Assembly: GCA_902589175.1 (NCBI GenBank)
Contig: CACIRX010000001.1
Location: forward strand, 516-64,515
Length of the DNA stretch: 64,000 nt
DNA from: an uncultured Pelagibacteraceae bacterium
GTDB taxonomy: Bacteria; Pseudomonadota; Alphaproteobacteria; Pelagibacterales; AG-422-B15
Direction of reading: 5' to 3'
This document shows, one piece after another, positions 1 through 64,000 of the stretch (positions within the stretch are counted from its first letter, which is position 1; every line of letters starts with the position of its first letter). The notes under the pieces are model-generated. The model searched no databases. It saw only the letters and a program-made list of their open reading frames with translations, and was not told the origin of the DNA. The position numbers and the translations under genes were made by a program.

Positions 1-345
1 TATTACAATATTTGTATTTCTTTCAATAGATATTACATCGTTAATAACACTTTCTACAATTTCAGTATTAAACTTATTTGTTTTTTGATCGTAATCGGTA
101 GGTACGGCAATAATTACAAATTCCGAGTCTTTAAAACACTCAATATTATTTCTAGTTGCAATTAGATTGAGTTTTTTTGTTTTTAAAAAATCATTTTCAT
201 CCTTGTCATTGTAGGGAGATATTCGTTTATTGAGCTTATCTATCTTTTTTTCATCTAAATCAAGAGCAACAACTTCGTGTTCTTGAGATAAAACTAAAGA
301 TAATGATAAGCCAACATAGCCTAGTCCTACAATACCAATTTTCAT
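1..345 (-). CDS. ugd: UDP-glucose 6-dehydrogenase family, N-terminal part (3' end lies left of the window)
   Basis: Hand translation of the reverse strand from ATG 345..343 gives MKIGIVGLGYVGLSLSLVLSQEHEVVALDLDEKKIDKLNKRISPYNDKDENDFL...FVIIAVPTDYDQKTNKFNT. The GxGYVG Rossmann start and PTDYD block are typical of UDP-glucose/GDP-mannose dehydrogenases. It is absent from the ORF track because there is no stop in the window. Confidence 0.8.
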   Translation of the reverse strand, partial: MKIGIVGLGYVGLSLSLVLSQEHEVVALDLDEKKIDKLNKRISPYNDKDENDFLKTKKLNLIATRNNIECFKDSEFVIIAVPTDYDQKTNKFNTEIVESVINDVISIERNTNIVI

Positions 346-483
346 CTTGATCTACTTCCTAATTAATATCGGTTCGAATTGTATCTATGCAACAATGATA
401 TTTTTAATTAACTAATTTAAATATAAATTAATAAATATCTATAATTAATGTATACTACATATTATTATTTTTTTATAATATAT

Positions 484-1095
484 ATGAAAAACAATAAATT
501 AAGATATGCGGATAAAACAAAGGTATATATTAGAGGCGAGTTAATACATGGAAATAATTGCTACATCGATGTAAATACAATCTGCGAGGGTAAAGTAATT
601 ATAGATGATGATGTACAAATAGGACCGAATTGTTTTCTTAAAGATGTAAGGATAGGAAAAAATACAACAATAAAAGCCTTTTCACAAATTATAAATAGTA
701 GTTTGGGTAAATCGTGTGAAATAGGTCCTTTTGCAAATATAAGGCCTCAAAATCAAATAAATGATAACGTTATAATTGGCAACTACGTTGAATTAAAAAA
801 CTCAGTTATCGGATCAAACAGTAGAATTAGTCATATGAGTTTTATTGGTGACGCTGAGATCAAAGAAAATGTAAATATTGGAGCAGGGACAATAACATGT
901 AATCATAATAGAGATAAACATGTAAAAACTTTTATTGATGAATACGCTTATGTAGGAGCAGGATGTATGTTGATTGCGCCAATAAAAATAGGAAAAAATG
1001 TTGTAATAGGAGCTGGCTCAGCTATATCTCAAGATATAGATGCTAATAAAATTGCAGTTAGCAGGTCAAAACTAAAAATATATAATTTAAAATAA
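484..1095 (+). CDS. Stand-alone left-handed beta-helix acetyltransferase colinear with the C-terminal (GlcN-1-P N-acetyltransferase) half of GlmU
   Basis: ORF 448..1095 has hexapeptide repeats and GlmU-like blocks IGPFANIRP, GNYVELKNS, HMSFIGDAEI, NIGAGTITCNHN, YVGAGCMLIAPIKIG. The ATG at 484 (MKNNKLRY) is preferred over 448, whose YYYFFIIY looks like translated AT-rich spacer. No nucleotidyltransferase domain lies upstream. Confidence 0.75.
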   Translation: MKNNKLRYADKTKVYIRGELIHGNNCYIDVNTICEGKVIIDDDVQIGPNCFLKDVRIGKNTTIKAFSQIINSSLGKSCEIGPFANIRPQNQINDNVIIGNYVELKNSVIGSNSRISHMSFIGDAEIKENVNIGAGTITCNHNRDKHVKTFIDEYAYVGAGCMLIAPIKIGKNVVIGAGSAISQDIDANKIAVSRSKLKIYNLK

Positions 1096-1102
1096 ATTCA
1101 AA

Positions 1103-1603
1103 ATGTGGAAAGTAAGAAAATCTAAAATTCATGGTTCAGGTGTTTTTGCTACAGAGGATATAAAAAGTAATACCAAAATAATTGAATATATCGGTGAAAA
1201 AATTACAAAGAAGGAGGGTGATAGAAGGTCTGAAATAAGAATAAAAAAATATTTAAATTCCAAAACTAATGGTTCAGTCTATATTTTTGAATTAAATAAA
1301 AAATATGATATTGATGGTTCATTCTTGTATAATAAAGCTAGATATATTAATCATTCTTGTAGTCCAAACTGTGAGGTAAATATTATCAGGGGTAAAATTT
1401 GGATAAGCTCAATTAAAAAGATTAGTGAAGGAGAGGAGCTTTCTTATGATTATGGTTACGAATTTGATAAAGATGATTACAAGGATCACAAATGCAAATG
1501 TGGTTCAAAGAAATGCATAGGATTTATTATTTCTTCAGACGATCGTTACAAATACAGAAGATATAGAAAAAAAATAAATGATAATAAAAGAAAAAATAAT
1601 TGA
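1103..1603 (+). CDS. SET-domain protein (putative protein-lysine N-methyltransferase)
   Basis: Carries the SET signatures GSGVFA, RYINHSCSPNC, ELSYDYGYEF and a post-SET Cys cluster CKCGSKKC, followed by a basic K/R-rich tail. Confidence 0.85.
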   Translation: MWKVRKSKIHGSGVFATEDIKSNTKIIEYIGEKITKKEGDRRSEIRIKKYLNSKTNGSVYIFELNKKYDIDGSFLYNKARYINHSCSPNCEVNIIRGKIWISSIKKISEGEELSYDYGYEFDKDDYKDHKCKCGSKKCIGFIISSDDRYKYRRYRKKINDNKRKNN

Positions 1604-2144
1604 AATATCTGAAAATTTTAGAAATTTAGCAGATTATTGTGTTGGTGATATCGAAAAGGCGACTGAAATAATGATTTCTTCACTACGTAGTGGGGGTAAA
1701 ATAATGTTTTGTGGAAATGGTGGATCAGCTGCTGATTCTCAACATCTTGCTGCCGAGCTCACTGGAAGATATTTGAAAAATCGAGGACCCTTAGCAGCAC
1801 TTGCACTAACAACAGATACATCGGCAATTACCGCTATAGGTAATGATTACTCTTTTGATGAAATATTTGCACGTCAAGTAAATGCATTGGGAGATATAAA
1901 TGATACTTTGTACGCGATTTCAACTAGTGGAAAAAGCGTGAATGTCATTCGTGCCATTCAGGCTGCGAATGACAAAAATTTAAAAGTAATAGGAGTAACA
2001 GGTAACTCCTCAGCAGAAATGCAAAAATTATGTGATCTTACAATTAAAGTTCCTGCAAGAAGACCTGACAGAATTCAAGAAATGCATATCGCAATAGGTC
2101 AGATAATATGTGAACAAATTGAAAACGAGTTTTTCAATAAATAA
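1578..2144 (+). CDS. gmhA: SIS-domain D-sedoheptulose-7-phosphate isomerase (GmhA/DiaA family)
   Basis: Contains FCGNGGSAADSQHLAAEL, AISTSGKS and a SIS fold pattern. The ATG at 1578 overlaps the SET gene by 26 nt. Confidence 0.8.
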   Translation: MIIKEKIIEISENFRNLADYCVGDIEKATEIMISSLRSGGKIMFCGNGGSAADSQHLAAELTGRYLKNRGPLAALALTTDTSAITAIGNDYSFDEIFARQVNALGDINDTLYAISTSGKSVNVIRAIQAANDKNLKVIGVTGNSSAEMQKLCDLTIKVPARRPDRIQEMHIAIGQIICEQIENEFFNK

Positions 2145-2179
2145 AAATTTTTTTTTAATAATTGAATGTAAATATCAAG

Positions 2180-3097
2180 TTAGGGAAATTTTAGACCTTT
2201 TTTTTTATTTATTTCAATTTGCCGTTGTCGAGATAAAGACTTATTTTTTTGTAATAAAGTTCTTTCTTTAAAACAATACGGACAATTAACCCCCTTCTTG
2301 TATAGTTTTGATTTTGTATCACTTGGTTTAATCGGTCTTCTACATCCATAGCATTGCAAATATTTTCCTTTTAATAATTTTTTATTAACTGTTACTCTTC
2401 CATCAAAAACAAAGCACTCCCCATTCCAAAGTGAGACCATATTTTTTTTATTGTGATAATCTAGATATTTTATTATTCCACCATCTAATTGAACTACGTT
2501 ATTATATCCCTGCATTTTCATAAATGCAGAAGCTTTTTCACATCTTATCCCACCAGTACAATACATAGCAATTCTATCTTTTTTGTTAATTTTCATTTTT
2601 TTAATTGAATCAGGGAATTCACGAAAACTATTTGTTTTTGGTGATAAAGAATTAGCAAAACGACCAATACAAATTTCAAAATTGTTGCGTACGTCTATAA
2701 TTTTTGTTTTTTTATCTGATATTATCTTGTTCCAGTCCTTAGGGCTAATTAAATTTCCCTTGAGTTTATTAACATCGATTTTTCCTTTACCAAGAGATAC
2801 AATTTCTTTTTTCAATCTAACTTTCATTCTATTAAAAGGAAAAAAATTAGTCTTATTTACTTTTATATCTAGTATTCTAATATTAAGTTTTGATTTTATG
2901 AATTTGATTATTATGTTTAAATCTTTTTGATCACCAGATAATGAACCGTTAATTCCTTCAGATGCTAATAGAATTGTTCCCTTGACCGCGTACTTTTTTA
3001 AAAAAATATCAAACTCTTTTTTAATATTTTTAATATTTCCTAAATCTTTAAATCTATAAAAAGTATAAACAAAGATATTTTCTAATTGTCCCTTCAT
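2180..3097 (-). CDS. trhO: Rhodanese-domain protein of the UPF0176/YceA family (tRNA uridine(34) hydroxylase TrhO)
   Basis: Has the rhodanese active-site loop MYCTGGIRCEKASAFM and the C-terminal CxxC...CPYC pairs typical of YceA/TrhO. Confidence 0.8.
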   Translation of the reverse strand: MKGQLENIFVYTFYRFKDLGNIKNIKKEFDIFLKKYAVKGTILLASEGINGSLSGDQKDLNIIIKFIKSKLNIRILDIKVNKTNFFPFNRMKVRLKKEIVSLGKGKIDVNKLKGNLISPKDWNKIISDKKTKIIDVRNNFEICIGRFANSLSPKTNSFREFPDSIKKMKINKKDRIAMYCTGGIRCEKASAFMKMQGYNNVVQLDGGIIKYLDYHNKKNMVSLWNGECFVFDGRVTVNKKLLKGKYLQCYGCRRPIKPSDTKSKLYKKGVNCPYCFKERTLLQKNKSLSRQRQIEINKKKGLKFP

Positions 3098-3104
3098 CGA
3101 AAGC

Positions 3105-3929
3105 TTATCTTTTAAATTTTAAATTATATGTGAGTGTTTTAAGATATTTTGTTAATTCTTGCCGATCTTCAATATGAGATATATCGTTATATTTAATTAA
3201 ATCTCCTGAGTATATATTTATCTCTTTTCCTATTTTTTTTCTTGTTTCATGTATGTAAGTTGAATATTTCAAAGTTTGATTTTTCAATTTTGAAGCAAAG
3301 ATATGGAAAAGTAATCCATTTTTACCATCAAAATAGATTGGTAAAACATCTGTTTTTGTTTGATGAATTAATTTAGCAGGAAAATTTTTCCATTCATCAT
3401 CTTTTGCTTCTGATTTTAGACTTTTAGCTGTTGAAACACTTCCTGATGGAAATATAATCAGAGCACCTTTTCTAACTAGATGATTTTTTGCTTTTTTAGC
3501 TGTTTCTATATTCATTTTTAAATTCTTTTTTTTATCAGCGCTGAAATCAACAGGAAGTATAAACTTATTGAGTTGCGGTAAAAACTTAAGTGTTTCGTGT
3601 GTCATGATTTTAAAATCATTTCTTTCTTTTGATATTAGTGAACACAATATAAGTCCGTCTATTATTCCAAATGGATGATTTGCAATAATCATGAGTGGTC
3701 CAGATCTTGGTATTTTCAAGGGAGTTAAAGATTTATTCACAACTTTAATTTTAAGAAGTTGAATAATATCATTCCAAAAATTTATTGGTTCACTAGATTT
3801 TAGAGAGTAGTTTTTGTAAATATTCTCAAGTTTTCTTTTGCCTGTTAAGTTCTCAATCAATTTGATAATTAATCTCTGAGCAATGTTGTGCTCAGCTTTA
3901 GAAGCATAAGAAAAATCTATTTTACTCAT
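3105..3929 (-). CDS. Lysophospholipid (PlsC-type) acyltransferase family protein
   Basis: Has the HX4D acyltransferase motif NHPFGIIDG and a downstream IFPSGSVS block. The substrate is not inferable. Confidence 0.6.
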   Translation of the reverse strand: MSKIDFSYASKAEHNIAQRLIIKLIENLTGKRKLENIYKNYSLKSSEPINFWNDIIQLLKIKVVNKSLTPLKIPRSGPLMIIANHPFGIIDGLILCSLISKERNDFKIMTHETLKFLPQLNKFILPVDFSADKKKNLKMNIETAKKAKNHLVRKGALIIFPSGSVSTAKSLKSEAKDDEWKNFPAKLIHQTKTDVLPIYFDGKNGLLFHIFASKLKNQTLKYSTYIHETRKKIGKEINIYSGDLIKYNDISHIEDRQELTKYLKTLTYNLKFKR

Positions 3930-3933
3930 TTTA

Positions 3934-4554
3934 TTAGTATTCTACTGGGATTGGATCTAAGCTTCTCCAAAAATACCAAGTTGCAACTGATCTGTAAGGA
4001 ATCCATTTTTTTGACATTTTTAAGGCTTGCTCTCTATCAATAGGATAGTCAATGTCATAGCATTTGCTAATCCCTTTTATTAGTCCTAAATCATCTACTG
4101 GAAAAATATCAGGTCTACAAAGATTGAAAATTAAAAACATTTCTGCTGTCCATCTCCCTATGCCTTTAACTTTAATGAGCTCATTTATTATAGCTTCATC
4201 ACTATAATTATTCCATTTCTTAGTATTTATTTCTTTGTTTATAAAACTTTTAGAGAGCGATTTTAAGTAAGTAATTTTCTGCCGCGAAAGACCACAGGAT
4301 TTAAGTGACATATGATGCAATTTAATTGTATTCTCAGGGTTAACCTTCTTTATTTTTTTTTCAAATCTATTCCAAACTGCTTGAGCCGCCATAACAGAGA
4401 TCTGTTGTCCTACTATAGAACGAGCTAATGTATAAAAAGGATCTGATTTTGAATAGAGAAAATCATACTTATAATTATTAATAATTTTTCCAAGCTTTCT
4501 ATCTTTTTTAATAAGATGTTTTTTTGCTTTTTCCCAAAAAACAGGTTTTTCCAT
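3934..4554 (-). CDS. HhH-GPD DNA glycosylase (DNA-3-methyladenine glycosylase II family)
   Basis: Has the helix-hairpin-helix block VKGIGRWTAEMFLIF followed by the catalytic Asp context FPVDDLGLIKG. Confidence 0.75.
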   Translation of the reverse strand: MEKPVFWEKAKKHLIKKDRKLGKIINNYKYDFLYSKSDPFYTLARSIVGQQISVMAAQAVWNRFEKKIKKVNPENTIKLHHMSLKSCGLSRQKITYLKSLSKSFINKEINTKKWNNYSDEAIINELIKVKGIGRWTAEMFLIFNLCRPDIFPVDDLGLIKGISKCYDIDYPIDREQALKMSKKWIPYRSVATWYFWRSLDPIPVEY

Positions 4555-4575
4555 ATTGGTTCAATAAAATTAGTA

Positions 4576-4604
4576 TTGACATATATAATGTAAATTGTTT
4601 TTAT
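4576..4604 (+). promoter_or_regulatory. Candidate sigma-70-type promoter for the SCP2 gene
   Basis: TTGACA (4576-4581), a 17-nt spacer, then TTTTAT (4599-4604). A GGAG Shine-Dalgarno lies 8 nt before the ATG at 4636. The AT-rich background makes -10-like hexamers common. Confidence 0.3.
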
Positions 4605-4635
4605 GCCATTCTTAATTAATTAATGGAGTAATATT

Positions 4636-4950
4636 ATGGCAGATGTAGCTACTTTATTGACTGAATTTCAAAAAGGTATTGAAGGTAAAGATACTGGACT
4701 AGGAGCAACTGTAAAATTTGATTTTGAAGGAGCTGGATGCATATTTCTTGATGGCAAATCTAGCCCTAACACTGTTTCTGATGAAGATAAAGATGCAGAT
4801 TGTACTTTATCAATGTCACTTGAAACTTTTGAACAAATGAGATCAGGTGAAGTCGATGGAACTTCTGCATTTATGCAAGGAAAACTTAAAGTATCAGGCG
4901 ATATGTCTATTGCAATGAAATTACAATCTGTAATGGACGCACTTGCATAA
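4636..4950 (+). CDS. SCP2 sterol-carrier-like domain protein
   Basis: At 104 aa it shows the SCP2 pattern: FDFEGAGCIFLDG, FEQMRSGEVDGTSAFMQGKLKVSGDMSIAMKL. Confidence 0.7.
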   Translation: MADVATLLTEFQKGIEGKDTGLGATVKFDFEGAGCIFLDGKSSPNTVSDEDKDADCTLSMSLETFEQMRSGEVDGTSAFMQGKLKVSGDMSIAMKLQSVMDALA

Positions 4951-4974
4951 AATATAAAAGTAAAACAATAAAGG

Positions 4975-5002
4975 CCCATCTAGTTATAGATGGGTTTTTT
5001 TT
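4975..5002 (+). terminator. Rho-independent terminator in a convergent junction
   Basis: A perfect 8-bp stem CCCATCTA/TAGATGGG with a GTTA loop (4975-4994) is followed by T8 (4995-5002). The T-run overlaps the stop codon of the convergent gene at 5001-5003. Confidence 0.7.
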
Positions 5003-5783
5003 AATTTAAAATTTTACTACAAATCTTGAATAATTCTTTGTTATTACAGGCAATAATTTTTCCGCCCGTGAAAATACTCTCATTATTCCAAGTTTTCAAT
5101 ATTCCTCCAGCATTTATAATTATTGGTTCCAATGCTCGAATATCCCAGGGGTTAAGTCCACTTTCAACGACAATATCTACATGTCCATCTGCTAGCAAAC
5201 AATAACTGTAACAATCACCACCAAGTCTAATTGACCTAACACGTTTGCCAAGTTTTTCAAAAGATTTCTGATCATTTTTATTCGCAAATAGATAGGGAGA
5301 TGTTGTATTTAAAATTGATTTAGAAATTTTTTTATTTTTACTAACTTTTAGTTTGGTTTTTTTTCCATTAACGATTTTATATGCATTATTCTTATACCCT
5401 ACGTATCTTTCATTTAAGGCAGGAATGTCTGCGACACCCAATATAATATTTCCCCTTTTTGAAAGAGAAATAAGTGTGCCCCATAGCGGAACACCTTGTA
5501 TAAATGATTTAGTACCATCTATGGGGTCAATGCACCACTCGTATGGGTTATGCTTAATAAGACTTTCTTCCTCACCTAAAACAGAGTGTTCAGGGTAATT
5601 TTTAACTATTAATTCATTTAGTCTTAGTTGAATTTTAGTATCAGCGATTGTAACAGGATCAAATTCATTTTTTGATTTATTTATTACATCAATTTTTTTC
5701 TTGAAATACTTGAGAGAAATTTTCCTTGCTTCATCAGCAAGCATGTTTGTAAATTTTAAAAATTTATATATTTCATTGTTCAT
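5001..5783 (-). CDS. Inositol monophosphatase family protein (possibly HisN-type histidinol-phosphatase)
   Basis: Has the IMPase motifs VLGEEE, WCIDPIDGTKSF and WDIRALEPIIINAGG. The HisN assignment rests only on size and the alphaproteobacterial context. Confidence 0.7.
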   Translation of the reverse strand: MNNEIYKFLKFTNMLADEARKISLKYFKKKIDVINKSKNEFDPVTIADTKIQLRLNELIVKNYPEHSVLGEEESLIKHNPYEWCIDPIDGTKSFIQGVPLWGTLISLSKRGNIILGVADIPALNERYVGYKNNAYKIVNGKKTKLKVSKNKKISKSILNTTSPYLFANKNDQKSFEKLGKRVRSIRLGGDCYSYCLLADGHVDIVVESGLNPWDIRALEPIIINAGGILKTWNNESIFTGGKIIACNNKELFKICSKILN

Positions 5784-5839
5784 TTTCGACTAATAATTAT
5801 CTGTTGTTTTTGTAATTATCATTTTGTATCATAATTTTG

Positions 5840-7117
5840 ATGATTAAAAGAAATATCCTTACATTTTTTTTTCTAATTCAGCCAATATTTTTATTTGCTG
5901 AAACAAAATTTTACAATATTGAGATAGGTGATAGACAACCAATTAAGACTCCAATCAGTCAATTTGATGAAAATTCAAATTCTTACCCAGATCCATTTAT
6001 AGAGGATCAAATTATCTTCACGATAGATAAATCTAATTATCGAGATTACGCAAATGAATTGCTGACACCGGGTCAGGTTGAGATGTTTGAAATTTACCCT
6101 GACTCCTATAAAATGCATGTATACCCGTCAAGAAGATCATGTGCAGTGCCTCCTGAGGTATTGGAATTAACAAAGGGAAATGCAATTCTTACAGATGAGG
6201 GTGAAGGATTAGAGGGAATTGTTGGCAGTATTCCATTTCCAGAACCACAAGAAGCATTGCACCATGTTTGGAATCATATTCTAAGATACAGAGGAGTGAA
6301 TATTTATGGGTCATCACCTTTCTTTATAGTTAATCCTGACAGTACTAGAACTTATGGAGCAGGAGAGGCAATAGCAATTAATTACTGGAACCCATTTATT
6401 AGAAATGATAAAGGCTTACAAGGGATGCTAATGTCAAAGGTAACTCACCCTCCAAGATTAGCAGACGCTTCTTTATTAGTAATAGAATCCCTTAATGCAT
6501 TTAAAACTCCGAGAAGAGCTTGGGTTTATAATCCAGGAACTCGGAGAGTTAGAAGAGCTCCTGATATAGCTTATGATTATAAGCCATCCGCAAATCAAGG
6601 ACTAACAACAACAGATCAATTTGATGGTTTCAACGGTGCAAAAGATCGATATGAATGGTCATTTATAGGAACTAAACAAAAACTTATGCCTTATAATGCT
6701 TATAAATTTCATGAGACTAACATCGAGGAAGTACTTACACCCTATCATGTGAATCAGGATTATTTGAGATATGAATTGGTGAATGTAAATGTAGTTAAAG
6801 CTGATCTCAAAAACGATAAAAGGCACATTATACCTCATAGAATAATGTATTTTGACGCAGACAGTCATAATATGATTGTAGAAGAGACTTATGATGCAAA
6901 AAAAGAAATTATGACTTATAGAGAATTCCCTCTTATAAATTTTTATGATCAGCCTATGTGCCTTTCAATTCATTCAGCCACTTATGACTTTGCTACAAGA
7001 CGATATCAATTAACTAACGTGCGATCTAGGGACATTCCAAAAATTAAATGGAGACTGGAAGAACCTCATGATGAAAAAATGTTTACTCCAGAAGGCCTAA
7101 AAAGATTTGCTCGTTAG
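5840..7117 (+). CDS. DUF1329 family periplasmic/outer-membrane-associated protein (LolA-like fold family)
   Basis: Has an N-terminal signal-like segment. The blocks HVYPSRRSCAVPPEV, IPFPEPQEALHHVWNHILRYRG and RRAWVYNPGTRRVRRAP match my recollection of DUF1329. ATG 5840 is preferred over TTG 5837. Confidence 0.6.
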   Translation: MIKRNILTFFFLIQPIFLFAETKFYNIEIGDRQPIKTPISQFDENSNSYPDPFIEDQIIFTIDKSNYRDYANELLTPGQVEMFEIYPDSYKMHVYPSRRSCAVPPEVLELTKGNAILTDEGEGLEGIVGSIPFPEPQEALHHVWNHILRYRGVNIYGSSPFFIVNPDSTRTYGAGEAIAINYWNPFIRNDKGLQGMLMSKVTHPPRLADASLLVIESLNAFKTPRRAWVYNPGTRRVRRAPDIAYDYKPSANQGLTTTDQFDGFNGAKDRYEWSFIGTKQKLMPYNAYKFHETNIEEVLTPYHVNQDYLRYELVNVNVVKADLKNDKRHIIPHRIMYFDADSHNMIVEETYDAKKEIMTYREFPLINFYDQPMCLSIHSATYDFATRRYQLTNVRSRDIPKIKWRLEEPHDEKMFTPEGLKRFAR

Positions 7118-7159
7118 ATTATATATATTTATGTAATATCAAAAACATAATATTATAAA

Positions 7160-7234
7160 GGGCACGTAGCTCAGTGGTAGAGCATCACGTTGACATCGTG
7201 GGGGTTGTTGGTTCGATCCCAACCGTGCCCACCA
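7160..7234 (+). tRNA. tRNA-Val (anticodon GAC), CCA encoded
   Basis: Hand-folded cloverleaf: acceptor GGGCACG/CGTGCCC, D stem GCTC/GAGC, anticodon stem TCACG/CGTGG with loop TTGACAT, T stem GTTGG/CCAAC with TTCGATC, then ACCA. Confidence 0.93.
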
Positions 7235-7289
7235 AAAGATAATTTATTTGTTGTTATTTCTTATCTTTTTATATAAAAGAGCGCTAGAT

Positions 7290-7424
7290 ATGAAAAAACC
7301 AAATAAAATAAGAGAGTCAAGGCTAAATAAGTTAAGAGCTAGAAAAAACAACATTCGTAAAGAAAAAGTTAGACTCAAAAAAATCGAAGAAGCAAATGCG
7401 CCTCAACCGGAGCCTCAGCAATGA
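7290..7424 (+). CDS. Unannotated 44-aa highly basic micro-ORF translationally coupled to rpmJ
   Basis: Encodes [44 protein letters not shown]. Its TGA (7422-7424) overlaps the rpmJ ATG (7421-7423) as ATGA. Forty-four open codons are unusual in DNA of about 70% AT. No homologue was recognised. Confidence 0.35.
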
Positions 7425-7546
7425 AAGTGAGAAGCTCTTTAAAAAATCTTAAAACAAGAGACCGTAATAACAAACTAATCAAAAGAAAAGGTCGTTTGTA
7501 TGTGATCAATAAAAGAAACCCAAGAATGAAGGCCCGTCAGGGCTAA
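7421..7546 (+). CDS. rpmJ: 50S ribosomal protein L36
   Basis: Hand translation gives [41 protein letters not shown] (41 aa). This is the Cys-less L36 form ending in KARQG. It falls below the ORF-track length cutoff. Confidence 0.92.
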
Positions 7547-7552
7547 TAATAT

Positions 7553-8251
7553 TTGTCTGCAAAGCAAAAAAAGAGAATTCTATTTATTGCAGATCATGCT
7601 TCTAATTATATACCGAGTTCTCTTAAAGATTTAGGTCTAAAGAAAAATTTATTAAATTCACATATTGCATATGATTTAGGAGTAAAGGAATTATGTATTA
7701 ACTTAGCTAATATTCTTAAATCTAAATATATTATAGGTGAATACTCAAGACTAATTATTGATTTAAATAGAGACAAGTCAGATCCCACATTGATTCCAGA
7801 AATTGTTGACAGAACAGTTATTAAAAAAAATATTATTTTAAATGAAAATGATAAAAAAAAAAGAATCTCAAATATTTATAATAGATATCACCAAAAAATT
7901 AAAACAACTATAAAACACGATAATATAACAATATTAATTTCTCTTCACTCATTTAACCCAATCTTTAAAAATAAAAAGAGAAATATTCATTTTGGTATAT
8001 TATCAAATCAAGATAGAAGATTAAGTGATTATATTATTACGGAAATGAAGCAAAGAAAATTGAAAATTGGAGATAATGAGCCTTATAAGGGAAACTTGAT
8101 TGGTGATACAATGCATAAACATGGTCTCAAAAATAATTTACACCATACTTTAATTGAAATCAGAAACGATTTACTTTCTTCTCCAACTAAGATACAGAAG
8201 GTTTCAAAACTTTTAAAAGAAGTAATTAGTAATTCAATTTATAGGATTTAA
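7553..8251 (+). CDS. N-formylglutamate amidohydrolase (FGase) family protein
   Basis: Has the ILFIADHASNYIP N-terminus and LISLHSF block typical of the FGase family. The TTG start lies 6 nt after the rpmJ stop. The substrate is unknown. Confidence 0.6.
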   Translation: MSAKQKKRILFIADHASNYIPSSLKDLGLKKNLLNSHIAYDLGVKELCINLANILKSKYIIGEYSRLIIDLNRDKSDPTLIPEIVDRTVIKKNIILNENDKKKRISNIYNRYHQKIKTTIKHDNITILISLHSFNPIFKNKKRNIHFGILSNQDRRLSDYIITEMKQRKLKIGDNEPYKGNLIGDTMHKHGLKNNLHHTLIEIRNDLLSSPTKIQKVSKLLKEVISNSIYRI

Positions 8252-8258
8252 AAACAAA

Positions 8259-9161
8259 ATGACTCAAGTTGCACCAAAGTGGTTCGAAAAAGCAATAGCC
8301 AACAAGCCCGACGTACTATCTGTGAAAATAAAAGGCACAAAAATTGTCTATAATGCTTGGGGTGATAAATCAAAACCAGGATTAATTTTCATCCATGGCG
8401 GTATGGCGCATGCAGAGTGGTGGAGTTTTATAGCCCCTTACTTTTCTAAGACACATAGAGTTATAGCTATGAATCTGGGAGGAATGGGTGATAGTGGATG
8501 GAAGAAAAAATATTCAGTTGAGTCATGGGGAGCAGAAATTGTTGGTGTTTGTAAAAAAGAGAAATTAAAAAAACCTATTTTTATTGGACATAGTCTTGGA
8601 GGTATGTGTGGTGTTTATGCAGCTTCATTAATGAAGAAAAAATTATATGGTTTAGTCATTGTTGATACAGCTATAATGCCTCCAACCGATAATCCTCCTA
8701 AATTTGATTTAAAGGTCAGAGCAAATAACATTTATAAAAAAATGACAGATATTATTGACCGTTTTAGATTAGTACCATCTCAGAGCGAGGCGCTTGAATA
8801 TGCAATGAATTTTATAGCTGAAAAATCTATAAAAAAAGTCAGAGGTGGATGGACATGGAAATTTGATCCAAGTTACATGAATATTTTTACAAGTGAAAAT
8901 TTTGCTGAAAGGCAAGCTGTTTTACGAAAAACCCTCAAAGGCCTTAAATGTAGAGTAGCCGTATTTAGGGGTGAGAAATCATCTATCTTTCCCGGGTTTA
9001 GTGCAAAATATATGAATGAACTAATGGATAAAAAATCGCCAATTATCAATATTCCAGAAGCTCATCATCATATTATGGTGGATCAGCCTTTAGCGCTTGT
9101 TTCAGCTTTAAGATCTTTGATTATAGATTGGGATCATTCAAAACCATCTAAAGCACTGTAA
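8259..9161 (+). CDS. Alpha/beta-fold hydrolase
   Basis: Shows LIFIHGG, the nucleophile elbow GHSLGG and a C-terminal PEAHHHIMVDQP His block. Confidence 0.75.
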   Translation: MTQVAPKWFEKAIANKPDVLSVKIKGTKIVYNAWGDKSKPGLIFIHGGMAHAEWWSFIAPYFSKTHRVIAMNLGGMGDSGWKKKYSVESWGAEIVGVCKKEKLKKPIFIGHSLGGMCGVYAASLMKKKLYGLVIVDTAIMPPTDNPPKFDLKVRANNIYKKMTDIIDRFRLVPSQSEALEYAMNFIAEKSIKKVRGGWTWKFDPSYMNIFTSENFAERQAVLRKTLKGLKCRVAVFRGEKSSIFPGFSAKYMNELMDKKSPIINIPEAHHHIMVDQPLALVSALRSLIIDWDHSKPSKAL

Positions 9162-9250
9162 ACTATATATAAATCAACCATCTTTAATCAAATATTAACT
9201 AAAAAAAACACTGTTAAATTCGATATTTAGAAATATATTACCTTCTTATC

Positions 9251-9361
9251 ATGGATATATCGGAACAGAAAAAAACTTATAGTTTCTTCGGCAAGCTCAT
9301 CTTATGGGGTTCTGTTGCTGTTGTTGTTGTATTGGTTTTGATGGCAATTTTTTTAATCTAA
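9251..9361 (+). CDS. 36-aa single-pass membrane micro-protein resembling bacterial aa3-type cytochrome oxidase subunit IV (COX4_pro_2-like)
   Basis: MDISEQKKTYSFFGKLILWGSVAVVVVLVLMAIFLI aligns by eye with Paracoccus subunit IV ([33 protein letters not shown], from memory). Such ORFs commonly precede pntA in Alphaproteobacteria. Not in the ORF track. Confidence 0.55.
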   Translation: MDISEQKKTYSFFGKLILWGSVAVVVVLVLMAIFLI

Positions 9362-9372
9362 CTATATTACTT

Positions 9373-10494
9373 ATGCGCGCTTACATTTTAAAAGAAAGTG
9401 ACTCGGAATTACGCGTATCGGCTTCACCAGAAAGTGTAAAAAAAATGGTTGGATTAGGCATTTCTGTAAATATACAAACAACCGCTGGTCAAAATTCAAA
9501 CTTTTCTGACGAAAGTTACATAGCAAATGGGGCTGAAATATTTAATAATACCTCCGAAATTTCAAATGCAGACATCATTATAAAAGTTAATAAGCCAACT
9601 GATAATGAAATTTCATTAATGAAAGAAGGCTCTTTATTCATTGGATCTCTTGATCCATATAACAGTAAGGAGACACTAAATAAACTAAAGGATAAAGGCA
9701 TAACATCGTTTGCAATGGAATTAATGCCAAGAATAACAAGAGCTCAATCAATGGATATACTATCTTCCCAATCTAACTTAGCTGGATACAAGGCTGTTAT
9801 AGATGCAACCTATCTTTTTAACAAAGCGATGCCAATGATGATGACTGCCGCCGGTACAATTGCGCCTGCAAAAGTTATGGTATTTGGTGCTGGCGTTGCA
9901 GGTTTACAAGCTATTGCTACTGCAAAGCGACTTGGAGCAATCGTTTCTGCAACTGACGTAAGAATGGCAGCAAAAGAACAAGTCGAGAGTTTGGGAGGTA
10001 AATTTGTTATGGTTGAAGATGATGAGTCTCAGGATGCAGAAACATCTGGTGGTTATGCAAAAGAAATGAGTGATGAATTTAAAGCTAAACAGGCAAAGCT
10101 TATTTCAGATACCTTAGCAACTCAAGACATTGCAATATGCACAGCACTTATTCCTGGTAAGAAAGCTCCAACACTTATTTCAGAGGAACAAGTTAGAACA
10201 ATGAAACCTGGTTCAATAATAATTGACCTGGCGGCTGAGAGTGGTGGAAATTGTGAGTGCTCTGTAGCTGGCGAAACTATAGAGGTTGGAGGCGTGCACG
10301 TAGTTGGTTCAAAAGATATAACTTCAACAATTTCTGAGGATGCTTCTGCGCTATTTTCAAAAAATATACTTAATTTTTTAACATTATTAATCGACAGCGA
10401 GTCCAATTCTATAAATATTGATTGGGATGATGAGATTATTCAAGGAATACTTGTTACAAAAAATAATGAAATCGTTCATAAGGAGCTCAGCTAA
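9373..10494 (+). CDS. pntAA: NAD(P) transhydrogenase subunit alpha part 1 (dI domain)
   Basis: ORF 9304..10494 is AlaDH/PNT-like, with [20 protein letters not shown] and [10 protein letters not shown]. The start is placed at ATG 9373 (MRAYILKE). The upstream CCCCCC stretch is the micro-ORF read in another frame. Confidence 0.9.
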
Positions 10495-10817
10495 TGGAAG
10501 TAATTGATCCAAATATATTTAGACTTACTATTTTTGTGTTATCAATTTTTGTGGGTTACTATGTAGTTTGGAGTGTGACACCTGCCTTACATACTCCTTT
10601 AATGGCTGTTACCAATGCGATTTCGTCAGTAATCATTGTTGGCGGCTTATTTGCTCTAGTCTCAAGTACTGATCAAACATTTCTGGGAATTTTGTCTAAG
10701 AGTTTTGGATTTATAGCGGTCTTGCTAGCTGCGGTAAATATATTTGGTGGATTTTTAGTAACACAAAGAATGTTAGCAATGTATAAAAAGAAACCAAAAA
10801 ACCAGGATAAAAAATAA
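10494..10817 (+). CDS. pntAB: NAD(P) transhydrogenase subunit alpha part 2 (membrane dII part)
   Basis: A 107-aa protein with three hydrophobic helices. It is coupled to both flanking pnt genes by 1-nt overlaps (TAATG). Confidence 0.9.
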
Positions 10818-12214
10818 TGCATAATCTTGTAGCCGTTGCTTACGTTATATCAGGAATATTCTTTATCATTGCTTTAAGAGGCCTATCTTCACCAGAAAGT
10901 TCTCGAAGAGGTAATATCTTTGGCATGCTTGGTATGTTAATTGCTGTGCTTGCCACATTATTCTCTGTTAATTTTTTTACATCCAATATTCAAACTATAG
11001 GTTTAGTACTAATTGCAATAGTTATTGGTGGATTAATTGGATCAGTGATTGCTAGAAAAATTGCAATGACTGCAATGCCGCAACTCGTTGCCGCTTTTCA
11101 TAGCTTGGTAGGACTTGCAGCAGTATTCGTTGCATTAGCCGCGTTTTATGCACCCGAGGCTTTTAACATTGGGACTGTTGGAAAAATTAAAACTTTAAGT
11201 TTAGTAGAAATGTCTCTTGGTGCTGTGATTGGTGCTATTACTTTTTCTGGCTCAGTAATTGCATTTGGTAAATTGCAAGGCATTATGTCAGGCTCACCAA
11301 TTGTATTTAAGGGTCAACACCTTGTAAATTTGTTAATTGGTTTGATTATAATCGCAGGTATTGTTTATTTTTGTTTTAATCAGGATCAAAATGTTTATTT
11401 GGCAATTATCACGCTCTCATTTCTGATTGGATTTTTAATTATTATTCCTATTGGTGGGGCTGATATGCCTGTTGTTGTATCAATGTTAAACTCTTATTCA
11501 GGATGGGCTGCAGCTGGAATTGGTTTTACTCTTGGAAATACTGCACTGATCATCACTGGTGCTTTAGTTGGATCATCTGGAGCAATTTTATCTTATATAA
11601 TGTGTGCTGCTATGAACAGATCATTCATCAGTGTTATTCTAGGTGGATTTGGAGCAGAAGATGCTGCGGTTTCTAAAGATGTGGAACAAAGACCTGTAAA
11701 AGAAGGTAGCGCTGATGATGCTGCATTTATTATGAAAAATGCAGGCTCAGTTATTATTGTTCCTGGATATGGAATGGCGGTAGCACAAGCTCAGCATGCA
11801 CTTAAAGAAATGACAGATGCGCTAAAATCAAATGGTGTAAAGGTTACATTTGCAATTCACCCTGTTGCGGGAAGAATGCCAGGACACATGAATGTATTGT
11901 TGGCTGAAGCAAATGTTCCCTATGATGAGGTTTTTGAACTTGAGGATATTAATTCTGAATTCTCTCAAGCTGATGTTGCTTTTGTTATTGGAGCGAATGA
12001 TGTAACGAATCCTATAGCAAAAACAGATCCTGCATCACCAATTTATGGAATGCCTATTCTTGATGTAGAAAAAGCCAGTACAGTTCTGTTTGTCAAAAGA
12101 GGACGAGGTCTCGGCTATGCAGGTATTGATAATGAATTATTCTATCGTGACAATACTATGATGCTATTTTCGGATGCAAAAAAAATGGTTGAAGGTATTG
12201 TCAAAGCTTTATAA
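10817..12214 (+). CDS. pntB: NAD(P) transhydrogenase subunit beta
   Basis: A polytopic N-terminus plus the dIII NADP(H) domain: [45 protein letters not shown]. Confidence 0.95.
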
Positions 12215-12218
12215 AAAT

Positions 12219-12416
12219 TTAGCTATAAATCTTTCTTCTAGCCATTTTACGAGAGCGACGAATGTTTTCAGCCTTCTCTCTTAATTTTTTTTGACTAGGT
12301 TTTTCAAAGTAAGTTCTCATCTTCATTTCTTTAAAAATGCCTTCTCTTTGCATCTTTTTTTTGAGAATACGAAGGGCTCCCTCCACATTATTATCTTTTA
12401 CACTTACTTCGACTAT
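12219..12416 (-). CDS. rpsU: 30S ribosomal protein S21, apparently with a non-canonical (ATA) start
   Basis: Hand translation gives (I/M)[64 protein letters not shown]. An AAGGAGG Shine-Dalgarno lies 8 nt upstream of ATA (12416-12414). An in-frame TAA sits 10 codons upstream, with no ATG/GTG/TTG in between. Confidence 0.85.
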
Positions 12417-12454
12417 TGTTCTGCCCTCCTTAAGAGCAAGTTAAAATTTGAAGG

Positions 12455-12483
12455 TTTTTAGCACTTGGATACACGCTTGTCCA
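12455..12483 (-). promoter_or_regulatory. Candidate promoter of rpsU
   Basis: On the reverse strand: TGGACA (12483-12478), a 17-nt spacer, then TAAAAA (12460-12455). It lies in the 88-nt gap between the purK stop and the rpsU start. Confidence 0.3.
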
Positions 12484-12504
12484 CATAAAAGAAAAAGATT
12501 TAAT

Positions 12505-13581
12505 CTATATTACAAAATTAATATGGCCCATTTTACGGCCTTGTTTAATTGTTTTTTTACCATAGTCGTATGCCTTCTTCTTTTTATAAACCTTATAACT
12601 TTTCAATTTACTTATTTGTTTGGTTCTTTTGATCTCATTGCCAATAAGATTTCTCATAAGACCTTTTTTAATAATTTTTGGGGTTTTAATTTTATCTTTT
12701 GTGATTGCTTTAATATGCAACTCGAATTGACTCATATTCGCATTATCAAGTGTTATATGGCCTGAATTGTGAACTCTTGGTGCAATTTCGTTTACATAGA
12801 TATTATTTTTATCGTCTAAAAAGAATTCTATTGTGAGTAAGCCAATGTAATTAAGCTTATTTAAAATCTTTTTTGATATTATTGTTAGCTGTTTATTTAT
12901 TTTTTCATCTATTTGTGATGGAGATATTGTTTCAAACAAAATATGGTTTTTGTGAGTATTCTCAAATGGTGGATAAAAATATATATTTTTTTTTATGTTT
13001 CTTGAGCAAATGACAGATAGTTCTCTATCAAACTTTATTACCTTCTCAATTACGCAAGATTGATAATCAAGCTTTTTCCATTTATTTTTTAAGTCAGAAA
13101 AATTTTTTACTTTGTATTGCCCTTTTCCGTCATAACCAAATCTGCAAGTTTTTAATATAACTGGAAAATTTATTTTATCTTTAAACTTATTTAAATTTGT
13201 TTTCTTATTAATAAAAAAAAGTCCGGCATGTTTAATTTTATTCTTTGAAAAAAATAATTTTTCTTTTTTTCTATCTTGGCTTATTTCTAAAGCCGAAATC
13301 GGTGGGTATATTTTTATTTGTTTATTGATTTGTTTTAATGTTTTTATAGCAACATTCTCAAATTCATAAGTTAGCAAATCAACATTTTTTCTAAATTCAT
13401 TTAACTTCTTATGATCATTGAAAGAACCATAAATAATTTTATTAGCATATTTTTTTGCAGGGGCATCATCTGTATCAGAATAGATGTGTGTAATAAGCCC
13501 ATTTTTTTGACAAGCTTGAGCTAAAAACATGCCAAGTTGACCCCCACCGATTATGCCTACAGTGGAAACTTCAGCTTTCAT
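12505..13581 (-). CDS. purK: N5-carboxyaminoimidazole ribonucleotide synthase
   Basis: An ATP-grasp protein beginning VGIIGGGQLGMFLAQA, with GYDGKGQ and NEIAPRVHNSGH. It shares a 1-nt overlap with purE. Confidence 0.9.
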   Translation of the reverse strand: MKAEVSTVGIIGGGQLGMFLAQACQKNGLITHIYSDTDDAPAKKYANKIIYGSFNDHKKLNEFRKNVDLLTYEFENVAIKTLKQINKQIKIYPPISALEISQDRKKEKLFFSKNKIKHAGLFFINKKTNLNKFKDKINFPVILKTCRFGYDGKGQYKVKNFSDLKNKWKKLDYQSCVIEKVIKFDRELSVICSRNIKKNIYFYPPFENTHKNHILFETISPSQIDEKINKQLTIISKKILNKLNYIGLLTIEFFLDDKNNIYVNEIAPRVHNSGHITLDNANMSQFELHIKAITKDKIKTPKIIKKGLMRNLIGNEIKRTKQISKLKSYKVYKKKKAYDYGKKTIKQGRKMGHINFVI

Positions 13582-14066
13582 TATTTAGGTATATTTTTTA
13601 CTGACTTAGTTTGCTTTGATCTCCATGAAGCGTATTTCTTTTTCAGTTTTGTGTTATTGCTGCTTAAAATTGATACTGCAAGTAATGCTGCATTTTTTGC
13701 TCCAGCTTCTCCAACAGCAAGTGTTCCAACTGGAACGCCTGCTGGCATTTGAGCGATCGATAGCAAACTATCTAAGCCTTTTAGTTTTTTTGACTCAATT
13801 GGAACACCTAGTACAGGAATATTTGAAATAGAGGCTGTCATTCCAGGCAAATGAGCTGCTCCACCAGCGCCTGCAATTATTATTTCTATCCCTCTTTGTT
13901 CTGCTCTTTCAGCATATTCAAACATTCTTTTAGGCGTTCTATGGGCAGAAATAATTTTTACTTCGTGTTTTATATTAAATAATTTTAAAATTTTTGAAGC
14001 ATGTTTCATTGTAGACCAATCAGATTGGCTGCCCATAATGATGCTTACCAGTGAAGGATTTTTCAT
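13581..14066 (-). CDS. purE: N5-CAIR mutase (class I PurE)
   Basis: Contains [33 protein letters not shown] and [10 protein letters not shown]. Confidence 0.93.
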
Positions 14067-14077
14067 TTTAATATTTA

Positions 14078-14719
14078 TTATCCATCGACAGCAGAAGTTT
14101 CTGACTCATTTATGTCTGAAACTTTTTCATCTGCTTCTTGCAGTCTCAATCTCTCTTCTTTTTCTTTTTTCTTTTGAGCTCTTTTCATTGATCTTTCAGC
14201 TTTAGCTAAAGCCTCATCTAATTCAACTTGCCTACAAATTCCAAGACCAATTGGATCTTGTGGACGGATATTTGCCATGTTCCAATGAGTTCTTTTTCTA
14301 ATAGCATCAATTGTATTTTTTGTACTGCCAACTAGTCTTGCAACCTGTGAATCCTTTAGTTCGGGGTGATTTCTTATCAACCAATAAACTGCGTCTGGCC
14401 TATCCTGTCTTTTTGAAAGAGGAGTATATTTTTTTTTCTTTTTTGATTGCTCAGTCTTTTCAGAGATTTCATTTTCAATAATCTTCAGTGACTCATCTTC
14501 ATTATCTGCACATCTATCTATTTCATCTTTTGTTAATTGACCACTGGTTATAGGATTTAATCCCTTAATTCCCACACCGACTTCACCATCTGCTATACCT
14601 TTAATTTCTAATTCATGCATTCCACAGAAATCACCTATCTGCCTGAATGACAAAGAGGTATTATCAACAAGCCATATTGCAGTGGCTTTTGGCATTAATG
14701 GTAATTTTGCTGTTTTCAT
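14078..14719 (-). CDS. DUF1013 family protein (alphaproteobacterial TrcR-like cell-cycle regulator family)
   Basis: The N-terminus [40 protein letters not shown] matches the conserved DUF1013 head. It has an acidic/basic low-complexity tail. Confidence 0.6.
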
Positions 14720-14773
14720 AATAATTATAGAGTGCTTCTTATAAGTTAATTTTATAGTTTTTCAAAGGATATC

Positions 14774-15769
14774 CTAAAATTTAAGCAGCAATTTGCCAAT
14801 ATTCTTATTATTTTCCATGTATTGATGTGCTTTTTGAACATTCTCATAATCAAATTTTTGGTCAATATGCAATTTAATATTGCCATTTTCAATTAATGGC
14901 CAAATATGTTTCTTAAGATTATCGGCAATGAGTTTCTTTTCATCATTACTTCTTATTCTTAACGTTGAGCCAGAAACTGTTAATCGCTTCAACATAATTG
15001 GCAGTAAGTTTACTTCTACCTTAGATCCCTTTAGGTATGCAATATTTAGAAGCCTTCCAAGTCTATTTAGGACATTAATATTTTTTTGAAAATAATCCCC
15101 ACCTACCATGTCTAGTATTACATCAACTCCTTTATATTCATTTTTAATTATGCTTTCAAAATCCTCAAGATTGTAATTAATTACTCTATCTAAACCCAAA
15201 TCCTTCAAATATTTATATTTTTCGTCTGATCCTACGGTTGCTATGCATTTAATTTGCATGGCTAATGCAATAGAAATAGCAGTCAAACCTATACCACTAG
15301 CACCACCATGAATTAATAATGTCTCACCTTGTTTTAGCTTTGCTTGATCAAATAGATTTGTCCAAACTGTAAAAAATGTTTCGGGAATTGTGCAAGCGTC
15401 AATAATTGAAATACCTTTAGGTATAGGAAGAATTGTTGATGTATGACATTTTACAAATTCTGCGTAACCTCCGCCAGGGACAAGTGCACAGACTTTTGTG
15501 TTGAGCAAATTTTTATTTACATTTTCACCAACATCAACAATTTCCCCTGAAACTTCTAAGCCCAAAATTTCTGATGCACCGGGCGGTGGTGGGTATCCAC
15601 CAGATCGTTGAAGAATGTCTGGTCGATTTATACCTGCTGCGTGAACTTGAATCAAAACTTCATGTTTTTCTATTTGAGGTATCTCAACATCATTAGTTAC
15701 TCCTAAAACCTCTGGTCCACCAAATTCTTTGTATACTATTGCTTTCATTTTAATCTTAGGAGCCACCAT
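14774..15769 (-). CDS. NAD(P)H:quinone oxidoreductase (zeta-crystallin/PIG3-type MDR family)
   Basis: Has the MDR pattern AAGINRPD, GLEVSGEI and LIHGGASGIGLTAI. An AGGAG Shine-Dalgarno lies 9 nt before the ATG at 15769. Confidence 0.8.
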   Translation of the reverse strand: MVAPKIKMKAIVYKEFGGPEVLGVTNDVEIPQIEKHEVLIQVHAAGINRPDILQRSGGYPPPPGASEILGLEVSGEIVDVGENVNKNLLNTKVCALVPGGGYAEFVKCHTSTILPIPKGISIIDACTIPETFFTVWTNLFDQAKLKQGETLLIHGGASGIGLTAISIALAMQIKCIATVGSDEKYKYLKDLGLDRVINYNLEDFESIIKNEYKGVDVILDMVGGDYFQKNINVLNRLGRLLNIAYLKGSKVEVNLLPIMLKRLTVSGSTLRIRSNDEKKLIADNLKKHIWPLIENGNIKLHIDQKFDYENVQKAHQYMENNKNIGKLLLKF

Positions 15770-15791
15770 TCAAAGTGACTCCTAATTCTTT

Positions 15792-16220
15792 TTAGTTAAT
15801 TTTTGAATTAATTTCAATTTTTCTAGGTTTTTGATGTTCTGGTATTTCTCTTTCAAGAAAAATGTGAAGTAACCCATTTTCGTAATTTGCATCAGTAACT
15901 TTTATGGTATCAGCTAATCTAAATTTTCTTTCAAAATTTCTACCTGCTATGCCTCTGTGCAAAAATTCGATTTCCTTATTGGAGTCATTAGTTGATCCCT
16001 TAATAACCAACTCATTTTCCTGTACAGATATATCTAAATCTGATTTTGAAAAACCAGCTACAGCTACTGTTATAGTGTAATTATTGCCTGATTTAACAAT
16101 ATTATATGGTGGATAAGTTCCACTGGACTCATTTAAATTAAAGACCGAGTCAAAAATATTATCAAATGCATCGAAACCTACACTAGAGCGTAGTAATGGT
16201 GATAAGTCAAATGTAGTCAT
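15792..16220 (-). CDS. ibpA: Small heat-shock protein (Hsp20/IbpA family)
   Basis: Has an alpha-crystallin domain: PPYNIVK, VAVAGFSKSDLDISV, FERKFRLAD, GLLHIFLERE. Confidence 0.9.
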   Translation of the reverse strand: MTTFDLSPLLRSSVGFDAFDNIFDSVFNLNESSGTYPPYNIVKSGNNYTITVAVAGFSKSDLDISVQENELVIKGSTNDSNKEIEFLHRGIAGRNFERKFRLADTIKVTDANYENGLLHIFLEREIPEHQKPRKIEINSKIN

Positions 16221-16307
16221 AATTTAATCCTCCTTAAGCGATTAAAAATTTGCTTACTCTTTAAGAGCTAAGCTATGTTTGCTGACGCAGAATGCCATCA
16301 GCACCTT

Positions 16308-16336
16308 ATATGTTGTGACTAATGATAAATTTTCAA
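16308..16336 (-). promoter_or_regulatory. Candidate sigma-32 (RpoH)-type promoter of the sHSP gene
   Basis: On the reverse strand: aTTGAAA (16336-16331), a 15-nt spacer, then CAACATAT (16315-16308). Compare the sigma-32 consensus CTTGAAA...CCCCATNT. rpoH is encoded in this window. Confidence 0.35.
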
Positions 16337-16351
16337 TACTAGAAATTTGAA

Positions 16352-16570
16352 TTATGTCTTGAGGTTACTGAACCTTTTTTTGAAACGACTAACTTGGCCT
16401 TTATCCTGAATTTTTTGCTGCCCACCAGTCCAAGCTGGGTGGGAAAGGGGATCAATATCAAGAGACATTGTGTCACCTTCTTTTCCCCATGTAGACATAG
16501 TCTCAAATTTTGTGCCGTCTGTCATCACGACTGTAATTTTATGGTAATCAGGATGTTTATCTTTTTTCAT
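16352..16570 (-). CDS. rpmE: 50S ribosomal protein L31
   Basis: [50 protein letters not shown] is the canonical L31 sequence pattern, in the Cys-less form. Confidence 0.92.
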
Positions 16571-16639
16571 ATATGTTCTATTTTTTGTGAGTAGATATCC
16601 TATATAATATTATTGATCAACAGTTAATTGTTAAATTTT

Positions 16640-16942
16640 ATGAATATAATTTCAATAATGATGAGACGGCTTAATATTCATAGTTTCTCTCAATTTATCG
16701 TAATCATGATTATTTTTGCTATTACAGGGTCATTGTCGCTATATATCACTGTCGAATTATTTCAATTTATTGGTCTACAGGAAGAGAATTTAAATCCAAT
16801 AATTTTTTGGCCGCTTAGAATAATATTGCTTTTTGTAATCTATCAAATATTACTGCTACTTGTTGCATTGCCATTCGGACAATTTCAATATTTTTGGTCA
16901 TTTGAAAAAAAATTTTTAAGTAGATTTGGACTTAAATTATAA
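16640..16942 (+). CDS. Small integral membrane protein, function unknown
   Basis: ORF 16628..16942 has two or three hydrophobic segments. ATG 16640 is preferred over TTG 16628. No family was recognised. Confidence 0.4.
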   Translation: MNIISIMMRRLNIHSFSQFIVIMIIFAITGSLSLYITVELFQFIGLQEENLNPIIFWPLRIILLFVIYQILLLLVALPFGQFQYFWSFEKKFLSRFGLKL

Positions 16943-17725
16943 TTCAATTATTTTTTTAAGCTTTTCATGTATTCTAAAATTAGATGCTAATATTCTTCCA
17001 CTTTTGAGATAGTCCTCTTTTCCATCAAAATCAGTTACTTTTCCTCCGGCCTCTTTTACAATTAATGAGCCAGCTGCAATATCAACCAATTTTAAATTTT
17101 TTTCCCAATATCCGTCAAATTTTCCTGCGGCCACATAAGCTAAGTCGAGTGACGCTGCGCCAAATCTTCTAATGCCGCATACTTTTTCCATAACTTGCTT
17201 TAACCCAGGAACATATTCTTCATGACCTTTCATACCTTTATGAGGAATGCCTGTGCCAATCATACAGTCTTCAAGGTTCTCTTTTGAGGATACTCTGAGT
17301 CTCAGATTATTACAGTAGGCGCCTCTTCCTTTAACTGCCCAAAAGAATTCATCAGTAAGCGGTTGATATACACCTCCAACTATTACCTCGTTATTCTTTT
17401 CAAGTGCGATTGATATAGCAAAGTGTGGAATACTAAAAACAAAGTTGCTTGTGCCATCAAGGGGATCAATAATCCATCTAATATTTTCATCAGAATTTTT
17501 TATAACACCTGTTTCTTCGGCAATAATATTTATTTTAGGATATGAATAAGTTAGTTCTTTAATCAACATTTTTTCAGCTTTTGTATCTGCTAATGATACA
17601 AAATCAGAGACGCCCTTTAGAGACACTTGAAGTTTTTCAACTTCTCCAAAATCCCGAATAAGGCTTTTACTAGTTTTTCTACAGGCTAAAAAAATCGCAT
17701 TGATATAAGGGTCTGAGTAGCTCAT
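16937..17725 (-). CDS. suhB: Inositol monophosphatase family protein (SuhB-like)
   Basis: Has the IMPase motifs IIAEE, WIIDPLDGTSNF and a lateral AAGKFDGYWE block. It shares a 1-nt overlap with efp. Confidence 0.85.
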   Translation of the reverse strand: MSYSDPYINAIFLACRKTSKSLIRDFGEVEKLQVSLKGVSDFVSLADTKAEKMLIKELTYSYPKINIIAEETGVIKNSDENIRWIIDPLDGTSNFVFSIPHFAISIALEKNNEVIVGGVYQPLTDEFFWAVKGRGAYCNNLRLRVSSKENLEDCMIGTGIPHKGMKGHEEYVPGLKQVMEKVCGIRRFGAASLDLAYVAAGKFDGYWEKNLKLVDIAAGSLIVKEAGGKVTDFDGKEDYLKSGRILASNFRIHEKLKKIIEL

Positions 17726-18288
17726 TAGTCAACTCTTTTTGAATATGATAGGTCCTCTGTATTAATTTCTATCTTTTCACCCTGTTCTATAAAAGGTGGA
17801 ACCATTACTCTAATACCATTTTCAAGAATGGCAGGCTTGTTAGATGAAGCGGCTGTTTGTCCTTTAACAACAGCCTCTGTTTCATTGACAATAAAAGATA
17901 AGGTTTTAGGAAGTTGAATTCCTATTGGCTTTTCATTATACATTTCTAAGATAACCTCATCATTTTCACTCATTAAAACTAGCTTTTCTCCAACTATTTC
18001 CTCATCAATTTCAATTTGTTCAAATGATGTACTGTTCATAAAAAAAAGTTTTTTATCTTGCTTGTACAGATACTGGTATTTTTCTTCATCCACTCTAACC
18101 CTCTCTACTTCTTCGGACGCTCTGAAACGTTCATTTAATTTCGTACTAGTTTTAATATTTTTCATCTCAACTTGATTAAATGCACCACCTTTACCAGGTT
18201 TTACAGACTGAGATTTATTTACAACCCACAATTCTCCCTTATGTTCAACTATCATTCCTGGTTTAATAGCGTTTCCATTAATTTTCAT
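17725..18288 (-). CDS. efp: Translation elongation factor P
   Basis: Contains IKPGMIVEHKGELWVV, the SVKPGKGGAF loop and three OB-like domains over 187 aa. Confidence 0.93.
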   Translation of the reverse strand: MKINGNAIKPGMIVEHKGELWVVNKSQSVKPGKGGAFNQVEMKNIKTSTKLNERFRASEEVERVRVDEEKYQYLYKQDKKLFFMNSTSFEQIEIDEEIVGEKLVLMSENDEVILEMYNEKPIGIQLPKTLSFIVNETEAVVKGQTAASSNKPAILENGIRVMVPPFIEQGEKIEINTEDLSYSKRVD

Positions 18289-18294
18289 TTTTTC

Positions 18295-19308
18295 TTAACC
18301 TTCGAGAGATTTATCCCATTGACCTTGTGCAGCCTTCATATTCATTACAGCTCTATGACTAAAAGCTTTTTGAGCCGCTTCAAGATTATCATCATCGCCA
18401 GCCCAAGTTTTGAGAGCTGCTTGTTGCAAAGCTCTTCCATAAGAAAAACTTAGCTTCCATTTGAAGCCACCTATTTTATTCATTGCATCGAGATGAGCTG
18501 TTGCATCTAGGTCTGACTGACCACCAGATAAAAAAACAATTCCAGGTAATTCATCTGGAACAGATGATTTGAGACATTGAATTGTTTTTTCTGCAACTTC
18601 TTCAATGGGGGCTTGGTAGTTATTTTCTGTTCCTGATATAACCATATTTGGTTTAAGAAGGGTTCCTTTAATATTAACATTTTTTTTATTAAGCATTTCA
18701 AATAATACTAATAGTGTTTGATTAGTAACCTCATGACATCTTTCCACAGAGTGGGACCCATCCATAATAACTTCAGGCTCAACAATCGGTACCATATTGT
18801 TTTGTTGAGCAATGAGCGCATATTCAGCTAATGCATTCATATTTTCGCTTATACAATTGTTCGATGGTATTTTATCACTTACATTTATAACGGCTCTCCA
18901 TTTTGTAAATTTCGCTCCAAGCTTCTCGTACTCTTGACAGCGTTCGTGAAGTCCATCTAATCCTGTAGTAATTTTTTCATCACTACCACCTTCAAGCTCT
19001 TTCACCCCTTGATCAACTTTAATTCCCGGCAGTGAGCCATGATCAAGTATAATATTTCTTAAATAGTCTCCATCGCTGGATTTTTGTCTAAGAGTTTCGT
19101 CAAAAAGTATTACTCCGCCAATTGCCTCCGCCATAACCGGAGATCTAAATAACATTTCCCTATACTTTCGTCTATTATCTTCGGTAGACTCAACATTAAT
19201 TGATTTGAATCGTTTCTCAATGGTTCCTGAACTTTCATCTGCTGCCAGAATTCCTTTGCCATCACTGACAATGTAATTTGCTATTTCTTCTAAGGTCTTT
19301 GGTATCAT
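18295..19308 (-). CDS. fba: Fructose-bisphosphate aldolase, class I
   Basis: Has GILAADES, GIKVDQG, the Schiff-base context TLLKPNMV, FLSGGQS and SFSYGRALQ. Confidence 0.9.
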   Translation of the reverse strand: MIPKTLEEIANYIVSDGKGILAADESSGTIEKRFKSINVESTEDNRRKYREMLFRSPVMAEAIGGVILFDETLRQKSSDGDYLRNIILDHGSLPGIKVDQGVKELEGGSDEKITTGLDGLHERCQEYEKLGAKFTKWRAVINVSDKIPSNNCISENMNALAEYALIAQQNNMVPIVEPEVIMDGSHSVERCHEVTNQTLLVLFEMLNKKNVNIKGTLLKPNMVISGTENNYQAPIEEVAEKTIQCLKSSVPDELPGIVFLSGGQSDLDATAHLDAMNKIGGFKWKLSFSYGRALQQAALKTWAGDDDNLEAAQKAFSHRAVMNMKAAQGQWDKSLEG

Positions 19309-19321
19309 TTTCTTCTCCTTT

Positions 19322-20518
19322 TTATAAAGCTCCTAAGGCAACTAAACCCGGCAATTTCTTACCTTCTATTAGCTCAAGTAGAGCTCCTCCGCCAGTAGAA
19401 ACATAAGAAAATTTTTCTTTAACAGCCGCCATATCCAGCGCGGAAATTGTATCGCCTCCCCCAGCAAAAGATCGAAGACTATTTTTATCAGTAATTTCAG
19501 CAATGAATTTAGCGATCTCGAATGTGCCTTTATGAAATGGTTTAGTTTCAAAGACACCTACTGGCCCATTCCAAAATACTGTTTCACAATTTGAAATTTC
19601 ATTCTTAATCAACTCGATAGTTTGCTTCCCAATATCTAAAATCATTTGATTATCTTTTACATCATCAACTGAACATTCGTTTATTTCTGTAGTTTCAGAT
19701 ACTTTCTCAGCTGTAACGACATCTAAAGGTAAAATCAGTTTACAGTTTTGCTTATTTGCAAAATTAATAATGTCTTTTACAAGGTGATCTACATCATTTT
19801 CAATCAATGAATTTTTTACATCATTTCCTAAATATTTAAGAAAATTATTAGCCATCCCACCAGCAATGACAATTGAGTTCATTCTTTGTAGGAGATTTTT
19901 TATAACTGTAATTTTTGTAGAGATTTTTGAGCCACCAATGATAGTTAATGCAGGAGTTTTAGGGTTATTAACTACATCATTTAAGTTTAATATTTCTTCA
20001 TGTAATAGTTCGCCGCAATAAGATGGCATGAAGTTTGTGATTGCTTCAATTGAAGCGTGAGCTCTATGAGAACATGCAAAAGCATCATTGATATAAACGT
20101 CTGCTAATTTTGATAGCTTTGATGCAAAAAATTTATCGTTTTTTTCTTCACCTTCATGAAAACGACAATTTTCAAGAAGAATAATTGAATCCTGGCTTAA
20201 AGAACTTATTTTTTTTTCAATCTCATCGCCTATACAATTTGAGAGAAATATTATTTGTTTTTGCAATACACTTTCTAATGAGTCGATTATTTGATTAAGT
20301 GAAAGCTTATCATTTTTTTTCCCTTTTGGTCTTCCTAGATGAGACAGAATCACAACTTTATTATTCCTATCAAGAAGGTTTTGTATTGGATTTTTAATTC
20401 TTGTGATCCGATCGCTTATTGTAGAGGCTTTTTTATTGAGTGGAATATTTAGGTCAAAGCGAATAAGTACGGTTTTATATTTCTGATCAAATGTTTTTAG
20501 AGCTTTAACATTTAACAT
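19322..20518 (-). CDS. pgk: Phosphoglycerate kinase
   Basis: Contains RFDLNIP, ILSHLGRPKG, IIGGSKISTKI, WNGPVGVFE and STGGGALLE. Confidence 0.95.
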   Translation of the reverse strand: MLNVKALKTFDQKYKTVLIRFDLNIPLNKKASTISDRITRIKNPIQNLLDRNNKVVILSHLGRPKGKKNDKLSLNQIIDSLESVLQKQIIFLSNCIGDEIEKKISSLSQDSIILLENCRFHEGEEKNDKFFASKLSKLADVYINDAFACSHRAHASIEAITNFMPSYCGELLHEEILNLNDVVNNPKTPALTIIGGSKISTKITVIKNLLQRMNSIVIAGGMANNFLKYLGNDVKNSLIENDVDHLVKDIINFANKQNCKLILPLDVVTAEKVSETTEINECSVDDVKDNQMILDIGKQTIELIKNEISNCETVFWNGPVGVFETKPFHKGTFEIAKFIAEITDKNSLRSFAGGGDTISALDMAAVKEKFSYVSTGGGALLELIEGKKLPGLVALGAL

Positions 20519-20519
20519 T

Positions 20520-21530
20520 CTATCTAGATCTTTTCATCGCAACTGCAGTATCACACATTCTATTTGAAAAGCCCCATTCATTATCATACCAACTTAAAAC
20601 TCTTCCAAACTTTCCATCAATTACTTGTGTTTGAGTTAAATCAAAATTTGACGAGGCAGGATTATGATTAAAATCAGATGAAACCAATGGTTTAGAATTT
20701 ACATCTAGGATTCCATTAAGCTTATTTGATTTCGCTGCAGCTGACATAGCCTTATTAATACTATCGACTGTCATTCTTTTTTTAGAAACAAATTTAAAGT
20801 CGATTAATGAAACATTGGGTGTTGGTACTCTAATTGCAGTTCCATCTAACTTACCAGAAAGCTCAGGCATAACGAGTCCTACTGCTTTTGCAGCTCCTGT
20901 AGATGTAGGTATCATTGACAACGACGCAGCTCGAGCTCTTCTTAAGTCAGAGTGAAATGTATCCAGAACACTTTGGTCACCAGTAAAGGCATGTATAGTT
21001 GTCATATAGCCATGAACAATTTTAAATTTATCGTGTAAAACTTTTGCAACAGGAGCTAGACAATTTGTTGTACAAGACGCATTAGAGACAACTAGGTCTT
21101 CTTTTGTTATCTCATCTTCATTCACTCCATATACAATGGTTTTATCAGCATTTGTACATGGCGCCGAGACCAAAACTTTTTTTGCGCCAGCCTTGATATG
21201 CATTGCAGCTTTCTCTTTTGAAGTGAATAATCCAGTACATTCAAGAGCGACGTCAATTTTCATTCTTTTCCAAGGAAGTTTTTGAGGATCTCTCTGATTC
21301 AATACTGTAATACTTTTTCTGCCAACGATCATTTTATTGCGCTTCAACGATACTTTTTCATTAAGAGGACCGTGAACTGTATCATTTGCAAGTAAAAAAG
21401 CATTTGTTTCTAATGGGGCTAAATCGTTTATAGCTACGACATTAATATCTTTTCTTCTGCTCTCAATGATTGATCTTAAAACCAACCTTCCAATTCTTCC
21501 AAACCCACTTATTGCAACATTTACAGCCAT
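20520..21530 (-). CDS. gap: Glyceraldehyde-3-phosphate dehydrogenase (type I)
   Basis: Contains ISGFGRIGR, the active site SNASCTTNCLAP and WYDNEWGFSNR. Confidence 0.95.
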   Translation of the reverse strand: MAVNVAISGFGRIGRLVLRSIIESRRKDINVVAINDLAPLETNAFLLANDTVHGPLNEKVSLKRNKMIVGRKSITVLNQRDPQKLPWKRMKIDVALECTGLFTSKEKAAMHIKAGAKKVLVSAPCTNADKTIVYGVNEDEITKEDLVVSNASCTTNCLAPVAKVLHDKFKIVHGYMTTIHAFTGDQSVLDTFHSDLRRARAASLSMIPTSTGAAKAVGLVMPELSGKLDGTAIRVPTPNVSLIDFKFVSKKRMTVDSINKAMSAAAKSNKLNGILDVNSKPLVSSDFNHNPASSNFDLTQTQVIDGKFGRVLSWYDNEWGFSNRMCDTAVAMKRSR

Positions 21531-21542
21531 ATTTAGTATCTC

Positions 21543-23540
21543 CTATATTTTCTTACTTATTAATTTGAATATTTTTTTTGCTGTGATCCCATAAAAATCA
21601 TAGAGCTTTTGATAAGGAGCACTTGCTCCAAAATCTTTCATACCGATGTTTATTGTATTTTCTGGGCATATTTGGTTCCACCCAAAATTAGATCCCGCCT
21701 CAATCGAGACATTAATTTCAGAGTTTCCTCTAATTATTTTTTGATAACTTTTACTTTGGATTTTAAACTGTTCCATGCACGGCACTGAAACGACTCTCAC
21801 TAACTTATTCTTTTTTTCAAGCATAGTCATTAATTGCAGTGCAATTTCGACTTCAGAGCCAGACGCGAAAATAGAAATATTAGGTTTTTTTGAATTACTT
21901 TTTAATTCGTAAGCTCCTTGAGCACTAATATTTTTTTCATGATACTTTTTTCTTATCATTGGAAGTTTTTGCCTTGTAAGCGCAATTACACTTGGTCCCT
22001 TTGAATTTGAAAGCGCTAATTCCCATACTTCCGCAGTTTCAATTAAATCAGCAGGTCTAAAGACTTTTACATTTGGCGTTGCTCTTAATGATGCAAGCTG
22101 TTCAATTGGTTGATGCGTTGGGCCATCTTCACCAAGACCGATTGAATCATGTGTTAATATATATATAGCTCTTTGTTTCATTAAAGCTGCAAGACGAAGA
22201 GATGGTTTACAATAATCTAAAAAAATTAAAAAGGTTCCACCAAATGGAATAATTCCTTTATGGAGTGACAAACCATTCATGATGGAAGCCATACCGTGTT
22301 CTCGTATTCCATAGTAAATATAATTGCCATTGTAATTTGTAGAATTAATAACTTCCATTTTACTACCTTTGGTATTGTTAGAACCTGTCAAGTCTGCTGA
22401 GCCTCCGACCAATTCAGGTAGTGATGATGAAATTGTATTTATTACCATTTCTGATGCTTGTCGTGTGGCAACATCGAGTGGTTTCTTAATATATTTCTTC
22501 TTAAACTGATTAAAGTTTTGAATTAATTTTAATGGAAGCTTTCCTTCAATTCTTCTTATGTAGTAAGCCTTTTTGCTTTTTGGAAGTTTCTCATAATTCA
22601 ATTTCCAAGACTTATACGCATCTATTGATTTTTTACTAAGATTTTTCCACTCCTCAAGAATATTTTTTGGAACTGTAAATGGTTTGTGTGGCCAATTCAG
22701 TTTTGTTCTAGTAAGTTTTACTTCATTCTCACCAAGTGGTGAACCATGAACTGATGATTTTCCTTGTTTGTTTGGAGATCCAAAACCAATTTTAGTTTTA
22801 CAAGAAATTAATGTAGGTTTCTTAGATTTTTGAGCTTTCTTAATTGACTGTATTATTTCTTTAGGTTTGTGACCATTTATTTTAATTGTATTCCATCCAT
22901 AGGCTTTAAATCTTTCAGCCGTATTTTCTGAGTTTGCTAGTTTAACAGGCCCATCTATTGAAATTCCATTATCGTCAAAAAAAACAATTAATTTATTTAG
23001 TTTTAGATGTCCTGCAAAAGATGCGACTTCATGAGAAATCCCCTCCATTAAATCTCCATCACTTGCAATAACGTAAGTGAAATGATTTACAATTTTTTCG
23101 CCAAATTGACTTCTTAGTATTTCTTCTGCTAACGCCATTCCAACTGCATTGCCGATACCTTGTCCAAGTGGGCCAGTCGTCGTTTCTATTCCTTTAGCGT
23201 GCCCATACTCTGGATGACCTGCACATTTACTACCAAGCTGTCTAAATTTCTTGATCTCTTGAATAGTCATATCTTTATGACCGGTTAGATAGAGTAGTGA
23301 GTATAAAAGCATTGATCCATGACCAGCAGATAGTACGAACCGATCTCTATCATGCCACCTTGGAACATTAGGATTGTATTTTATAAACTTCGTAAAAAGA
23401 ACAGTTGCTACATCTGCCATACCCATTGGTAAACCTGGGTGACCACTTTTTGCTTTTTCAACCGCATCGATTGAAAGAAACCTTATTGCGTTAGCTAAAT
23501 CATCATGAGTAACTGTAGACTGATCTTTTTTGTTAGGCAT
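21543..23540 (-). CDS. tkt: Transketolase
   Basis: Contains SGHPGLPMGMADV, LSAGHGSMLLYSLLYLTG, GDLMEGISHE and THDSIGLGEDGPTHQPIE. Confidence 0.95.
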   Translation of the reverse strand: MPNKKDQSTVTHDDLANAIRFLSIDAVEKAKSGHPGLPMGMADVATVLFTKFIKYNPNVPRWHDRDRFVLSAGHGSMLLYSLLYLTGHKDMTIQEIKKFRQLGSKCAGHPEYGHAKGIETTTGPLGQGIGNAVGMALAEEILRSQFGEKIVNHFTYVIASDGDLMEGISHEVASFAGHLKLNKLIVFFDDNGISIDGPVKLANSENTAERFKAYGWNTIKINGHKPKEIIQSIKKAQKSKKPTLISCKTKIGFGSPNKQGKSSVHGSPLGENEVKLTRTKLNWPHKPFTVPKNILEEWKNLSKKSIDAYKSWKLNYEKLPKSKKAYYIRRIEGKLPLKLIQNFNQFKKKYIKKPLDVATRQASEMVINTISSSLPELVGGSADLTGSNNTKGSKMEVINSTNYNGNYIYYGIREHGMASIMNGLSLHKGIIPFGGTFLIFLDYCKPSLRLAALMKQRAIYILTHDSIGLGEDGPTHQPIEQLASLRATPNVKVFRPADLIETAEVWELALSNSKGPSVIALTRQKLPMIRKKYHEKNISAQGAYELKSNSKKPNISIFASGSEVEIALQLMTMLEKKNKLVRVVSVPCMEQFKIQSKSYQKIIRGNSEINVSIEAGSNFGWNQICPENTINIGMKDFGASAPYQKLYDFYGITAKKIFKLISKKI

Positions 23541-23705
23541 ATTATCAATAAATTGGATTTTGAGCTTAATATAAGCAATTATCTATAAAGAGTCTTAAAT
23601 TTTAGCAAATTATTAACAAAAAAATAATCTCTTCATTTGCAATATTATAAGTTGACTGAGAACAAAAAAGACAGTTAAACTCGATTAAAGTTTCAAGGGG
23701 TTTTA

Positions 23706-23969
23706 ATGTCGAGTTATCAAGATTCAAAAGCTAAATTTAATGGTGCAATTGATAAACTTAGTGAGGAAATCGACAAATTAACAAAAAAAGCTCAAAGAGC
23801 TACAGAATTGGAAGCGCAAAATCAAAAATTACAAGAAAATAACTCTCATCTAGAGAATGAAATTAAGATTCTTAAGTCAGATTTCATGGAACTTAAAAAT
23901 ATTGCAGGCAATATTTCTTCTCAACTCGATGAAAACATTTATACCATAAAAGATATATTAGATTCTTAA
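23706..23969 (+). CDS. Coiled-coil protein of the DUF4164 type (precedes zapA in Alphaproteobacteria)
   Basis: An 87-aa heptad-rich sequence immediately upstream (3-nt gap) of zapA. The family assignment rests on context and composition. Confidence 0.5.
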   Translation: MSSYQDSKAKFNGAIDKLSEEIDKLTKKAQRATELEAQNQKLQENNSHLENEIKILKSDFMELKNIAGNISSQLDENIYTIKDILDS

Positions 23970-23972
23970 GCA

Positions 23973-24335
23973 ATGCCTGAAATAATTGTAAATATTAATG
24001 ATCAAGATTACGCAATTGTCTGCGATCCGGGTGAAGAAAACCATCTTAAACATTTAAGCTCAAAAATTGACTATAAAGTGAGAGAATTAACTAAGAGATT
24101 TGGAAAAATTGGAGAAACCAGATTAATGGTAATGGCTTCACTGTTAATAGCAGATGAAATACATGAGCTAAATAAAAAACTAGAAACAAATATTGAAAAA
24201 ATAAATTCCCTTGAAGCAAACATTGGTTCAAAAGATAAAGAATTGACTGACCAGAAAAAAGAGAGTCAGGAATATATAGACATTAGCAACGATAGATTAA
24301 CAGATTTATTATCACGCTTGTCTCTTGTAAACTAA
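23973..24335 (+). CDS. zapA: Cell division protein ZapA
   Basis: Has the IVNINDQDYAIVCDPGEENHL head, TRLMVMASLLIADE and a C-terminal coiled coil. It occupies the position before 5-FCL, as in many Proteobacteria. Confidence 0.8.
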   Translation: MPEIIVNINDQDYAIVCDPGEENHLKHLSSKIDYKVRELTKRFGKIGETRLMVMASLLIADEIHELNKKLETNIEKINSLEANIGSKDKELTDQKKESQEYIDISNDRLTDLLSRLSLVN

Positions 24336-24361
24336 TTTAAAAATTAGATCACATTTTATAC

Positions 24362-24937
24362 ATGACGAAAAGTGTGCAACTGAGAGAAAAAGAAGCATTA
24401 AGAAAGTTCTTAATCAATCGACGCTCAGAACTTGGTCCATCAATAGAATTTCAGAGTAATATACTTAATAACATTAAGCCCCTCATAGACGAAATAGAAA
24501 ATGAATATATTGGAACTTTTATAAGTTTCAGAGATGAATTAGATACAAAAAAATTAAACCAATATTTACTTGAAAGAAAACTTAATTTAGCTTTACCAGC
24601 CATAGATTTTCAGACTAAAGAAATTAATTTCTTCATGTATCATAAAAACACTGAATTAAAAGAAAATAAATTTTCTATTTTAGAACCTAAGAATAAAGAT
24701 AAAGTTATCTATCCAAAAATTATTTTAATACCATTATTAGGTTATTCCAAAAGTGGCTTTAGGTTAGGGTATGGGGGTGGATATTATGATAAGTATTTAT
24801 CAAAGAATGGTATTGGTGATGTAAAAAAGATAGGAATTGCATTTTCATTTCAAGAAGTAAAAGAAATTCCTGTCGAAGATCATGATGAAAGACTTGATTG
24901 GATTTTAACTGAAAAACATTTATATAAAGTTCAATGA
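24362..24937 (+). CDS. 5-formyltetrahydrofolate cyclo-ligase
   Basis: At 191 aa it has LGYSKSGFRLGYGGGYYDKYL and EDHDERLDWILTE, the family's C-terminal signature. Confidence 0.85.
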   Translation: MTKSVQLREKEALRKFLINRRSELGPSIEFQSNILNNIKPLIDEIENEYIGTFISFRDELDTKKLNQYLLERKLNLALPAIDFQTKEINFFMYHKNTELKENKFSILEPKNKDKVIYPKIILIPLLGYSKSGFRLGYGGGYYDKYLSKNGIGDVKKIGIAFSFQEVKEIPVEDHDERLDWILTEKHLYKVQ

Positions 24938-25734
24938 GAATTCTATTTTTAGGCGATGTAATGGGTCGATCTGGAAGACATGCTTTGAGAGATCATCTAC
25001 CAGATGCTATTAAAAATAATAATATAGATTTTGTTATTGCTAATGGGGAAAATTCTGCTGGTGGCTTTGGTATTACTGAGCCAATATGCAACGAATTATA
25101 TTCTTATGGAGTTAATGTAATCACAACTGGAAATCATTTGTGGGATCAAAAAGAGATAAATAGTTATATCGACAAAGATGATAAACTTTTAAAGCCTTAT
25201 AATTTTGCTGAAGGCTCCCCAGGTTTAGGCGTAAATACTTATATGCATGAGAATGGACAAAAAATTGCGGTAATAAATTTAATGGGGAATTTATTTATGA
25301 GATCGTGTGATAATGCATTTTTTAAAATTGAAGAAGTTCTTAAAAATTTAAAAACTGAAGATCTATCATTTATATTTGTTGATTTTCATGCTGAAGCTAC
25401 AAGTGAAAAAATGGCAATGGGACACCATCTTGACGGAAGAGTAACAGCAGTTGTTGGAACTCATACCCACGTTCCAACTGCAGATGCAACAATCATGGAA
25501 CATGGAACAGCTTTTCAAACTGACGCTGGAATGTGTGGTGACTATGACTCAGTTATTGGCACAAAAAAAGAGGAGTTCGTAAGAAAATTTGCTACACAAG
25601 ACACCGAGCGAAAAAGGGTACCTCCGGCTGATGGCGAAGGAACATTATGTGGGGTTATTATAGAATCAAACACTGAAAACTATTTAGCAAAAAGCATTAG
25701 TTCAATCCGTATTGGAGGAAAAATCGGTAATTAA
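24934..25734 (+). CDS. YmdB-like metallophosphoesterase (TIGR00282 family)
   Basis: Contains MRILFLGDVMGRSGR, ANGENSAGGFGIT, DFHAEATSEK and GTHTHVPTAD. Confidence 0.85.
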   Translation: MRILFLGDVMGRSGRHALRDHLPDAIKNNNIDFVIANGENSAGGFGITEPICNELYSYGVNVITTGNHLWDQKEINSYIDKDDKLLKPYNFAEGSPGLGVNTYMHENGQKIAVINLMGNLFMRSCDNAFFKIEEVLKNLKTEDLSFIFVDFHAEATSEKMAMGHHLDGRVTAVVGTHTHVPTADATIMEHGTAFQTDAGMCGDYDSVIGTKKEEFVRKFATQDTERKRVPPADGEGTLCGVIIESNTENYLAKSISSIRIGGKIGN

Positions 25735-26478
25735 ATGGCAGGCCACTCTAAATTTAAAAACATTATGTACCGAAAAGGTGCACAAGATAAAAAGAGAGCT
25801 AGTTTATTTTCTAAACTTTCAAAGGAAATTACGGTAGCAGCTAAGTTGGGTGCACCTGATCCTGATCAAAATGCGAGATTAAGATCAGCTATACAATTAG
25901 CAAAAGCTTCAAGTTTCCCAAAGGAAAATATCGATAGGGCGATAAAAAAATCTTTGGATAAAGATACTGTTAACTATGATCAAATGAGGTACGAAGGATT
26001 TGGGCCAAACGGAACGTCGATAATTGTCGAGGCACTTACGGATAATCGAAATAGAACAGCTTCAAATGTAAGATCTGCATTTCAAAAATTTGGAGGTTCA
26101 ATGGGTGAAACAGGTTCAGTCTCCCATGCATTTAATCATTATGGTTTTGTGCGTTATAACAAAGATGTGACAAGCGAAGAAGATTTTTTCAATTTTTCGA
26201 TTGAGGGTGGAGCTGAAGATTGTTTTATCGAAGAAGATACTTATGAAGCAGTATCTACGCCAGAAACTCTATCAAATTTATATAATTATTTAGATAAAAA
26301 ATTTGGTGAGCCTGTATCATCAGGTTTCCAATGGAAACCTGTTACGTGTGTAGCTATTGAGGGCGATAAACTTAAATCCCTTATTAACTTGCTCAATGAA
26401 CTTGATAATGATGAGGATGTTCAACAGGTCTTTTCAAATTTTGAGGCATCAGACGAAGAATTAGCAAAGTTTGCTTAA
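25735..26478 (+). CDS. yebC: YebC/PmpR family DNA-binding transcriptional regulator
   Basis: Has the MAGHSKFKNIMYRKGAQDKKRA N-terminus and the typical three-domain length of 247 aa. Confidence 0.92.
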   Translation: MAGHSKFKNIMYRKGAQDKKRASLFSKLSKEITVAAKLGAPDPDQNARLRSAIQLAKASSFPKENIDRAIKKSLDKDTVNYDQMRYEGFGPNGTSIIVEALTDNRNRTASNVRSAFQKFGGSMGETGSVSHAFNHYGFVRYNKDVTSEEDFFNFSIEGGAEDCFIEEDTYEAVSTPETLSNLYNYLDKKFGEPVSSGFQWKPVTCVAIEGDKLKSLINLLNELDNDEDVQQVFSNFEASDEELAKFA

Positions 26479-26545
26479 TTTATTCACTTTCAAAAAAAAT
26501 TTATATGAATTAATCTTAAATTATTAAGTAATTCTGATTCGCTTT

Positions 26546-26926
26546 ATGCCAGGTAGTTCTCCAAAAAGAAAAGGTGATGGATACGAGAGAGAGCTTGCGA
26601 AGTACTTCAATGAAAAAATTTTTAATGGAGAAGATAAAGTTCAACGTATGCCTTTGTCAGGTGGTGGCGCTATCAAATCTTCTGGAGGTAGTGATTTAAA
26701 AAATACTCCTCATATATATGTAGAAGCTAAGAGAACTGAAAAGTTCAAAATTCATGAATCAATGAGACAAGTTTGCGAAAATATTGAAACATCTAAATCA
26801 GAATCAATGCCGGTAGTTATAACTAGAAGAAATCGAGAGGCAACAGGGGATTCGCTTTGTGTTTTAAAACTTGATGACTTTATAGAACTTTATCGAATAT
26901 TAATTAATAGTAAAAAAGGACTTTAG
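26546..26926 (+). CDS. PD-(D/E)xK nuclease resembling archaeal Holliday-junction resolvase Hjc
   Basis: The pattern KRKGDGYERELAKYF ... LSGGG ... GGSDL ... IYVEAKRTE reproduces the Hjc-type arrangement KG..ERE / SG / D / hEhK. The 126-aa size also fits. Confidence 0.55.
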   Translation: MPGSSPKRKGDGYERELAKYFNEKIFNGEDKVQRMPLSGGGAIKSSGGSDLKNTPHIYVEAKRTEKFKIHESMRQVCENIETSKSESMPVVITRRNREATGDSLCVLKLDDFIELYRILINSKKGL

Positions 26927-26970
26927 GATTTGCCCTAATTAAGACAATATTTAATAATAATTGAAAAATT

Positions 26971-27675
26971 ATGGAAAACGAAGATTTAGTAAGTGTTAGC
27001 CAAGTAAACGATGAGTTCACATTAATTTCACTTTTTTTTAGAGCAGATATTGTTGTAAAGTTAGTGATTCTAATTCTATTTGCTTCTTCTATTTTCTCAT
27101 GGACAATCATAATTCATAAAATTCGTTTATTTCGTTCTTTAAAAGAAATCAGTAAGCAATTCGAGGAGGAATTTTGGTCGGGAAGATCAATAAAAGAAAT
27201 CACTAGTAGTACGAGAGAATTACCAGAAAGTCCAATTAAGTATGTTTTCAATGAAGCTGTTGACGAGATTGAAAAGTCTAATCAGGAAACTACAAAAAAA
27301 ATAGATAGTTTAGTTGATAGATTAAATCGTGTTATGGAGGCAGCAATAGATTTTCAAAATGAGAAACTATCTGAATATTTTAGTTATTTAGCAACAATAG
27401 GCGCTACGACTCCATTTATTGGATTATTTGGAACGGTCTGGGGAATAATGAATTCTTTTCAATCTATTGCTATATCAAGAAATACCTCCCTTGCAGTAGT
27501 TGCTCCTGGAATAGCTGAGGCATTATTTGCAACTGCTCTTGGTTTATTAGCAGCAATACCTGCTGTTATTGCTTACAATATATTTACTAGTCAGGTGAAT
27601 GATGAAAATGCACGAATGTATCGATTTAAAGAACATTTTAATGTTATTTTCTCAAGAGGCTTGAATACGAAATAG
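26971..27675 (+). CDS. tolQ: Tol-Pal system protein TolQ (MotA/TolQ/ExbB channel)
   Basis: Has three TM segments and LATIGATTPFIGLFGTVWGIMNSF. It is followed by tolR-tolA-tolB-pal. Confidence 0.9.
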   Translation: MENEDLVSVSQVNDEFTLISLFFRADIVVKLVILILFASSIFSWTIIIHKIRLFRSLKEISKQFEEEFWSGRSIKEITSSTRELPESPIKYVFNEAVDEIEKSNQETTKKIDSLVDRLNRVMEAAIDFQNEKLSEYFSYLATIGATTPFIGLFGTVWGIMNSFQSIAISRNTSLAVVAPGIAEALFATALGLLAAIPAVIAYNIFTSQVNDENARMYRFKEHFNVIFSRGLNTK

Positions 27676-27687
27676 AAATTTTAAATT

Positions 27688-28092
27688 GTGACACGCAACA
27701 CTAGATCGAAACCATTCAGTGAAATCAACGTAACACCTTTCGTTGATGTAATGCTGGTTTTATTAATCATTTTTATGGTAACCGCTCCTTTGTTAACAGT
27801 GGGAGTTCAGGTTGACTTACCTGAAACAAATGCAGATACTTTACAATCTGACAATGAACCGCTTGAAGTAACAATTGATGCAAGCGGTAATATATTCATT
27901 CAAGAAACAGAGATAGGCATTTCTGAACTAGTTCCAAAAATGAAAGCAATAACAGAAAATAGACTTGATACAAAAATTTATGTTAGAGGAGATGAAGCAA
28001 TTGATTATGGACAGATAATGATGGTTTTAGGAGAGCTGTCTGGTTCTGGTTTTACAAAGGTTGCTTTGATTACTAAGCCATTAAGTAAATAA
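27688..28092 (+). CDS. tolR: Tol-Pal system protein TolR (ExbD/TolR family)
   Basis: GTG start. Contains EINVTPFVDVMLVLLIIFMVTAP and a periplasmic domain. Confidence 0.88.
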   Translation: MTRNTRSKPFSEINVTPFVDVMLVLLIIFMVTAPLLTVGVQVDLPETNADTLQSDNEPLEVTIDASGNIFIQETEIGISELVPKMKAITENRLDTKIYVRGDEAIDYGQIMMVLGELSGSGFTKVALITKPLSK

Positions 28093-28108
28093 TTAATGCT
28101 ATTTATAT

Positions 28109-28921
28109 ATGAGAGTTTCTGTTTTAGGGTCAATATTTCTACACGTTTTTATACTTTTATTTACGGTCTTATCTTTGCCATTATTTAATAATAATGATTT
28201 GGAAATGCCACCAGTTATACAAGTTGAATTAATAGAAATCGCAGAAAAAACAAATGTCCCACAAATTAGTAAAAAAATAGAAGAACAAAAAGAACCAGTT
28301 GAAAAAAAGAAGGAAGAAACAAAATTAAACCAGCCAATTAGTAAACCCAAAGATGAAAAATCCAACGAAAAAGTAAAAGATCCAAGCGATGAAGAAAAAA
28401 TTGAAAAGACAAAATTAGAAGAAAAAATGATACAAAACATGCCTGTACGAAAACCTGAAGTTAAGAAAAAAGACAAATTCGATCCTCTTAAATTAGCCGA
28501 GTTAATCGATAAACAAAAAGACACAAAAATGGATAATCCAGCAGAAATTATAGAAAAAGATTATGAAGCATTAGACTCAACACCTAGTCTCGATAAACGA
28601 CTTACTTTATCTGAGGAGGATGCTATCAGAGCTCAATTTATGCAATGCTGGAGTATACCTCTAGGAATTCCATATGATGATACAATGATTGTTAAAATTA
28701 AAATTTACTTAAATACAGATGGTTCTTTGCTTAAACCACCGGAGGTTGTTCAACACGAAAGGATGAATAAGCCTAGCGAAAAGTATTTTAGAACTCTTGC
28801 TGAAAGTGCCCTTAGAGCAGTAAGACGTTGTGATCCAATAAAAGTTCCAGATGTTGAAAGATATGACAACTGGAAAAATTTACAGTTGAATTTTGATCCT
28901 AGAGAGATACTAAGAGGATAA
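28109..28921 (+). CDS. tolA: TolA-like cell-envelope integrity protein
   Basis: Has an N-terminal anchor, a long K/E-rich linker and a TonB_C-like C-terminal domain. It sits between tolR and tolB. Confidence 0.75.
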   Translation: MRVSVLGSIFLHVFILLFTVLSLPLFNNNDLEMPPVIQVELIEIAEKTNVPQISKKIEEQKEPVEKKKEETKLNQPISKPKDEKSNEKVKDPSDEEKIEKTKLEEKMIQNMPVRKPEVKKKDKFDPLKLAELIDKQKDTKMDNPAEIIEKDYEALDSTPSLDKRLTLSEEDAIRAQFMQCWSIPLGIPYDDTMIVKIKIYLNTDGSLLKPPEVVQHERMNKPSEKYFRTLAESALRAVRRCDPIKVPDVERYDNWKNLQLNFDPREILRG

Positions 28922-28927
28922 TTTATT

Positions 28928-30250
28928 ATGAAAAAAATACTTTTATACATCGTACTAGCTCTTCATTTTTCATCTATTTCATTTGCTATTATTGAAATTG
29001 ATATTACTGAAGGTAATAGAGAGCCTCTACCAATTGCTATTACTGAATTTTTTCATGACACAGACAGTATTCTGAATGACCAAAATATACCATCGAGTAT
29101 CCGTAAAGTTATAGCTGATGACTTAGAGAGAAGTGGATTATTTTTATCTGTAGATGAAAATGCATTTATTCAAAAAAATAGAGCAATGCATTTAAATCCA
29201 CGTTTTGCAGATTGGAGATTGATAAAGGCTCAGGGCCTATTAACAGGGGAACTATCTATTGAAAATGAACGGCTTCGAGTAGAGTTCAGACTTTGGGATA
29301 CACTAGCAGAAAAGGAAATCGAGGGGCTTGTCTTAATTACGACAATTGAAAATTGGAGGAGAATTAGTCACATGATTGCAGATAAGATTTATGAGCGCCT
29401 AACTGGTGAGCAAGGCTACTTCGATACCAGAATAGTTTATGTCGCTGAAGAAGGACCAAAAAATAAACGTATTAAGAAACTTGCGATAATGGACCAGGAC
29501 GGAGCAAATCATAAATTTTTGACTACAGGTAAAGAACTTGTTTTGACTCCAAGATTTAATCCAGTAAGACAAGAGATTACCTATTTATCTTATTTTAAAA
29601 ATCTTCCGCGAGTATATTTATTAAACATCCAAACAGGTATTCAAGAAGTGGTAGGAGACTTTCCTGGTATGACATTCGCACCACGTTTTTCTCCAGATGG
29701 AAATAAGATCATCATGAGTTTAGCTAGAGAAGGTAATTCTGACATATATGTAATGGATTTAGTTTCTAGAGTAGTTGAAAGGTTAACAGACAGCCCCGCA
29801 ATTGATACATCGCCAAGTTATTCTCCAGATGGAAAAAGAATTACATTCAACTCTGATAGAGGTGGATCGCAACAAATTTATGTAATGGATAGTAATGGCA
29901 GAAACCAAAAAAGAATTTCTAAAGGAACAGGCAATTATGCTACACCTGTATGGTCACCAAGAGGTGATCTTATTGCTTTTACAAAAAATTTTCAGGGACA
30001 ATATTTTATTGGAGTTATGAGAACAGATGGAACTGGGGAGAGACTTTTAACAGAAAATTGGTATCAAGAGGCTCCTTCTTGGTCATCTAATGGAAGAGTC
30101 TTGATATTTTATAGAGAAACTAAGTCTAATGATGCAGGTCAGGGCCATTCCTCAGCAATCTGGTCAATTGACTTAACAGGTTTTAATGAAAGAAAGCTTG
30201 AAACCCCAGTTGATGCGTCAGACCCATCATGGTCGAAATTGATACAATAA
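28928..30250 (+). CDS. tolB: Tol-Pal system beta-propeller protein TolB
   Basis: Has a signal peptide and repeated PRFSPDG / PSYSPDG / PVWSPRG / PSWSSNG propeller blades. Confidence 0.93.
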
Positions 30251-30260
30251 GCAAAATTTC

Positions 30261-30284
30261 GACTAAAATAGGACAATTTTAGTC
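30261..30284 (+). promoter_or_regulatory. Intercistronic hairpin between tolB and pal
   Basis: A perfect 9-bp inverted repeat GACTAAAAT / ATTTTAGTC with a 6-nt loop AGGACA. No T-run follows. Confidence 0.45.
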
Positions 30285-30368
30285 AATTCGCGGCTATTTT
30301 ATTATAGACTTGCGTAACTTAAATTAATAAAGTACTAGGACTTGGGCGATCAAATATTACGGGAGTTT

Positions 30369-30887
30369 ATGATGTTACTAACATTAAAAAATTTAAATAG
30401 ATTTTTAATACTATCTTTTGCAGCACTTACATTAGCTGCATGTACTACAACACCGCAAGATACTGCATCTACATCATCATCAAGTTCAGCTTCTAAAGTT
30501 GAAGTTGTAGACGGAGTTTATGTTGGTACTGATACAGTAGAAATGCTTGCTGTTGATGTGCCAGACAGAGTATTCTTTGCATACGACAGTTATTCACTTA
30601 CAAGCGCAGCCCAAGCAACTTTAGCTAAACAAGCAAAATGGCTAAAGGCAAATGGATCAGTAACCATTGCTATTGAAGGACATGCTGATGAAAGGGGTAC
30701 AAGAGAATATAACTTAGCCCTAGGTGATAGAAGAGCAAATGCAGCTAAAGATTATTTAATGACGCAAGGCATAAGCGCTAGTCGAATTACTACCATCAGT
30801 TTTGGTAAGGAAAGACCAGTTAACAGTGCGTCTAATAATAAAGCATGGGCTCAAAATAGACGTTCTGTAACAGTAAGAACTAACTAA
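30369..30887 (+). CDS. pal: Peptidoglycan-associated lipoprotein Pal (OmpA family)
   Basis: Has the lipobox LTLAAC and the OmpA-like block IEGHADERGTREYNLALGDRRANA. The start is at ATG 30369 or 30372, with a GGGAG Shine-Dalgarno at 30361. Confidence 0.92.
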   Translation: MMLLTLKNLNRFLILSFAALTLAACTTTPQDTASTSSSSSASKVEVVDGVYVGTDTVEMLAVDVPDRVFFAYDSYSLTSAAQATLAKQAKWLKANGSVTIAIEGHADERGTREYNLALGDRRANAAKDYLMTQGISASRITTISFGKERPVNSASNNKAWAQNRRSVTVRTN

Positions 30888-30922
30888 TTTACAAGACGCC
30901 TTTTTTTAGACAAAAAGATAAG

Positions 30923-30946
30923 CTTAATCTTTTAATTAAGATTAAG
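30923..30946 (+). promoter_or_regulatory. Intercistronic hairpin between pal and cpoB
   Basis: A perfect 9-bp inverted repeat CTTAATCTT / AAGATTAAG with loop TTAATT. It ends 1 nt before the TTG at 30948 and 13 nt before the ATG at 30960. Confidence 0.4.
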
Positions 30947-30959
30947 TTTGATTAATGTA

Positions 30960-31994
30960 ATGCTCAGAAGAATTCAATTTATTTTTTTTTTAATTCACAT
31001 CTCTTTAGTACAGATTGTTCATGTTCAATCAGAAGAACTAGATGTAGATCAGTTGTTACAAAAATTGGACTCTATTGAAAGCAGAATCAAGGTTCTTGAA
31101 AAGGCAACATTTAGCAAAACAACTTCTAATGCTGATAATAATGTTAGTCTTGATGATTACCAATCAATAATAACAAAACAATCTATTCAGATAGCTGAAT
31201 TACAAAATGAAGTTCAATCACTGACAGCAAAAATTGAAGAAATGATATTTACGATGCAATCTACAGTGAATAATTTTAATACATTTAGAGAAGATACAGA
31301 ATTTAGGTTTATCGATATAAATTCTAAAACTGAAAGTATAGAAAAAAATCAATTATCTATGACGTTACCCAATAATGAAACACAAACTAATACCCTAGTA
31401 GGTAACGCTGGTGAGGAATTAACTTTAGAACCCCAGTCTCTTGGAACAATAAATGTGTCTTCAGGAGAGGAGCTGTCTGCTTCTCCATTTGAAATCAAAA
31501 ATGTTGATGAAGAGGAAGAGCAAGAAATAATAAATACTATTTCTCAAGATAATATTGTTGCTTTTGAAGAACAAGAAATTGTACTAGCGGTACTGCCTGA
31601 AGGAGATGAAAAAGGTCAATATGAGTACGCAATGGGTATTCTAAAGCAAGGTGACTATGAACTTGCTGAAAAAGCATTTCAAGAGTTTATGACTGTCGGT
31701 AACGATTCCAGCCTTTTAAGTAATGCAAACTTTTGGCTAGCAGAAACTTATTATGTTAGAGAAAATTATAAAGACGCAGCTAAAAATTATCTAAGCCTAT
31801 ACCAAGTTTATCCAGACTCAAAGAAAGCCGCAGATGCACTTTTAAAACTCGGAATATCCTTGATTAATATGGACCAAAAGGAACAAGGGTGTGTAACTTT
31901 TATACAATTAAAAGATACCTATCCAAACGCAAATACTGCTGTATTAGACAGGGGTAAATTAGAAATCGAAAAAAATGGCTGTGAAATTAGTTAA
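30960..31994 (+). CDS. cpoB: Tol-Pal system protein CpoB/YbgF (coiled coil + TPR)
   Basis: Has a signal peptide, a long coiled coil, an acidic linker and a C-terminal TPR block (NFWLAETYYVRENYKDAAKNY, KAADALLKLGISL). The start is ATG 30960 or TTG 30948. Confidence 0.85.
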   Translation: MLRRIQFIFFLIHISLVQIVHVQSEELDVDQLLQKLDSIESRIKVLEKATFSKTTSNADNNVSLDDYQSIITKQSIQIAELQNEVQSLTAKIEEMIFTMQSTVNNFNTFREDTEFRFIDINSKTESIEKNQLSMTLPNNETQTNTLVGNAGEELTLEPQSLGTINVSSGEELSASPFEIKNVDEEEEQEIINTISQDNIVAFEEQEIVLAVLPEGDEKGQYEYAMGILKQGDYELAEKAFQEFMTVGNDSSLLSNANFWLAETYYVRENYKDAAKNYLSLYQVYPDSKKAADALLKLGISLINMDQKEQGCVTFIQLKDTYPNANTAVLDRGKLEIEKNGCEIS

Positions 31995-33060
31995 GCCAAT
32001 TAATCATAAAAAAGTCGTAAAAATAACTAATCAAGATTTCGAAGCAAAGATGAGAGAACTTCGAGTTAATTCAGATATTGCAGTTGCAGTTTCTGGTGGT
32101 CCAGATAGTTTAGCACTCATGCATTTGTCTAATAGATATGCATTAAATAATAATATAAATTTAACTGTATTAAGTATTGATCATGGAATTAGAGCAGAGT
32201 CATCGAAAGAAATTGTATGGTTAGAAAAAATTTCAAAAAAGAATAAAATTAATTTCTACTCAATAAAATTAAAAAAAAAGATCAACAGTTCTAATACCCT
32301 CTCCAAGGCAAGGACACTTCGATATGAGGCCTTATCAAAATATTGTAACAAGAAAAAAATAAAATTCTTATTAACAGCCCATCATCTTGATGACGAAATA
32401 GAAAATTTTTTAATGAGACTAATAAGGGGCAGTGGAATTAAAGGACTTTCATCATTGAAAGTTAAATCTAGATATAAGAATACAAAATTAATTTTAGTTA
32501 GGCCACTACTCGAGTATTCAAAAAAATCTCTTATCGCATATTTATCAGAGCAAAAGCAAACTTATATAAACGACAGAACAAATTATAATAATAAGTACGA
32601 TAGGTCCCGTATTCGAAAGCTATCTCAACAATTAATAAATGAAGGTCTTAGTAAAGTTAGGTTTAAAAATGTTTTAAAGAATTTAAAAAATGCAGATAAC
32701 GCAATTAATACAGCAGTTAGTAATTACTTGGAAGAACAAGTTAAACTTAATGAAAAGAAAATTATTAGTTTTAGGTCTAAGGAATTTATAAACTTACCCG
32801 AAGAAATTCAGCATAGAGTACTTGTAAAACTGTGTAGATTTGCTGGAAAAAGCAATAAAGTACCTAGATCACGATCAATACAAGAATTGATAAATTCAAT
32901 TGTTAAAGAAAAAAGTTTTAAGCGTACCTTAAATAGCTGTATATTTGTTGGTAAGAAGGGAGTTGTAAATATTCAGTCTGAGAGCAATATAGCTAAACCT
33001 TATAAGACTGAAAATTTGGCTATTTCTAAAAATTGGTCAAAATCTATCGAGCATTACTAG
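31975..33060 (+). CDS. tilS: tRNA(Ile)-lysidine synthetase
   Basis: Has the PP-loop AVAVSGGPDSLAL and TAHHLDDEIENFLMRL. The start is uncertain: ATG 31975 overlaps cpoB by 20 nt, and the alternative is ATG 32050 (MRELRV). Confidence 0.85.
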   Translation: MAVKLVKPINHKKVVKITNQDFEAKMRELRVNSDIAVAVSGGPDSLALMHLSNRYALNNNINLTVLSIDHGIRAESSKEIVWLEKISKKNKINFYSIKLKKKINSSNTLSKARTLRYEALSKYCNKKKIKFLLTAHHLDDEIENFLMRLIRGSGIKGLSSLKVKSRYKNTKLILVRPLLEYSKKSLIAYLSEQKQTYINDRTNYNNKYDRSRIRKLSQQLINEGLSKVRFKNVLKNLKNADNAINTAVSNYLEEQVKLNEKKIISFRSKEFINLPEEIQHRVLVKLCRFAGKSNKVPRSRSIQELINSIVKEKSFKRTLNSCIFVGKKGVVNIQSESNIAKPYKTENLAISKNWSKSIEHY

Positions 33061-33152
33061 ACTAAGCTATTGAATATAAAGTTAAATTTTATTGATATAT
33101 TTTCTTGTATGCTAAAAAATAGTAATTATCTAATAATATCAATATCTTTATT

Positions 33153-35066
33153 ATGATGAATTTACGAAATATAGTTCTTTGGCTATTTATTGCTTTAATC
33201 GTTTTTGGACTTTTTAATTTATTTAGCAATACCAGCGGTGATAGAAACACAGTCGATTTAACATATTCTCAATTTTTAGATGAAGTTGAAGCTGGCTCAA
33301 TCAAAGATGTTATTATACGAGGTAATAATATCAACGGAGCTTATGAAGATGGCAGATCTTTTAAAACCTATGCTGCTAATGACCCAACGCTCGTTGATAG
33401 ACTTAATAATAGAGGTGTAAACATTTCAGCTGCACCACTAGACGACGGCTATCCTTCACTTCTTGGAGTTCTAATTTCTTGGTTCCCAATGCTTTTACTT
33501 ATTGGTGTATGGATTTTTTTCATGCGTCAGATGCAAGGCGGAAGAGGCGGAGCAATGGGATTTGGGAGATCTAAGGCCAAACTACTAACTGAAAATAAAA
33601 ATAAAGTTACTTTTAATGATGTGGCTGGAATAGATGAAGCTAAAGAAGAGCTTGTTGAAATTGTTGAATTTTTAAAAGATCCTAGAAAATTTCAAAAACT
33701 TGGCGGCAGAATTCCAAAAGGCGCCCTACTAATTGGTCCTCCAGGAACGGGAAAGACCTTACTAGCTAGAGCAGTAGCGGGAGAGGCCGGTGTGCCGTTC
33801 TTTACAATCTCGGGTTCTGATTTTGTTGAAATGTTTGTTGGTGTTGGAGCATCTCGAGTTAGGGATATGTTCGAGCAGGGAAGAAGAAATGCGCCATGTA
33901 TAATTTTCATTGATGAAATTGATGCTGTTGGTAGAAGCCGTGGAGCAGGCCTTGGTGGTGGTAATGATGAGAGAGAACAAACACTGAATCAGATTTTAGT
34001 TGAGATGGACGGATTTGATACTCAGGAAGGTATTATTTTGGTTGCCGCGACTAACAGACCAGATGTACTTGATCCGGCTCTATTAAGACCAGGTCGTTTT
34101 GACAGGCAGGTTGTTGTCCCTAATCCAGATATCTTAGGCAGAGAAGCAATTCTGAAGGTTCATATTAAAAAGATCTCTGTTGCGCCTGATGTTGATATTA
34201 GAACAATAGCAAGGGGAACACCCGGTTTTTCTGGTGCAGATCTAGCTAACATTGTTAATGAAGCAGCATTGTTAGCAGCAAGAAAAAATAAGAAAATTGT
34301 TACTATGGTAGATTTTGAGGAAGCAAAAGACAAAGTAATGATGGGGTCAGAAAGAAGATCTCTTGTTATGAGTCAAGAAGAAAAAGAACTTACCGCTTAC
34401 CACGAAGGTGGTCACGCTGTTGTTGCATTAAATCAATCCGCTTCAGATCCAATACATAAAGCTACAATAATACCAAGAGGCAGAGCCCTTGGAATGGTAA
34501 TGAGGTTGCCCGAAAGAGACCAATTATCTTTACCTAGGGAAAAAATGTTAGCAGATATCACGGTTGCTATGGGCGGTAGAGTTGCTGAAGAAATAATCTT
34601 TGGTGACAAAAAAGTTACTTCCGGTGCTTCATCAGACATCGAAATGGCAACTAAGATGGCTAGAAATATGGTGACTAAATTTGGAATGAGCGAAAAATTA
34701 GGACCATTACAATATGGTGAAAATGAGGAAGAAGTATTTTTAGGAAGATCAGTACAAAGACATCAAAATGTGTCTGAAGAAACAGCTAAACTTATAGATT
34801 CAGAGATCAGGCAAATTGTTGATAGCTGTTATGATTTAGCAAAGAAAATTTTGAATGAAAAAATAGATGATTTGCATGCTCTTGCAAAAGGTTTAATTGA
34901 ATATGAAACTTTAAATGGAGACGAAATAACTACATTATTAAAAGAGGGTAAGATTGACAGATCAAATCCTGAAGAAGAGATTAATAATGCTGGACCATCT
35001 GTACCTAAAAGTGGTAAATCAGCTCCCGTTGGTCCTAGTTTCAAGCCTAAACCTCAAACAAGTTAA
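33153..35066 (+). CDS. ftsH: ATP-dependent zinc metalloprotease FtsH
   Basis: Has Walker [19 protein letters not shown], the SRH and the zinc site HEGGHA. Confidence 0.97.
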
Positions 35067-35075
35067 CTAATTACA

Positions 35076-36131
35076 GTGTCCCTTGTGCGTAATTCGAATA
35101 GATATTACGTACGACCAATATTTAGTAAAATAAAAACAAAAGATTCACTTTTTCTTGGGTCCTCCAGATTATTCTTTAATGAAATTGAATTGATAACAAG
35201 AGGTAAAACCAAGACTCTATCAAAGTTTTTGAAAATTAATGATATAAAGCATTTGGAACCTGATATTCAGAGAAATATAAATAAAAAAATTTCAAATATC
35301 ACAAAAAAAAGAAAAAAATTAGGAAATTTTAACTTTGAGCGATCACTTGTGATGGGTATTCTTAATGTAACACCTGATAGCTTTTTTGATGGAGGAAAAT
35401 ATTTATTACACGATAGTGCAATTGAGCAGTTTAAAAAACTAATTAAAGAAGGCGCAGATATCATTGATATTGGCGGAGAGTCAACAAGGCCTGGATCAAA
35501 AGGAATCAGAGTTAATGAGGAAATTAGCCGAATTATTCCAATAATTTCTCAAATCAGAAAAAAATATAAAAAAAAATTTATCTCGGTAGATACAAGAAAA
35601 TCTCAAGTTATGAAAGAAGCATGTAAGTTTGATATAAATCTAATAAATGATGTTTCAGGGCTAAGATTTGATAAAAATTCAAAAAAATTTTTAAACTCGA
35701 ATAATATTCCTTTTGTTTTAATGCATTCAATTTCAACTCCTGAAAAAATGCAAAAAACTATAAAGTACAAAGATGTACTTCTTGACGTTTATGATTTCTT
35801 TGAAAAGCAAATCAGTCTATGTGAGAAAATTGGCATATCTAAGAGCCGAATTATAATAGACCCTGGAATTGGTTTTGGTAAAACTTTGCAACAAAATTTG
35901 AAACTAATTTCAAACATCGCATTATTTCATTCCTTGGGCCTTCCTGTACTATTGGGAAGCTCTCGAAAAAGTTTTATTGGCAAGATTGAAAAAAATGAAT
36001 TATACGAAGATCGATTAGGTGGTTCAATAGCAACAGTTTTGCATGGATTAGCTGAAGGAGTTCAAATATTTAGGGTGCACGATGTTTATGCAACAAAACA
36101 ATCAATTAAGGTTTATTCTAAAATAAAATGA
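35076..36131 (+). CDS. folP: Dihydropteroate synthase (with about 90 aa of N-terminal extra sequence if GTG 35076 is the start)
   Basis: Contains MGILNVTPDSFFDGG, IIDIGGESTRPG, ISVDT, LINDVSG and RVHDV. No ATG lies between 35076 and the catalytic core, so the exact start is uncertain. Confidence 0.85.
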   Translation: MSLVRNSNRYYVRPIFSKIKTKDSLFLGSSRLFFNEIELITRGKTKTLSKFLKINDIKHLEPDIQRNINKKISNITKKRKKLGNFNFERSLVMGILNVTPDSFFDGGKYLLHDSAIEQFKKLIKEGADIIDIGGESTRPGSKGIRVNEEISRIIPIISQIRKKYKKKFISVDTRKSQVMKEACKFDINLINDVSGLRFDKNSKKFLNSNNIPFVLMHSISTPEKMQKTIKYKDVLLDVYDFFEKQISLCEKIGISKSRIIIDPGIGFGKTLQQNLKLISNIALFHSLGLPVLLGSSRKSFIGKIEKNELYEDRLGGSIATVLHGLAEGVQIFRVHDVYATKQSIKVYSKIK

Positions 36132-37459
36132 AAAAGTTTTTTGGAACAGATGGAGTAAGAGCAAGTTCAAATAGCCAAAAACTTAATGGCCTGACACTTA
36201 TGAAGCTTGGAATGGCACTAGGTAAACACTTTACTGTTGGAGAACATCGTCACAAGGTCGTTATTGGTAAAGATACAAGACTATCAGGATATATGATTGA
36301 ACAGGCATTAACCTCTGGATTATTATCTATGGGAATGGATGTCTTTCTTTTTGGGCCCATACCTACACCCGCAGTTGCAATGTTGACAAAATCTATGCGA
36401 GCAGACTTAGGGATAATGATAACTGCTTCACACAACCAATATCAAGATAATGGTATTAAAATATTTGATAAAAATGGAAATAAATTATCAGACGAAACTG
36501 AAATTGAAATAGAGTCTCTTATGGAGTCTGAATTGGAAAATTCATTAGCGGGTCCAGAAAATATAGGCAGAGCAAAAAGACTCGAAGATGCAAATGGAAG
36601 ATATATAGAGTTCTTAAAAGGTACTTTTCCTAAATCACAACGGCTTGATGGTCTTAAAATTGTAATAGATTGTGCAAATGGAGCTTCTTATATTTCTGCA
36701 CCTTTAATCTTATGGGAGCTTGGTGCAGAAGTTATCCAAGTAGCTACTCAACCAAATGGAACTAATATAAATTTCGAATGTGGGTCTACTAATACCAATA
36801 AACTTGCTAAAAAAGTATTAGAAGAGAAGGCTGATATTGGTATTGCCTTAGATGGCGATGGTGATCGATTAGCTGTTATTGATGAAAAAGGAAATTTAGT
36901 CAATGGCGACCAGATATTAGCATTACTAGCTATTGAAATGTCAAAAGATAAAAAATTAAGAAATAATAACGTAGTTGGTACTTCAATGGCAAACATGGGC
37001 CTAGAAATTCTGTTAAAGAAACATAACATTGGGTTAATCAGGGCAAAAGTTGGTGATCGATATGTAAAGGAAAAAATGATTGCTGAAGATTTAAATTTAG
37101 GCGGTGAACAATCTGGACACATAATTTTACGCGATTTTACTTCATCAGGAGATGGAATAGTAGTTGCTCTTCAAGTCCTATCTATCTTGAGTAGAAAAAA
37201 AGGAAAAGCCAGTGACTGCCTTCATTTATTTAGTCCTCTACCGCAGAACCTAATTAATTTTCCCGTAAAAGAAAGAAATATTTTAGATCACGAGGATACG
37301 AAGTTATTTATCAAATCTTGTGAAGAAAAAGTTTCAGAAGACGGAAGAATCGTTGTTAGAATGTCTGGTACTGAACCTCTTTTAAGAGTTATGATTGAAA
37401 GTGGAAATCAGCATACAATTGATGAATTAACTGAAAGCGTAACAAAATATTTTTCATAA
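36128..37459 (+). CDS. glmM: Phosphoglucosamine mutase
   Basis: Contains FGTDGVRA, the phosphoserine loop ITASHNQYQDNGIK, the metal loop DGDGDR and GGEQSGH. An ATGA overlap joins it to folP. Confidence 0.93.
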   Translation: MKKFFGTDGVRASSNSQKLNGLTLMKLGMALGKHFTVGEHRHKVVIGKDTRLSGYMIEQALTSGLLSMGMDVFLFGPIPTPAVAMLTKSMRADLGIMITASHNQYQDNGIKIFDKNGNKLSDETEIEIESLMESELENSLAGPENIGRAKRLEDANGRYIEFLKGTFPKSQRLDGLKIVIDCANGASYISAPLILWELGAEVIQVATQPNGTNINFECGSTNTNKLAKKVLEEKADIGIALDGDGDRLAVIDEKGNLVNGDQILALLAIEMSKDKKLRNNNVVGTSMANMGLEILLKKHNIGLIRAKVGDRYVKEKMIAEDLNLGGEQSGHIILRDFTSSGDGIVVALQVLSILSRKKGKASDCLHLFSPLPQNLINFPVKERNILDHEDTKLFIKSCEEKVSEDGRIVVRMSGTEPLLRVMIESGNQHTIDELTESVTKYFS

Positions 37460-37473
37460 AATAAAGGTATTAA

Positions 37474-39650
<2,177 letters not shown>

Positions 39651-39681
39651 GATATGGTTACTTTTTTCTAGAAATCAATGA

Positions 39682-40653
39682 TCAGCTTTTAATTGAATTT
39701 ACCAATTTGCTCAAGTAATCCGGCATAACAGACTGAAAATGAAGCATTTTTTCTTTTTTAGGATGAAGAAACCCAAGAGATTGCGCATGCAAAGCCTGTC
39801 CTGGCAACATTTTAATCGATTGAACCGTGCTTTCTGATAGTGATTTAAGTTTACTTTGAGGCGATCGCCCATAAGTACGATCTCCAATGAGTGGATTTCC
39901 CTTTTCTGTTAGATGAACTCTTATTTGATGAGTTCTTCCGGTTTCTAAGCGACATTCTAATACTGTGGCAACAATTTGATTTTTTTTGTTCTTTAAATTT
40001 TCTAGTGTCTTGTAATGAGTGATAGCAACCTTACCTCTACTCACAGAACTCATCATTTTTGTTCTATTCTTATTACTTCTTGATAAGAGTGACTTAATTT
40101 CTCCATTTGCTGGTGAGATTTTGTTCCAGCATACAGCAATATAAACTCTTTCGATAGAGTGAGCTGCAAATTGATCAGATAAATGTTTATGAGTGAAATC
40201 ATTTTTAGCTATTACAACCAGCCCGCTCGTATCTTTATCAATTCGATGGACTATTCCTGGCCTTTGAGCATCACCGACAAATTTAAATTCATCTCCACAA
40301 TGATTGATCAAAGCATTAACAATTGTACCTGTCTTATTTCCAGCACCGGGGTGCATTACAATGCCTGCAGGTTTATTGATAACAATTAAATCTTTATCTT
40401 CATAAACAATATTTAATTTTATGTTCTCACCAATTATTGGTGTCTCATTTGCTAATTGTATATTCACTGAAATATGATCGCCTAGTGAGATCTTATAATC
40501 AGGATCTACAATATTATTATTTACTGTAATATTTGAGGACTTTATTAATTGAATTATTTTAGATCTACTAAATTCTCTTAAATTTAAAGCAATATATTTG
40601 TCTATGCGTTGACCTACTTGCTTCTTATGGTTGACTTTGTATTGATAGAACAT
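39682..40653 (-). CDS. rluD: 23S rRNA pseudouridine synthase, RluD family
   Basis: Has an S4 domain, the catalytic HRIDKDTSG and GRTHQIRVH. ATG 40653 is preferred over TTG 40674. Confidence 0.88.
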   Translation of the reverse strand: MFYQYKVNHKKQVGQRIDKYIALNLREFSRSKIIQLIKSSNITVNNNIVDPDYKISLGDHISVNIQLANETPIIGENIKLNIVYEDKDLIVINKPAGIVMHPGAGNKTGTIVNALINHCGDEFKFVGDAQRPGIVHRIDKDTSGLVVIAKNDFTHKHLSDQFAAHSIERVYIAVCWNKISPANGEIKSLLSRSNKNRTKMMSSVSRGKVAITHYKTLENLKNKKNQIVATVLECRLETGRTHQIRVHLTEKGNPLIGDRTYGRSPQSKLKSLSESTVQSIKMLPGQALHAQSLGFLHPKKEKMLHFQSVMPDYLSKLVNSIKS

Positions 40654-40665
40654 TATGAGATAGCG

Positions 40666-40953
40666 ATGTACCAAAAAATTATGCTATTTATAGTTATATT
40701 TCTCGGAATTTTAATTTTAATTGGTACCACGATTGTTATTACTACTATTATTGAGCGATCATACAAGATTGATTTTTTTACTTCCACTGATAATTCTGAG
40801 AAGGATATAAATTTTGAAAAAAAATGTGATCTTGTGGGTGAAAAAACTAAAGTTATTTCTCTAAGTGAGGACAAATTAGCTATTATTTGTGAGGGTCGTA
40901 TTGAGGTAATGAATTTATCAAGTAATCAAATAGAAAAAGTAGTTAGCTACTAA
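40666..40953 (+). CDS. Membrane-anchored small protein, function unknown
   Basis: ORF 40609..40953. ATG 40666 (MYQKIMLFIVIFLGILILIGTTIVITTII) gives one N-terminal TM helix plus a soluble domain of about 60 aa. No family was recognised. Confidence 0.45.
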   Translation: MYQKIMLFIVIFLGILILIGTTIVITTIIERSYKIDFFTSTDNSEKDINFEKKCDLVGEKTKVISLSEDKLAIICEGRIEVMNLSSNQIEKVVSY

Positions 40954-42584
40954 CTTGCTCTATAAAAACTGGTCTCTACATTAGGTAAAGTTTCTTTTTT
41001 AAGGATGAGGTCAGATGCCTTTTCAGCGATCATTACAGTTGTTGCATTAAGATTTCCTGTAATGATATTTGGCATTATTGAAGCATCTACAACTCTTAAA
41101 TTTTCAATACCATAAACTTTGAGCTCTTCATCAACAACAGATAACTCATCTTTTCCCATTTTGCATGTACAAGAAGGATGATAAGCAGTATCACCTTTAT
41201 TTTTAATAAATTCATTTAAATCACTCTCAGATCTTGAATTTATTCCAGGATTAATTTCTTTTCCTCGATATTTATCAAAAGCTTTTTGATGAAAAATTTC
41301 CCGTGCAATTTTAATGCCATCTCTCATTTCTTTTAAATCATGCTCTGTCTGCATATAGTTAAACTGAATAGCGGGTGAAGCTGAGGGATTGCTTGACTTT
41401 AATTTGACATATCCTCTACTTGTTGGCCTCATTGGTCCTACATGCGCTTGAAAAGAATGAGAGCTTGGAGATTGTCTTCCATGATCCAATACAAGCGATG
41501 GAAAGAAGTGATACTGAATATTAGGGTAATCAACCATATCATTACTTCTCACGAAGCCACCAGTTTCTAAGTTTGAATATGCTGCCACTCCAGATTTAAA
41601 AATAAACCACTCTATTCCTATGAATGCCATTCTTATCGGATTATATGAAGTGTAAAGTGTAACAGGCTTTGTACATTCATATTGTAAATAAGTCTCAAGA
41701 TGATCCTGTAAATTTTCACCTACACCTCTCAGGTCATGTTGAACAGATATATCTAATTTTTTTAGTTCTTCAGCATTTCCTATACCCGAAAGCATTAGAA
41801 GTTGAGGTGAATTTATTGCTCCAGCTGATAATATCACTTCATTTTCAGCATGTATTTTTTTTATCTCTCTTCCTGTAGTACATTCAACCCCAACAGCTTT
41901 ATTATTTTCAATAATAACTTTGTTTACTATTGTATTTGTAATGACGGTAAGATTTCTTCTATTAATAACTGGATGCAAGTAAGTTACACTCGTACTCTGT
42001 CTTCTGCCTCCATATATAGTGGTATCCATTAGACCAAATCCCTCTTGCTTATATCCATTCATGTCATTATTTATCTCATAGCCGGCTTGTTCTGCCGCCT
42101 CTAGGTAGACCTTACTCAATTCATTGCCTTCCGAAGATCGAGATAGTTTTAAAGGACCGCTTTTATTCCTATAAGTTTCATCTAATCCTTCAATTGACTC
42201 TGATTTTTTAAAATACGGAAGAACATTATTATAATTCCATGACTTAAGATCTTTTTGAGCCCAGTTTTCAAAATCCATTGGATTTCCTCTTACATGAACC
42301 ATACCGTTGTGTGATGAACTTCCTCCCAACATCTTTCCTCTTGGGCAAAACATTTTTCTATTGTTCATGAACGGTTCAGGCTCAGTTTCGTATAAATAAT
42401 TATATTTTGGGTCATGCATTGTGTATAATAAAGCTGCTGGCATTGAGGTTTTCCATGTTTTATCCGATGGACCTGACTCTATTAACAATACATTTATCTC
42501 TGGATCAGCTGAAAGTCTATTTGCCAGAACACAACCCGCACTTCCGGCACCAATAATAATATAATTATAAGAATTAAATTGCAT
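40950..42584 (-). CDS. betA: GMC-family oxidoreductase, choline dehydrogenase-like
   Basis: Contains YIIIGAGSAGCVLANRLS, GKMLGGSSSHNGM and the C-terminal YHPSCTCKMG. It lies in a betaine-metabolism context. Confidence 0.85.
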   Translation of the reverse strand: MQFNSYNYIIIGAGSAGCVLANRLSADPEINVLLIESGPSDKTWKTSMPAALLYTMHDPKYNYLYETEPEPFMNNRKMFCPRGKMLGGSSSHNGMVHVRGNPMDFENWAQKDLKSWNYNNVLPYFKKSESIEGLDETYRNKSGPLKLSRSSEGNELSKVYLEAAEQAGYEINNDMNGYKQEGFGLMDTTIYGGRRQSTSVTYLHPVINRRNLTVITNTIVNKVIIENNKAVGVECTTGREIKKIHAENEVILSAGAINSPQLLMLSGIGNAEELKKLDISVQHDLRGVGENLQDHLETYLQYECTKPVTLYTSYNPIRMAFIGIEWFIFKSGVAAYSNLETGGFVRSNDMVDYPNIQYHFFPSLVLDHGRQSPSSHSFQAHVGPMRPTSRGYVKLKSSNPSASPAIQFNYMQTEHDLKEMRDGIKIAREIFHQKAFDKYRGKEINPGINSRSESDLNEFIKNKGDTAYHPSCTCKMGKDELSVVDEELKVYGIENLRVVDASIMPNIITGNLNATTVMIAEKASDLILKKETLPNVETSFYRAS

Positions 42585-42628
42585 AACTAATTTTACCAAA
42601 GTTTGTAATTATAGTACAACATAAGCTT

Positions 42629-43507
42629 ATGTTAAAAAATTTAAACCCCAATTATGCAATTGTACTTTCAACATTATTGTGGGGTACGTGGTGGTATCCA
42701 TTAAGGCTACTTAATGAATATGCGTATAATAATGCAATTCCGCTCACTTTAAGTTTCACTATTGCTGGGTTATTTTTATTATTTTTTTCATACAAAAATA
42801 TATCAAAATTAACTAATCGAAATTTAATTCTTACAATAGTCGCAGCTTCAGCAGGAGCGGCTGCAATGTGTCTTTATAATGAAGGTTTAATTAGAGGTAA
42901 TGTTGCAAGAGTATTAATCTTTTTTTATTTAACAGCTGTATGGAGCACTTTAATTGAAATTATTTTTCTAAGAGCGGCCTTAAACATTTATAGGTTTTTT
43001 TCAATTTCTTCAGGTTTTATAGGTCTGTTTATTATAACTGGGTTGGATCAAGGAAATTTTATGCCTAGCACACTTGCAGATCTGTTTGGAATTCTCTCAG
43101 GATTTCTCTGGTCAATCTGTGCAACACTCATAAGAATAAATGAGGAACTTGATGTAAATTTCGGTACTTCAGTTTTTATTTTAATTGGGGGTCTTTTTGT
43201 TGTTATTGCAACATTCTTACCGGATGGGCAAATACTTTCAGGATTTAACTATGATATTTTAAAGAATACTATTTTGATAATTTTAATATTCGCATTTATC
43301 TGGTTATTGCCAGGTTACTGGCTTGTCACCTATGGTCAGGATCAAGTTGATCCAGGACGCGCGGGGATCCTATTAATGTTCGAAGTTGTTATTGGCGTTA
43401 TATCTGCCTATCTGCTTGCAAATGAAATAATCTCGATTAGAGAGTTTATTGGTGCAATATTCGTAATGAGCGCACCATTAATCGAGATCTATTCAGTAAA
43501 AAAATAA
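42629..43507 (+). CDS. DMT-superfamily (EamA-like) transporter
   Basis: About ten hydrophobic segments over 292 aa, the size of a duplicated EamA protein. The substrate is unknown. Confidence 0.65.
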   Translation: MLKNLNPNYAIVLSTLLWGTWWYPLRLLNEYAYNNAIPLTLSFTIAGLFLLFFSYKNISKLTNRNLILTIVAASAGAAAMCLYNEGLIRGNVARVLIFFYLTAVWSTLIEIIFLRAALNIYRFFSISSGFIGLFIITGLDQGNFMPSTLADLFGILSGFLWSICATLIRINEELDVNFGTSVFILIGGLFVVIATFLPDGQILSGFNYDILKNTILIILIFAFIWLLPGYWLVTYGQDQVDPGRAGILLMFEVVIGVISAYLLANEIISIREFIGAIFVMSAPLIEIYSVKK

Positions 43508-43622
43508 TTAAATCAGACATTTATCTAATTAATTATGTAACATAATTTAATTTTTTTTTATGTGGAAGCACTTGCATATATATGTTTCAATTATAATGAA
43601 AGATATAAATTAGGAGATTAAA

Positions 43623-44639
43623 ATGAATAAATTTTTTAAAAAATCTGCAATTGGAATATTTTTAGCAGGTTTTGCAGTTATTTTTGCAGTTAGTTGCGAC
43701 AGGAATCAGGAAGTAGCTGATTGTGGCACAATTACTGTCGCAGAAATGAATTGGGCATCAGCTGAAATGTTTGCTCATGTAGATAAAATAGTATTAGAAA
43801 ATGGGTATGGTTGTAATGTTGAACTTGTACCCGGCGATACTATGCCAACAGCAACATCAATGATGGAAAAAGGTGAGCCGGATGTAGCTCCTGAACTCTG
43901 GATTAATTCAGTTCGTATAGCTCTAGATAATGCAGTAGGTGAGGGTCGTTTGCATTATGCAGCTGAGGTACTGTCTGACACTGGTGAAGAAGGGTGGTGG
44001 ATTCCTCAGTACATGGCTGATGCAAATCCTGATATCCAAACGGTTTATGACGTTATAGAGCGCCCTGAACTTTTCCCTCATCCGGAAGGTGGAGATGGAG
44101 CAATTTATACATGTCCATCAGGCTGGAACTGTCAAATTAGTACCGGAAATCTCTTTAAAGCTTATGATATGGAAGCAAAAGGATGGAGACTAGTTGATCC
44201 TGGATCAGGTGGTGCATTAGCTGGTGCTATCGGTGAAGCATATAATAAAGAAGAGGGATGGCTAGGATACTATTGGGCTCCTACAGCAGTTCTTGGCAAA
44301 TATCCACTTAAGAAACTAAGCTTTGGTGTTGAACACAGTAAAGAAGAGTGGGACACTTGTACTTCTCAAGACGGATGTGCAGATCCAAAACCTAACGCAT
44401 GGGTTGTTTCTGAAGTATACACTGTTGTAACTGATAACTTTAAAAATAGTTCTGATCTTGGAATGGAATACATTTCAAAGAGAGCACTTCCAAACAGCAC
44501 TGTTAATGCTTTATTAGCTTGGAAAGATGACAATCAAGCATCTGGCGAAGACACAGCTATACATTTTCTGAAAAACTATACAGAATGGCACAGCTGGGTT
44601 GACGGTAATGCGAAAGCTAAAATTGAAGCAGCGTTATAA
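43623..44639 (+). CDS. proX: Glycine betaine/quaternary-amine ABC transporter substrate-binding protein (OpuAC/ProX family)
   Basis: Has a lipoprotein-type signal (FAVSC). Aromatic-rich blocks (MNWASAEM, GWWIPQYM, LGYYWAP) are typical of betaine-binding boxes. An AGGAG Shine-Dalgarno precedes it, and proW-proV follow. Confidence 0.8.
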   Translation: MNKFFKKSAIGIFLAGFAVIFAVSCDRNQEVADCGTITVAEMNWASAEMFAHVDKIVLENGYGCNVELVPGDTMPTATSMMEKGEPDVAPELWINSVRIALDNAVGEGRLHYAAEVLSDTGEEGWWIPQYMADANPDIQTVYDVIERPELFPHPEGGDGAIYTCPSGWNCQISTGNLFKAYDMEAKGWRLVDPGSGGALAGAIGEAYNKEEGWLGYYWAPTAVLGKYPLKKLSFGVEHSKEEWDTCTSQDGCADPKPNAWVVSEVYTVVTDNFKNSSDLGMEYISKRALPNSTVNALLAWKDDNQASGEDTAIHFLKNYTEWHSWVDGNAKAKIEAAL

Positions 44640-44655
44640 TTAAAAAAATAATATT

Positions 44656-44679
44656 GCGGACTATAGAAATATAGTCCGC
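44656..44679 (+). promoter_or_regulatory. Strong intercistronic stem-loop between proX and proW
   Basis: A perfect 10-bp stem GCGGACTATA / TATAGTCCGC closed by a GAAA tetraloop. There is no T-run. The hairpin ends 8 nt before the proW ATG. Confidence 0.7.
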
Positions 44680-44687
44680 ATATCTAT

Positions 44688-45584
44688 ATGAACTTTACCG
44701 AATTTTTTATTTCATTTCCTGAAATGAGTAAGGAGAGTCTTCGCCTATTTAAGAAGTCTCTTGATGGCGCTTACCGAAACTTTTCACGTGAATATGGCGA
44801 TACAATTGAAGCGGTTTTTGATCCAGTGCTTTATTTCTTAGTATGGTTTGAAAAAATACTACAAAATTCTCCATGGCCTGTCGTAATAATCGTTTTCTTA
44901 TTATTGATTTATTATGGAAGTAGAAGCATCGCTCTAACTATTTCATCTTTAATTGCTTTTTTATTAATTGGATATTTTGGAATGTGGGATGATACGATGT
45001 CCACAGTCAGTATTATTGGTGTTTGCACACTAATGTCTATCGGCCTAGGTATACCAATTGGCATATTAATGTCAGGATCTGATAGGGCGAGAGCCGCAAT
45101 TACTCCAATTTTAGATATTATGCAAACGATGCCAAGTTTTGTGTATCTCATTCCAGTTGTTATGTTATTGGGTATTGGTAAAATTCCTGGTTTACTTGCA
45201 GTTATAATCTATGCAATCCCGCCAATAATTCGACTTACTGATCTTGGTATTAGAGAAGTTAATAAAGAAGTTTTAGAAGCCGCAGATGCATTTGGTGCAA
45301 ATAGAACTCAAAAATTATTTAGAGTACAGCTTCCATTAGCTTTACCAACAATTTTCGCTGGTATTAATCAAACAATAATGATGGCACTTGCAATGGTAGT
45401 TATTGCTTCAATGATTGGGGTTAAGGGATTGGGGCAACCAGTCTTAAAAGCCATCACCAATCAATATTTTACAATGGGCCTTCTCAATGGTTTGGCTATT
45501 GTAGCTTTGGCGATCATATTTGACAGGGTTTCTCAGTCATTTGGCAAAAGAATGCAGCAATATAGGGCTGGCGCAAATGAGTGA
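44688..45584 (+). CDS. proW: Glycine betaine ABC transporter permease
   Basis: Has a BPD-transport inner-membrane component pattern, including the EAADAFGANRTQKLFRVQLPLALP (EAA loop). Confidence 0.88.
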   Translation: MNFTEFFISFPEMSKESLRLFKKSLDGAYRNFSREYGDTIEAVFDPVLYFLVWFEKILQNSPWPVVIIVFLLLIYYGSRSIALTISSLIAFLLIGYFGMWDDTMSTVSIIGVCTLMSIGLGIPIGILMSGSDRARAAITPILDIMQTMPSFVYLIPVVMLLGIGKIPGLLAVIIYAIPPIIRLTDLGIREVNKEVLEAADAFGANRTQKLFRVQLPLALPTIFAGINQTIMMALAMVVIASMIGVKGLGQPVLKAITNQYFTMGLLNGLAIVALAIIFDRVSQSFGKRMQQYRAGANE

Positions 45585-46602
45585 GATAAAGATTAAGATA
45601 GAAAATTTGTATAAAATTTTTGGATCAAGACCAAGAGAGTACACAGACATAGTTAGAGATGGTGTTGATAAAGACGAGTTATTATCAAAATATAATCATG
45701 TTCTTGGGTTGGATAATATTTCTCTAGATATCAAGGAGCATTCAATACAAGTTGTAATGGGATTATCAGGGTCAGGAAAATCTACTTTGATAAGACACAT
45801 TAATAGATTGATTGAGCCAACCGAGGGAACGGTCACAGTTGATGGAGAGGATATTACTAAACTTAATAAAATGGATCTTCTAGAGTTTAGAAGAAATAAA
45901 ACAGGGATGGTTTTTCAACGCTTTGCACTATTTCCTCATCAAAATATATTAGACAATGTCCAGTTTGGATTGAGCATAAAAAATCTAGATAAGTCAGACT
46001 CTATAGAAAGAGCAATGTACTGGATCGAAAAAGTTGGTTTAACCGGTTTTGAAAATAAATTCCCAAATCAATTGTCAGGAGGAATGCAGCAAAGAGTAGG
46101 TTTAGCTAGGGCGTTAGCTACTGATCCAGATATATTGCTAATGGACGAAGCCTTTAGTGCGCTTGATCCATTAATAAGAACTGATATGCAGGACCAATTA
46201 CTGGACTTACAAAAGAATTTAAATAAAACAATTATGTTCATAACTCATGACCTCGATGAGGCACTAAAATTAGGCGACCGAATAGCTATACTCAATGGCG
46301 GAAAACTTGTTCAAGATGGAAATGCAGAGGAAATTCTTTTAAAACCCGCTGATCAATATGTGGCAAATTTTGTTAAGGATGTTAATCGTATAAAGGTTTT
46401 AAAAATCAAGACAATTCTTGACCAAGGAGGTGAACGAGCAAATTCTAATCCAACTGTAAACGTAAATGATAGTATTGAAAATTGCTTGCCGGCAATACTT
46501 GAAAGTCAATCCGGTCTTAACGTAATTGATGAGAAAAACAATTTTGTTGGCTCAGTATCAAAAAACAAAATTATAGATATTTTGCAAAAATCTAAGGATT
46601 AA
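45577..46602 (+). CDS. proV: Glycine betaine ABC transporter ATP-binding protein (with C-terminal CBS-like region)
   Basis: Has Walker A GLSGSGKST, the signature LSGGMQQRVGLARAL and Walker B ILLMDEAFSALD. The start is at ATG 45577 (MSEIKIK), overlapping proW by 8 nt. Confidence 0.9.
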   Translation: MSEIKIKIENLYKIFGSRPREYTDIVRDGVDKDELLSKYNHVLGLDNISLDIKEHSIQVVMGLSGSGKSTLIRHINRLIEPTEGTVTVDGEDITKLNKMDLLEFRRNKTGMVFQRFALFPHQNILDNVQFGLSIKNLDKSDSIERAMYWIEKVGLTGFENKFPNQLSGGMQQRVGLARALATDPDILLMDEAFSALDPLIRTDMQDQLLDLQKNLNKTIMFITHDLDEALKLGDRIAILNGGKLVQDGNAEEILLKPADQYVANFVKDVNRIKVLKIKTILDQGGERANSNPTVNVNDSIENCLPAILESQSGLNVIDEKNNFVGSVSKNKIIDILQKSKD

Positions 46603-46617
46603 TTCTACTAAATTTTT

Positions 46618-49026
46618 TTATTGCCTTAAATTTTTACCGGTTTGGTCATAACAAGCATTATCAACAATTGAGGCATTATAAAACTCTCCATTTATTTCAA
46701 CTTGCAAAACTTCTTTGGATTTTAATAAATCATTGTTCAAGTATGCAAAAGCAATACTTTTTTGCACATAGTGGCCGAAGCCTCCAGATGTTACATATCC
46801 GATACATACTTCATTCTGCATAACAGCTTCATTGCTAGTCACATCTATGTTGTCAGTTTCAATTACCAAGGAAAATAATCTGTGATTGCTATCATCTTTA
46901 ACTGCAGCGTCTTTACCAATAAAATCTTTATCCCAATTTATAAATGCAGAAAGGCCAGTTTCTTTTGGAGTATAGTCAGGTCTAAAATCTAGTGTCCATG
47001 CGCCCCAATTTTTTTCTAGTCTCATAGACATCAAAGCTCTTCCGCCAAAAGGTTTAATGTTGAATTCTTCTCCTGCATCCTCAATAGCCTCATACAGCTT
47101 GATTTGATAGTGTGGAGCTACATATATTTCATATCCCAATTCTCCAGTAAATGACAACCGGTTGACTAATGCAGGAACACCAGCAACAAACATTTGTCTA
47201 GAATCTCTAAATTTAAATGACTCATTAGAAACATCTTCTCTTACCAATAATTGCAGTAAATTTCTAGACTTTGGGCCAGAAATAGCAAGGCCGTGATAAT
47301 CATCAGATCTGTTTTTATAAATGACCTCATATTGATCTAGATGTTGTTCAAACCATCGTCGATGCATTTCCTGAGCGGCACCAGATCCATAAACCATAAA
47401 ATGATTTTCACTAATACACGAAACTGTAAGGTCCCCATATAATTTACCTTTTTTAGATAGCATTGGACTTAGTGCTATGCGTCCAACTTTAGGTATTCTA
47501 CCTGCCAAAATATAATCCAAAAATTTTCTTGAGTCTTTTCCCTTAAATTCATGTTTAGAAAAATTAGCAATCTCTGTTACTCCAACGTTTTCTCTTACAT
47601 TTTTTACTTCATTTGAAACATAGTTATGGGATCGAGAGCGCTTGATAGTTGGTTCTTCGTAAGCATCATCAGGATTATCAGCAAACCATAGAACATTTTC
47701 GAGTCCAAAGCTGTCACCCATAACTGCTCCCATGTTAACGAAGCGATCATATAAAGCTGTAGTTTTTTGTTTCCTTCCTTTTGGCAAAGTCTCATTTGGA
47801 AATGTCATAATAAATCTTCGTTCATAATTTTCAGATGATTTAATTGTTCCATAATGTGGAGATGCATAATCACCAAACCGTGCGACATCCATCGCCCAAA
47901 CATCTATGGAAGGTTCACCATCAATAATCCATTCTGCAATACATTTGCCAACACCTCCTCCTTGACAGAACCCGGCCATAACACCGACTGCTACCCAATA
48001 ATTTCTCATGCCTGGAACTGGTCCAATGAGAGGATTTCCATCAGGACCAAATGTAAAAGGGCCGTTAACAATATTTTTAATTCCTGCTTTTTCCAAAGCT
48101 GGCATTCTCTCAAAACCAATGACTAATCGATCTTGAATATTTTCTAATTTTGGTTCCAACAGTTCTTGTCCAAAATCTAATGGGGTTCCCTGAACTTTCC
48201 AAGGAGTAGACTTATGTTCATATGTGCCAAGCAACATGCCTTGTCCTTCTTGTCTAAAATAGATATTACCATCAAAATCAGTTCCAACTGGTAGCCTTGT
48301 TCCCTTAGGCATCGCTGCTATTTCTGGAATTGTATCAGTGATTAAATAATGATGCTCCATTGGCTGTACAGGCAAATTTAATCCAGCAAGTTTACTGACC
48401 TCTCTTGCCCAAAGTCCTGCAGCATTAATTACAATTTCTGTATGAATATTGCCCTTATCAGTAAACACATCCCAGGTTCCATCTTCTCTTTGCTTAGTGT
48501 CTTTAACCTCAGTATTTGTGTAATAGTTAGCGCCATGAACTTTTGCAGATTTTGCAAATGCATATGTGACACCTGATGGATCTACTTCTCCATCGATCGG
48601 ATCCCACAAAGCTGAAATATATTTATTGGGATCGATAAGAGGATTTTTTTTTGCAACCTCCTCTAATGAGATAAACTCTTGATCAAGACCCATATATCTG
48701 GCTTTTGTTCTTTCTCTTTTAAGATAATCAGACCAAACTTCATTAGAGGCTAAATAAAACCCTCCACTTGGTTTAAAGCCAACTGAATGACCTGAAGTCT
48801 CTTCAATTTCCTTGTACAAGTTTATTGTATATGCCATCAGTCTGGATATGTTTGGATCTGAAGAAATGACATGAACGTTTCCTGCGGCATGCCATGAGGA
48901 TCCTGCTGTTAATTCTTTTCGCTCAAGGAGAACGCAGTCCTTCACCCCAAACTTTGCTAAATGGAAAAGAATAGAGCAACCTACAACTCCCCCACCAATA
49001 ACAACAACTTTAGCATGAGTTTGCAT
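46618..49026 (-). CDS. Dimethylglycine/sarcosine dehydrogenase family (FAD DAO domain + GcvT-type folate domain)
   Basis: Has VVVIGGGVVGCS at the N-terminus and an aminomethyltransferase-like C-terminal half (RLSFTGELGYEIY) over 802 aa. Confidence 0.85.
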   Translation of the reverse strand: MQTHAKVVVIGGGVVGCSILFHLAKFGVKDCVLLERKELTAGSSWHAAGNVHVISSDPNISRLMAYTINLYKEIEETSGHSVGFKPSGGFYLASNEVWSDYLKRERTKARYMGLDQEFISLEEVAKKNPLIDPNKYISALWDPIDGEVDPSGVTYAFAKSAKVHGANYYTNTEVKDTKQREDGTWDVFTDKGNIHTEIVINAAGLWAREVSKLAGLNLPVQPMEHHYLITDTIPEIAAMPKGTRLPVGTDFDGNIYFRQEGQGMLLGTYEHKSTPWKVQGTPLDFGQELLEPKLENIQDRLVIGFERMPALEKAGIKNIVNGPFTFGPDGNPLIGPVPGMRNYWVAVGVMAGFCQGGGVGKCIAEWIIDGEPSIDVWAMDVARFGDYASPHYGTIKSSENYERRFIMTFPNETLPKGRKQKTTALYDRFVNMGAVMGDSFGLENVLWFADNPDDAYEEPTIKRSRSHNYVSNEVKNVRENVGVTEIANFSKHEFKGKDSRKFLDYILAGRIPKVGRIALSPMLSKKGKLYGDLTVSCISENHFMVYGSGAAQEMHRRWFEQHLDQYEVIYKNRSDDYHGLAISGPKSRNLLQLLVREDVSNESFKFRDSRQMFVAGVPALVNRLSFTGELGYEIYVAPHYQIKLYEAIEDAGEEFNIKPFGGRALMSMRLEKNWGAWTLDFRPDYTPKETGLSAFINWDKDFIGKDAAVKDDSNHRLFSLVIETDNIDVTSNEAVMQNEVCIGYVTSGGFGHYVQKSIAFAYLNNDLLKSKEVLQVEINGEFYNASIVDNACYDQTGKNLRQ

Positions 49027-49028
49027 TC

Positions 49029-50069
49029 TTAAGGTGTGAATTCTTTATTTACCTGCTTAAGAGTTTCGTCTGTTCCATGGTGAAAATGTTTTCTCATGTC
49101 CGGCATATATTTCATCGAAATTGGTTTTTTACCAACTGCAACTGACATTTCTCTCACGTGATGTGCTTCGGCGCCACAACAAATTCCAATAAAGTTGATA
49201 TTTTTTTCCATACAGTCTGCAGCAAATTTAGCCATTTCAAAACGATTACAAAAAAGATTATCCAAGGCTACAGGAAATGCATTATTTCCAGGAATACAAT
49301 CACATCCATCATCAGAAATATTTAAAAAACCAGGTTCCTTTTCTGTTGTTCGATAAGGCACTGGCAATCCAGCAACATGGCAAGATACTTTATCTCTTAC
49401 TTTTTCTAGAAGTTTCATAGTCATATCTGGCCCTCTATAACAGTTTAAACCAACGACATTTGCACCCAAGTCTTCCATCATTTTACATGCATCTTCAGGT
49501 GTATGTCCTTCTCTTGTCTTATCTCCCCTGGGTATCGCAAAATTTGTAACTGCAATCATGCCTTCATCTTTGATTGCTTTTAGAGCAATTTTCATTTCCT
49601 CAGTCCAATTAATTGTCTCAGCGACAATAAAATCAACTCCCGCTTCCTTTGCCCACGCCACTTGTTCCTCATACATTTTCTGACATTGAATAAGAGATTG
49701 TTTATCATTTGGATCATAAATATTTGTATTTGCTACATCTCCACAAACCATAAGATCTAAATCTTTATATTCATTAGCTGCATCTTTTGCAATTTGAAGA
49801 GCATTTTTCTGCAAAGACTCTAATAAATGTTCTTTCCCAATTATTCTTAATTTTTCTCTATGGCCATAATAAGTGAAAGCTTGGACAACATCAGATCCTG
49901 CTCTTATAAATTCTCTATGTAATTGAGTAACAACTTCTGGGTGCTCTAAAACAACTTCAGGAACAAATCCTCCTGCGGATAAGTAACCTCTTCGTTCCAT
50001 GGCGAATAAATAACCTTCAGCACAAATGATTGGTCCCTCATTTAATCTCGTTATCAGATCTTTTTTCAT
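49029..50069 (-). CDS. bhmt: Betaine-homocysteine S-methyltransferase (Hcy S-methyltransferase domain)
   Basis: Has a pterin-independent Hcy-binding barrel with Zn cysteines (GLNCYRGP, GICCGAEAHH). It lies next to a DMG dehydrogenase. Confidence 0.75.
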   Translation of the reverse strand: MKKDLITRLNEGPIICAEGYLFAMERRGYLSAGGFVPEVVLEHPEVVTQLHREFIRAGSDVVQAFTYYGHREKLRIIGKEHLLESLQKNALQIAKDAANEYKDLDLMVCGDVANTNIYDPNDKQSLIQCQKMYEEQVAWAKEAGVDFIVAETINWTEEMKIALKAIKDEGMIAVTNFAIPRGDKTREGHTPEDACKMMEDLGANVVGLNCYRGPDMTMKLLEKVRDKVSCHVAGLPVPYRTTEKEPGFLNISDDGCDCIPGNNAFPVALDNLFCNRFEMAKFAADCMEKNINFIGICCGAEAHHVREMSVAVGKKPISMKYMPDMRKHFHHGTDETLKQVNKEFTP

Positions 50070-50180
50070 GAATGCACTCCTAATTTATTCAAACAATAAA
50101 TAAAAAATTATACCTAATTTAATATTCTGTCGAATTAAAAAAATGACAAGGCTATTCTTTTTTGGAATGAATAAGCATTT

Positions 50181-51551
50181 CTAATTTGAAAACAAACGCT
50201 CATCAAGCGGATAAGTAGAAATCGTTTCGTAACCATTATTTGTTACGACACCCTGATCCTCAAGCTTGACCATGTGGTCCCCATTAACTTCACCCACCAA
50301 AGCCTCGACACAAAGAGTCAGTCCTGGTTCCAGAACAGCGTCAAAGGCATTTTTAACCAAACGGTCTGGGTAGGCGATCAATGGCCATTCGTCACACATC
50401 CCGACACCATGCATAGGTGATGAATACTTGAGCGCCTGATACTTGTCCTGCAACACGTGCAAAGAATGAGTTAAGTCTTCCATGTGGAGGCCGGGCTTGA
50501 GAAGCCTTGTGTTATAGCGAATGTGTTCTACTGCCTCTGCATAACTCTCGCGCATATTAGCTGGCGCTAAACTATCTCCAATCCACCAGGTACGACTGAG
50601 ATCTGCACAAATCCCATAGGGGCCGATCAAATCAGTATCAAAAGCAAGAATTTCGTTCTCAGATATGATCCTTGGCCCACATTCTTGAAACCATGGGTTG
50701 GTGCGTGGCCCTGAAGTAAGCAGTCTTGTCTCAATCCACTCGCCACCTCTTTTAATATTTTCTGCATGGAGTACCGCCCAAACATCATCCTCTGTCACAC
50801 CACCTTTTGGAATTTCTGCGCGTGCAAACTCCTCCATAATTGCCATCGAGCGTTCACAAGAATAAATAGAACAGCGCATTGCTCGTAATTCGTGCTCGGT
50901 TTTGATAGCTCGTGCACGTTCTGTCACTTCCTCACCGTCACAGTACTCAAGCCCTGCTCGACGGACCGCATCTAAACCTGCAGGCTGAATTTTGTCTATA
51001 CCGACTTGTGTACAACCTGGAGCGTGAGTGGCAATTAAGTCTAGTACCTCAGCTGCGAAAGCGTCAGCTGCTGGCCCAATCCGGTCACCACGGGCGAAGT
51101 AAAACATGTCCGCACCTGAGCGGTTCTCCCGAACAAGTGGATTGTATTGGGCGAGGAATGGTGCGTTTTTATAATCCCAGAGTACCATATACCCATCAGC
51201 ACAAAGCAAGCACGCCCGGAACGGATTGTGGGTGTTCCACAACTGCATATTTGTCGTGTCAGTTGCATAACGAATATTAAGGGGATCAAACATCAATAAG
51301 CCCCCATAACCCCTGGCTACAATTGCATCAGTCAAGCGTTTGTGTCTGGCTTTGCGCATCTCAGTCAGATCTGGCAATATAAGCCCTGCATCTTGCCATT
51401 CAGCATAGGCTAATGCAGTTGGGCCAATTTCGACACGATCGCCATCATTGATTGTTCCATCGCCCAGATGCACCCCCTGGCTTGGGTCTATCTTATGATT
51501 ATCGCTGTAGTAATTATTTATATTTGGTAATATTTTACGATTTATCTTCAT
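50181..51551 (-). CDS. dddP: M24-family (creatinase/prolidase fold) protein, DddP-like dimethylsulfoniopropionate lyase; compositionally foreign
   Basis: Has pita-bread metal ligands (FDTD, CADLS, MHGVG, CVEAL, KLEDQ). Long blocks match my memory of Roseobacter DddP (FDPLNIRYATD, MQLWNTHNPFRAC, GGEWIETRLLTSGPRTNPWFQECGPR). G+C is about 50-60% against about 20-40% in the flanks. Confidence 0.7.
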   Translation of the reverse strand: MKINRKILPNINNYYSDNHKIDPSQGVHLGDGTINDGDRVEIGPTALAYAEWQDAGLILPDLTEMRKARHKRLTDAIVARGYGGLLMFDPLNIRYATDTTNMQLWNTHNPFRACLLCADGYMVLWDYKNAPFLAQYNPLVRENRSGADMFYFARGDRIGPAADAFAAEVLDLIATHAPGCTQVGIDKIQPAGLDAVRRAGLEYCDGEEVTERARAIKTEHELRAMRCSIYSCERSMAIMEEFARAEIPKGGVTEDDVWAVLHAENIKRGGEWIETRLLTSGPRTNPWFQECGPRIISENEILAFDTDLIGPYGICADLSRTWWIGDSLAPANMRESYAEAVEHIRYNTRLLKPGLHMEDLTHSLHVLQDKYQALKYSSPMHGVGMCDEWPLIAYPDRLVKNAFDAVLEPGLTLCVEALVGEVNGDHMVKLEDQGVVTNNGYETISTYPLDERLFSN

Positions 51552-51559
51552 TTTATTAA

Positions 51560-52702
51560 TTAAGGATTAATTCTATTCAAATAATTTAATCTACCTACGA
51601 TCTCATCCCTATCAATATAATATCCTTGGAGGTGTCTATTACCTGAATTGGCATCGTATTCTTTTCTGCCATGCAAGACTCTTCTGTTATTAAAGCTAAA
51701 AATATCTCCAGCTTCTAATCTGAAATTGATTTCAAACATAGGGTCATGTAGCAATGAAAGAAGTTTACGATATGCTTCATAGAAGCTATCCATAACTTCA
51801 GGACTGCAATCCATTATTCCCATATAAGCAACGCTGAACCGTATATCATTAAAATCATTGTTGTGATCTAGAGTAAATATGGGTTTATGCATTACTCTAA
51901 TTGTGTTTGCGGTGTAATCTCTATTTACAAATTTTACAGGTGTATCAAGAAGAATCTTGAAATATTCAGTAAAATTTTCTTTCATATAGCTTGCAACTTT
52001 AAATCCATCTAACGCAACTGATTCACCACCTGTTGCATCGTTTATTAAACAATGAAGGAACTGGTAGCCAGGAGCAATTTCATAATATGGTAAGTCGATG
52101 TGATTTCTTAGAGCTGCAGCTGTATATGCTGAATTATTTGGATTAGGAATGTCGATTACTTCAAATGGTGTTTTAAAAAAAGTTTCTCTATGATGACTTA
52201 TATTAGATAGAACATCAAAACCTGACTCTTTTTCAGTGGGTGCATTTTTTACAATTGAAATGCCCTTATAGTGAAGTTGTTCTAACCATTTTTTTATTCC
52301 TTCATCTCCACTAATAATTTCTTGATAATCTATTTGAATATCTTCAAAATTTGATTGCATACTATTATCCCACAAAAAATAAGGTGAACTATATTTTTTC
52401 TTACTTTTCATCGTGTAACAGTTATGTCGAAGCCATTCGACGTCATAGTGACTTATATGGCCTCCTTCACTCCACTCAATCTCCAACTGTCCTTTATCAT
52501 TTATTGTAAACGCTTTTGGGTAAATATTTTCTGAAACATTTAGCAAGTTAAAGGTTCTCTCCCTTGCAGTAGGGTGAACTTCTGATGGACAATTATCCCT
52601 TAACCATAAAAAATTAAATTTACTCTGCTCACCATCACTCCAATCAATTAGAATCGATTTACCATTCTTTTTTAATGATGATATTGATGGATTCTCGTTC
52701 AT
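51560..52702 (-). CDS. Gamma-butyrobetaine hydroxylase-like Fe(II)/2-oxoglutarate dioxygenase (DUF971 + TauD fold)
   Basis: Has an N-terminal DUF971-type domain (WLRDNCPSEVHP), a facial triad context NHID ... VLHGR, and HLQGYYIDRDE at the C-terminus. It is in an operon with carnitine dehydrogenase and BKACE. Confidence 0.7.
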   Translation of the reverse strand: MNENPSISSLKKNGKSILIDWSDGEQSKFNFLWLRDNCPSEVHPTARERTFNLLNVSENIYPKAFTINDKGQLEIEWSEGGHISHYDVEWLRHNCYTMKSKKKYSSPYFLWDNSMQSNFEDIQIDYQEIISGDEGIKKWLEQLHYKGISIVKNAPTEKESGFDVLSNISHHRETFFKTPFEVIDIPNPNNSAYTAAALRNHIDLPYYEIAPGYQFLHCLINDATGGESVALDGFKVASYMKENFTEYFKILLDTPVKFVNRDYTANTIRVMHKPIFTLDHNNDFNDIRFSVAYMGIMDCSPEVMDSFYEAYRKLLSLLHDPMFEINFRLEAGDIFSFNNRRVLHGRKEYDANSGNRHLQGYYIDRDEIVGRLNYLNRINP

Positions 52703-52705
52703 ATC

Positions 52706-53680
52706 TTATTTAAATGTATTATATTTTCTGTCCCAATTCGGAAACTTACCTTTTTGATTCTTATTTAAAGTTTTCATAATTTCAATCAAAAACAAATCTC
52801 TTTGTTTTTCTAATTCTTTAATATTGAATTTTCCTGCTTGTTTTTTTGTTCCTGAAACCATTGCTTTTTTAAGTTTGTTGGTTAATTCAGGTGCTTTCAA
52901 TTTTGTCCAAGGGAGTTTTAGTGCAGGACCAAATTGTTCCAGCATGTGTTTCATGCCAGTTTCTCCACCAGCTAAATGGAACGTTAAACAAACCCCCATA
53001 AAAGCCCATCTCAATCCAGGACCATAAACAATTGCATCATCAACTTCATCCGTTGATGCTACCCCGTCATTTATAATATGCAAGGCTTCACGCCATAACG
53101 CTTCTTGTAGTCTGTCTGAAATATATCCTTCTATTTCTTTTTGAACAATAAGTGGTCGCATTCCAATATGTTCATATAATTTTTTTAATTTTTTAACACT
53201 TATATTACTAGTTTTCTTGCCAGCTACAATCTCTACTAGAGGTAATAAGTATACAGGATTAAATGGATGACCTATTAAAACTCTCTCAGGAAATTTACAA
53301 GCCGATTGAATTTTTGATGGTAATAAGCCTGACGAACTAGATGCGATTATAACTCTCTTATCAACTAAATTATCAATTTGTTTGAGTATATTTTTTTTAA
53401 TCTTTTCGTTTTCTGGTGCATTCTCTTGAACAAAAGTTGTATCCTTCAATGCACTAGGTAATTTTGAATAGACCTTAAGATTTCTTAATGAGGCATTTCT
53501 ATTCAAACCGATTTTCTTTAAGCTTTTAAAAGCAGTTCGAACATTTATTTTTAGCTGCTCACGTGAAACACTATTAGGGTCATATGCTTTTACAGTATAA
53601 CCTTTAGCTAGAAATCTTGCAGCCCAGCCTGCGCCAATTACTCCAGTACCCACAATAGTGATGACTTTATTTTGTTTCAA
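52706..53680 (-). CDS. L-carnitine dehydrogenase (3-hydroxyacyl-CoA dehydrogenase family)
   Basis: Contains [27 protein letters not shown], a 3HCDH N+C domain pattern and about 320 aa, as in carnitine dehydrogenases. It sits beside a BKACE gene. Confidence 0.7.
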
Positions 53681-54561
53681 ACTTTAAGCCCAAGTTTTTT
53701 TCTGGCTTCATCTGGCCCCATCACATTTGCACCAAGATTATTAATTATTGTCGTCGCTTTTTCAACAAGTTGACCGTTTGAAGCGTATACACCTTTTTCA
53801 AGATATAGGTTGTCTTCAAGACCAACTCTAACATTGCCTCCCAAAAGAACCGCTTGAGCAACCATCGGCATTTGATGAACCCCAATTCCAAAAGCTGCCC
53901 AGTTACTGCCCGATGGTAGCATGTCTACCATGTTTTTCATTGAACTGGTATTAGCCGGTGCCCCATAGGGAATGCCAAGACAAATTTGAAATAGAGGAGG
54001 GCTGTCAAGCAACCCCTCATCGTACATTTGATTTGCAAACCACATATGCCCTGTATCAAAAACTTCTAACTCCGGTTTTACGCCTAATTCTTGTATTCTT
54101 TTTGCACCAATTCTTAATTGTTCAGGAGTACTAACATAAATCATGTTGCTATCACCAAAATTAAGAGTTCCACAATCAAGGGAACATATATCTGGTAATA
54201 TTTCTTCAACGTGACTTAGTCTTTCAATCGCATTAACAAAATCAGTATTAGGTCCGAACTTTAATAGATCATCCTCAGGTCCAATTTCTATATCACCGCC
54301 CATACCACTAGTAAGATTTATTATGACATTTGTGCCACTATCTTTTATGCGGCTCACAACCTCTTTATAAAGCTCATCGTCTCTTGATCCCTTTCCTGTA
54401 TTTAAATCTCTGACATGGATATGCGCTATAGCAGCTCCAGCTGACGCTGCTTCAATTGCTGCATTAGCAATTTGCTCTGGCGTCACCGGTATGTTTGGAT
54501 GTTTATTGACTGTATCTCCTGATCCAGTAACTGCACATGAAATAATGACGTCTCTGTTCAT
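53677..54561 (-). CDS. BKACE (beta-keto acid cleavage enzyme, DUF849) family, probable 3-dehydrocarnitine cleavage enzyme
   Basis: Has a TIM-barrel BKACE pattern ([27 protein letters not shown]). Adjacency to a carnitine dehydrogenase suggests the substrate. Confidence 0.7.
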
Positions 54562-54629
54562 ATTTCCTTTACTAGCGAAAAAAAATTAATTTACAATTAC
54601 CATACTATAGTATGTAATCATCATCTGAA

Positions 54630-56054
54630 ATGCAAAATCTACAAAAATTTTATATTGATGGTCAATGGGTAGCGCCACAATCTAGTAAAAAAATGCCTGT
54701 CGTAAATCCAGCCACAGAGGAAGTTATCGGTGAAGTCATATTAGGTAATGAAGAAGATGTAAATATCGCAGTAAAAGCCGCTAAAAATGCATTTATGAGT
54801 TTTTCAAAAACTTCTAAAGAAGAGAGAATGAATATTTTGAAAAATATAAGAAAAGTTTCAGAAGAAAGATTTGATGACTTAGCTGATGCTATGACAATAG
54901 AGATGGGTGCACCAAGAAAAATGTCACGTGAAGCCCAAGCTGATGCAGCTATTGGTCATTTGGATGGTTTTATTAGTGCATTAGAAAAACATGAAGAAAA
55001 AATTGAGTTATCAAATACAGATATTTTATTAAAAGAACCAATTGGAGTATGTGGTCTAATCACTCCATGGAATTGGCCAATAAACCAAATCACATTAAAA
55101 GTTTTGCCAGTCATTGCAACCGGCTGTACTTGTATTTTAAAACCATCAGAACATACGCCATTATCAGCAATGGTTTATGCCGAAATACTAGATAAAGCTG
55201 GTGTCCCTGCAGGTGTTTTCAATTTAGTTCATGGTGATGGCGAGGGTGTGGGCATAGCTATGTCAAGACATCCAGATATTGAGATGATGTCGTTTACCGG
55301 CTCTAAAAGAGGCGGTAAGTCGGTTACAATAGAGTCTGCTGAAACTGTCAAAAAAGTTACACTTGAGCTTGGAGGTAAGTCACCGAATTTAGTTTTTGCA
55401 GATTGTGATCTTGAGGAAAAAGTAACCGCATCTGTAAATGAATGTATGTTTAACACCGGACAATCATGTGACGCTCCTACCAGATTACTGGTTGAAAAAA
55501 AATGCTACGATGAAGTCGTTACAATTGCAAAAAAGGCGGCTGAAGAAATAAAAGTTGGAGATCCACAAGAGGATGGAGATCATCTAGGACCTTTATTTGA
55601 TAAAATCCAATTTGATAGAGTTCAAAACATGATTCAGGTAGGAATAGATGAAGGCGCCGAGCTGCTTGTTGGTGGACTGGGTAAACCTGAGGGGTTAGAA
55701 AAAGGTTGGTTTACTAAACCAACTATATTCATAAATGTTAATAACAGCATGCGAGTAGCTCAAGAAGAGATTTTTGGTCCCGTACTTGTAATAATACCAT
55801 TTGAAGATGAAAAAGAAGCTATTGAAATAGCTAATGACACACCTTACGGACTTGCCGCATATTTACAAACAGGCGACACTGAAAGGGCAGAAAGAGTTTC
55901 AAAACAACTTAGAGCTGGCGGTGTACATGTAAACGGAGGCGGTTATAACTACGGCTCTCCTTTTGGCGGTTATAAAGAGTCTGGAAACGGCCGCGAAGGC
56001 GGTGATATGGGGCTTGAAGATTATCTTGAAACAAAAGCATTACATATTGCTTAA
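54630..56054 (+). CDS. NAD(P)-dependent aldehyde dehydrogenase (betaine-aldehyde/trimethylaminobutyraldehyde-type by context)
   Basis: Has the ALDH signatures ITPWNWP, TLELGGKSP, the catalytic Cys region FNTGQSCDAPTR and EEIFGPV. Confidence 0.85.
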   Translation: MQNLQKFYIDGQWVAPQSSKKMPVVNPATEEVIGEVILGNEEDVNIAVKAAKNAFMSFSKTSKEERMNILKNIRKVSEERFDDLADAMTIEMGAPRKMSREAQADAAIGHLDGFISALEKHEEKIELSNTDILLKEPIGVCGLITPWNWPINQITLKVLPVIATGCTCILKPSEHTPLSAMVYAEILDKAGVPAGVFNLVHGDGEGVGIAMSRHPDIEMMSFTGSKRGGKSVTIESAETVKKVTLELGGKSPNLVFADCDLEEKVTASVNECMFNTGQSCDAPTRLLVEKKCYDEVVTIAKKAAEEIKVGDPQEDGDHLGPLFDKIQFDRVQNMIQVGIDEGAELLVGGLGKPEGLEKGWFTKPTIFINVNNSMRVAQEEIFGPVLVIIPFEDEKEAIEIANDTPYGLAAYLQTGDTERAERVSKQLRAGGVHVNGGGYNYGSPFGGYKESGNGREGGDMGLEDYLETKALHIA

Positions 56055-56079
56055 AATTTAATTCAAAGCAGTAAAATTT

Positions 56080-58020
56080 ATGGAAAAATTACTGTGGCAA
56101 GCCTCCGAAAAAAGACGAAAACAATCGAACTTAGTCAAATACCATTCTTATCTCAAAAAAAGTTACTCAATAAATTTTGATTATGAATATGACTCCTTAT
56201 TCAACTGGAGTATAGCAAAGCCTAATTTATTCTGGACGAGTCTTTTGAGTTATTTAGATATAAGCTATAGTGGCAATGAAAACCCTGCTATTAGTAAAAG
56301 TGAAAATATTTATGACAAGAAATTTTTTCCAAACTTAAAGCTTAGCTATAGTGAAAATATCATTAATAATTTAAATTCTATTCCTATACTCTATGTAAAT
56401 GAAATTGGATTTAAAAAATATTACAGCAAAGAAGAAGTTATTCATAAAGTAAATTTAGTCGCAAAATATTTGAGATCTATCGGTGTTAAAAAAGGCGATA
56501 GAGTTGTAGGCATTGTAACTAATAATGCGGAAACATTGATTTCATTTCTTGCAGTAAATTCAATTGGTGCGGTATGGTCTTCTTGTTCACCAGATTTTGG
56601 TGAACAGGCTATATTAGATAGGTTTAGTCAAATAGAGCCCAAAATTTTATTTTATTCCAGCAGCTATATGTATGGAGGAAAGAAATTTAAAATTTTAGAA
56701 AAAATAAAAAATGTTGAGAGTAAGCTTAATACATTGGAAGTATCCATATGCATTGATTATTCTCAAAAAGACAAAAGTTTCATCGATGAAAAATTAAATT
56801 TTTTTGAAGAAAACAATAGAGAATTGAGTGAGCTCTCCTTTGAAAGATGTCAGTTTAATGACCCTATGTATATATTGTATTCCAGCGGTACAACTGGAAA
56901 ACCAAAATGTATTGTACATAATACCGGAGGTCCATTAATCCAACATTTGAAAGAACAGCAACTTCACTGTGAAATTTGTGAAAACGATAAGCTTTTCTAT
57001 TTTACTACTTGTGGATGGATGATGTGGAATTGGCTTATTTCTGGTCTTGCTTCTAAGGCAACAGTTGTTCTTTATGAGGGGTCTCCTTTTTTTCCACATC
57101 AGGACTCACTTTTTAAAGTGGCGGAAGAAGAGGAAATTACTTGCTTTGGTACAAGTGCAAAGTTTATTGATGCGCTAAGAAATAGCCAAATTCAAATTTC
57201 AAATAAATATAAACTATCAAAATTAAAAACAATTTTAAGCACTGGATCACCACTAGTTAGTGAGAGTTTTAATTATGTTTATAGCAATATTAAGCAAGAC
57301 GTGCATTTAGCCTCTATTAGTGGCGGTACTGACATTGTTTCATGTTTTGTTGGAGGAGATCCAACTGGCGCAATATTTTCAGGAGAAATTCAATGTGAAT
57401 GTTTAGGAGTTGATGTAGATATATTTAATGAAGATGGGGTTAGTACTCAGCAAAAAGGAGAACTAGTCTGCAAATCAGCAATTCCTTCAATGCCAATTGG
57501 ATTCTGGGATGATGTTAATAAAGAAAAATATATAAAATCATATTTTTCAAAATTTCCCAATATTTGGACACAAGGTGACTATGCAATCAAAACAGCAAAT
57601 AAGGGTTTCATAATCTTTGGGCGCTCCGACTCAACTCTCAATCCTGGAGGTATTAGAATTGGTACTGCAGAAATATATAGGTCTGTTGAAAAACTAGAAG
57701 ATATCAATGAATCGATTGTGGTTGGGCAAGAATGGAATGATGATGTTAGAATTATTTTATTTATAACCCTTAAAGCCAAAAGTCATCTAAATGATAAATT
57801 AGTTGCTAATATCAAGGAAAATATTAAAAATTCAACCTCCATCAGACATGTGCCCGCAAAGATTATTCAAGTTACTGATATACCAAGAACTCGGAGCGGT
57901 AAGATAGCTGAATTGACTGTAAGAGATATTATAAACGGTAAAAAAGTTAAAAATATGGAGGCTCTTGCAAATCCAGAATGTCTTACAGAATATGAAAATA
58001 TTGAAGAATTAGACTATTAA
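56080..58020 (+). CDS. Acetoacetate-CoA ligase (acetoacetyl-CoA synthetase)
   Basis: Has the AMP-binding motif YSSGTTGKPK and the characteristic AACS N-terminus (LWQASE...NLVKY...FNWS) over 646 aa. Confidence 0.8.
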   Translation: MEKLLWQASEKRRKQSNLVKYHSYLKKSYSINFDYEYDSLFNWSIAKPNLFWTSLLSYLDISYSGNENPAISKSENIYDKKFFPNLKLSYSENIINNLNSIPILYVNEIGFKKYYSKEEVIHKVNLVAKYLRSIGVKKGDRVVGIVTNNAETLISFLAVNSIGAVWSSCSPDFGEQAILDRFSQIEPKILFYSSSYMYGGKKFKILEKIKNVESKLNTLEVSICIDYSQKDKSFIDEKLNFFEENNRELSELSFERCQFNDPMYILYSSGTTGKPKCIVHNTGGPLIQHLKEQQLHCEICENDKLFYFTTCGWMMWNWLISGLASKATVVLYEGSPFFPHQDSLFKVAEEEEITCFGTSAKFIDALRNSQIQISNKYKLSKLKTILSTGSPLVSESFNYVYSNIKQDVHLASISGGTDIVSCFVGGDPTGAIFSGEIQCECLGVDVDIFNEDGVSTQQKGELVCKSAIPSMPIGFWDDVNKEKYIKSYFSKFPNIWTQGDYAIKTANKGFIIFGRSDSTLNPGGIRIGTAEIYRSVEKLEDINESIVVGQEWNDDVRIILFITLKAKSHLNDKLVANIKENIKNSTSIRHVPAKIIQVTDIPRTRSGKIAELTVRDIINGKKVKNMEALANPECLTEYENIEELDY

Positions 58021-58036
58021 TCATATATTTTCAAAT

Positions 58037-59131
58037 ATGAAGCTAGATTTTGACTCAAAAGAATTAAGAGTATTTGATAATGAGGAAATTTTTAAAATAC
58101 ATCCCTTGTGGATACGGGAACGATCAACTGAAAAAGGAGAAGTTGATCAAAATTCTTTTCAAAGATTATATGATCCTGAAAAGATTAAACCAGATTTGCA
58201 AATAAAGAATGCTAAGCTACTAGCAGACAACAAAATGCAAGTAGAATTTTCTGATAACCATAGTGCAACTTATTGTTTAGATAAATTAATAACAGAAATT
58301 ACAAGATCAAATGTCCTACCACCAAAGATTTACTGGGATAAAAATGATGCTGAGTTAAAAAAATTTAGTTTTGCCTATGGAGCAAACGAAAGTCAGCAAT
58401 TGTTTGAAATTTTAAAATTTTATCATCAGTATGGTTACGTTGTAGTCGAAGATTTGCCAGCTAAGGACGGAGAAGTTATAAAATTTGCTGAAAAAATTGG
58501 GTTTATTCGAGAAACTAATTTTGGAAAGCTATTTAATGTGAGATCACAAAAACAACCTAATGATTTGGCTTATACATCCATCGAATTAGAGTCGCATACT
58601 GATAATCCCTACAGAAAACCAGTACCATCAATTCAATTTTTATTTTGTATTGAAAACAGTTGCAAAGGTGGAGACTCCACAGTTGTAGATGGTTTCAAAG
58701 TTGCAGAGGATCTAAAAAAAGAAAATCCACAAGCTTTTAATATCCTAGTAAATACATTAATAAATTATAAATTTGAAGATAATGATGCTATTTTAGAAAA
58801 AACTGGAAAAATTATAAAATTAAGCGCTAGAGGAGAACTCAAACAAATAAAATATAGTAATAGATTAGACTTTGTATTTTACGATGAGCCAAAGGTTTTA
58901 GAAGAATTTTATGCTGCTAAAAGAGTTATGCATCAAATGATCAATTCAGATAAATATATATTACAATTTCATTTAGAGCCTGGTAACTTATTAATTATGA
59001 ATAATTACAGAACTTTACATGGAAGACGAAGCTACAATACATCTGAAGGAAGTCGGTGGCTTCAAGGGCTGTATATTGACCATGACTCTGCCGAAAGTAA
59101 ATATAAACTCCTCTCCAAGGAAGTAGAATGA
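58037..59131 (+). CDS. Second gamma-butyrobetaine-hydroxylase-like Fe(II)/2OG dioxygenase; TmpA-like candidate
   Basis: Has DUF971-like and TauD folds and the triad SHTD ... TLHGRR. It shows close BBOX-like blocks (KGGDSTVVDGFKVAEDLKKENPQAFNIL). It is coupled by an ATGA overlap to an HD-domain gene. Confidence 0.65.
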   Translation: MKLDFDSKELRVFDNEEIFKIHPLWIRERSTEKGEVDQNSFQRLYDPEKIKPDLQIKNAKLLADNKMQVEFSDNHSATYCLDKLITEITRSNVLPPKIYWDKNDAELKKFSFAYGANESQQLFEILKFYHQYGYVVVEDLPAKDGEVIKFAEKIGFIRETNFGKLFNVRSQKQPNDLAYTSIELESHTDNPYRKPVPSIQFLFCIENSCKGGDSTVVDGFKVAEDLKKENPQAFNILVNTLINYKFEDNDAILEKTGKIIKLSARGELKQIKYSNRLDFVFYDEPKVLEEFYAAKRVMHQMINSDKYILQFHLEPGNLLIMNNYRTLHGRRSYNTSEGSRWLQGLYIDHDSAESKYKLLSKEVE

Positions 59132-59679
59132 AGACAGTCAAGTTTACCGAAATGAAAAAAGGATCAAAAGAAGATTATGAACTTTTGGCTGAATATGAAA
59201 AAAACTATGTAAATGAACTTCCGGATCGAATTTTAGAATCATTAAAAAACTTAGATAATTCAGTGGACGGGTACCAAGTAACAAGACTTGAGCATTCTTT
59301 GCAATCAGCAACCAGAGCTGAAAAAGATGGGGCAGATGAAGAAATGATTGTTGCTACATTGTTGCATGATATAGGAGACAGTCTTGCTCCATACAATCAC
59401 AGTCAATTCATAGCTGCTGTTTTAAGACCGTATGTTTCTGAAAAGGTTCATTGGATTATGTTGCATCATGGGCTTTTTCAAGAATATTATTATGCTCATC
59501 ATTTAGGTAAAGATAGAAATTCACGAGATAAATTTAAGGATCACCCATACTATCAAGATGCGGTCGACTTTTGTGAAAAGTGGGATCAAAAATCTTTTGA
59601 TCCTAATTATGAATCCTTCCCGTTAGATCATTTTGAACCAATGGTGAGAAGATTATTTTCTAAAGAGCCAAATTTTTAA
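59128..59679 (+). CDS. HD-domain protein with a PhnZ/TmpB-like ligand pattern (candidate mixed-valent diiron oxygenase)
   Basis: A 183-aa protein with the ordered ligand pattern H (LEHSL), HD (LLHDIG), H (YNHSQ), H (IMLHHG), D (WDQKSFD). The ATG at 59128 overlaps the stop of the dioxygenase gene. Confidence 0.6.
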   Translation: MKTVKFTEMKKGSKEDYELLAEYEKNYVNELPDRILESLKNLDNSVDGYQVTRLEHSLQSATRAEKDGADEEMIVATLLHDIGDSLAPYNHSQFIAAVLRPYVSEKVHWIMLHHGLFQEYYYAHHLGKDRNSRDKFKDHPYYQDAVDFCEKWDQKSFDPNYESFPLDHFEPMVRRLFSKEPNF

Positions 59680-60803
59680 GCTATCTTTTTTACAATTACA
59701 TTTCCAACTGAATAACCAGCTCCAAATGAACATATAATTGCTAAATCATTTTTATTTAATGATTTATTGTATTTATGAAAGGCAATAATTGAACCAGCTG
59801 AACTTGTATTTGCATATTCATCCAAAACTACAGGTGCTAACTCTTTTGGGGCATCTTTTCCCAATACATACTTTGAAATTAAAACATTCATATTCTCGTT
59901 GGCTTGATGAAGATACATGCCTTTGAGATCATTGGCCGATAAGTTATTTTCTTCTAAATGTGATTTGATTAAGTTAGAAACTTCTGGAACAACTTCTTTA
60001 AATACCTTTCGTCCATTTTGATGAAATAATTTGTCTGACTGACCAACGCCATCAGGCGATGAATTATTTAAAAAGCCGTAATTATTTCTTATATTATTTG
60101 AAAACTTAGTCAATAATCTCGTACCAATTATTTCATAGGAGTTTTCTATAATATTTTCTTCATTAAGACGTTCTAAAATAACTGCAGTCGCAACATCTCC
60201 AAAAATAAAATGACAGTCTCGATCTCTGAAATTCAAATGTCCGGTACAAATTTCAGGATTAATCATGATAGCAGACTTTATACTCCCAGACTTGATCATA
60301 TCGAAAATAGTTTGAATTCCAAAAGTTGCCGATGAACATGCAACATTCATATCAAAAGCAAAACCCTTAATACCCAGAGCATTTTGTATTTCAATTGCAA
60401 TTGCTGGGTAGGCACGTTCAAGATTTGAACAAGCTACAATTACTGCATCAATATCTTCTACATCGATGTTTGAGTTTTTAATTGCATCTTTAGCTGCTAT
60501 GACTCCCATTTCAGCTAAATTAGATAATTCTTCTTCTGACCTTTCCCTCAATTTAGGCCTCATAAAAGAAGTATCTAGAATTCCTGTTTTATTTTGTACA
60601 TATCTTGATTTAACACCCGATGCTTTTTCTATGAATTCAGCGCTGGATTTTTCCAAAGCTTGGGTTTTTCCATTTTTAATATCTTCTGAATTTATTTCAT
60701 TAAATTCATCAACATATTTATTGAATGATTGTACCAATTCCTCATTAGAGATTTTTTCCTTAGGAGTGTAAAGGCCGGTTCCAGAAATTTGTACTTTATA
60801 CAT
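59676..60803 (-). CDS. Beta-ketoacyl-ACP synthase III (FabH-like) family protein, long form
   Basis: Has a thiolase-fold KAS III pattern: active Cys MNVACSSATFG, YLHQANENM and FGAGYSVG, over 375 aa. Confidence 0.75.
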   Translation of the reverse strand: MYKVQISGTGLYTPKEKISNEELVQSFNKYVDEFNEINSEDIKNGKTQALEKSSAEFIEKASGVKSRYVQNKTGILDTSFMRPKLRERSEEELSNLAEMGVIAAKDAIKNSNIDVEDIDAVIVACSNLERAYPAIAIEIQNALGIKGFAFDMNVACSSATFGIQTIFDMIKSGSIKSAIMINPEICTGHLNFRDRDCHFIFGDVATAVILERLNEENIIENSYEIIGTRLLTKFSNNIRNNYGFLNNSSPDGVGQSDKLFHQNGRKVFKEVVPEVSNLIKSHLEENNLSANDLKGMYLHQANENMNVLISKYVLGKDAPKELAPVVLDEYANTSSAGSIIAFHKYNKSLNKNDLAIICSFGAGYSVGNVIVKKIA

Positions 60804-60863
60804 ATTGGAAACTATAAAATTTAAGTAGATGCTTTGACTAGTTAACTTTTTTTTCTAATTATT

Positions 60864-60898
60864 ACAAAAAAAGAAAACTGACCCTAAAAAAGGGCCAG
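60864..60898 (-). terminator. Rho-independent terminator after the micro-lipoprotein gene
   Basis: The reverse-strand RNA is CUGGCCCU-UUUUU-AGGGUCAG (8 bp including one G-U) followed by UUUUCUUUUUUUGU. On the plus strand the same helix has an A-C mismatch, so it is orientation-specific. Confidence 0.65.
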
Positions 60899-60908
60899 CT
60901 TCTAATAT

Positions 60909-61025
60909 TTATATTCCTGGAATATAAGGAACGCCATCACCTTTAATAGTTTCATTTATGCTTTGCAATGTAGTACAAGCTGAAATCATAAAACTGAAAG
61001 CTAAAACTGTAAGAGTAGTACGCAT
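60909..61025 (-). CDS. 38-aa lipoprotein micro-ORF
   Basis: MRTTLTVLAFSFMISACTTLQSINETIKGDGVPYIPGI has a signal peptide plus lipobox (ISAC). A GGAG lies about 8 nt upstream and its own terminator lies downstream. Not in the ORF track. Confidence 0.55.
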   Translation of the reverse strand: MRTTLTVLAFSFMISACTTLQSINETIKGDGVPYIPGI

Positions 61026-61096
61026 GCTTTTTCTCCTAATTATTTAAAGATACTATATTTAATTAAGTACTAATTACAATTATTATGTTTAGAATC

Positions 61097-61345
61097 ATGA
61101 AATTCTATGTGTATATCATTGGCACAACAAATCCTAAGCCTAGGACATATGTTGGTTGGAGCAATAATATTGATAAGAGAATAAGGGCTCATAACGCCTC
61201 AAAAGGTGCAAAATACACTAGAGGTAGCAAATGGAAACTTTTGTATAAAGAGATTTTTGTGTCTAAATCAGAAGCAATGAAAAGGGAAATTGTTTTAAAA
61301 AAAGATCGTAAACTCAGAACGCAACTTAGAAAAAAACTAGTTTAA
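61097..61345 (+). CDS. GIY-YIG nuclease superfamily protein (UPF0213/YhbQ-like)
   Basis: Contains FYVYIIGT...TYVGWSNNIDKRIRAHN...GAKYTRG...KSEAMKREIVLKK. ATG 61097 is preferred over 61085. Confidence 0.75.
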   Translation: MKFYVYIIGTTNPKPRTYVGWSNNIDKRIRAHNASKGAKYTRGSKWKLLYKEIFVSKSEAMKREIVLKKDRKLRTQLRKKLV

Positions 61346-61759
61346 AGTTCCGTATTCACTTCTTCCTTTTTTTCTTAGTCCGTAAGGACCAGCAATATAA
61401 ATTGTAATTGGCTTAATGCCTGGTTCTAAGTCAACCCGGTGCAAATTATCAGCACTTCTAAAGCCTATATAAAATTTTCCACGCCATTTTCTTTCTTCTT
61501 TGATGTTTGTCTCCCAGTAGCCACCACTTAAAATAATTGTAATATATGGAAAGGGATGATTGTGCAGTCCAATTCCATGATCATTATCTAAAATATGATG
61601 AATAAGTATATTGAAAGGAAACCATTTTGGTCTTTTTCTAAATAGCAAATAATACCTAGCTGTCCATGGTTTTGCTAAATGATATTCTGGATGTGAAGGG
61701 CCTCTATCCATCACAACTTTTTTTCGTCCTAATTTCTCTAGTATCTTAAGAAAAAGCAT
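61337..61759 (-). CDS. Hypothetical protein with cupin-like HxH motif
   Basis: The track ORF 61337..61945 runs through tRNA-Arg, so it is trimmed to ATG 61759 (140 aa). The GLHNHPFPYITIILSGGYWE ... LHRV pattern suggests a small metal-binding beta-barrel. No family was recognised with certainty. Confidence 0.45.
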   Translation of the reverse strand: MLFLKILEKLGRKKVVMDRGPSHPEYHLAKPWTARYYLLFRKRPKWFPFNILIHHILDNDHGIGLHNHPFPYITIILSGGYWETNIKEERKWRGKFYIGFRSADNLHRVDLEPGIKPITIYIAGPYGLRKKGRSEYGTLN

Positions 61760-61782
61760 GGTACGTGAAATATAATATAGAT

Positions 61783-61859
61783 GCGTCCGTAGCTCAACTG
61801 GATAGAGCATCAGACTTCGGATCTGAGGGTTGAGGGTTCGAATCCTTCCGGGCGCACCA
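61783..61859 (+). tRNA. tRNA-Arg (anticodon TCG), CCA encoded
   Basis: Hand-folded cloverleaf: acceptor GCGTCCG/CGGGCGC (one G-T), D stem GCTC/GAGC, anticodon stem TCAGA/TCTGA with loop CTTCGGA, T stem GAGGG/CCTTC with TTCGAAT, then ACCA. Confidence 0.92.
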
Positions 61860-61868
61860 GAAAAAACT

Positions 61869-62468
61869 ATGAAGATATATAAACCATTTGGACCAACAAT
61901 AGGCAAAACAAAGCTCTCATCGAGAACAGTTATAAACTTAAACAAGTTTTCAGATCAAGTGTCAAAAAATAAGTCCTTATCTAAAAAGTATGATTATGAT
62001 CATAGGCTCATAGGAAGTATGAAACAGCAGTTTAAAATACCAAATAAAATTCTAAAATCTGGAATAGAAAAACAGATAATTAATTCAATAAAAGATTATT
62101 ATAAGCAAACATTAAATATAAAAGTTAAGAAAATTAAAATTGAAAGAGCTTGGATAGTTAGTCAGTATGCTGGAGATTTTAATCCACCCCATTTACATAG
62201 AGGCAATATCAGTGGTGTAGGATATTTAAAAATTCCCTCGTCTATAAGATTAAATAAAGAAAAAGATTTAGCAGGTTTAATATCATTTTTTGATGGCCGT
62301 GTTTCGATGCCCAGGAATAGCCCTCCGCTTGTTAAGCACCGTGAAACATTTAAGCCCAAGGTAGGAGATTTATATATTTTCCCTTCTTTTTTAATGCATG
62401 ATGTCCACCCTTTTAGAGGAGATGGTGAGAGACGGTGTTTTTCTTTTAATGCATTCGTAGATGCTTAA
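61869..62468 (+). CDS. Putative 2OG-Fe(II) oxygenase (2OG-FeII_Oxy_5 / TIGR02466-like)
   Basis: The track ORF 61830..62468 is trimmed to ATG 61869, 9 nt after the tRNA. Contains PPHLHRGNISGVGYL, GDLYIFPSFLMHDVHPF and RRCFSFNA. Confidence 0.65.
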   Translation: MKIYKPFGPTIGKTKLSSRTVINLNKFSDQVSKNKSLSKKYDYDHRLIGSMKQQFKIPNKILKSGIEKQIINSIKDYYKQTLNIKVKKIKIERAWIVSQYAGDFNPPHLHRGNISGVGYLKIPSSIRLNKEKDLAGLISFFDGRVSMPRNSPPLVKHRETFKPKVGDLYIFPSFLMHDVHPFRGDGERRCFSFNAFVDA

Positions 62469-63103
62469 TAATGTTTCTTGTTAAAATTTTTTAATTCTTC
62501 ATTAATTAATTTTTTAGACAAAGAACCTTCGCGTATAATGTTTATTTGATTATTTTTAGTTTCAACTAAAGTTGACTCTTTAAAGCTCATTTTACCTTTC
62601 TTTTCGATTGCATAAGCGACATCTTTTGATTTTATTATTCCTAATTGATTTAAAGATTTTATATTTATTTCTCCATGAATGTTAGCGCTTGTAGTTGCAA
62701 GTGGCTTTTGCATGTATTCGAGAATTTTTATAACATCTTTATTTTTTGGAATGCGTATACCTACTTTAGACAATCTTTTATCCCCATTGTAAAACTTTTT
62801 TCCTTTCTTTTTTAATATCAAAGTAAGTGGTCCAGGCCAATATTTTGATGCCAAATATTCTTCAAAAGGTGAAAATATTGCAAGCTTTTTAGCTTCAGCT
62901 ATTGAATGAGTAAACAAAATAAGAGGAAATCTTTTAGGTCTTTTTTTAATCTTAAATATATTTTCAACGCCTTGAAAACTCTTTGCATCGGCTGCAATAC
63001 CATAAACAGTATCTGTTGGGATTACTATAGTTTTTCCTATTAGTAGACTTCTAGTTATAATTTTAATATTATTTGAACTTAGATTTATTATTTTAGATTT
63101 CAT
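62465..63103 (-). CDS. tsaC: L-threonylcarbamoyladenylate synthase (TsaC/YrdC domain)
   Basis: Contains IVIPTDTVYGIAADA, YWPGPLTLIL, GIRIP and LATTSANIHG. The start is at ATG 63103 (MKSKIINL). Confidence 0.85.
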   Translation of the reverse strand: MKSKIINLSSNNIKIITRSLLIGKTIVIPTDTVYGIAADAKSFQGVENIFKIKKRPKRFPLILFTHSIAEAKKLAIFSPFEEYLASKYWPGPLTLILKKKGKKFYNGDKRLSKVGIRIPKNKDVIKILEYMQKPLATTSANIHGEINIKSLNQLGIIKSKDVAYAIEKKGKMSFKESTLVETKNNQINIIREGSLSKKLINEELKNFNKKHY

Positions 63104-63106
63104 TAA

Positions 63107-64000
63107 ATGACTCAAACACAAATATATTTCGATGATAGTTTTAAAGATCACGTATCTTCTCTCGATTATCCAGAGAGAACTGATCGGGTAAAAAATATCA
63201 TCGATTTAATAAATAATGAAGAATTTAAAAATATATCATTAATTAAACCGAATAAGGTAGATTACTCTCATATTTATGAAGCACATGATAAAAGTTTTGT
63301 AGATGAAACTCTTGATCGTTTTCCAAAAGATGAACAGATAGTTTTTCTGGATCAAGAAACACCTGTATCTCGCGGTTCTTTTGAGGCAACATTAAAAGCT
63401 GCAGGCGCTGGCATAGACGCAGCAGATAACGTTATAAATAAAAAATGTATGAATGCGTTCTGTATTGTAAGGCCGCCAGGCCATCATGCATGTTATGACC
63501 GTTCAATGGGTTTTTGTGTATTTAATAATGTAGCTATATCTGCAAAGTACTTGATTAATAGGTATGGTTTAGAAAATATTGCCATTATCGACTTTGATGT
63601 TCATCATGGAAACGGAACGCAAGATATATTCTATGAAAATTCTAAGGTACATTACTATTCAACTCATCAATATCCATTGTATCCTGGAACAGGCGATACA
63701 AATGAAAAGGGAGTAGGCAATATTGTTAATGTACCTCTTCAAGCAGGTACAAATTCATCTCAATATCAATCGGCATTTGATGAGATGATTATAAAAAAAT
63801 TACATGATCAAAAACCAGATTTTTTGATTTTATCAGCGGGTTTCGATGCTCACGAAAAAGACCCATTGGCATCGCTAGAACTTTTAGAAAATGATTTTAA
63901 ATTGATAACACAAAAGTTGATGAGTATTGCAAATAAATATTGTGATAACCGAATTATTTCTATGCTTGAAGGTGGATATGATATACAAGCTTTAGAAAAT
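63107..64000 (+). CDS. Histone deacetylase-family amidohydrolase (AcuC/APAH-like), 5' part; continues past the window
   Basis: Hand translation from ATG 63107 gives MTQTQIYFDDSFKDH...RPPGHHA...IIDFDVHHGNGTQ...SAGFDAHEKDPL...EGGYD. It is open to the window end and not in the ORF track. Confidence 0.85.
   Translation, partial: MTQTQIYFDDSFKDHVSSLDYPERTDRVKNIIDLINNEEFKNISLIKPNKVDYSHIYEAHDKSFVDETLDRFPKDEQIVFLDQETPVSRGSFEATLKAAGAGIDAADNVINKKCMNAFCIVRPPGHHACYDRSMGFCVFNNVAISAKYLINRYGLENIAIIDFDVHHGNGTQDIFYENSKVHYYSTHQYPLYPGTGDTNEKGVGNIVNVPLQAGTNSSQYQSAFDEMIIKKLHDQKPDFLILSAGFDAHEKDPLASLELLENDFKLITQKLMSIANKYCDNRIISMLEGGYDIQALEN

Follow-up and report, generated by a model that had tools for sequence, protein, structure and literature searches.

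The open reading frame (ORF) at 50181..51551 (- strand, 456 aa) of the 64-kb stretch of SAR11 DNA analysed here (the window) raises the question of what this GC-rich gene encodes, by which route it reached an AT-rich genome and where it came from. No bacterial group is more abundant in the surface ocean than SAR11, and the DddP family, to which the product of the ORF belongs, releases DMS, a climate-active gas. Given this abundance, which SAR11 lineages release DMS, and by which enzyme, feeds into estimates of the marine sulfur cycle. The presence of DddP in SAR11 has already been published at a survey level, with 27 of 135 complete genomes reported as DddP calls (10.64898/2026.04.03.716430), and the route of its arrival appears to be undescribed.

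Composition and product of the dddP reading frame

The ORF has a GC content of 0.471 (GC1 0.571, GC2 0.416 and GC3 approximately 0.425-0.427), whereas the ORFs of the window, dddP included, have a mean GC of 0.332 and a mean GC3 of 0.222. The GC3 value of 0.425 compares with 0.219 (sd 0.025, maximum 0.272) in the 53 other ORFs of the window, which corresponds to a z of 8.4, and the deviation in total GC against the same 53 ORFs to a z of 3.7. GC1 and GC2 lie at the upper end of the window range. In 60-nt bins, GC steps sharply from 0.17 to 0.45 at around 51520-51580, and at the other edge, around 50260-50080, it falls from 0.40 to 0.28 and then to 0.13. The first-pass annotation of this DNA had proposed an abrupt GC shift confined to one ORF, which is borne out by the bin steps and by GC3; its five hand counts of G+C per 60 nt (31, 37, 22, 24 and 12) proved exact on recount, and the two shadow ORFs that it listed are present at 50912..51280 (+) and 51041..51289 (-). 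Codon usage deviates as well. CGC is enriched about 15-fold (19.7 per 1000 codons in dddP against 1.3 in the window), and CTG (11.0 against 3.3) and GCC (17.5 against 5.4) are also raised. GGC, which had been named together with these codons as rare elsewhere in the window, shows only a small excess (15.4 against 11.2).

With regard to the product, the protein scores 787.2 bits on the NCBIfam DddP equivalog model NF043017, which has a cutoff of 600, over model positions 1-442 of 443; the copies at two further loci, L009 and L168, reach 784 bits. Pfam recognises Peptidase_M24 and Creatinase_N. The protein can be aligned over its full length and without gaps to the solved DddPs of Ruegeria lacuscaerulensis, Roseobacter denitrificans and Roseovarius nubinhibens (PDB 4RZY, 4S00, 4S01 and 4B28), members of the same equivalog family, with both the N-terminal and the pita-bread domain collinear. 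For 4RZY, the alignment reaches 674 bits and 64.7% identity over 442 ungapped residues (residues 12-453 of the window protein and 2-443 of 4RZY). The binuclear metal centre of RdDddP is held by Asp295, Asp297, Asp307, His371, Glu406 and Glu421, and Tyr366 and Asp377, which are invariant in DddP, are the proposed catalytic residues (PMC4108388). All six ligands are conserved in the window protein (D305, D307, D317, H381, E416 and E431), including the counterpart of Asp297, which is absent from M24 peptidases, as is the catalytic pair (Y376 and D387, motif GMCDEWP). Creatinase, Xaa-Pro peptidases and the ectoine hydrolase DoeA share the pita-bread fold with the window protein, but the scores of other M24 subfamilies are far lower (about 33 bits for prolidase in the PDB; 36 bits for DoeA, against a cutoff of 575), and the protein therefore lies outside those subfamilies.

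A neighbour-joining tree that included 83 DddP sequences, with an M24 paralogue as outgroup, places the window protein inside the DddP clade and not with creatinases or peptidases. The first-pass reading of the ORF as a DddP-like M24 protein is thereby upheld, by the equivalog score, the ungapped 4RZY alignment, the eight conserved residues and the phylogeny. In the same neighbour-joining tree, the subclade of the window protein is sister to one with Ruegeria, Roseovarius and Roseobacter loci, the genera of the characterised DddPs, which are 61-65% identical to the window protein. The protein differs from the solved DddPs in its identity of only 64.7% (4RZY), in its separate subclade (bootstrap 99), in a 10-residue N-terminal extension and in its betaine-catabolism gene context. 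No assayed enzyme was found in the literature for the subclade with 82-92% identity, in which the HIMB11 enzyme is known by annotation only. To judge from its sequence, the ORF product is a genuine DddP-family M24 enzyme with a binuclear metal centre, and membership of this family makes the cleavage of DMSP to DMS and acrylate its most likely reaction.

Betaine-catabolism neighbourhood and substrate

In many genomes outside SAR11 that carry a gene of the same subclade (donor-type genomes), dddP is found in a cluster with genes for an MttB-family methyltransferase, DMGDH, a GbdR-like regulator, a ThrC-like protein and Kbl. The GbdR-like regulator is present in six donor-type loci, from the Roseobacter group and Amaricoccus. 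Moreover, dddP adjoins DMGDH in 9 of the 15 donor-type loci, with 2 more untestable, and in none of the 58 loci of the canonical clade. In SAR11, dddP adjoins BHMT-DMGDH in both of its contexts, that of the window and that of L009. The DddP subclade is thus linked to genes of betaine and dimethylglycine catabolism in donor-type and SAR11 genomes, and this conserved link offers a concrete, testable handle on the native role of DddP.

This neighbourhood could indicate that the physiological job of the subclade is not, or not only, DMSP cleavage, and that the enzyme acts on another zwitterionic osmolyte or on a betaine-dimethylglycine intermediate, with DMSP lysis as a side reaction. We consider this possible but unlikely. 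It is favoured by the adjacency to DMGDH in donor-type and not in canonical loci, by the methyltransferase and regulator genes of the cluster, by both SAR11 contexts and by a native SAR11 M24 paralogue that has all eight DddP residues and lies in the same kind of cluster; a preprint, furthermore, judges the DMSP lyase activity of DddP to be probably promiscuous (10.1101/168930). Conversely, the window protein lies well above the DddP equivalog cutoff, and no residue proposed for DMSP binding or catalysis has been lost. Gene neighbourhood is circumstantial. DMSP is a structural analogue of glycine betaine, and the DMSP importers described so far reportedly serve several functions, a betaine-type uptake system of SAR11 among them (PMC10030565), so that a common route of uptake or a common regulation may be all that the co-location reflects. 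DMSP cleavage is kept as the likeliest reaction. The broader proposal that DddP-like M24 enzymes are an unrecognised part of glycine-betaine and dimethylglycine catabolism, with a compound of the betaine pathway or a nitrogen analogue of DMSP as physiological substrate, is similarly doubtful; if it were true, counting dddP as DMS potential would overstate the lyase capacity of SAR11 and Roseobacter.

The native SAR11 paralogue (for example L093:6225-7370, and a fragment at L152:42-644) resembles DddP in its M24 fold, in all eight metal and catalytic residues and in its BHMT-DMGDH neighbourhood. Nevertheless, it shares only 36-37% identity with the window DddP (49% for the C-terminal fragment in L152), has about 382 aa, lacks the first ~50 residues of DddP and scores 346 bits on NF043017, below the 600-bit cutoff. 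Unlike the window dddP, it is AT-rich (GC3 0.19-0.22). The lineages closest to the dddP carriers lack it at its usual position. The L152 fragment, which lies directly upstream of BHMT, was considered as a second import and rejected, as it is the native AT-rich paralogue, 64% identical to that of L093. The SAR11 DddP protein is labelled 'Xaa-Pro aminopeptidase' in JGI/IMG, and this label, together with the native look-alike and its 346 bits, can skew the gene counts and taxonomic assignments of surveys. The same host group also has DddK, cited as a cupin DMSP lyase of strain HTCC1062 (Sun et al. 2016, as cited in PMC8520302). Its nominal reaction is the same as that of DddP, but its cupin fold is unrelated to M24, and its polar sequences are 99% from Pelagibacterales (PMC8520302), whereas dddP of the window type is imported and patchy.

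Insertion, relocation and spread among SAR11 lineages

The first-pass annotation had described dddP as a single-gene insertion. This holds for L009, where dddP lies alone between a Rieske oxygenase gene and BHMT, but not for the window, where the inserted unit is a three-gene block. Rieske-BHMT-DMGDH, a native betaine locus, is found without dddP as the widespread arrangement in SAR11, and empty sites that match L009 are present in L088-L090. The comparison of the L009 context with these empty sites, together with the junction alignments, shows a first step in which dddP alone, with a leader of about 20 nt and a tail of about 45 nt, entered the short Rieske-BHMT spacer upstream of the promoter-like region of BHMT. 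In the window, the tail comprises about 43 nt after the dddP stop (50138..50180, - strand, approximate boundaries); it is common to L009 and absent from L088-L090, and therefore belongs to the primary insert. Downstream of dddP, the native Rieske-BHMT spacer persists (50070..50137, - strand, boundaries again approximate); it is homologous to the empty-site spacers (TTGACAGAG...TTAGGTAA) and carries promoter-like hexamers and, ahead of the BHMT ATG, a GGAG. The whole stretch before BHMT is AT-rich (111 nt, GC 0.23) and contains a promoter-like TTGTCA-17-AATATT at 50149..50121, which is a consensus match only. An intrinsic terminator after dddP was discarded as a candidate, there being merely a weak 5-bp stem within the last codons, and so was a remnant of Rieske 3' sequence upstream of the window dddP, for which a 7/9 match is no evidence.

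The block in the window consists of dddP, BHMT (49029..50069, - strand) and DMGDH (46618..49026, - strand) and spans 4,953 nt (46608..51560, - strand), as delimited by empty-site comparison and junction alignments. It lies between a GBBH-like gene for a TauD-family dioxygenase (51560..52702, - strand; Pfam TauD and GBBH-like_N; 313 bits on TIGR02409, below the cutoff of 415), which is the last gene of a native BKACE-CDH-GBBH unit, and a convergent gene for an ABC transporter ATPase of the betaine/proline type (45520..46602, + strand). The synteny of this region had been proposed for comparison across other Pelagibacterales, and empty sites were found for both insertions, in L088-L090 (Rieske/BHMT) and in L161 and L162 (GBBH/ABC ATPase). 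In L161 and L162, whose GBBH is 97% identical, GBBH is directly convergent with the ABC ATPase gene and all three block genes are absent. The ABC ATPase gene overlaps the 3' end of GBBH by 11 nt in these two sites and by 4 nt in the empty sites of L164-L166.

The block is bounded by an exact 15-nt direct repeat. Its left copy (TAGAATTAATCCTTA on the coding strand; 51561..51575, - strand) comprises the last codons and stop of GBBH, and its right copy (46593..46607, - strand) lies just past the DMGDH stop, where homology to the empty site resumes, and restores the 3' end of the ABC ATPase gene. Two matches are observed against 0.05 expected by chance; two copies are present in L002-L007 and L082-L084, and one in the empty site L161. 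In a second step, the dddP-BHMT-DMGDH block, moved or copied, came to lie in the GBBH/ABC ATPase overlap in the lineage of the window, with a 15-nt target duplication that leaves the ends of both genes intact. The 64-kb window contains no second copy of the block. The earlier description of dddP as the terminal gene of its operon does not stand, as BHMT and DMGDH, which arrived with it, follow downstream on the same strand.

The order of these two steps could be reversed, with GBBH-dddP-BHMT-DMGDH as the primary arrangement and the Rieske-dddP-BHMT-DMGDH of L009 as the derived one, which we regard as improbable. A single locus of the L009 type was recovered, against at least 13 of the window type, and all three genes show much the same divergence between the two loci (dS between window and L009 of 0.53 for dddP, 0.64 for BHMT and 0.64 for DMGDH), so that age alone does not order the two arrangements. 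Against the reversed order, L009 differs from L088-L090 by dddP alone and keeps the native Rieske-BHMT spacer on the BHMT side; that same spacer is present in window-type loci; in relatives at 68% to 97% GBBH identity, GBBH and the ABC ATPase gene converge directly, and BHMT and DMGDH are absent there; and the donor ATG is kept in L009 and lost in the window.

The loss of this ATG constitutes a third step, in which the donor start decayed to ATA and translation came to begin at a new ATG ten codons upstream. The ten-codon N-terminal extension (MKINRKILPN; 51522..51551, - strand, GC 0.20) starts at an ATG 8 nt past the GBBH stop. In the 5'-end alignment, nothing in donor-type genes or L009 corresponds to its codons 1-4, and codons 5-10 overlie a leader of ~19 nt common to L009 (from ~51540). 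Codon 11, ATA (Ile; 51519..51521, - strand), corresponds by homology to the ATG with which donor-type dddP and the L009 copy begin: the window reads ...AAT ATA AAT AAT TAC TAC AGC GAT... where L009 reads ...GAT ATG AAT ATT CAC TAT AGT GAT..., and the 5' end in HIMB11 and SAR116 is ATG AAC/AAT GTT CAT TAC AGT/AGC GAT/GAC. Codon 11 is, by these alignments, evidently the decayed original start codon. The alignments to solved DddPs begin at window residue 12 for 4RZY and at residue 9 for 4B28, in the latter case inside its N-terminal tag. The first ~17 codons had been singled out as AT-rich, with the import junction placed within the ORF at their end. They are indeed AT-rich (GC 0.22, against 0.49 in codons 18-60) and the junction does lie within the ORF, but DddP homology begins at codon 11-12 and not at 18, and the alignments with L009 and the donors place the junction at codon 10/11 and not at ~17; codons 11-17 are AT-rich because they encode N, Y, S and D.

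The 8-nt gap between the GBBH stop and the dddP ATG, on the same strand, had been noted before and is confirmed; it leaves no room for a promoter of dddP's own, and no convincing promoter was found in it, with only weak consensus matches. With the donor start decayed and the new ATG 8 nt after GBBH, expression of dddP is most likely by read-through from the BKACE-CDH-GBBH unit, as deduced from spacing only.

A fourth step concerns the spread of the block. The stretch 46600..54000 is nearly identical to L007 (98.6-100% in 500-nt bins), whereas the remaining L007 flanks are only 73-90% identical to the window. At fine scale, 100% identity stops at ~46,590, at the right repeat, and at ~54,000. 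The block is thus at least 99% identical across SAR11 lineages whose flanks are 73-90% identical, and 46600..54000 marks a recent recombinational transfer, by which the block and adjacent DNA spread among SAR11 lineages. Homology-facilitated illegitimate recombination and gene-specific sweeps are known in recombining bacteria. In keeping with these, the transferred segment in L007 has a homologous anchor of ~2.4 kb on one side and ends exactly at the 15-nt repeat on the other, and near-identical DNA lies in diverged backgrounds, the mechanism being judged from end-points only.

Each of these four steps can be read from the comparison of loci, and read-through expression is a part that we infer. 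The account as a whole, of a DddP enzyme, its import, the block insertion, the start replacement and the recombinational spread, is in our judgement very probable. It would make this locus a clean, datable example of gene gain by a streamlined genome without mobile elements at the site, with a history that leads from a single-gene insertion to a three-gene block at a new site with target duplication, and from there to start-codon replacement and recombinational spread.

Foreign origin and amelioration

The host is SAR11, and dddP is found in nine Pelagibacteraceae species-representative genomes with 94-100% protein identity; an exact match to the window protein was absent from the assembly index, and relatives with 99% identity stood in for it. 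In the neighbour-joining tree, the SAR11 copies are monophyletic (bootstrap 99) and sister to L168 (bootstrap 100), and they fall within a larger clade of 26 members (bootstrap 99) from Roseobacter, SAR116 and further genomes that are richer in GC. The gene came from a Roseobacter/SAR116-type gene pool and was acquired by an ancestor of part of SAR11; the branching within the donor-type clade is weak (bootstrap 41-44), and for this reason the donor taxon is not named. The SAR11 copies have a GC3 of 0.42-0.44, against 0.58-0.89 in their relatives. Polarised substitutions in dddP run from GC to AT over AT to GC at 24:1, 21:2, 15:5 and 57:4, counts in which the number of G/C sites open to change is inflated by GC-rich outgroups. 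Horizontal acquisition had been claimed from composition, and it is now backed by the GC3 deviation (z=8.4), by the nested SAR11 clade and by the substitution bias. Nor does the gene occur at the same locus with the same composition in all relatives: its presence is polymorphic among SAR11, in two distinct genomic contexts, with intact empty sites in close relatives. The dddP gene was horizontally acquired, and it is the only compositionally foreign gene of the window.

That no transfer took place, and that a vertically inherited gene owes its GC excess to amino-acid composition and selection, is very hard to sustain. In other genomes dddP also stands up to ~7 GC points above its flanks, and its GC1 and GC2 here come near the top of the window range; but the deviation is greatest at synonymous third positions, the empty sites in close relatives and the nesting of the SAR11 clade in GC-richer genomes already contradict vertical inheritance, and the strong GC-to-AT bias means that the gene is off compositional equilibrium. 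An assembly chimera, or Roseobacter contamination of the single-cell genome, is practically dismissed. Chimeras do arise in single-cell and metagenome assemblies, and the nearest named relatives are of the Roseobacter group; but the same junctions recur in eight genomes from single cells and in five independent contigs from metagenomes, which already contradicts this reading, the GC3 of dddP is intermediate, unlike that of Roseobacter, and the start codon and both flanks are SAR11-specific.

With regard to the vehicle, no integrase, transposase, IS or tRNA site was found in or beside the block, and no mobility gene, IS or tRNA beside either SAR11 insertion; the only tRNAs of the window, at 7160 and 61783, are away from the block. 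The insertion mechanism is therefore a matter of inference. A phage vehicle was rejected, as dddP is absent from viral contigs, and so is the cassette repeat of L168. This repeat of ~110 nt, which is absent from the SAR11 loci, was considered as a known RNA or an integron attC and discarded (no Rfam match, no covariation). The description of L168 as another AT-rich host was likewise withdrawn, given the core GC of the related contig L174 (0.43-0.49) and the island-like nature of the AT-rich DNA.

With a dN/dS of 0.049 between the window and L009, dddP is under strong purifying selection and part-way through amelioration to SAR11 composition. The SAR11 dddP is a real, selected and widely distributed gene, with 543 cluster members in addition to the nine species-level genomes.

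The dddP gene and its product

The dddP ORF lies at 50181..51551 on the minus strand and encodes 456 aa, exactly where the first-pass annotation had placed it. The genes on this strand are ordered BKACE, a carnitine-dehydrogenase-like gene (CDH), a GBBH-like dioxygenase gene, dddP, a BHMT-like methyltransferase gene and a DMGDH-like gene. Beyond DMGDH are found a convergent OpuAC-type ABC transporter, an EamA-family gene and choline dehydrogenase, and on the opposite side of the unit an aldehyde dehydrogenase, an acetoacetate-CoA ligase and a TmpA-like dioxygenase, all of which makes this a quaternary-amine catabolism neighbourhood. The last of these genes (58037-59131) encodes a second TauD-family dioxygenase with TmpA (2-trimethylaminoethylphosphonate dioxygenase) as its top match, which scores 347 bits where the cutoff is 400. 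The small ORF behind it (59128-59679) has counterparts with faint MIOX/HD-domain matches in two loci without dddP at this position, L161 and L164, and the two genes may represent a TmpAB-like pair.

The GC of dddP is 0.471 and its GC3 0.427, against means of 0.332 and 0.222 for the window ORFs. Compared with the 53 other long ORFs of the window, its GC3 stands at 0.425 versus 0.219 (sd 0.025, maximum 0.272; z=8.4), and its total GC deviates with z=3.7. In 60-nt bins, GC rises from 0.17 to 0.45 on entering the gene at its 5' end and drops from 0.40 to 0.13 at its 3' end, where a 111-nt spacer with a GC of 0.23 leads to the next gene. The GC-rich island is thus confirmed as real, far beyond chance, and with it the earlier description of a shift confined to one ORF, whose five hand counts of G+C all proved exact on recount. 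Of the codons reported as enriched, CGC (19.7 versus 1.3 per 1000 in the rest), CTG (11.0 versus 3.3) and GCC (17.5 versus 5.4) are so, but GGC barely (15.4 versus 11.2). The two shadow ORFs that had been described, at 50912-51280 (+) and 51041-51289 (-), do exist, and an 82-aa alternative-frame ORF occupies the equivalent position in another SAR11 locus (L009:10242-10490). In neither the window nor L009 do they show any sign of being coding, as expected for by-products of scarce stop codons in GC-richer DNA.

Pfam reports Peptidase_M24 in the protein, with Creatinase_N slightly under its cutoff. The NCBIfam DddP equivalog model matches over its full length with 787 bits (cutoff 600), the next-best family being ectoine hydrolase with 36 bits. 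Solved DddP structures (4RZY, 4S00, 4S01, 4B28) align without gaps at 654-674 bits, with 64.7% identity to 4RZY over 442 residues. The six metal ligands described for DddP (Asp295, Asp297, Asp307, His371, Glu406 and Glu421) and its candidate catalytic residues, Tyr366 and Asp377 (PMC4108388), are all kept, as D305, D307, D317, H381, E416, E431, Y376 and D387. Model score, ungapped alignments and these eight residues support the DddP assignment made at first reading and exclude membership of the creatinases or Xaa-Pro peptidases; on sequence grounds, the protein is predicted to have DMSP lyase activity. The SAR11 DddP protein cluster comprises 543 member sequences, one of which occurs on 86 contigs, and where it is named in JGI/IMG the name is 'Xaa-Pro aminopeptidase', a label that conceals SAR11 DddP from name-based surveys of DMSP genes.

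Foreign origin and a two-step insertion

SAR11 copies of dddP have a GC of 0.47-0.48 and a GC3 of 0.42-0.44 between flanks of 0.34-0.355, while relatives in the Roseobacter group, SAR116 and elsewhere have 0.56-0.67 and 0.58-0.89 between flanks of 0.51-0.64. The excess over the flanks is therefore about 13 points in SAR11 and at most about 7 in the GC-richer relatives, so that protein composition accounts for only part of it. In a neighbour-joining tree (85 sequences, 100 bootstraps, rooted with a SAR11 M24 paralogue), SAR11 dddP is monophyletic (99), has the metagenomic copy L168 as its sister (100) and is nested with it in a 26-member clade (99) including Ruegeria sp., HIMB11, Marinovum, Tropicibacter, Cognatiyoonia, Cognatishimia, Pelagimonas, Amaricoccus, SAR116 and one gammaproteobacterial MAG. 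Bootstrap values of 41-44 for the branching order within this clade mean that no single donor taxon can be assigned. The ratio of GC->AT to AT->GC changes is 24:1 for the window branch, 21:2 for that of L009, 15:5 for the SAR11 stem and 57:4 for the stem common to SAR11 and L168; substitutions were polarised at outgroup-agreeing sites, where the GC richness of the outgroups introduces some bias, though less than the observed skew. The gene is still shifting toward the base composition of its host, and its dN/dS of 0.049 between the window and L009 lineages indicates that it is maintained by selection. Composition, nested tree position, skew and the empty sites present in close SAR11 relatives together support the horizontal transfer proposed in the first-pass annotation.

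The capture of a single gene as the terminal gene of the carnitine operon, as envisaged there, is superseded by a history in two steps, the second of which concerns a block of three genes. In the first step, dddP alone entered a Rieske-BHMT spacer away from the window locus. This is its position in L009 (isolate AG-914-G18), whose copy has 89% DNA identity to that of the window and is flanked by a Rieske-type oxygenase gene and by BHMT-DMGDH, with a ProXVW-type transporter upstream. Rieske-BHMT-DMGDH without dddP is the common SAR11 arrangement among BHMT-anchored metagenomic loci, and L088, L089 and L090 have the L009 context minus dddP, the Rieske proteins of L089 and L009 being 99% identical. 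In alignments, the left junction falls a few bases beyond the native Rieske stop codon and the right junction immediately ahead of a conserved native-spacer segment, TTGACAGA…TTAGGTAA, which includes promoter-like hexamers (consensus matches only) and is kept upstream of BHMT in both window and L009. The insert thus consists of dddP, a leader of ~20 nt and a tail of ~45 nt. Synonymous divergence between window and L009 (0.53 for dddP, 0.64 for BHMT and 0.64 for DMGDH) is consistent with a single acquisition followed by co-divergence of the three genes. In a further locus (L087:1716-6823), BHMT is 97% identical to that of the window and has neither Rieske nor dddP upstream; two ORFs of 998 and 418 aa in divergent orientation take their place, so that close SAR11 relatives vary in what precedes BHMT.

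In the second step, the dddP-BHMT-DMGDH block, moved or copied, came to lie in the overlap between GBBH and an ABC ATPase gene. In five empty sites, two with a GBBH 97% identical to that of the window (L161 and L162, the latter from the single-cell genome GCA_902561485.1) and three with one 68% identical (L164-L166), BKACE-CDH-GBBH meets the ABC ATPase gene head-on, with an overlap of 11 nt and 4 nt, respectively, and dddP, BHMT and DMGDH are found between them in none of the five. Homology between window and empty sites ends at the GBBH stop codon and restarts right after the DMGDH stop, at repeated terminal bases of GBBH. These bases form an exact 15-nt direct repeat, TAGAATTAATCCTTA on the coding strand (51561-51575 and 46593-46607), which occurs nowhere else in the window, with 0.05 chance matches expected when one mismatch is allowed; most window-type loci have two copies and the empty site L161 has one. 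Break points and repeat define the inserted unit as a 4,953-nt block (46608-51560), and thanks to the duplication the two overlapping convergent genes keep their 3' ends intact. Sequence homologous to that of L009 starts ~19 nt ahead of the old start codon and extends to at most 7 nt past the DMGDH stop. No integrase, IS element or tRNA was found near the block, nor a second copy of it within the 64-kb window.

The 5' junction does fall inside the ORF, as had been suggested, but at codon 10/11 rather than at about codon 17. Donor-type genes and L009 start with ATG AAC/AAT xxT CAY TAY AGT GAT (MN[V/I/T]HYSD), and the window codon homologous to this ATG is ATA (codon 11, 51519-51521); the AT-richness of codons 11-17 follows from the amino acids that they specify. 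The sole in-frame canonical start, an ATG at 51551, lies ten codons further upstream and, as previously counted, 8 nt past the GBBH stop. This leaves no room for a promoter, and expression would most likely occur by read-through from BKACE-CDH-GBBH. In two window-type metagenome contigs (L083:4516-5367 and L085:4459-5382), the upstream GBBH is partial (304 and 308 of 380 residues), with BKACE also incomplete in L083, which could reflect assembly error or decay of genes that dddP expression would need.

Spread within SAR11

A scan with one genome per species detected dddP in nine genomes of uncultured Pelagibacteraceae, all single-cell or metagenome-assembled, with protein identities of 94-100%. 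Its presence in SAR11 is already published: DddP (K16953) was reported in 27 of 135 complete Pelagibacter genomes in a 2026 preprint (10.64898/2026.04.03.716430), some DddP sequences of a polar metagenome survey were assigned to Pelagibacterales (PMC8520302), and Landa et al. 2019, as cited in PMC12992908, is credited with naming SAR11 as a host of dmdA, dddK and dddP. Inter-domain transfer of dddP from alphaproteobacteria to fungi is also established (PMC4304780). The present case is well documented and instructive, and unsurprising in kind; no account of the origin, insertion history, start-codon change or DMGDH linkage of SAR11 dddP was found in the literature searched.

In L001-L008, DMGDH, BHMT, dddP and GBBH are 97.3-99.9% identical to those of the window (at least 99.05% except for the GBBH of L008), with identities down to 81-98% in the outer genes. 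Since the collection holds one genome per species, the block is common to at least eight species-level lineages. The backbone of L007 is 82-87% identical to the window on one side and ~74% on the other, against at least 98.6% over 46.6-54.0 kb, and the tract of 100% identity has its limits precisely at the right-hand 15-nt repeat and near position 54,000. This sequence pattern is the signature of a recent recombinational transfer, in which an extended homologous stretch on the GBBH side would have served as anchor and the crossover would have fallen at or next to the short repeat. A neighbouring segment (43500-46000), containing an OpuAC-type binding protein gene (43623-44639), a permease gene and the 5' part of the ATPase gene (45520-46602), is 74-88% identical to L001, L004 and L008 between stretches of 97-100%, and looks like divergent transporter alleles exchanged by recombination.

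Donor-type context and a possible betaine role

In HIMB11, SAR116, L167 and others, the gene order is LysR/GcvA-type regulator, MttB-family methyltransferase, DMGDH (62-64% identical to SAR11 DMGDH), GbdR-like regulator, dddP, ThrC-like and glycine C-acetyltransferase, the GbdR-like regulator being present in six loci of the Roseobacter group and Amaricoccus. The cluster of MttB-family, DMGDH, (GbdR-like), dddP, ThrC-like and Kbl genes (L010, L011, L013-L018 and L167; for example L011:3771-14033) is highly conserved across Roseobacter-group, Amaricoccus, SAR116 and gammaproteobacterial MAG loci, with DMGDH at 91-96% protein identity to that of HIMB11, which suggests that the cluster itself travels between marine lineages.

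A role of this DddP tied to betaine catabolism seems unlikely, albeit worth weighing. The gene adjoins DMGDH in 9 of the 15 donor-type loci (two of the other six have too little upstream sequence) versus 0 of 58 loci of the canonical clade (61-65% identity). Moreover, many SAR11 loci have a native AT-rich M24 paralogue after DMGDH (L093:6225-7370, adjoining BHMT-DMGDH, ~382 aa, GC3 0.19; others in L092, L094, L095, L100, L104, L106, L119-L128 and more, with a fragment at L152:42-644), which is 36-37% identical to DddP and keeps all eight residues, and a different gene takes its position in the lineages nearest the dddP carriers (L087, L089, L090 and L009). A preprint has also argued that the DMSP activity of DddP is promiscuous (10.1101/168930). 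Uptake and regulation common to DMSP and glycine betaine would nevertheless be the simpler account. With 346 bits, the paralogue falls below the 600-bit DddP cutoff, and could be miscounted as DddP by KEGG-style annotation.

The nearest sister of SAR11 dddP (92% identity, GC3 0.52) immediately follows a tRNA-Met gene at L168:1-4552, in a locus set also comprising L169, L170, L174:5073-10600, L175 and L176. It forms part of an array whose units are GST, dddP with glyoxalase, and a lipoprotein gene; a conserved repeat of ~110 nt (1376-1487, 3415-3526 and 4275-4386) follows every unit and gave neither an Rfam match nor covariation support. Beside the same tRNA, a related contig encodes a tyrosine integrase and a D5-type primase.
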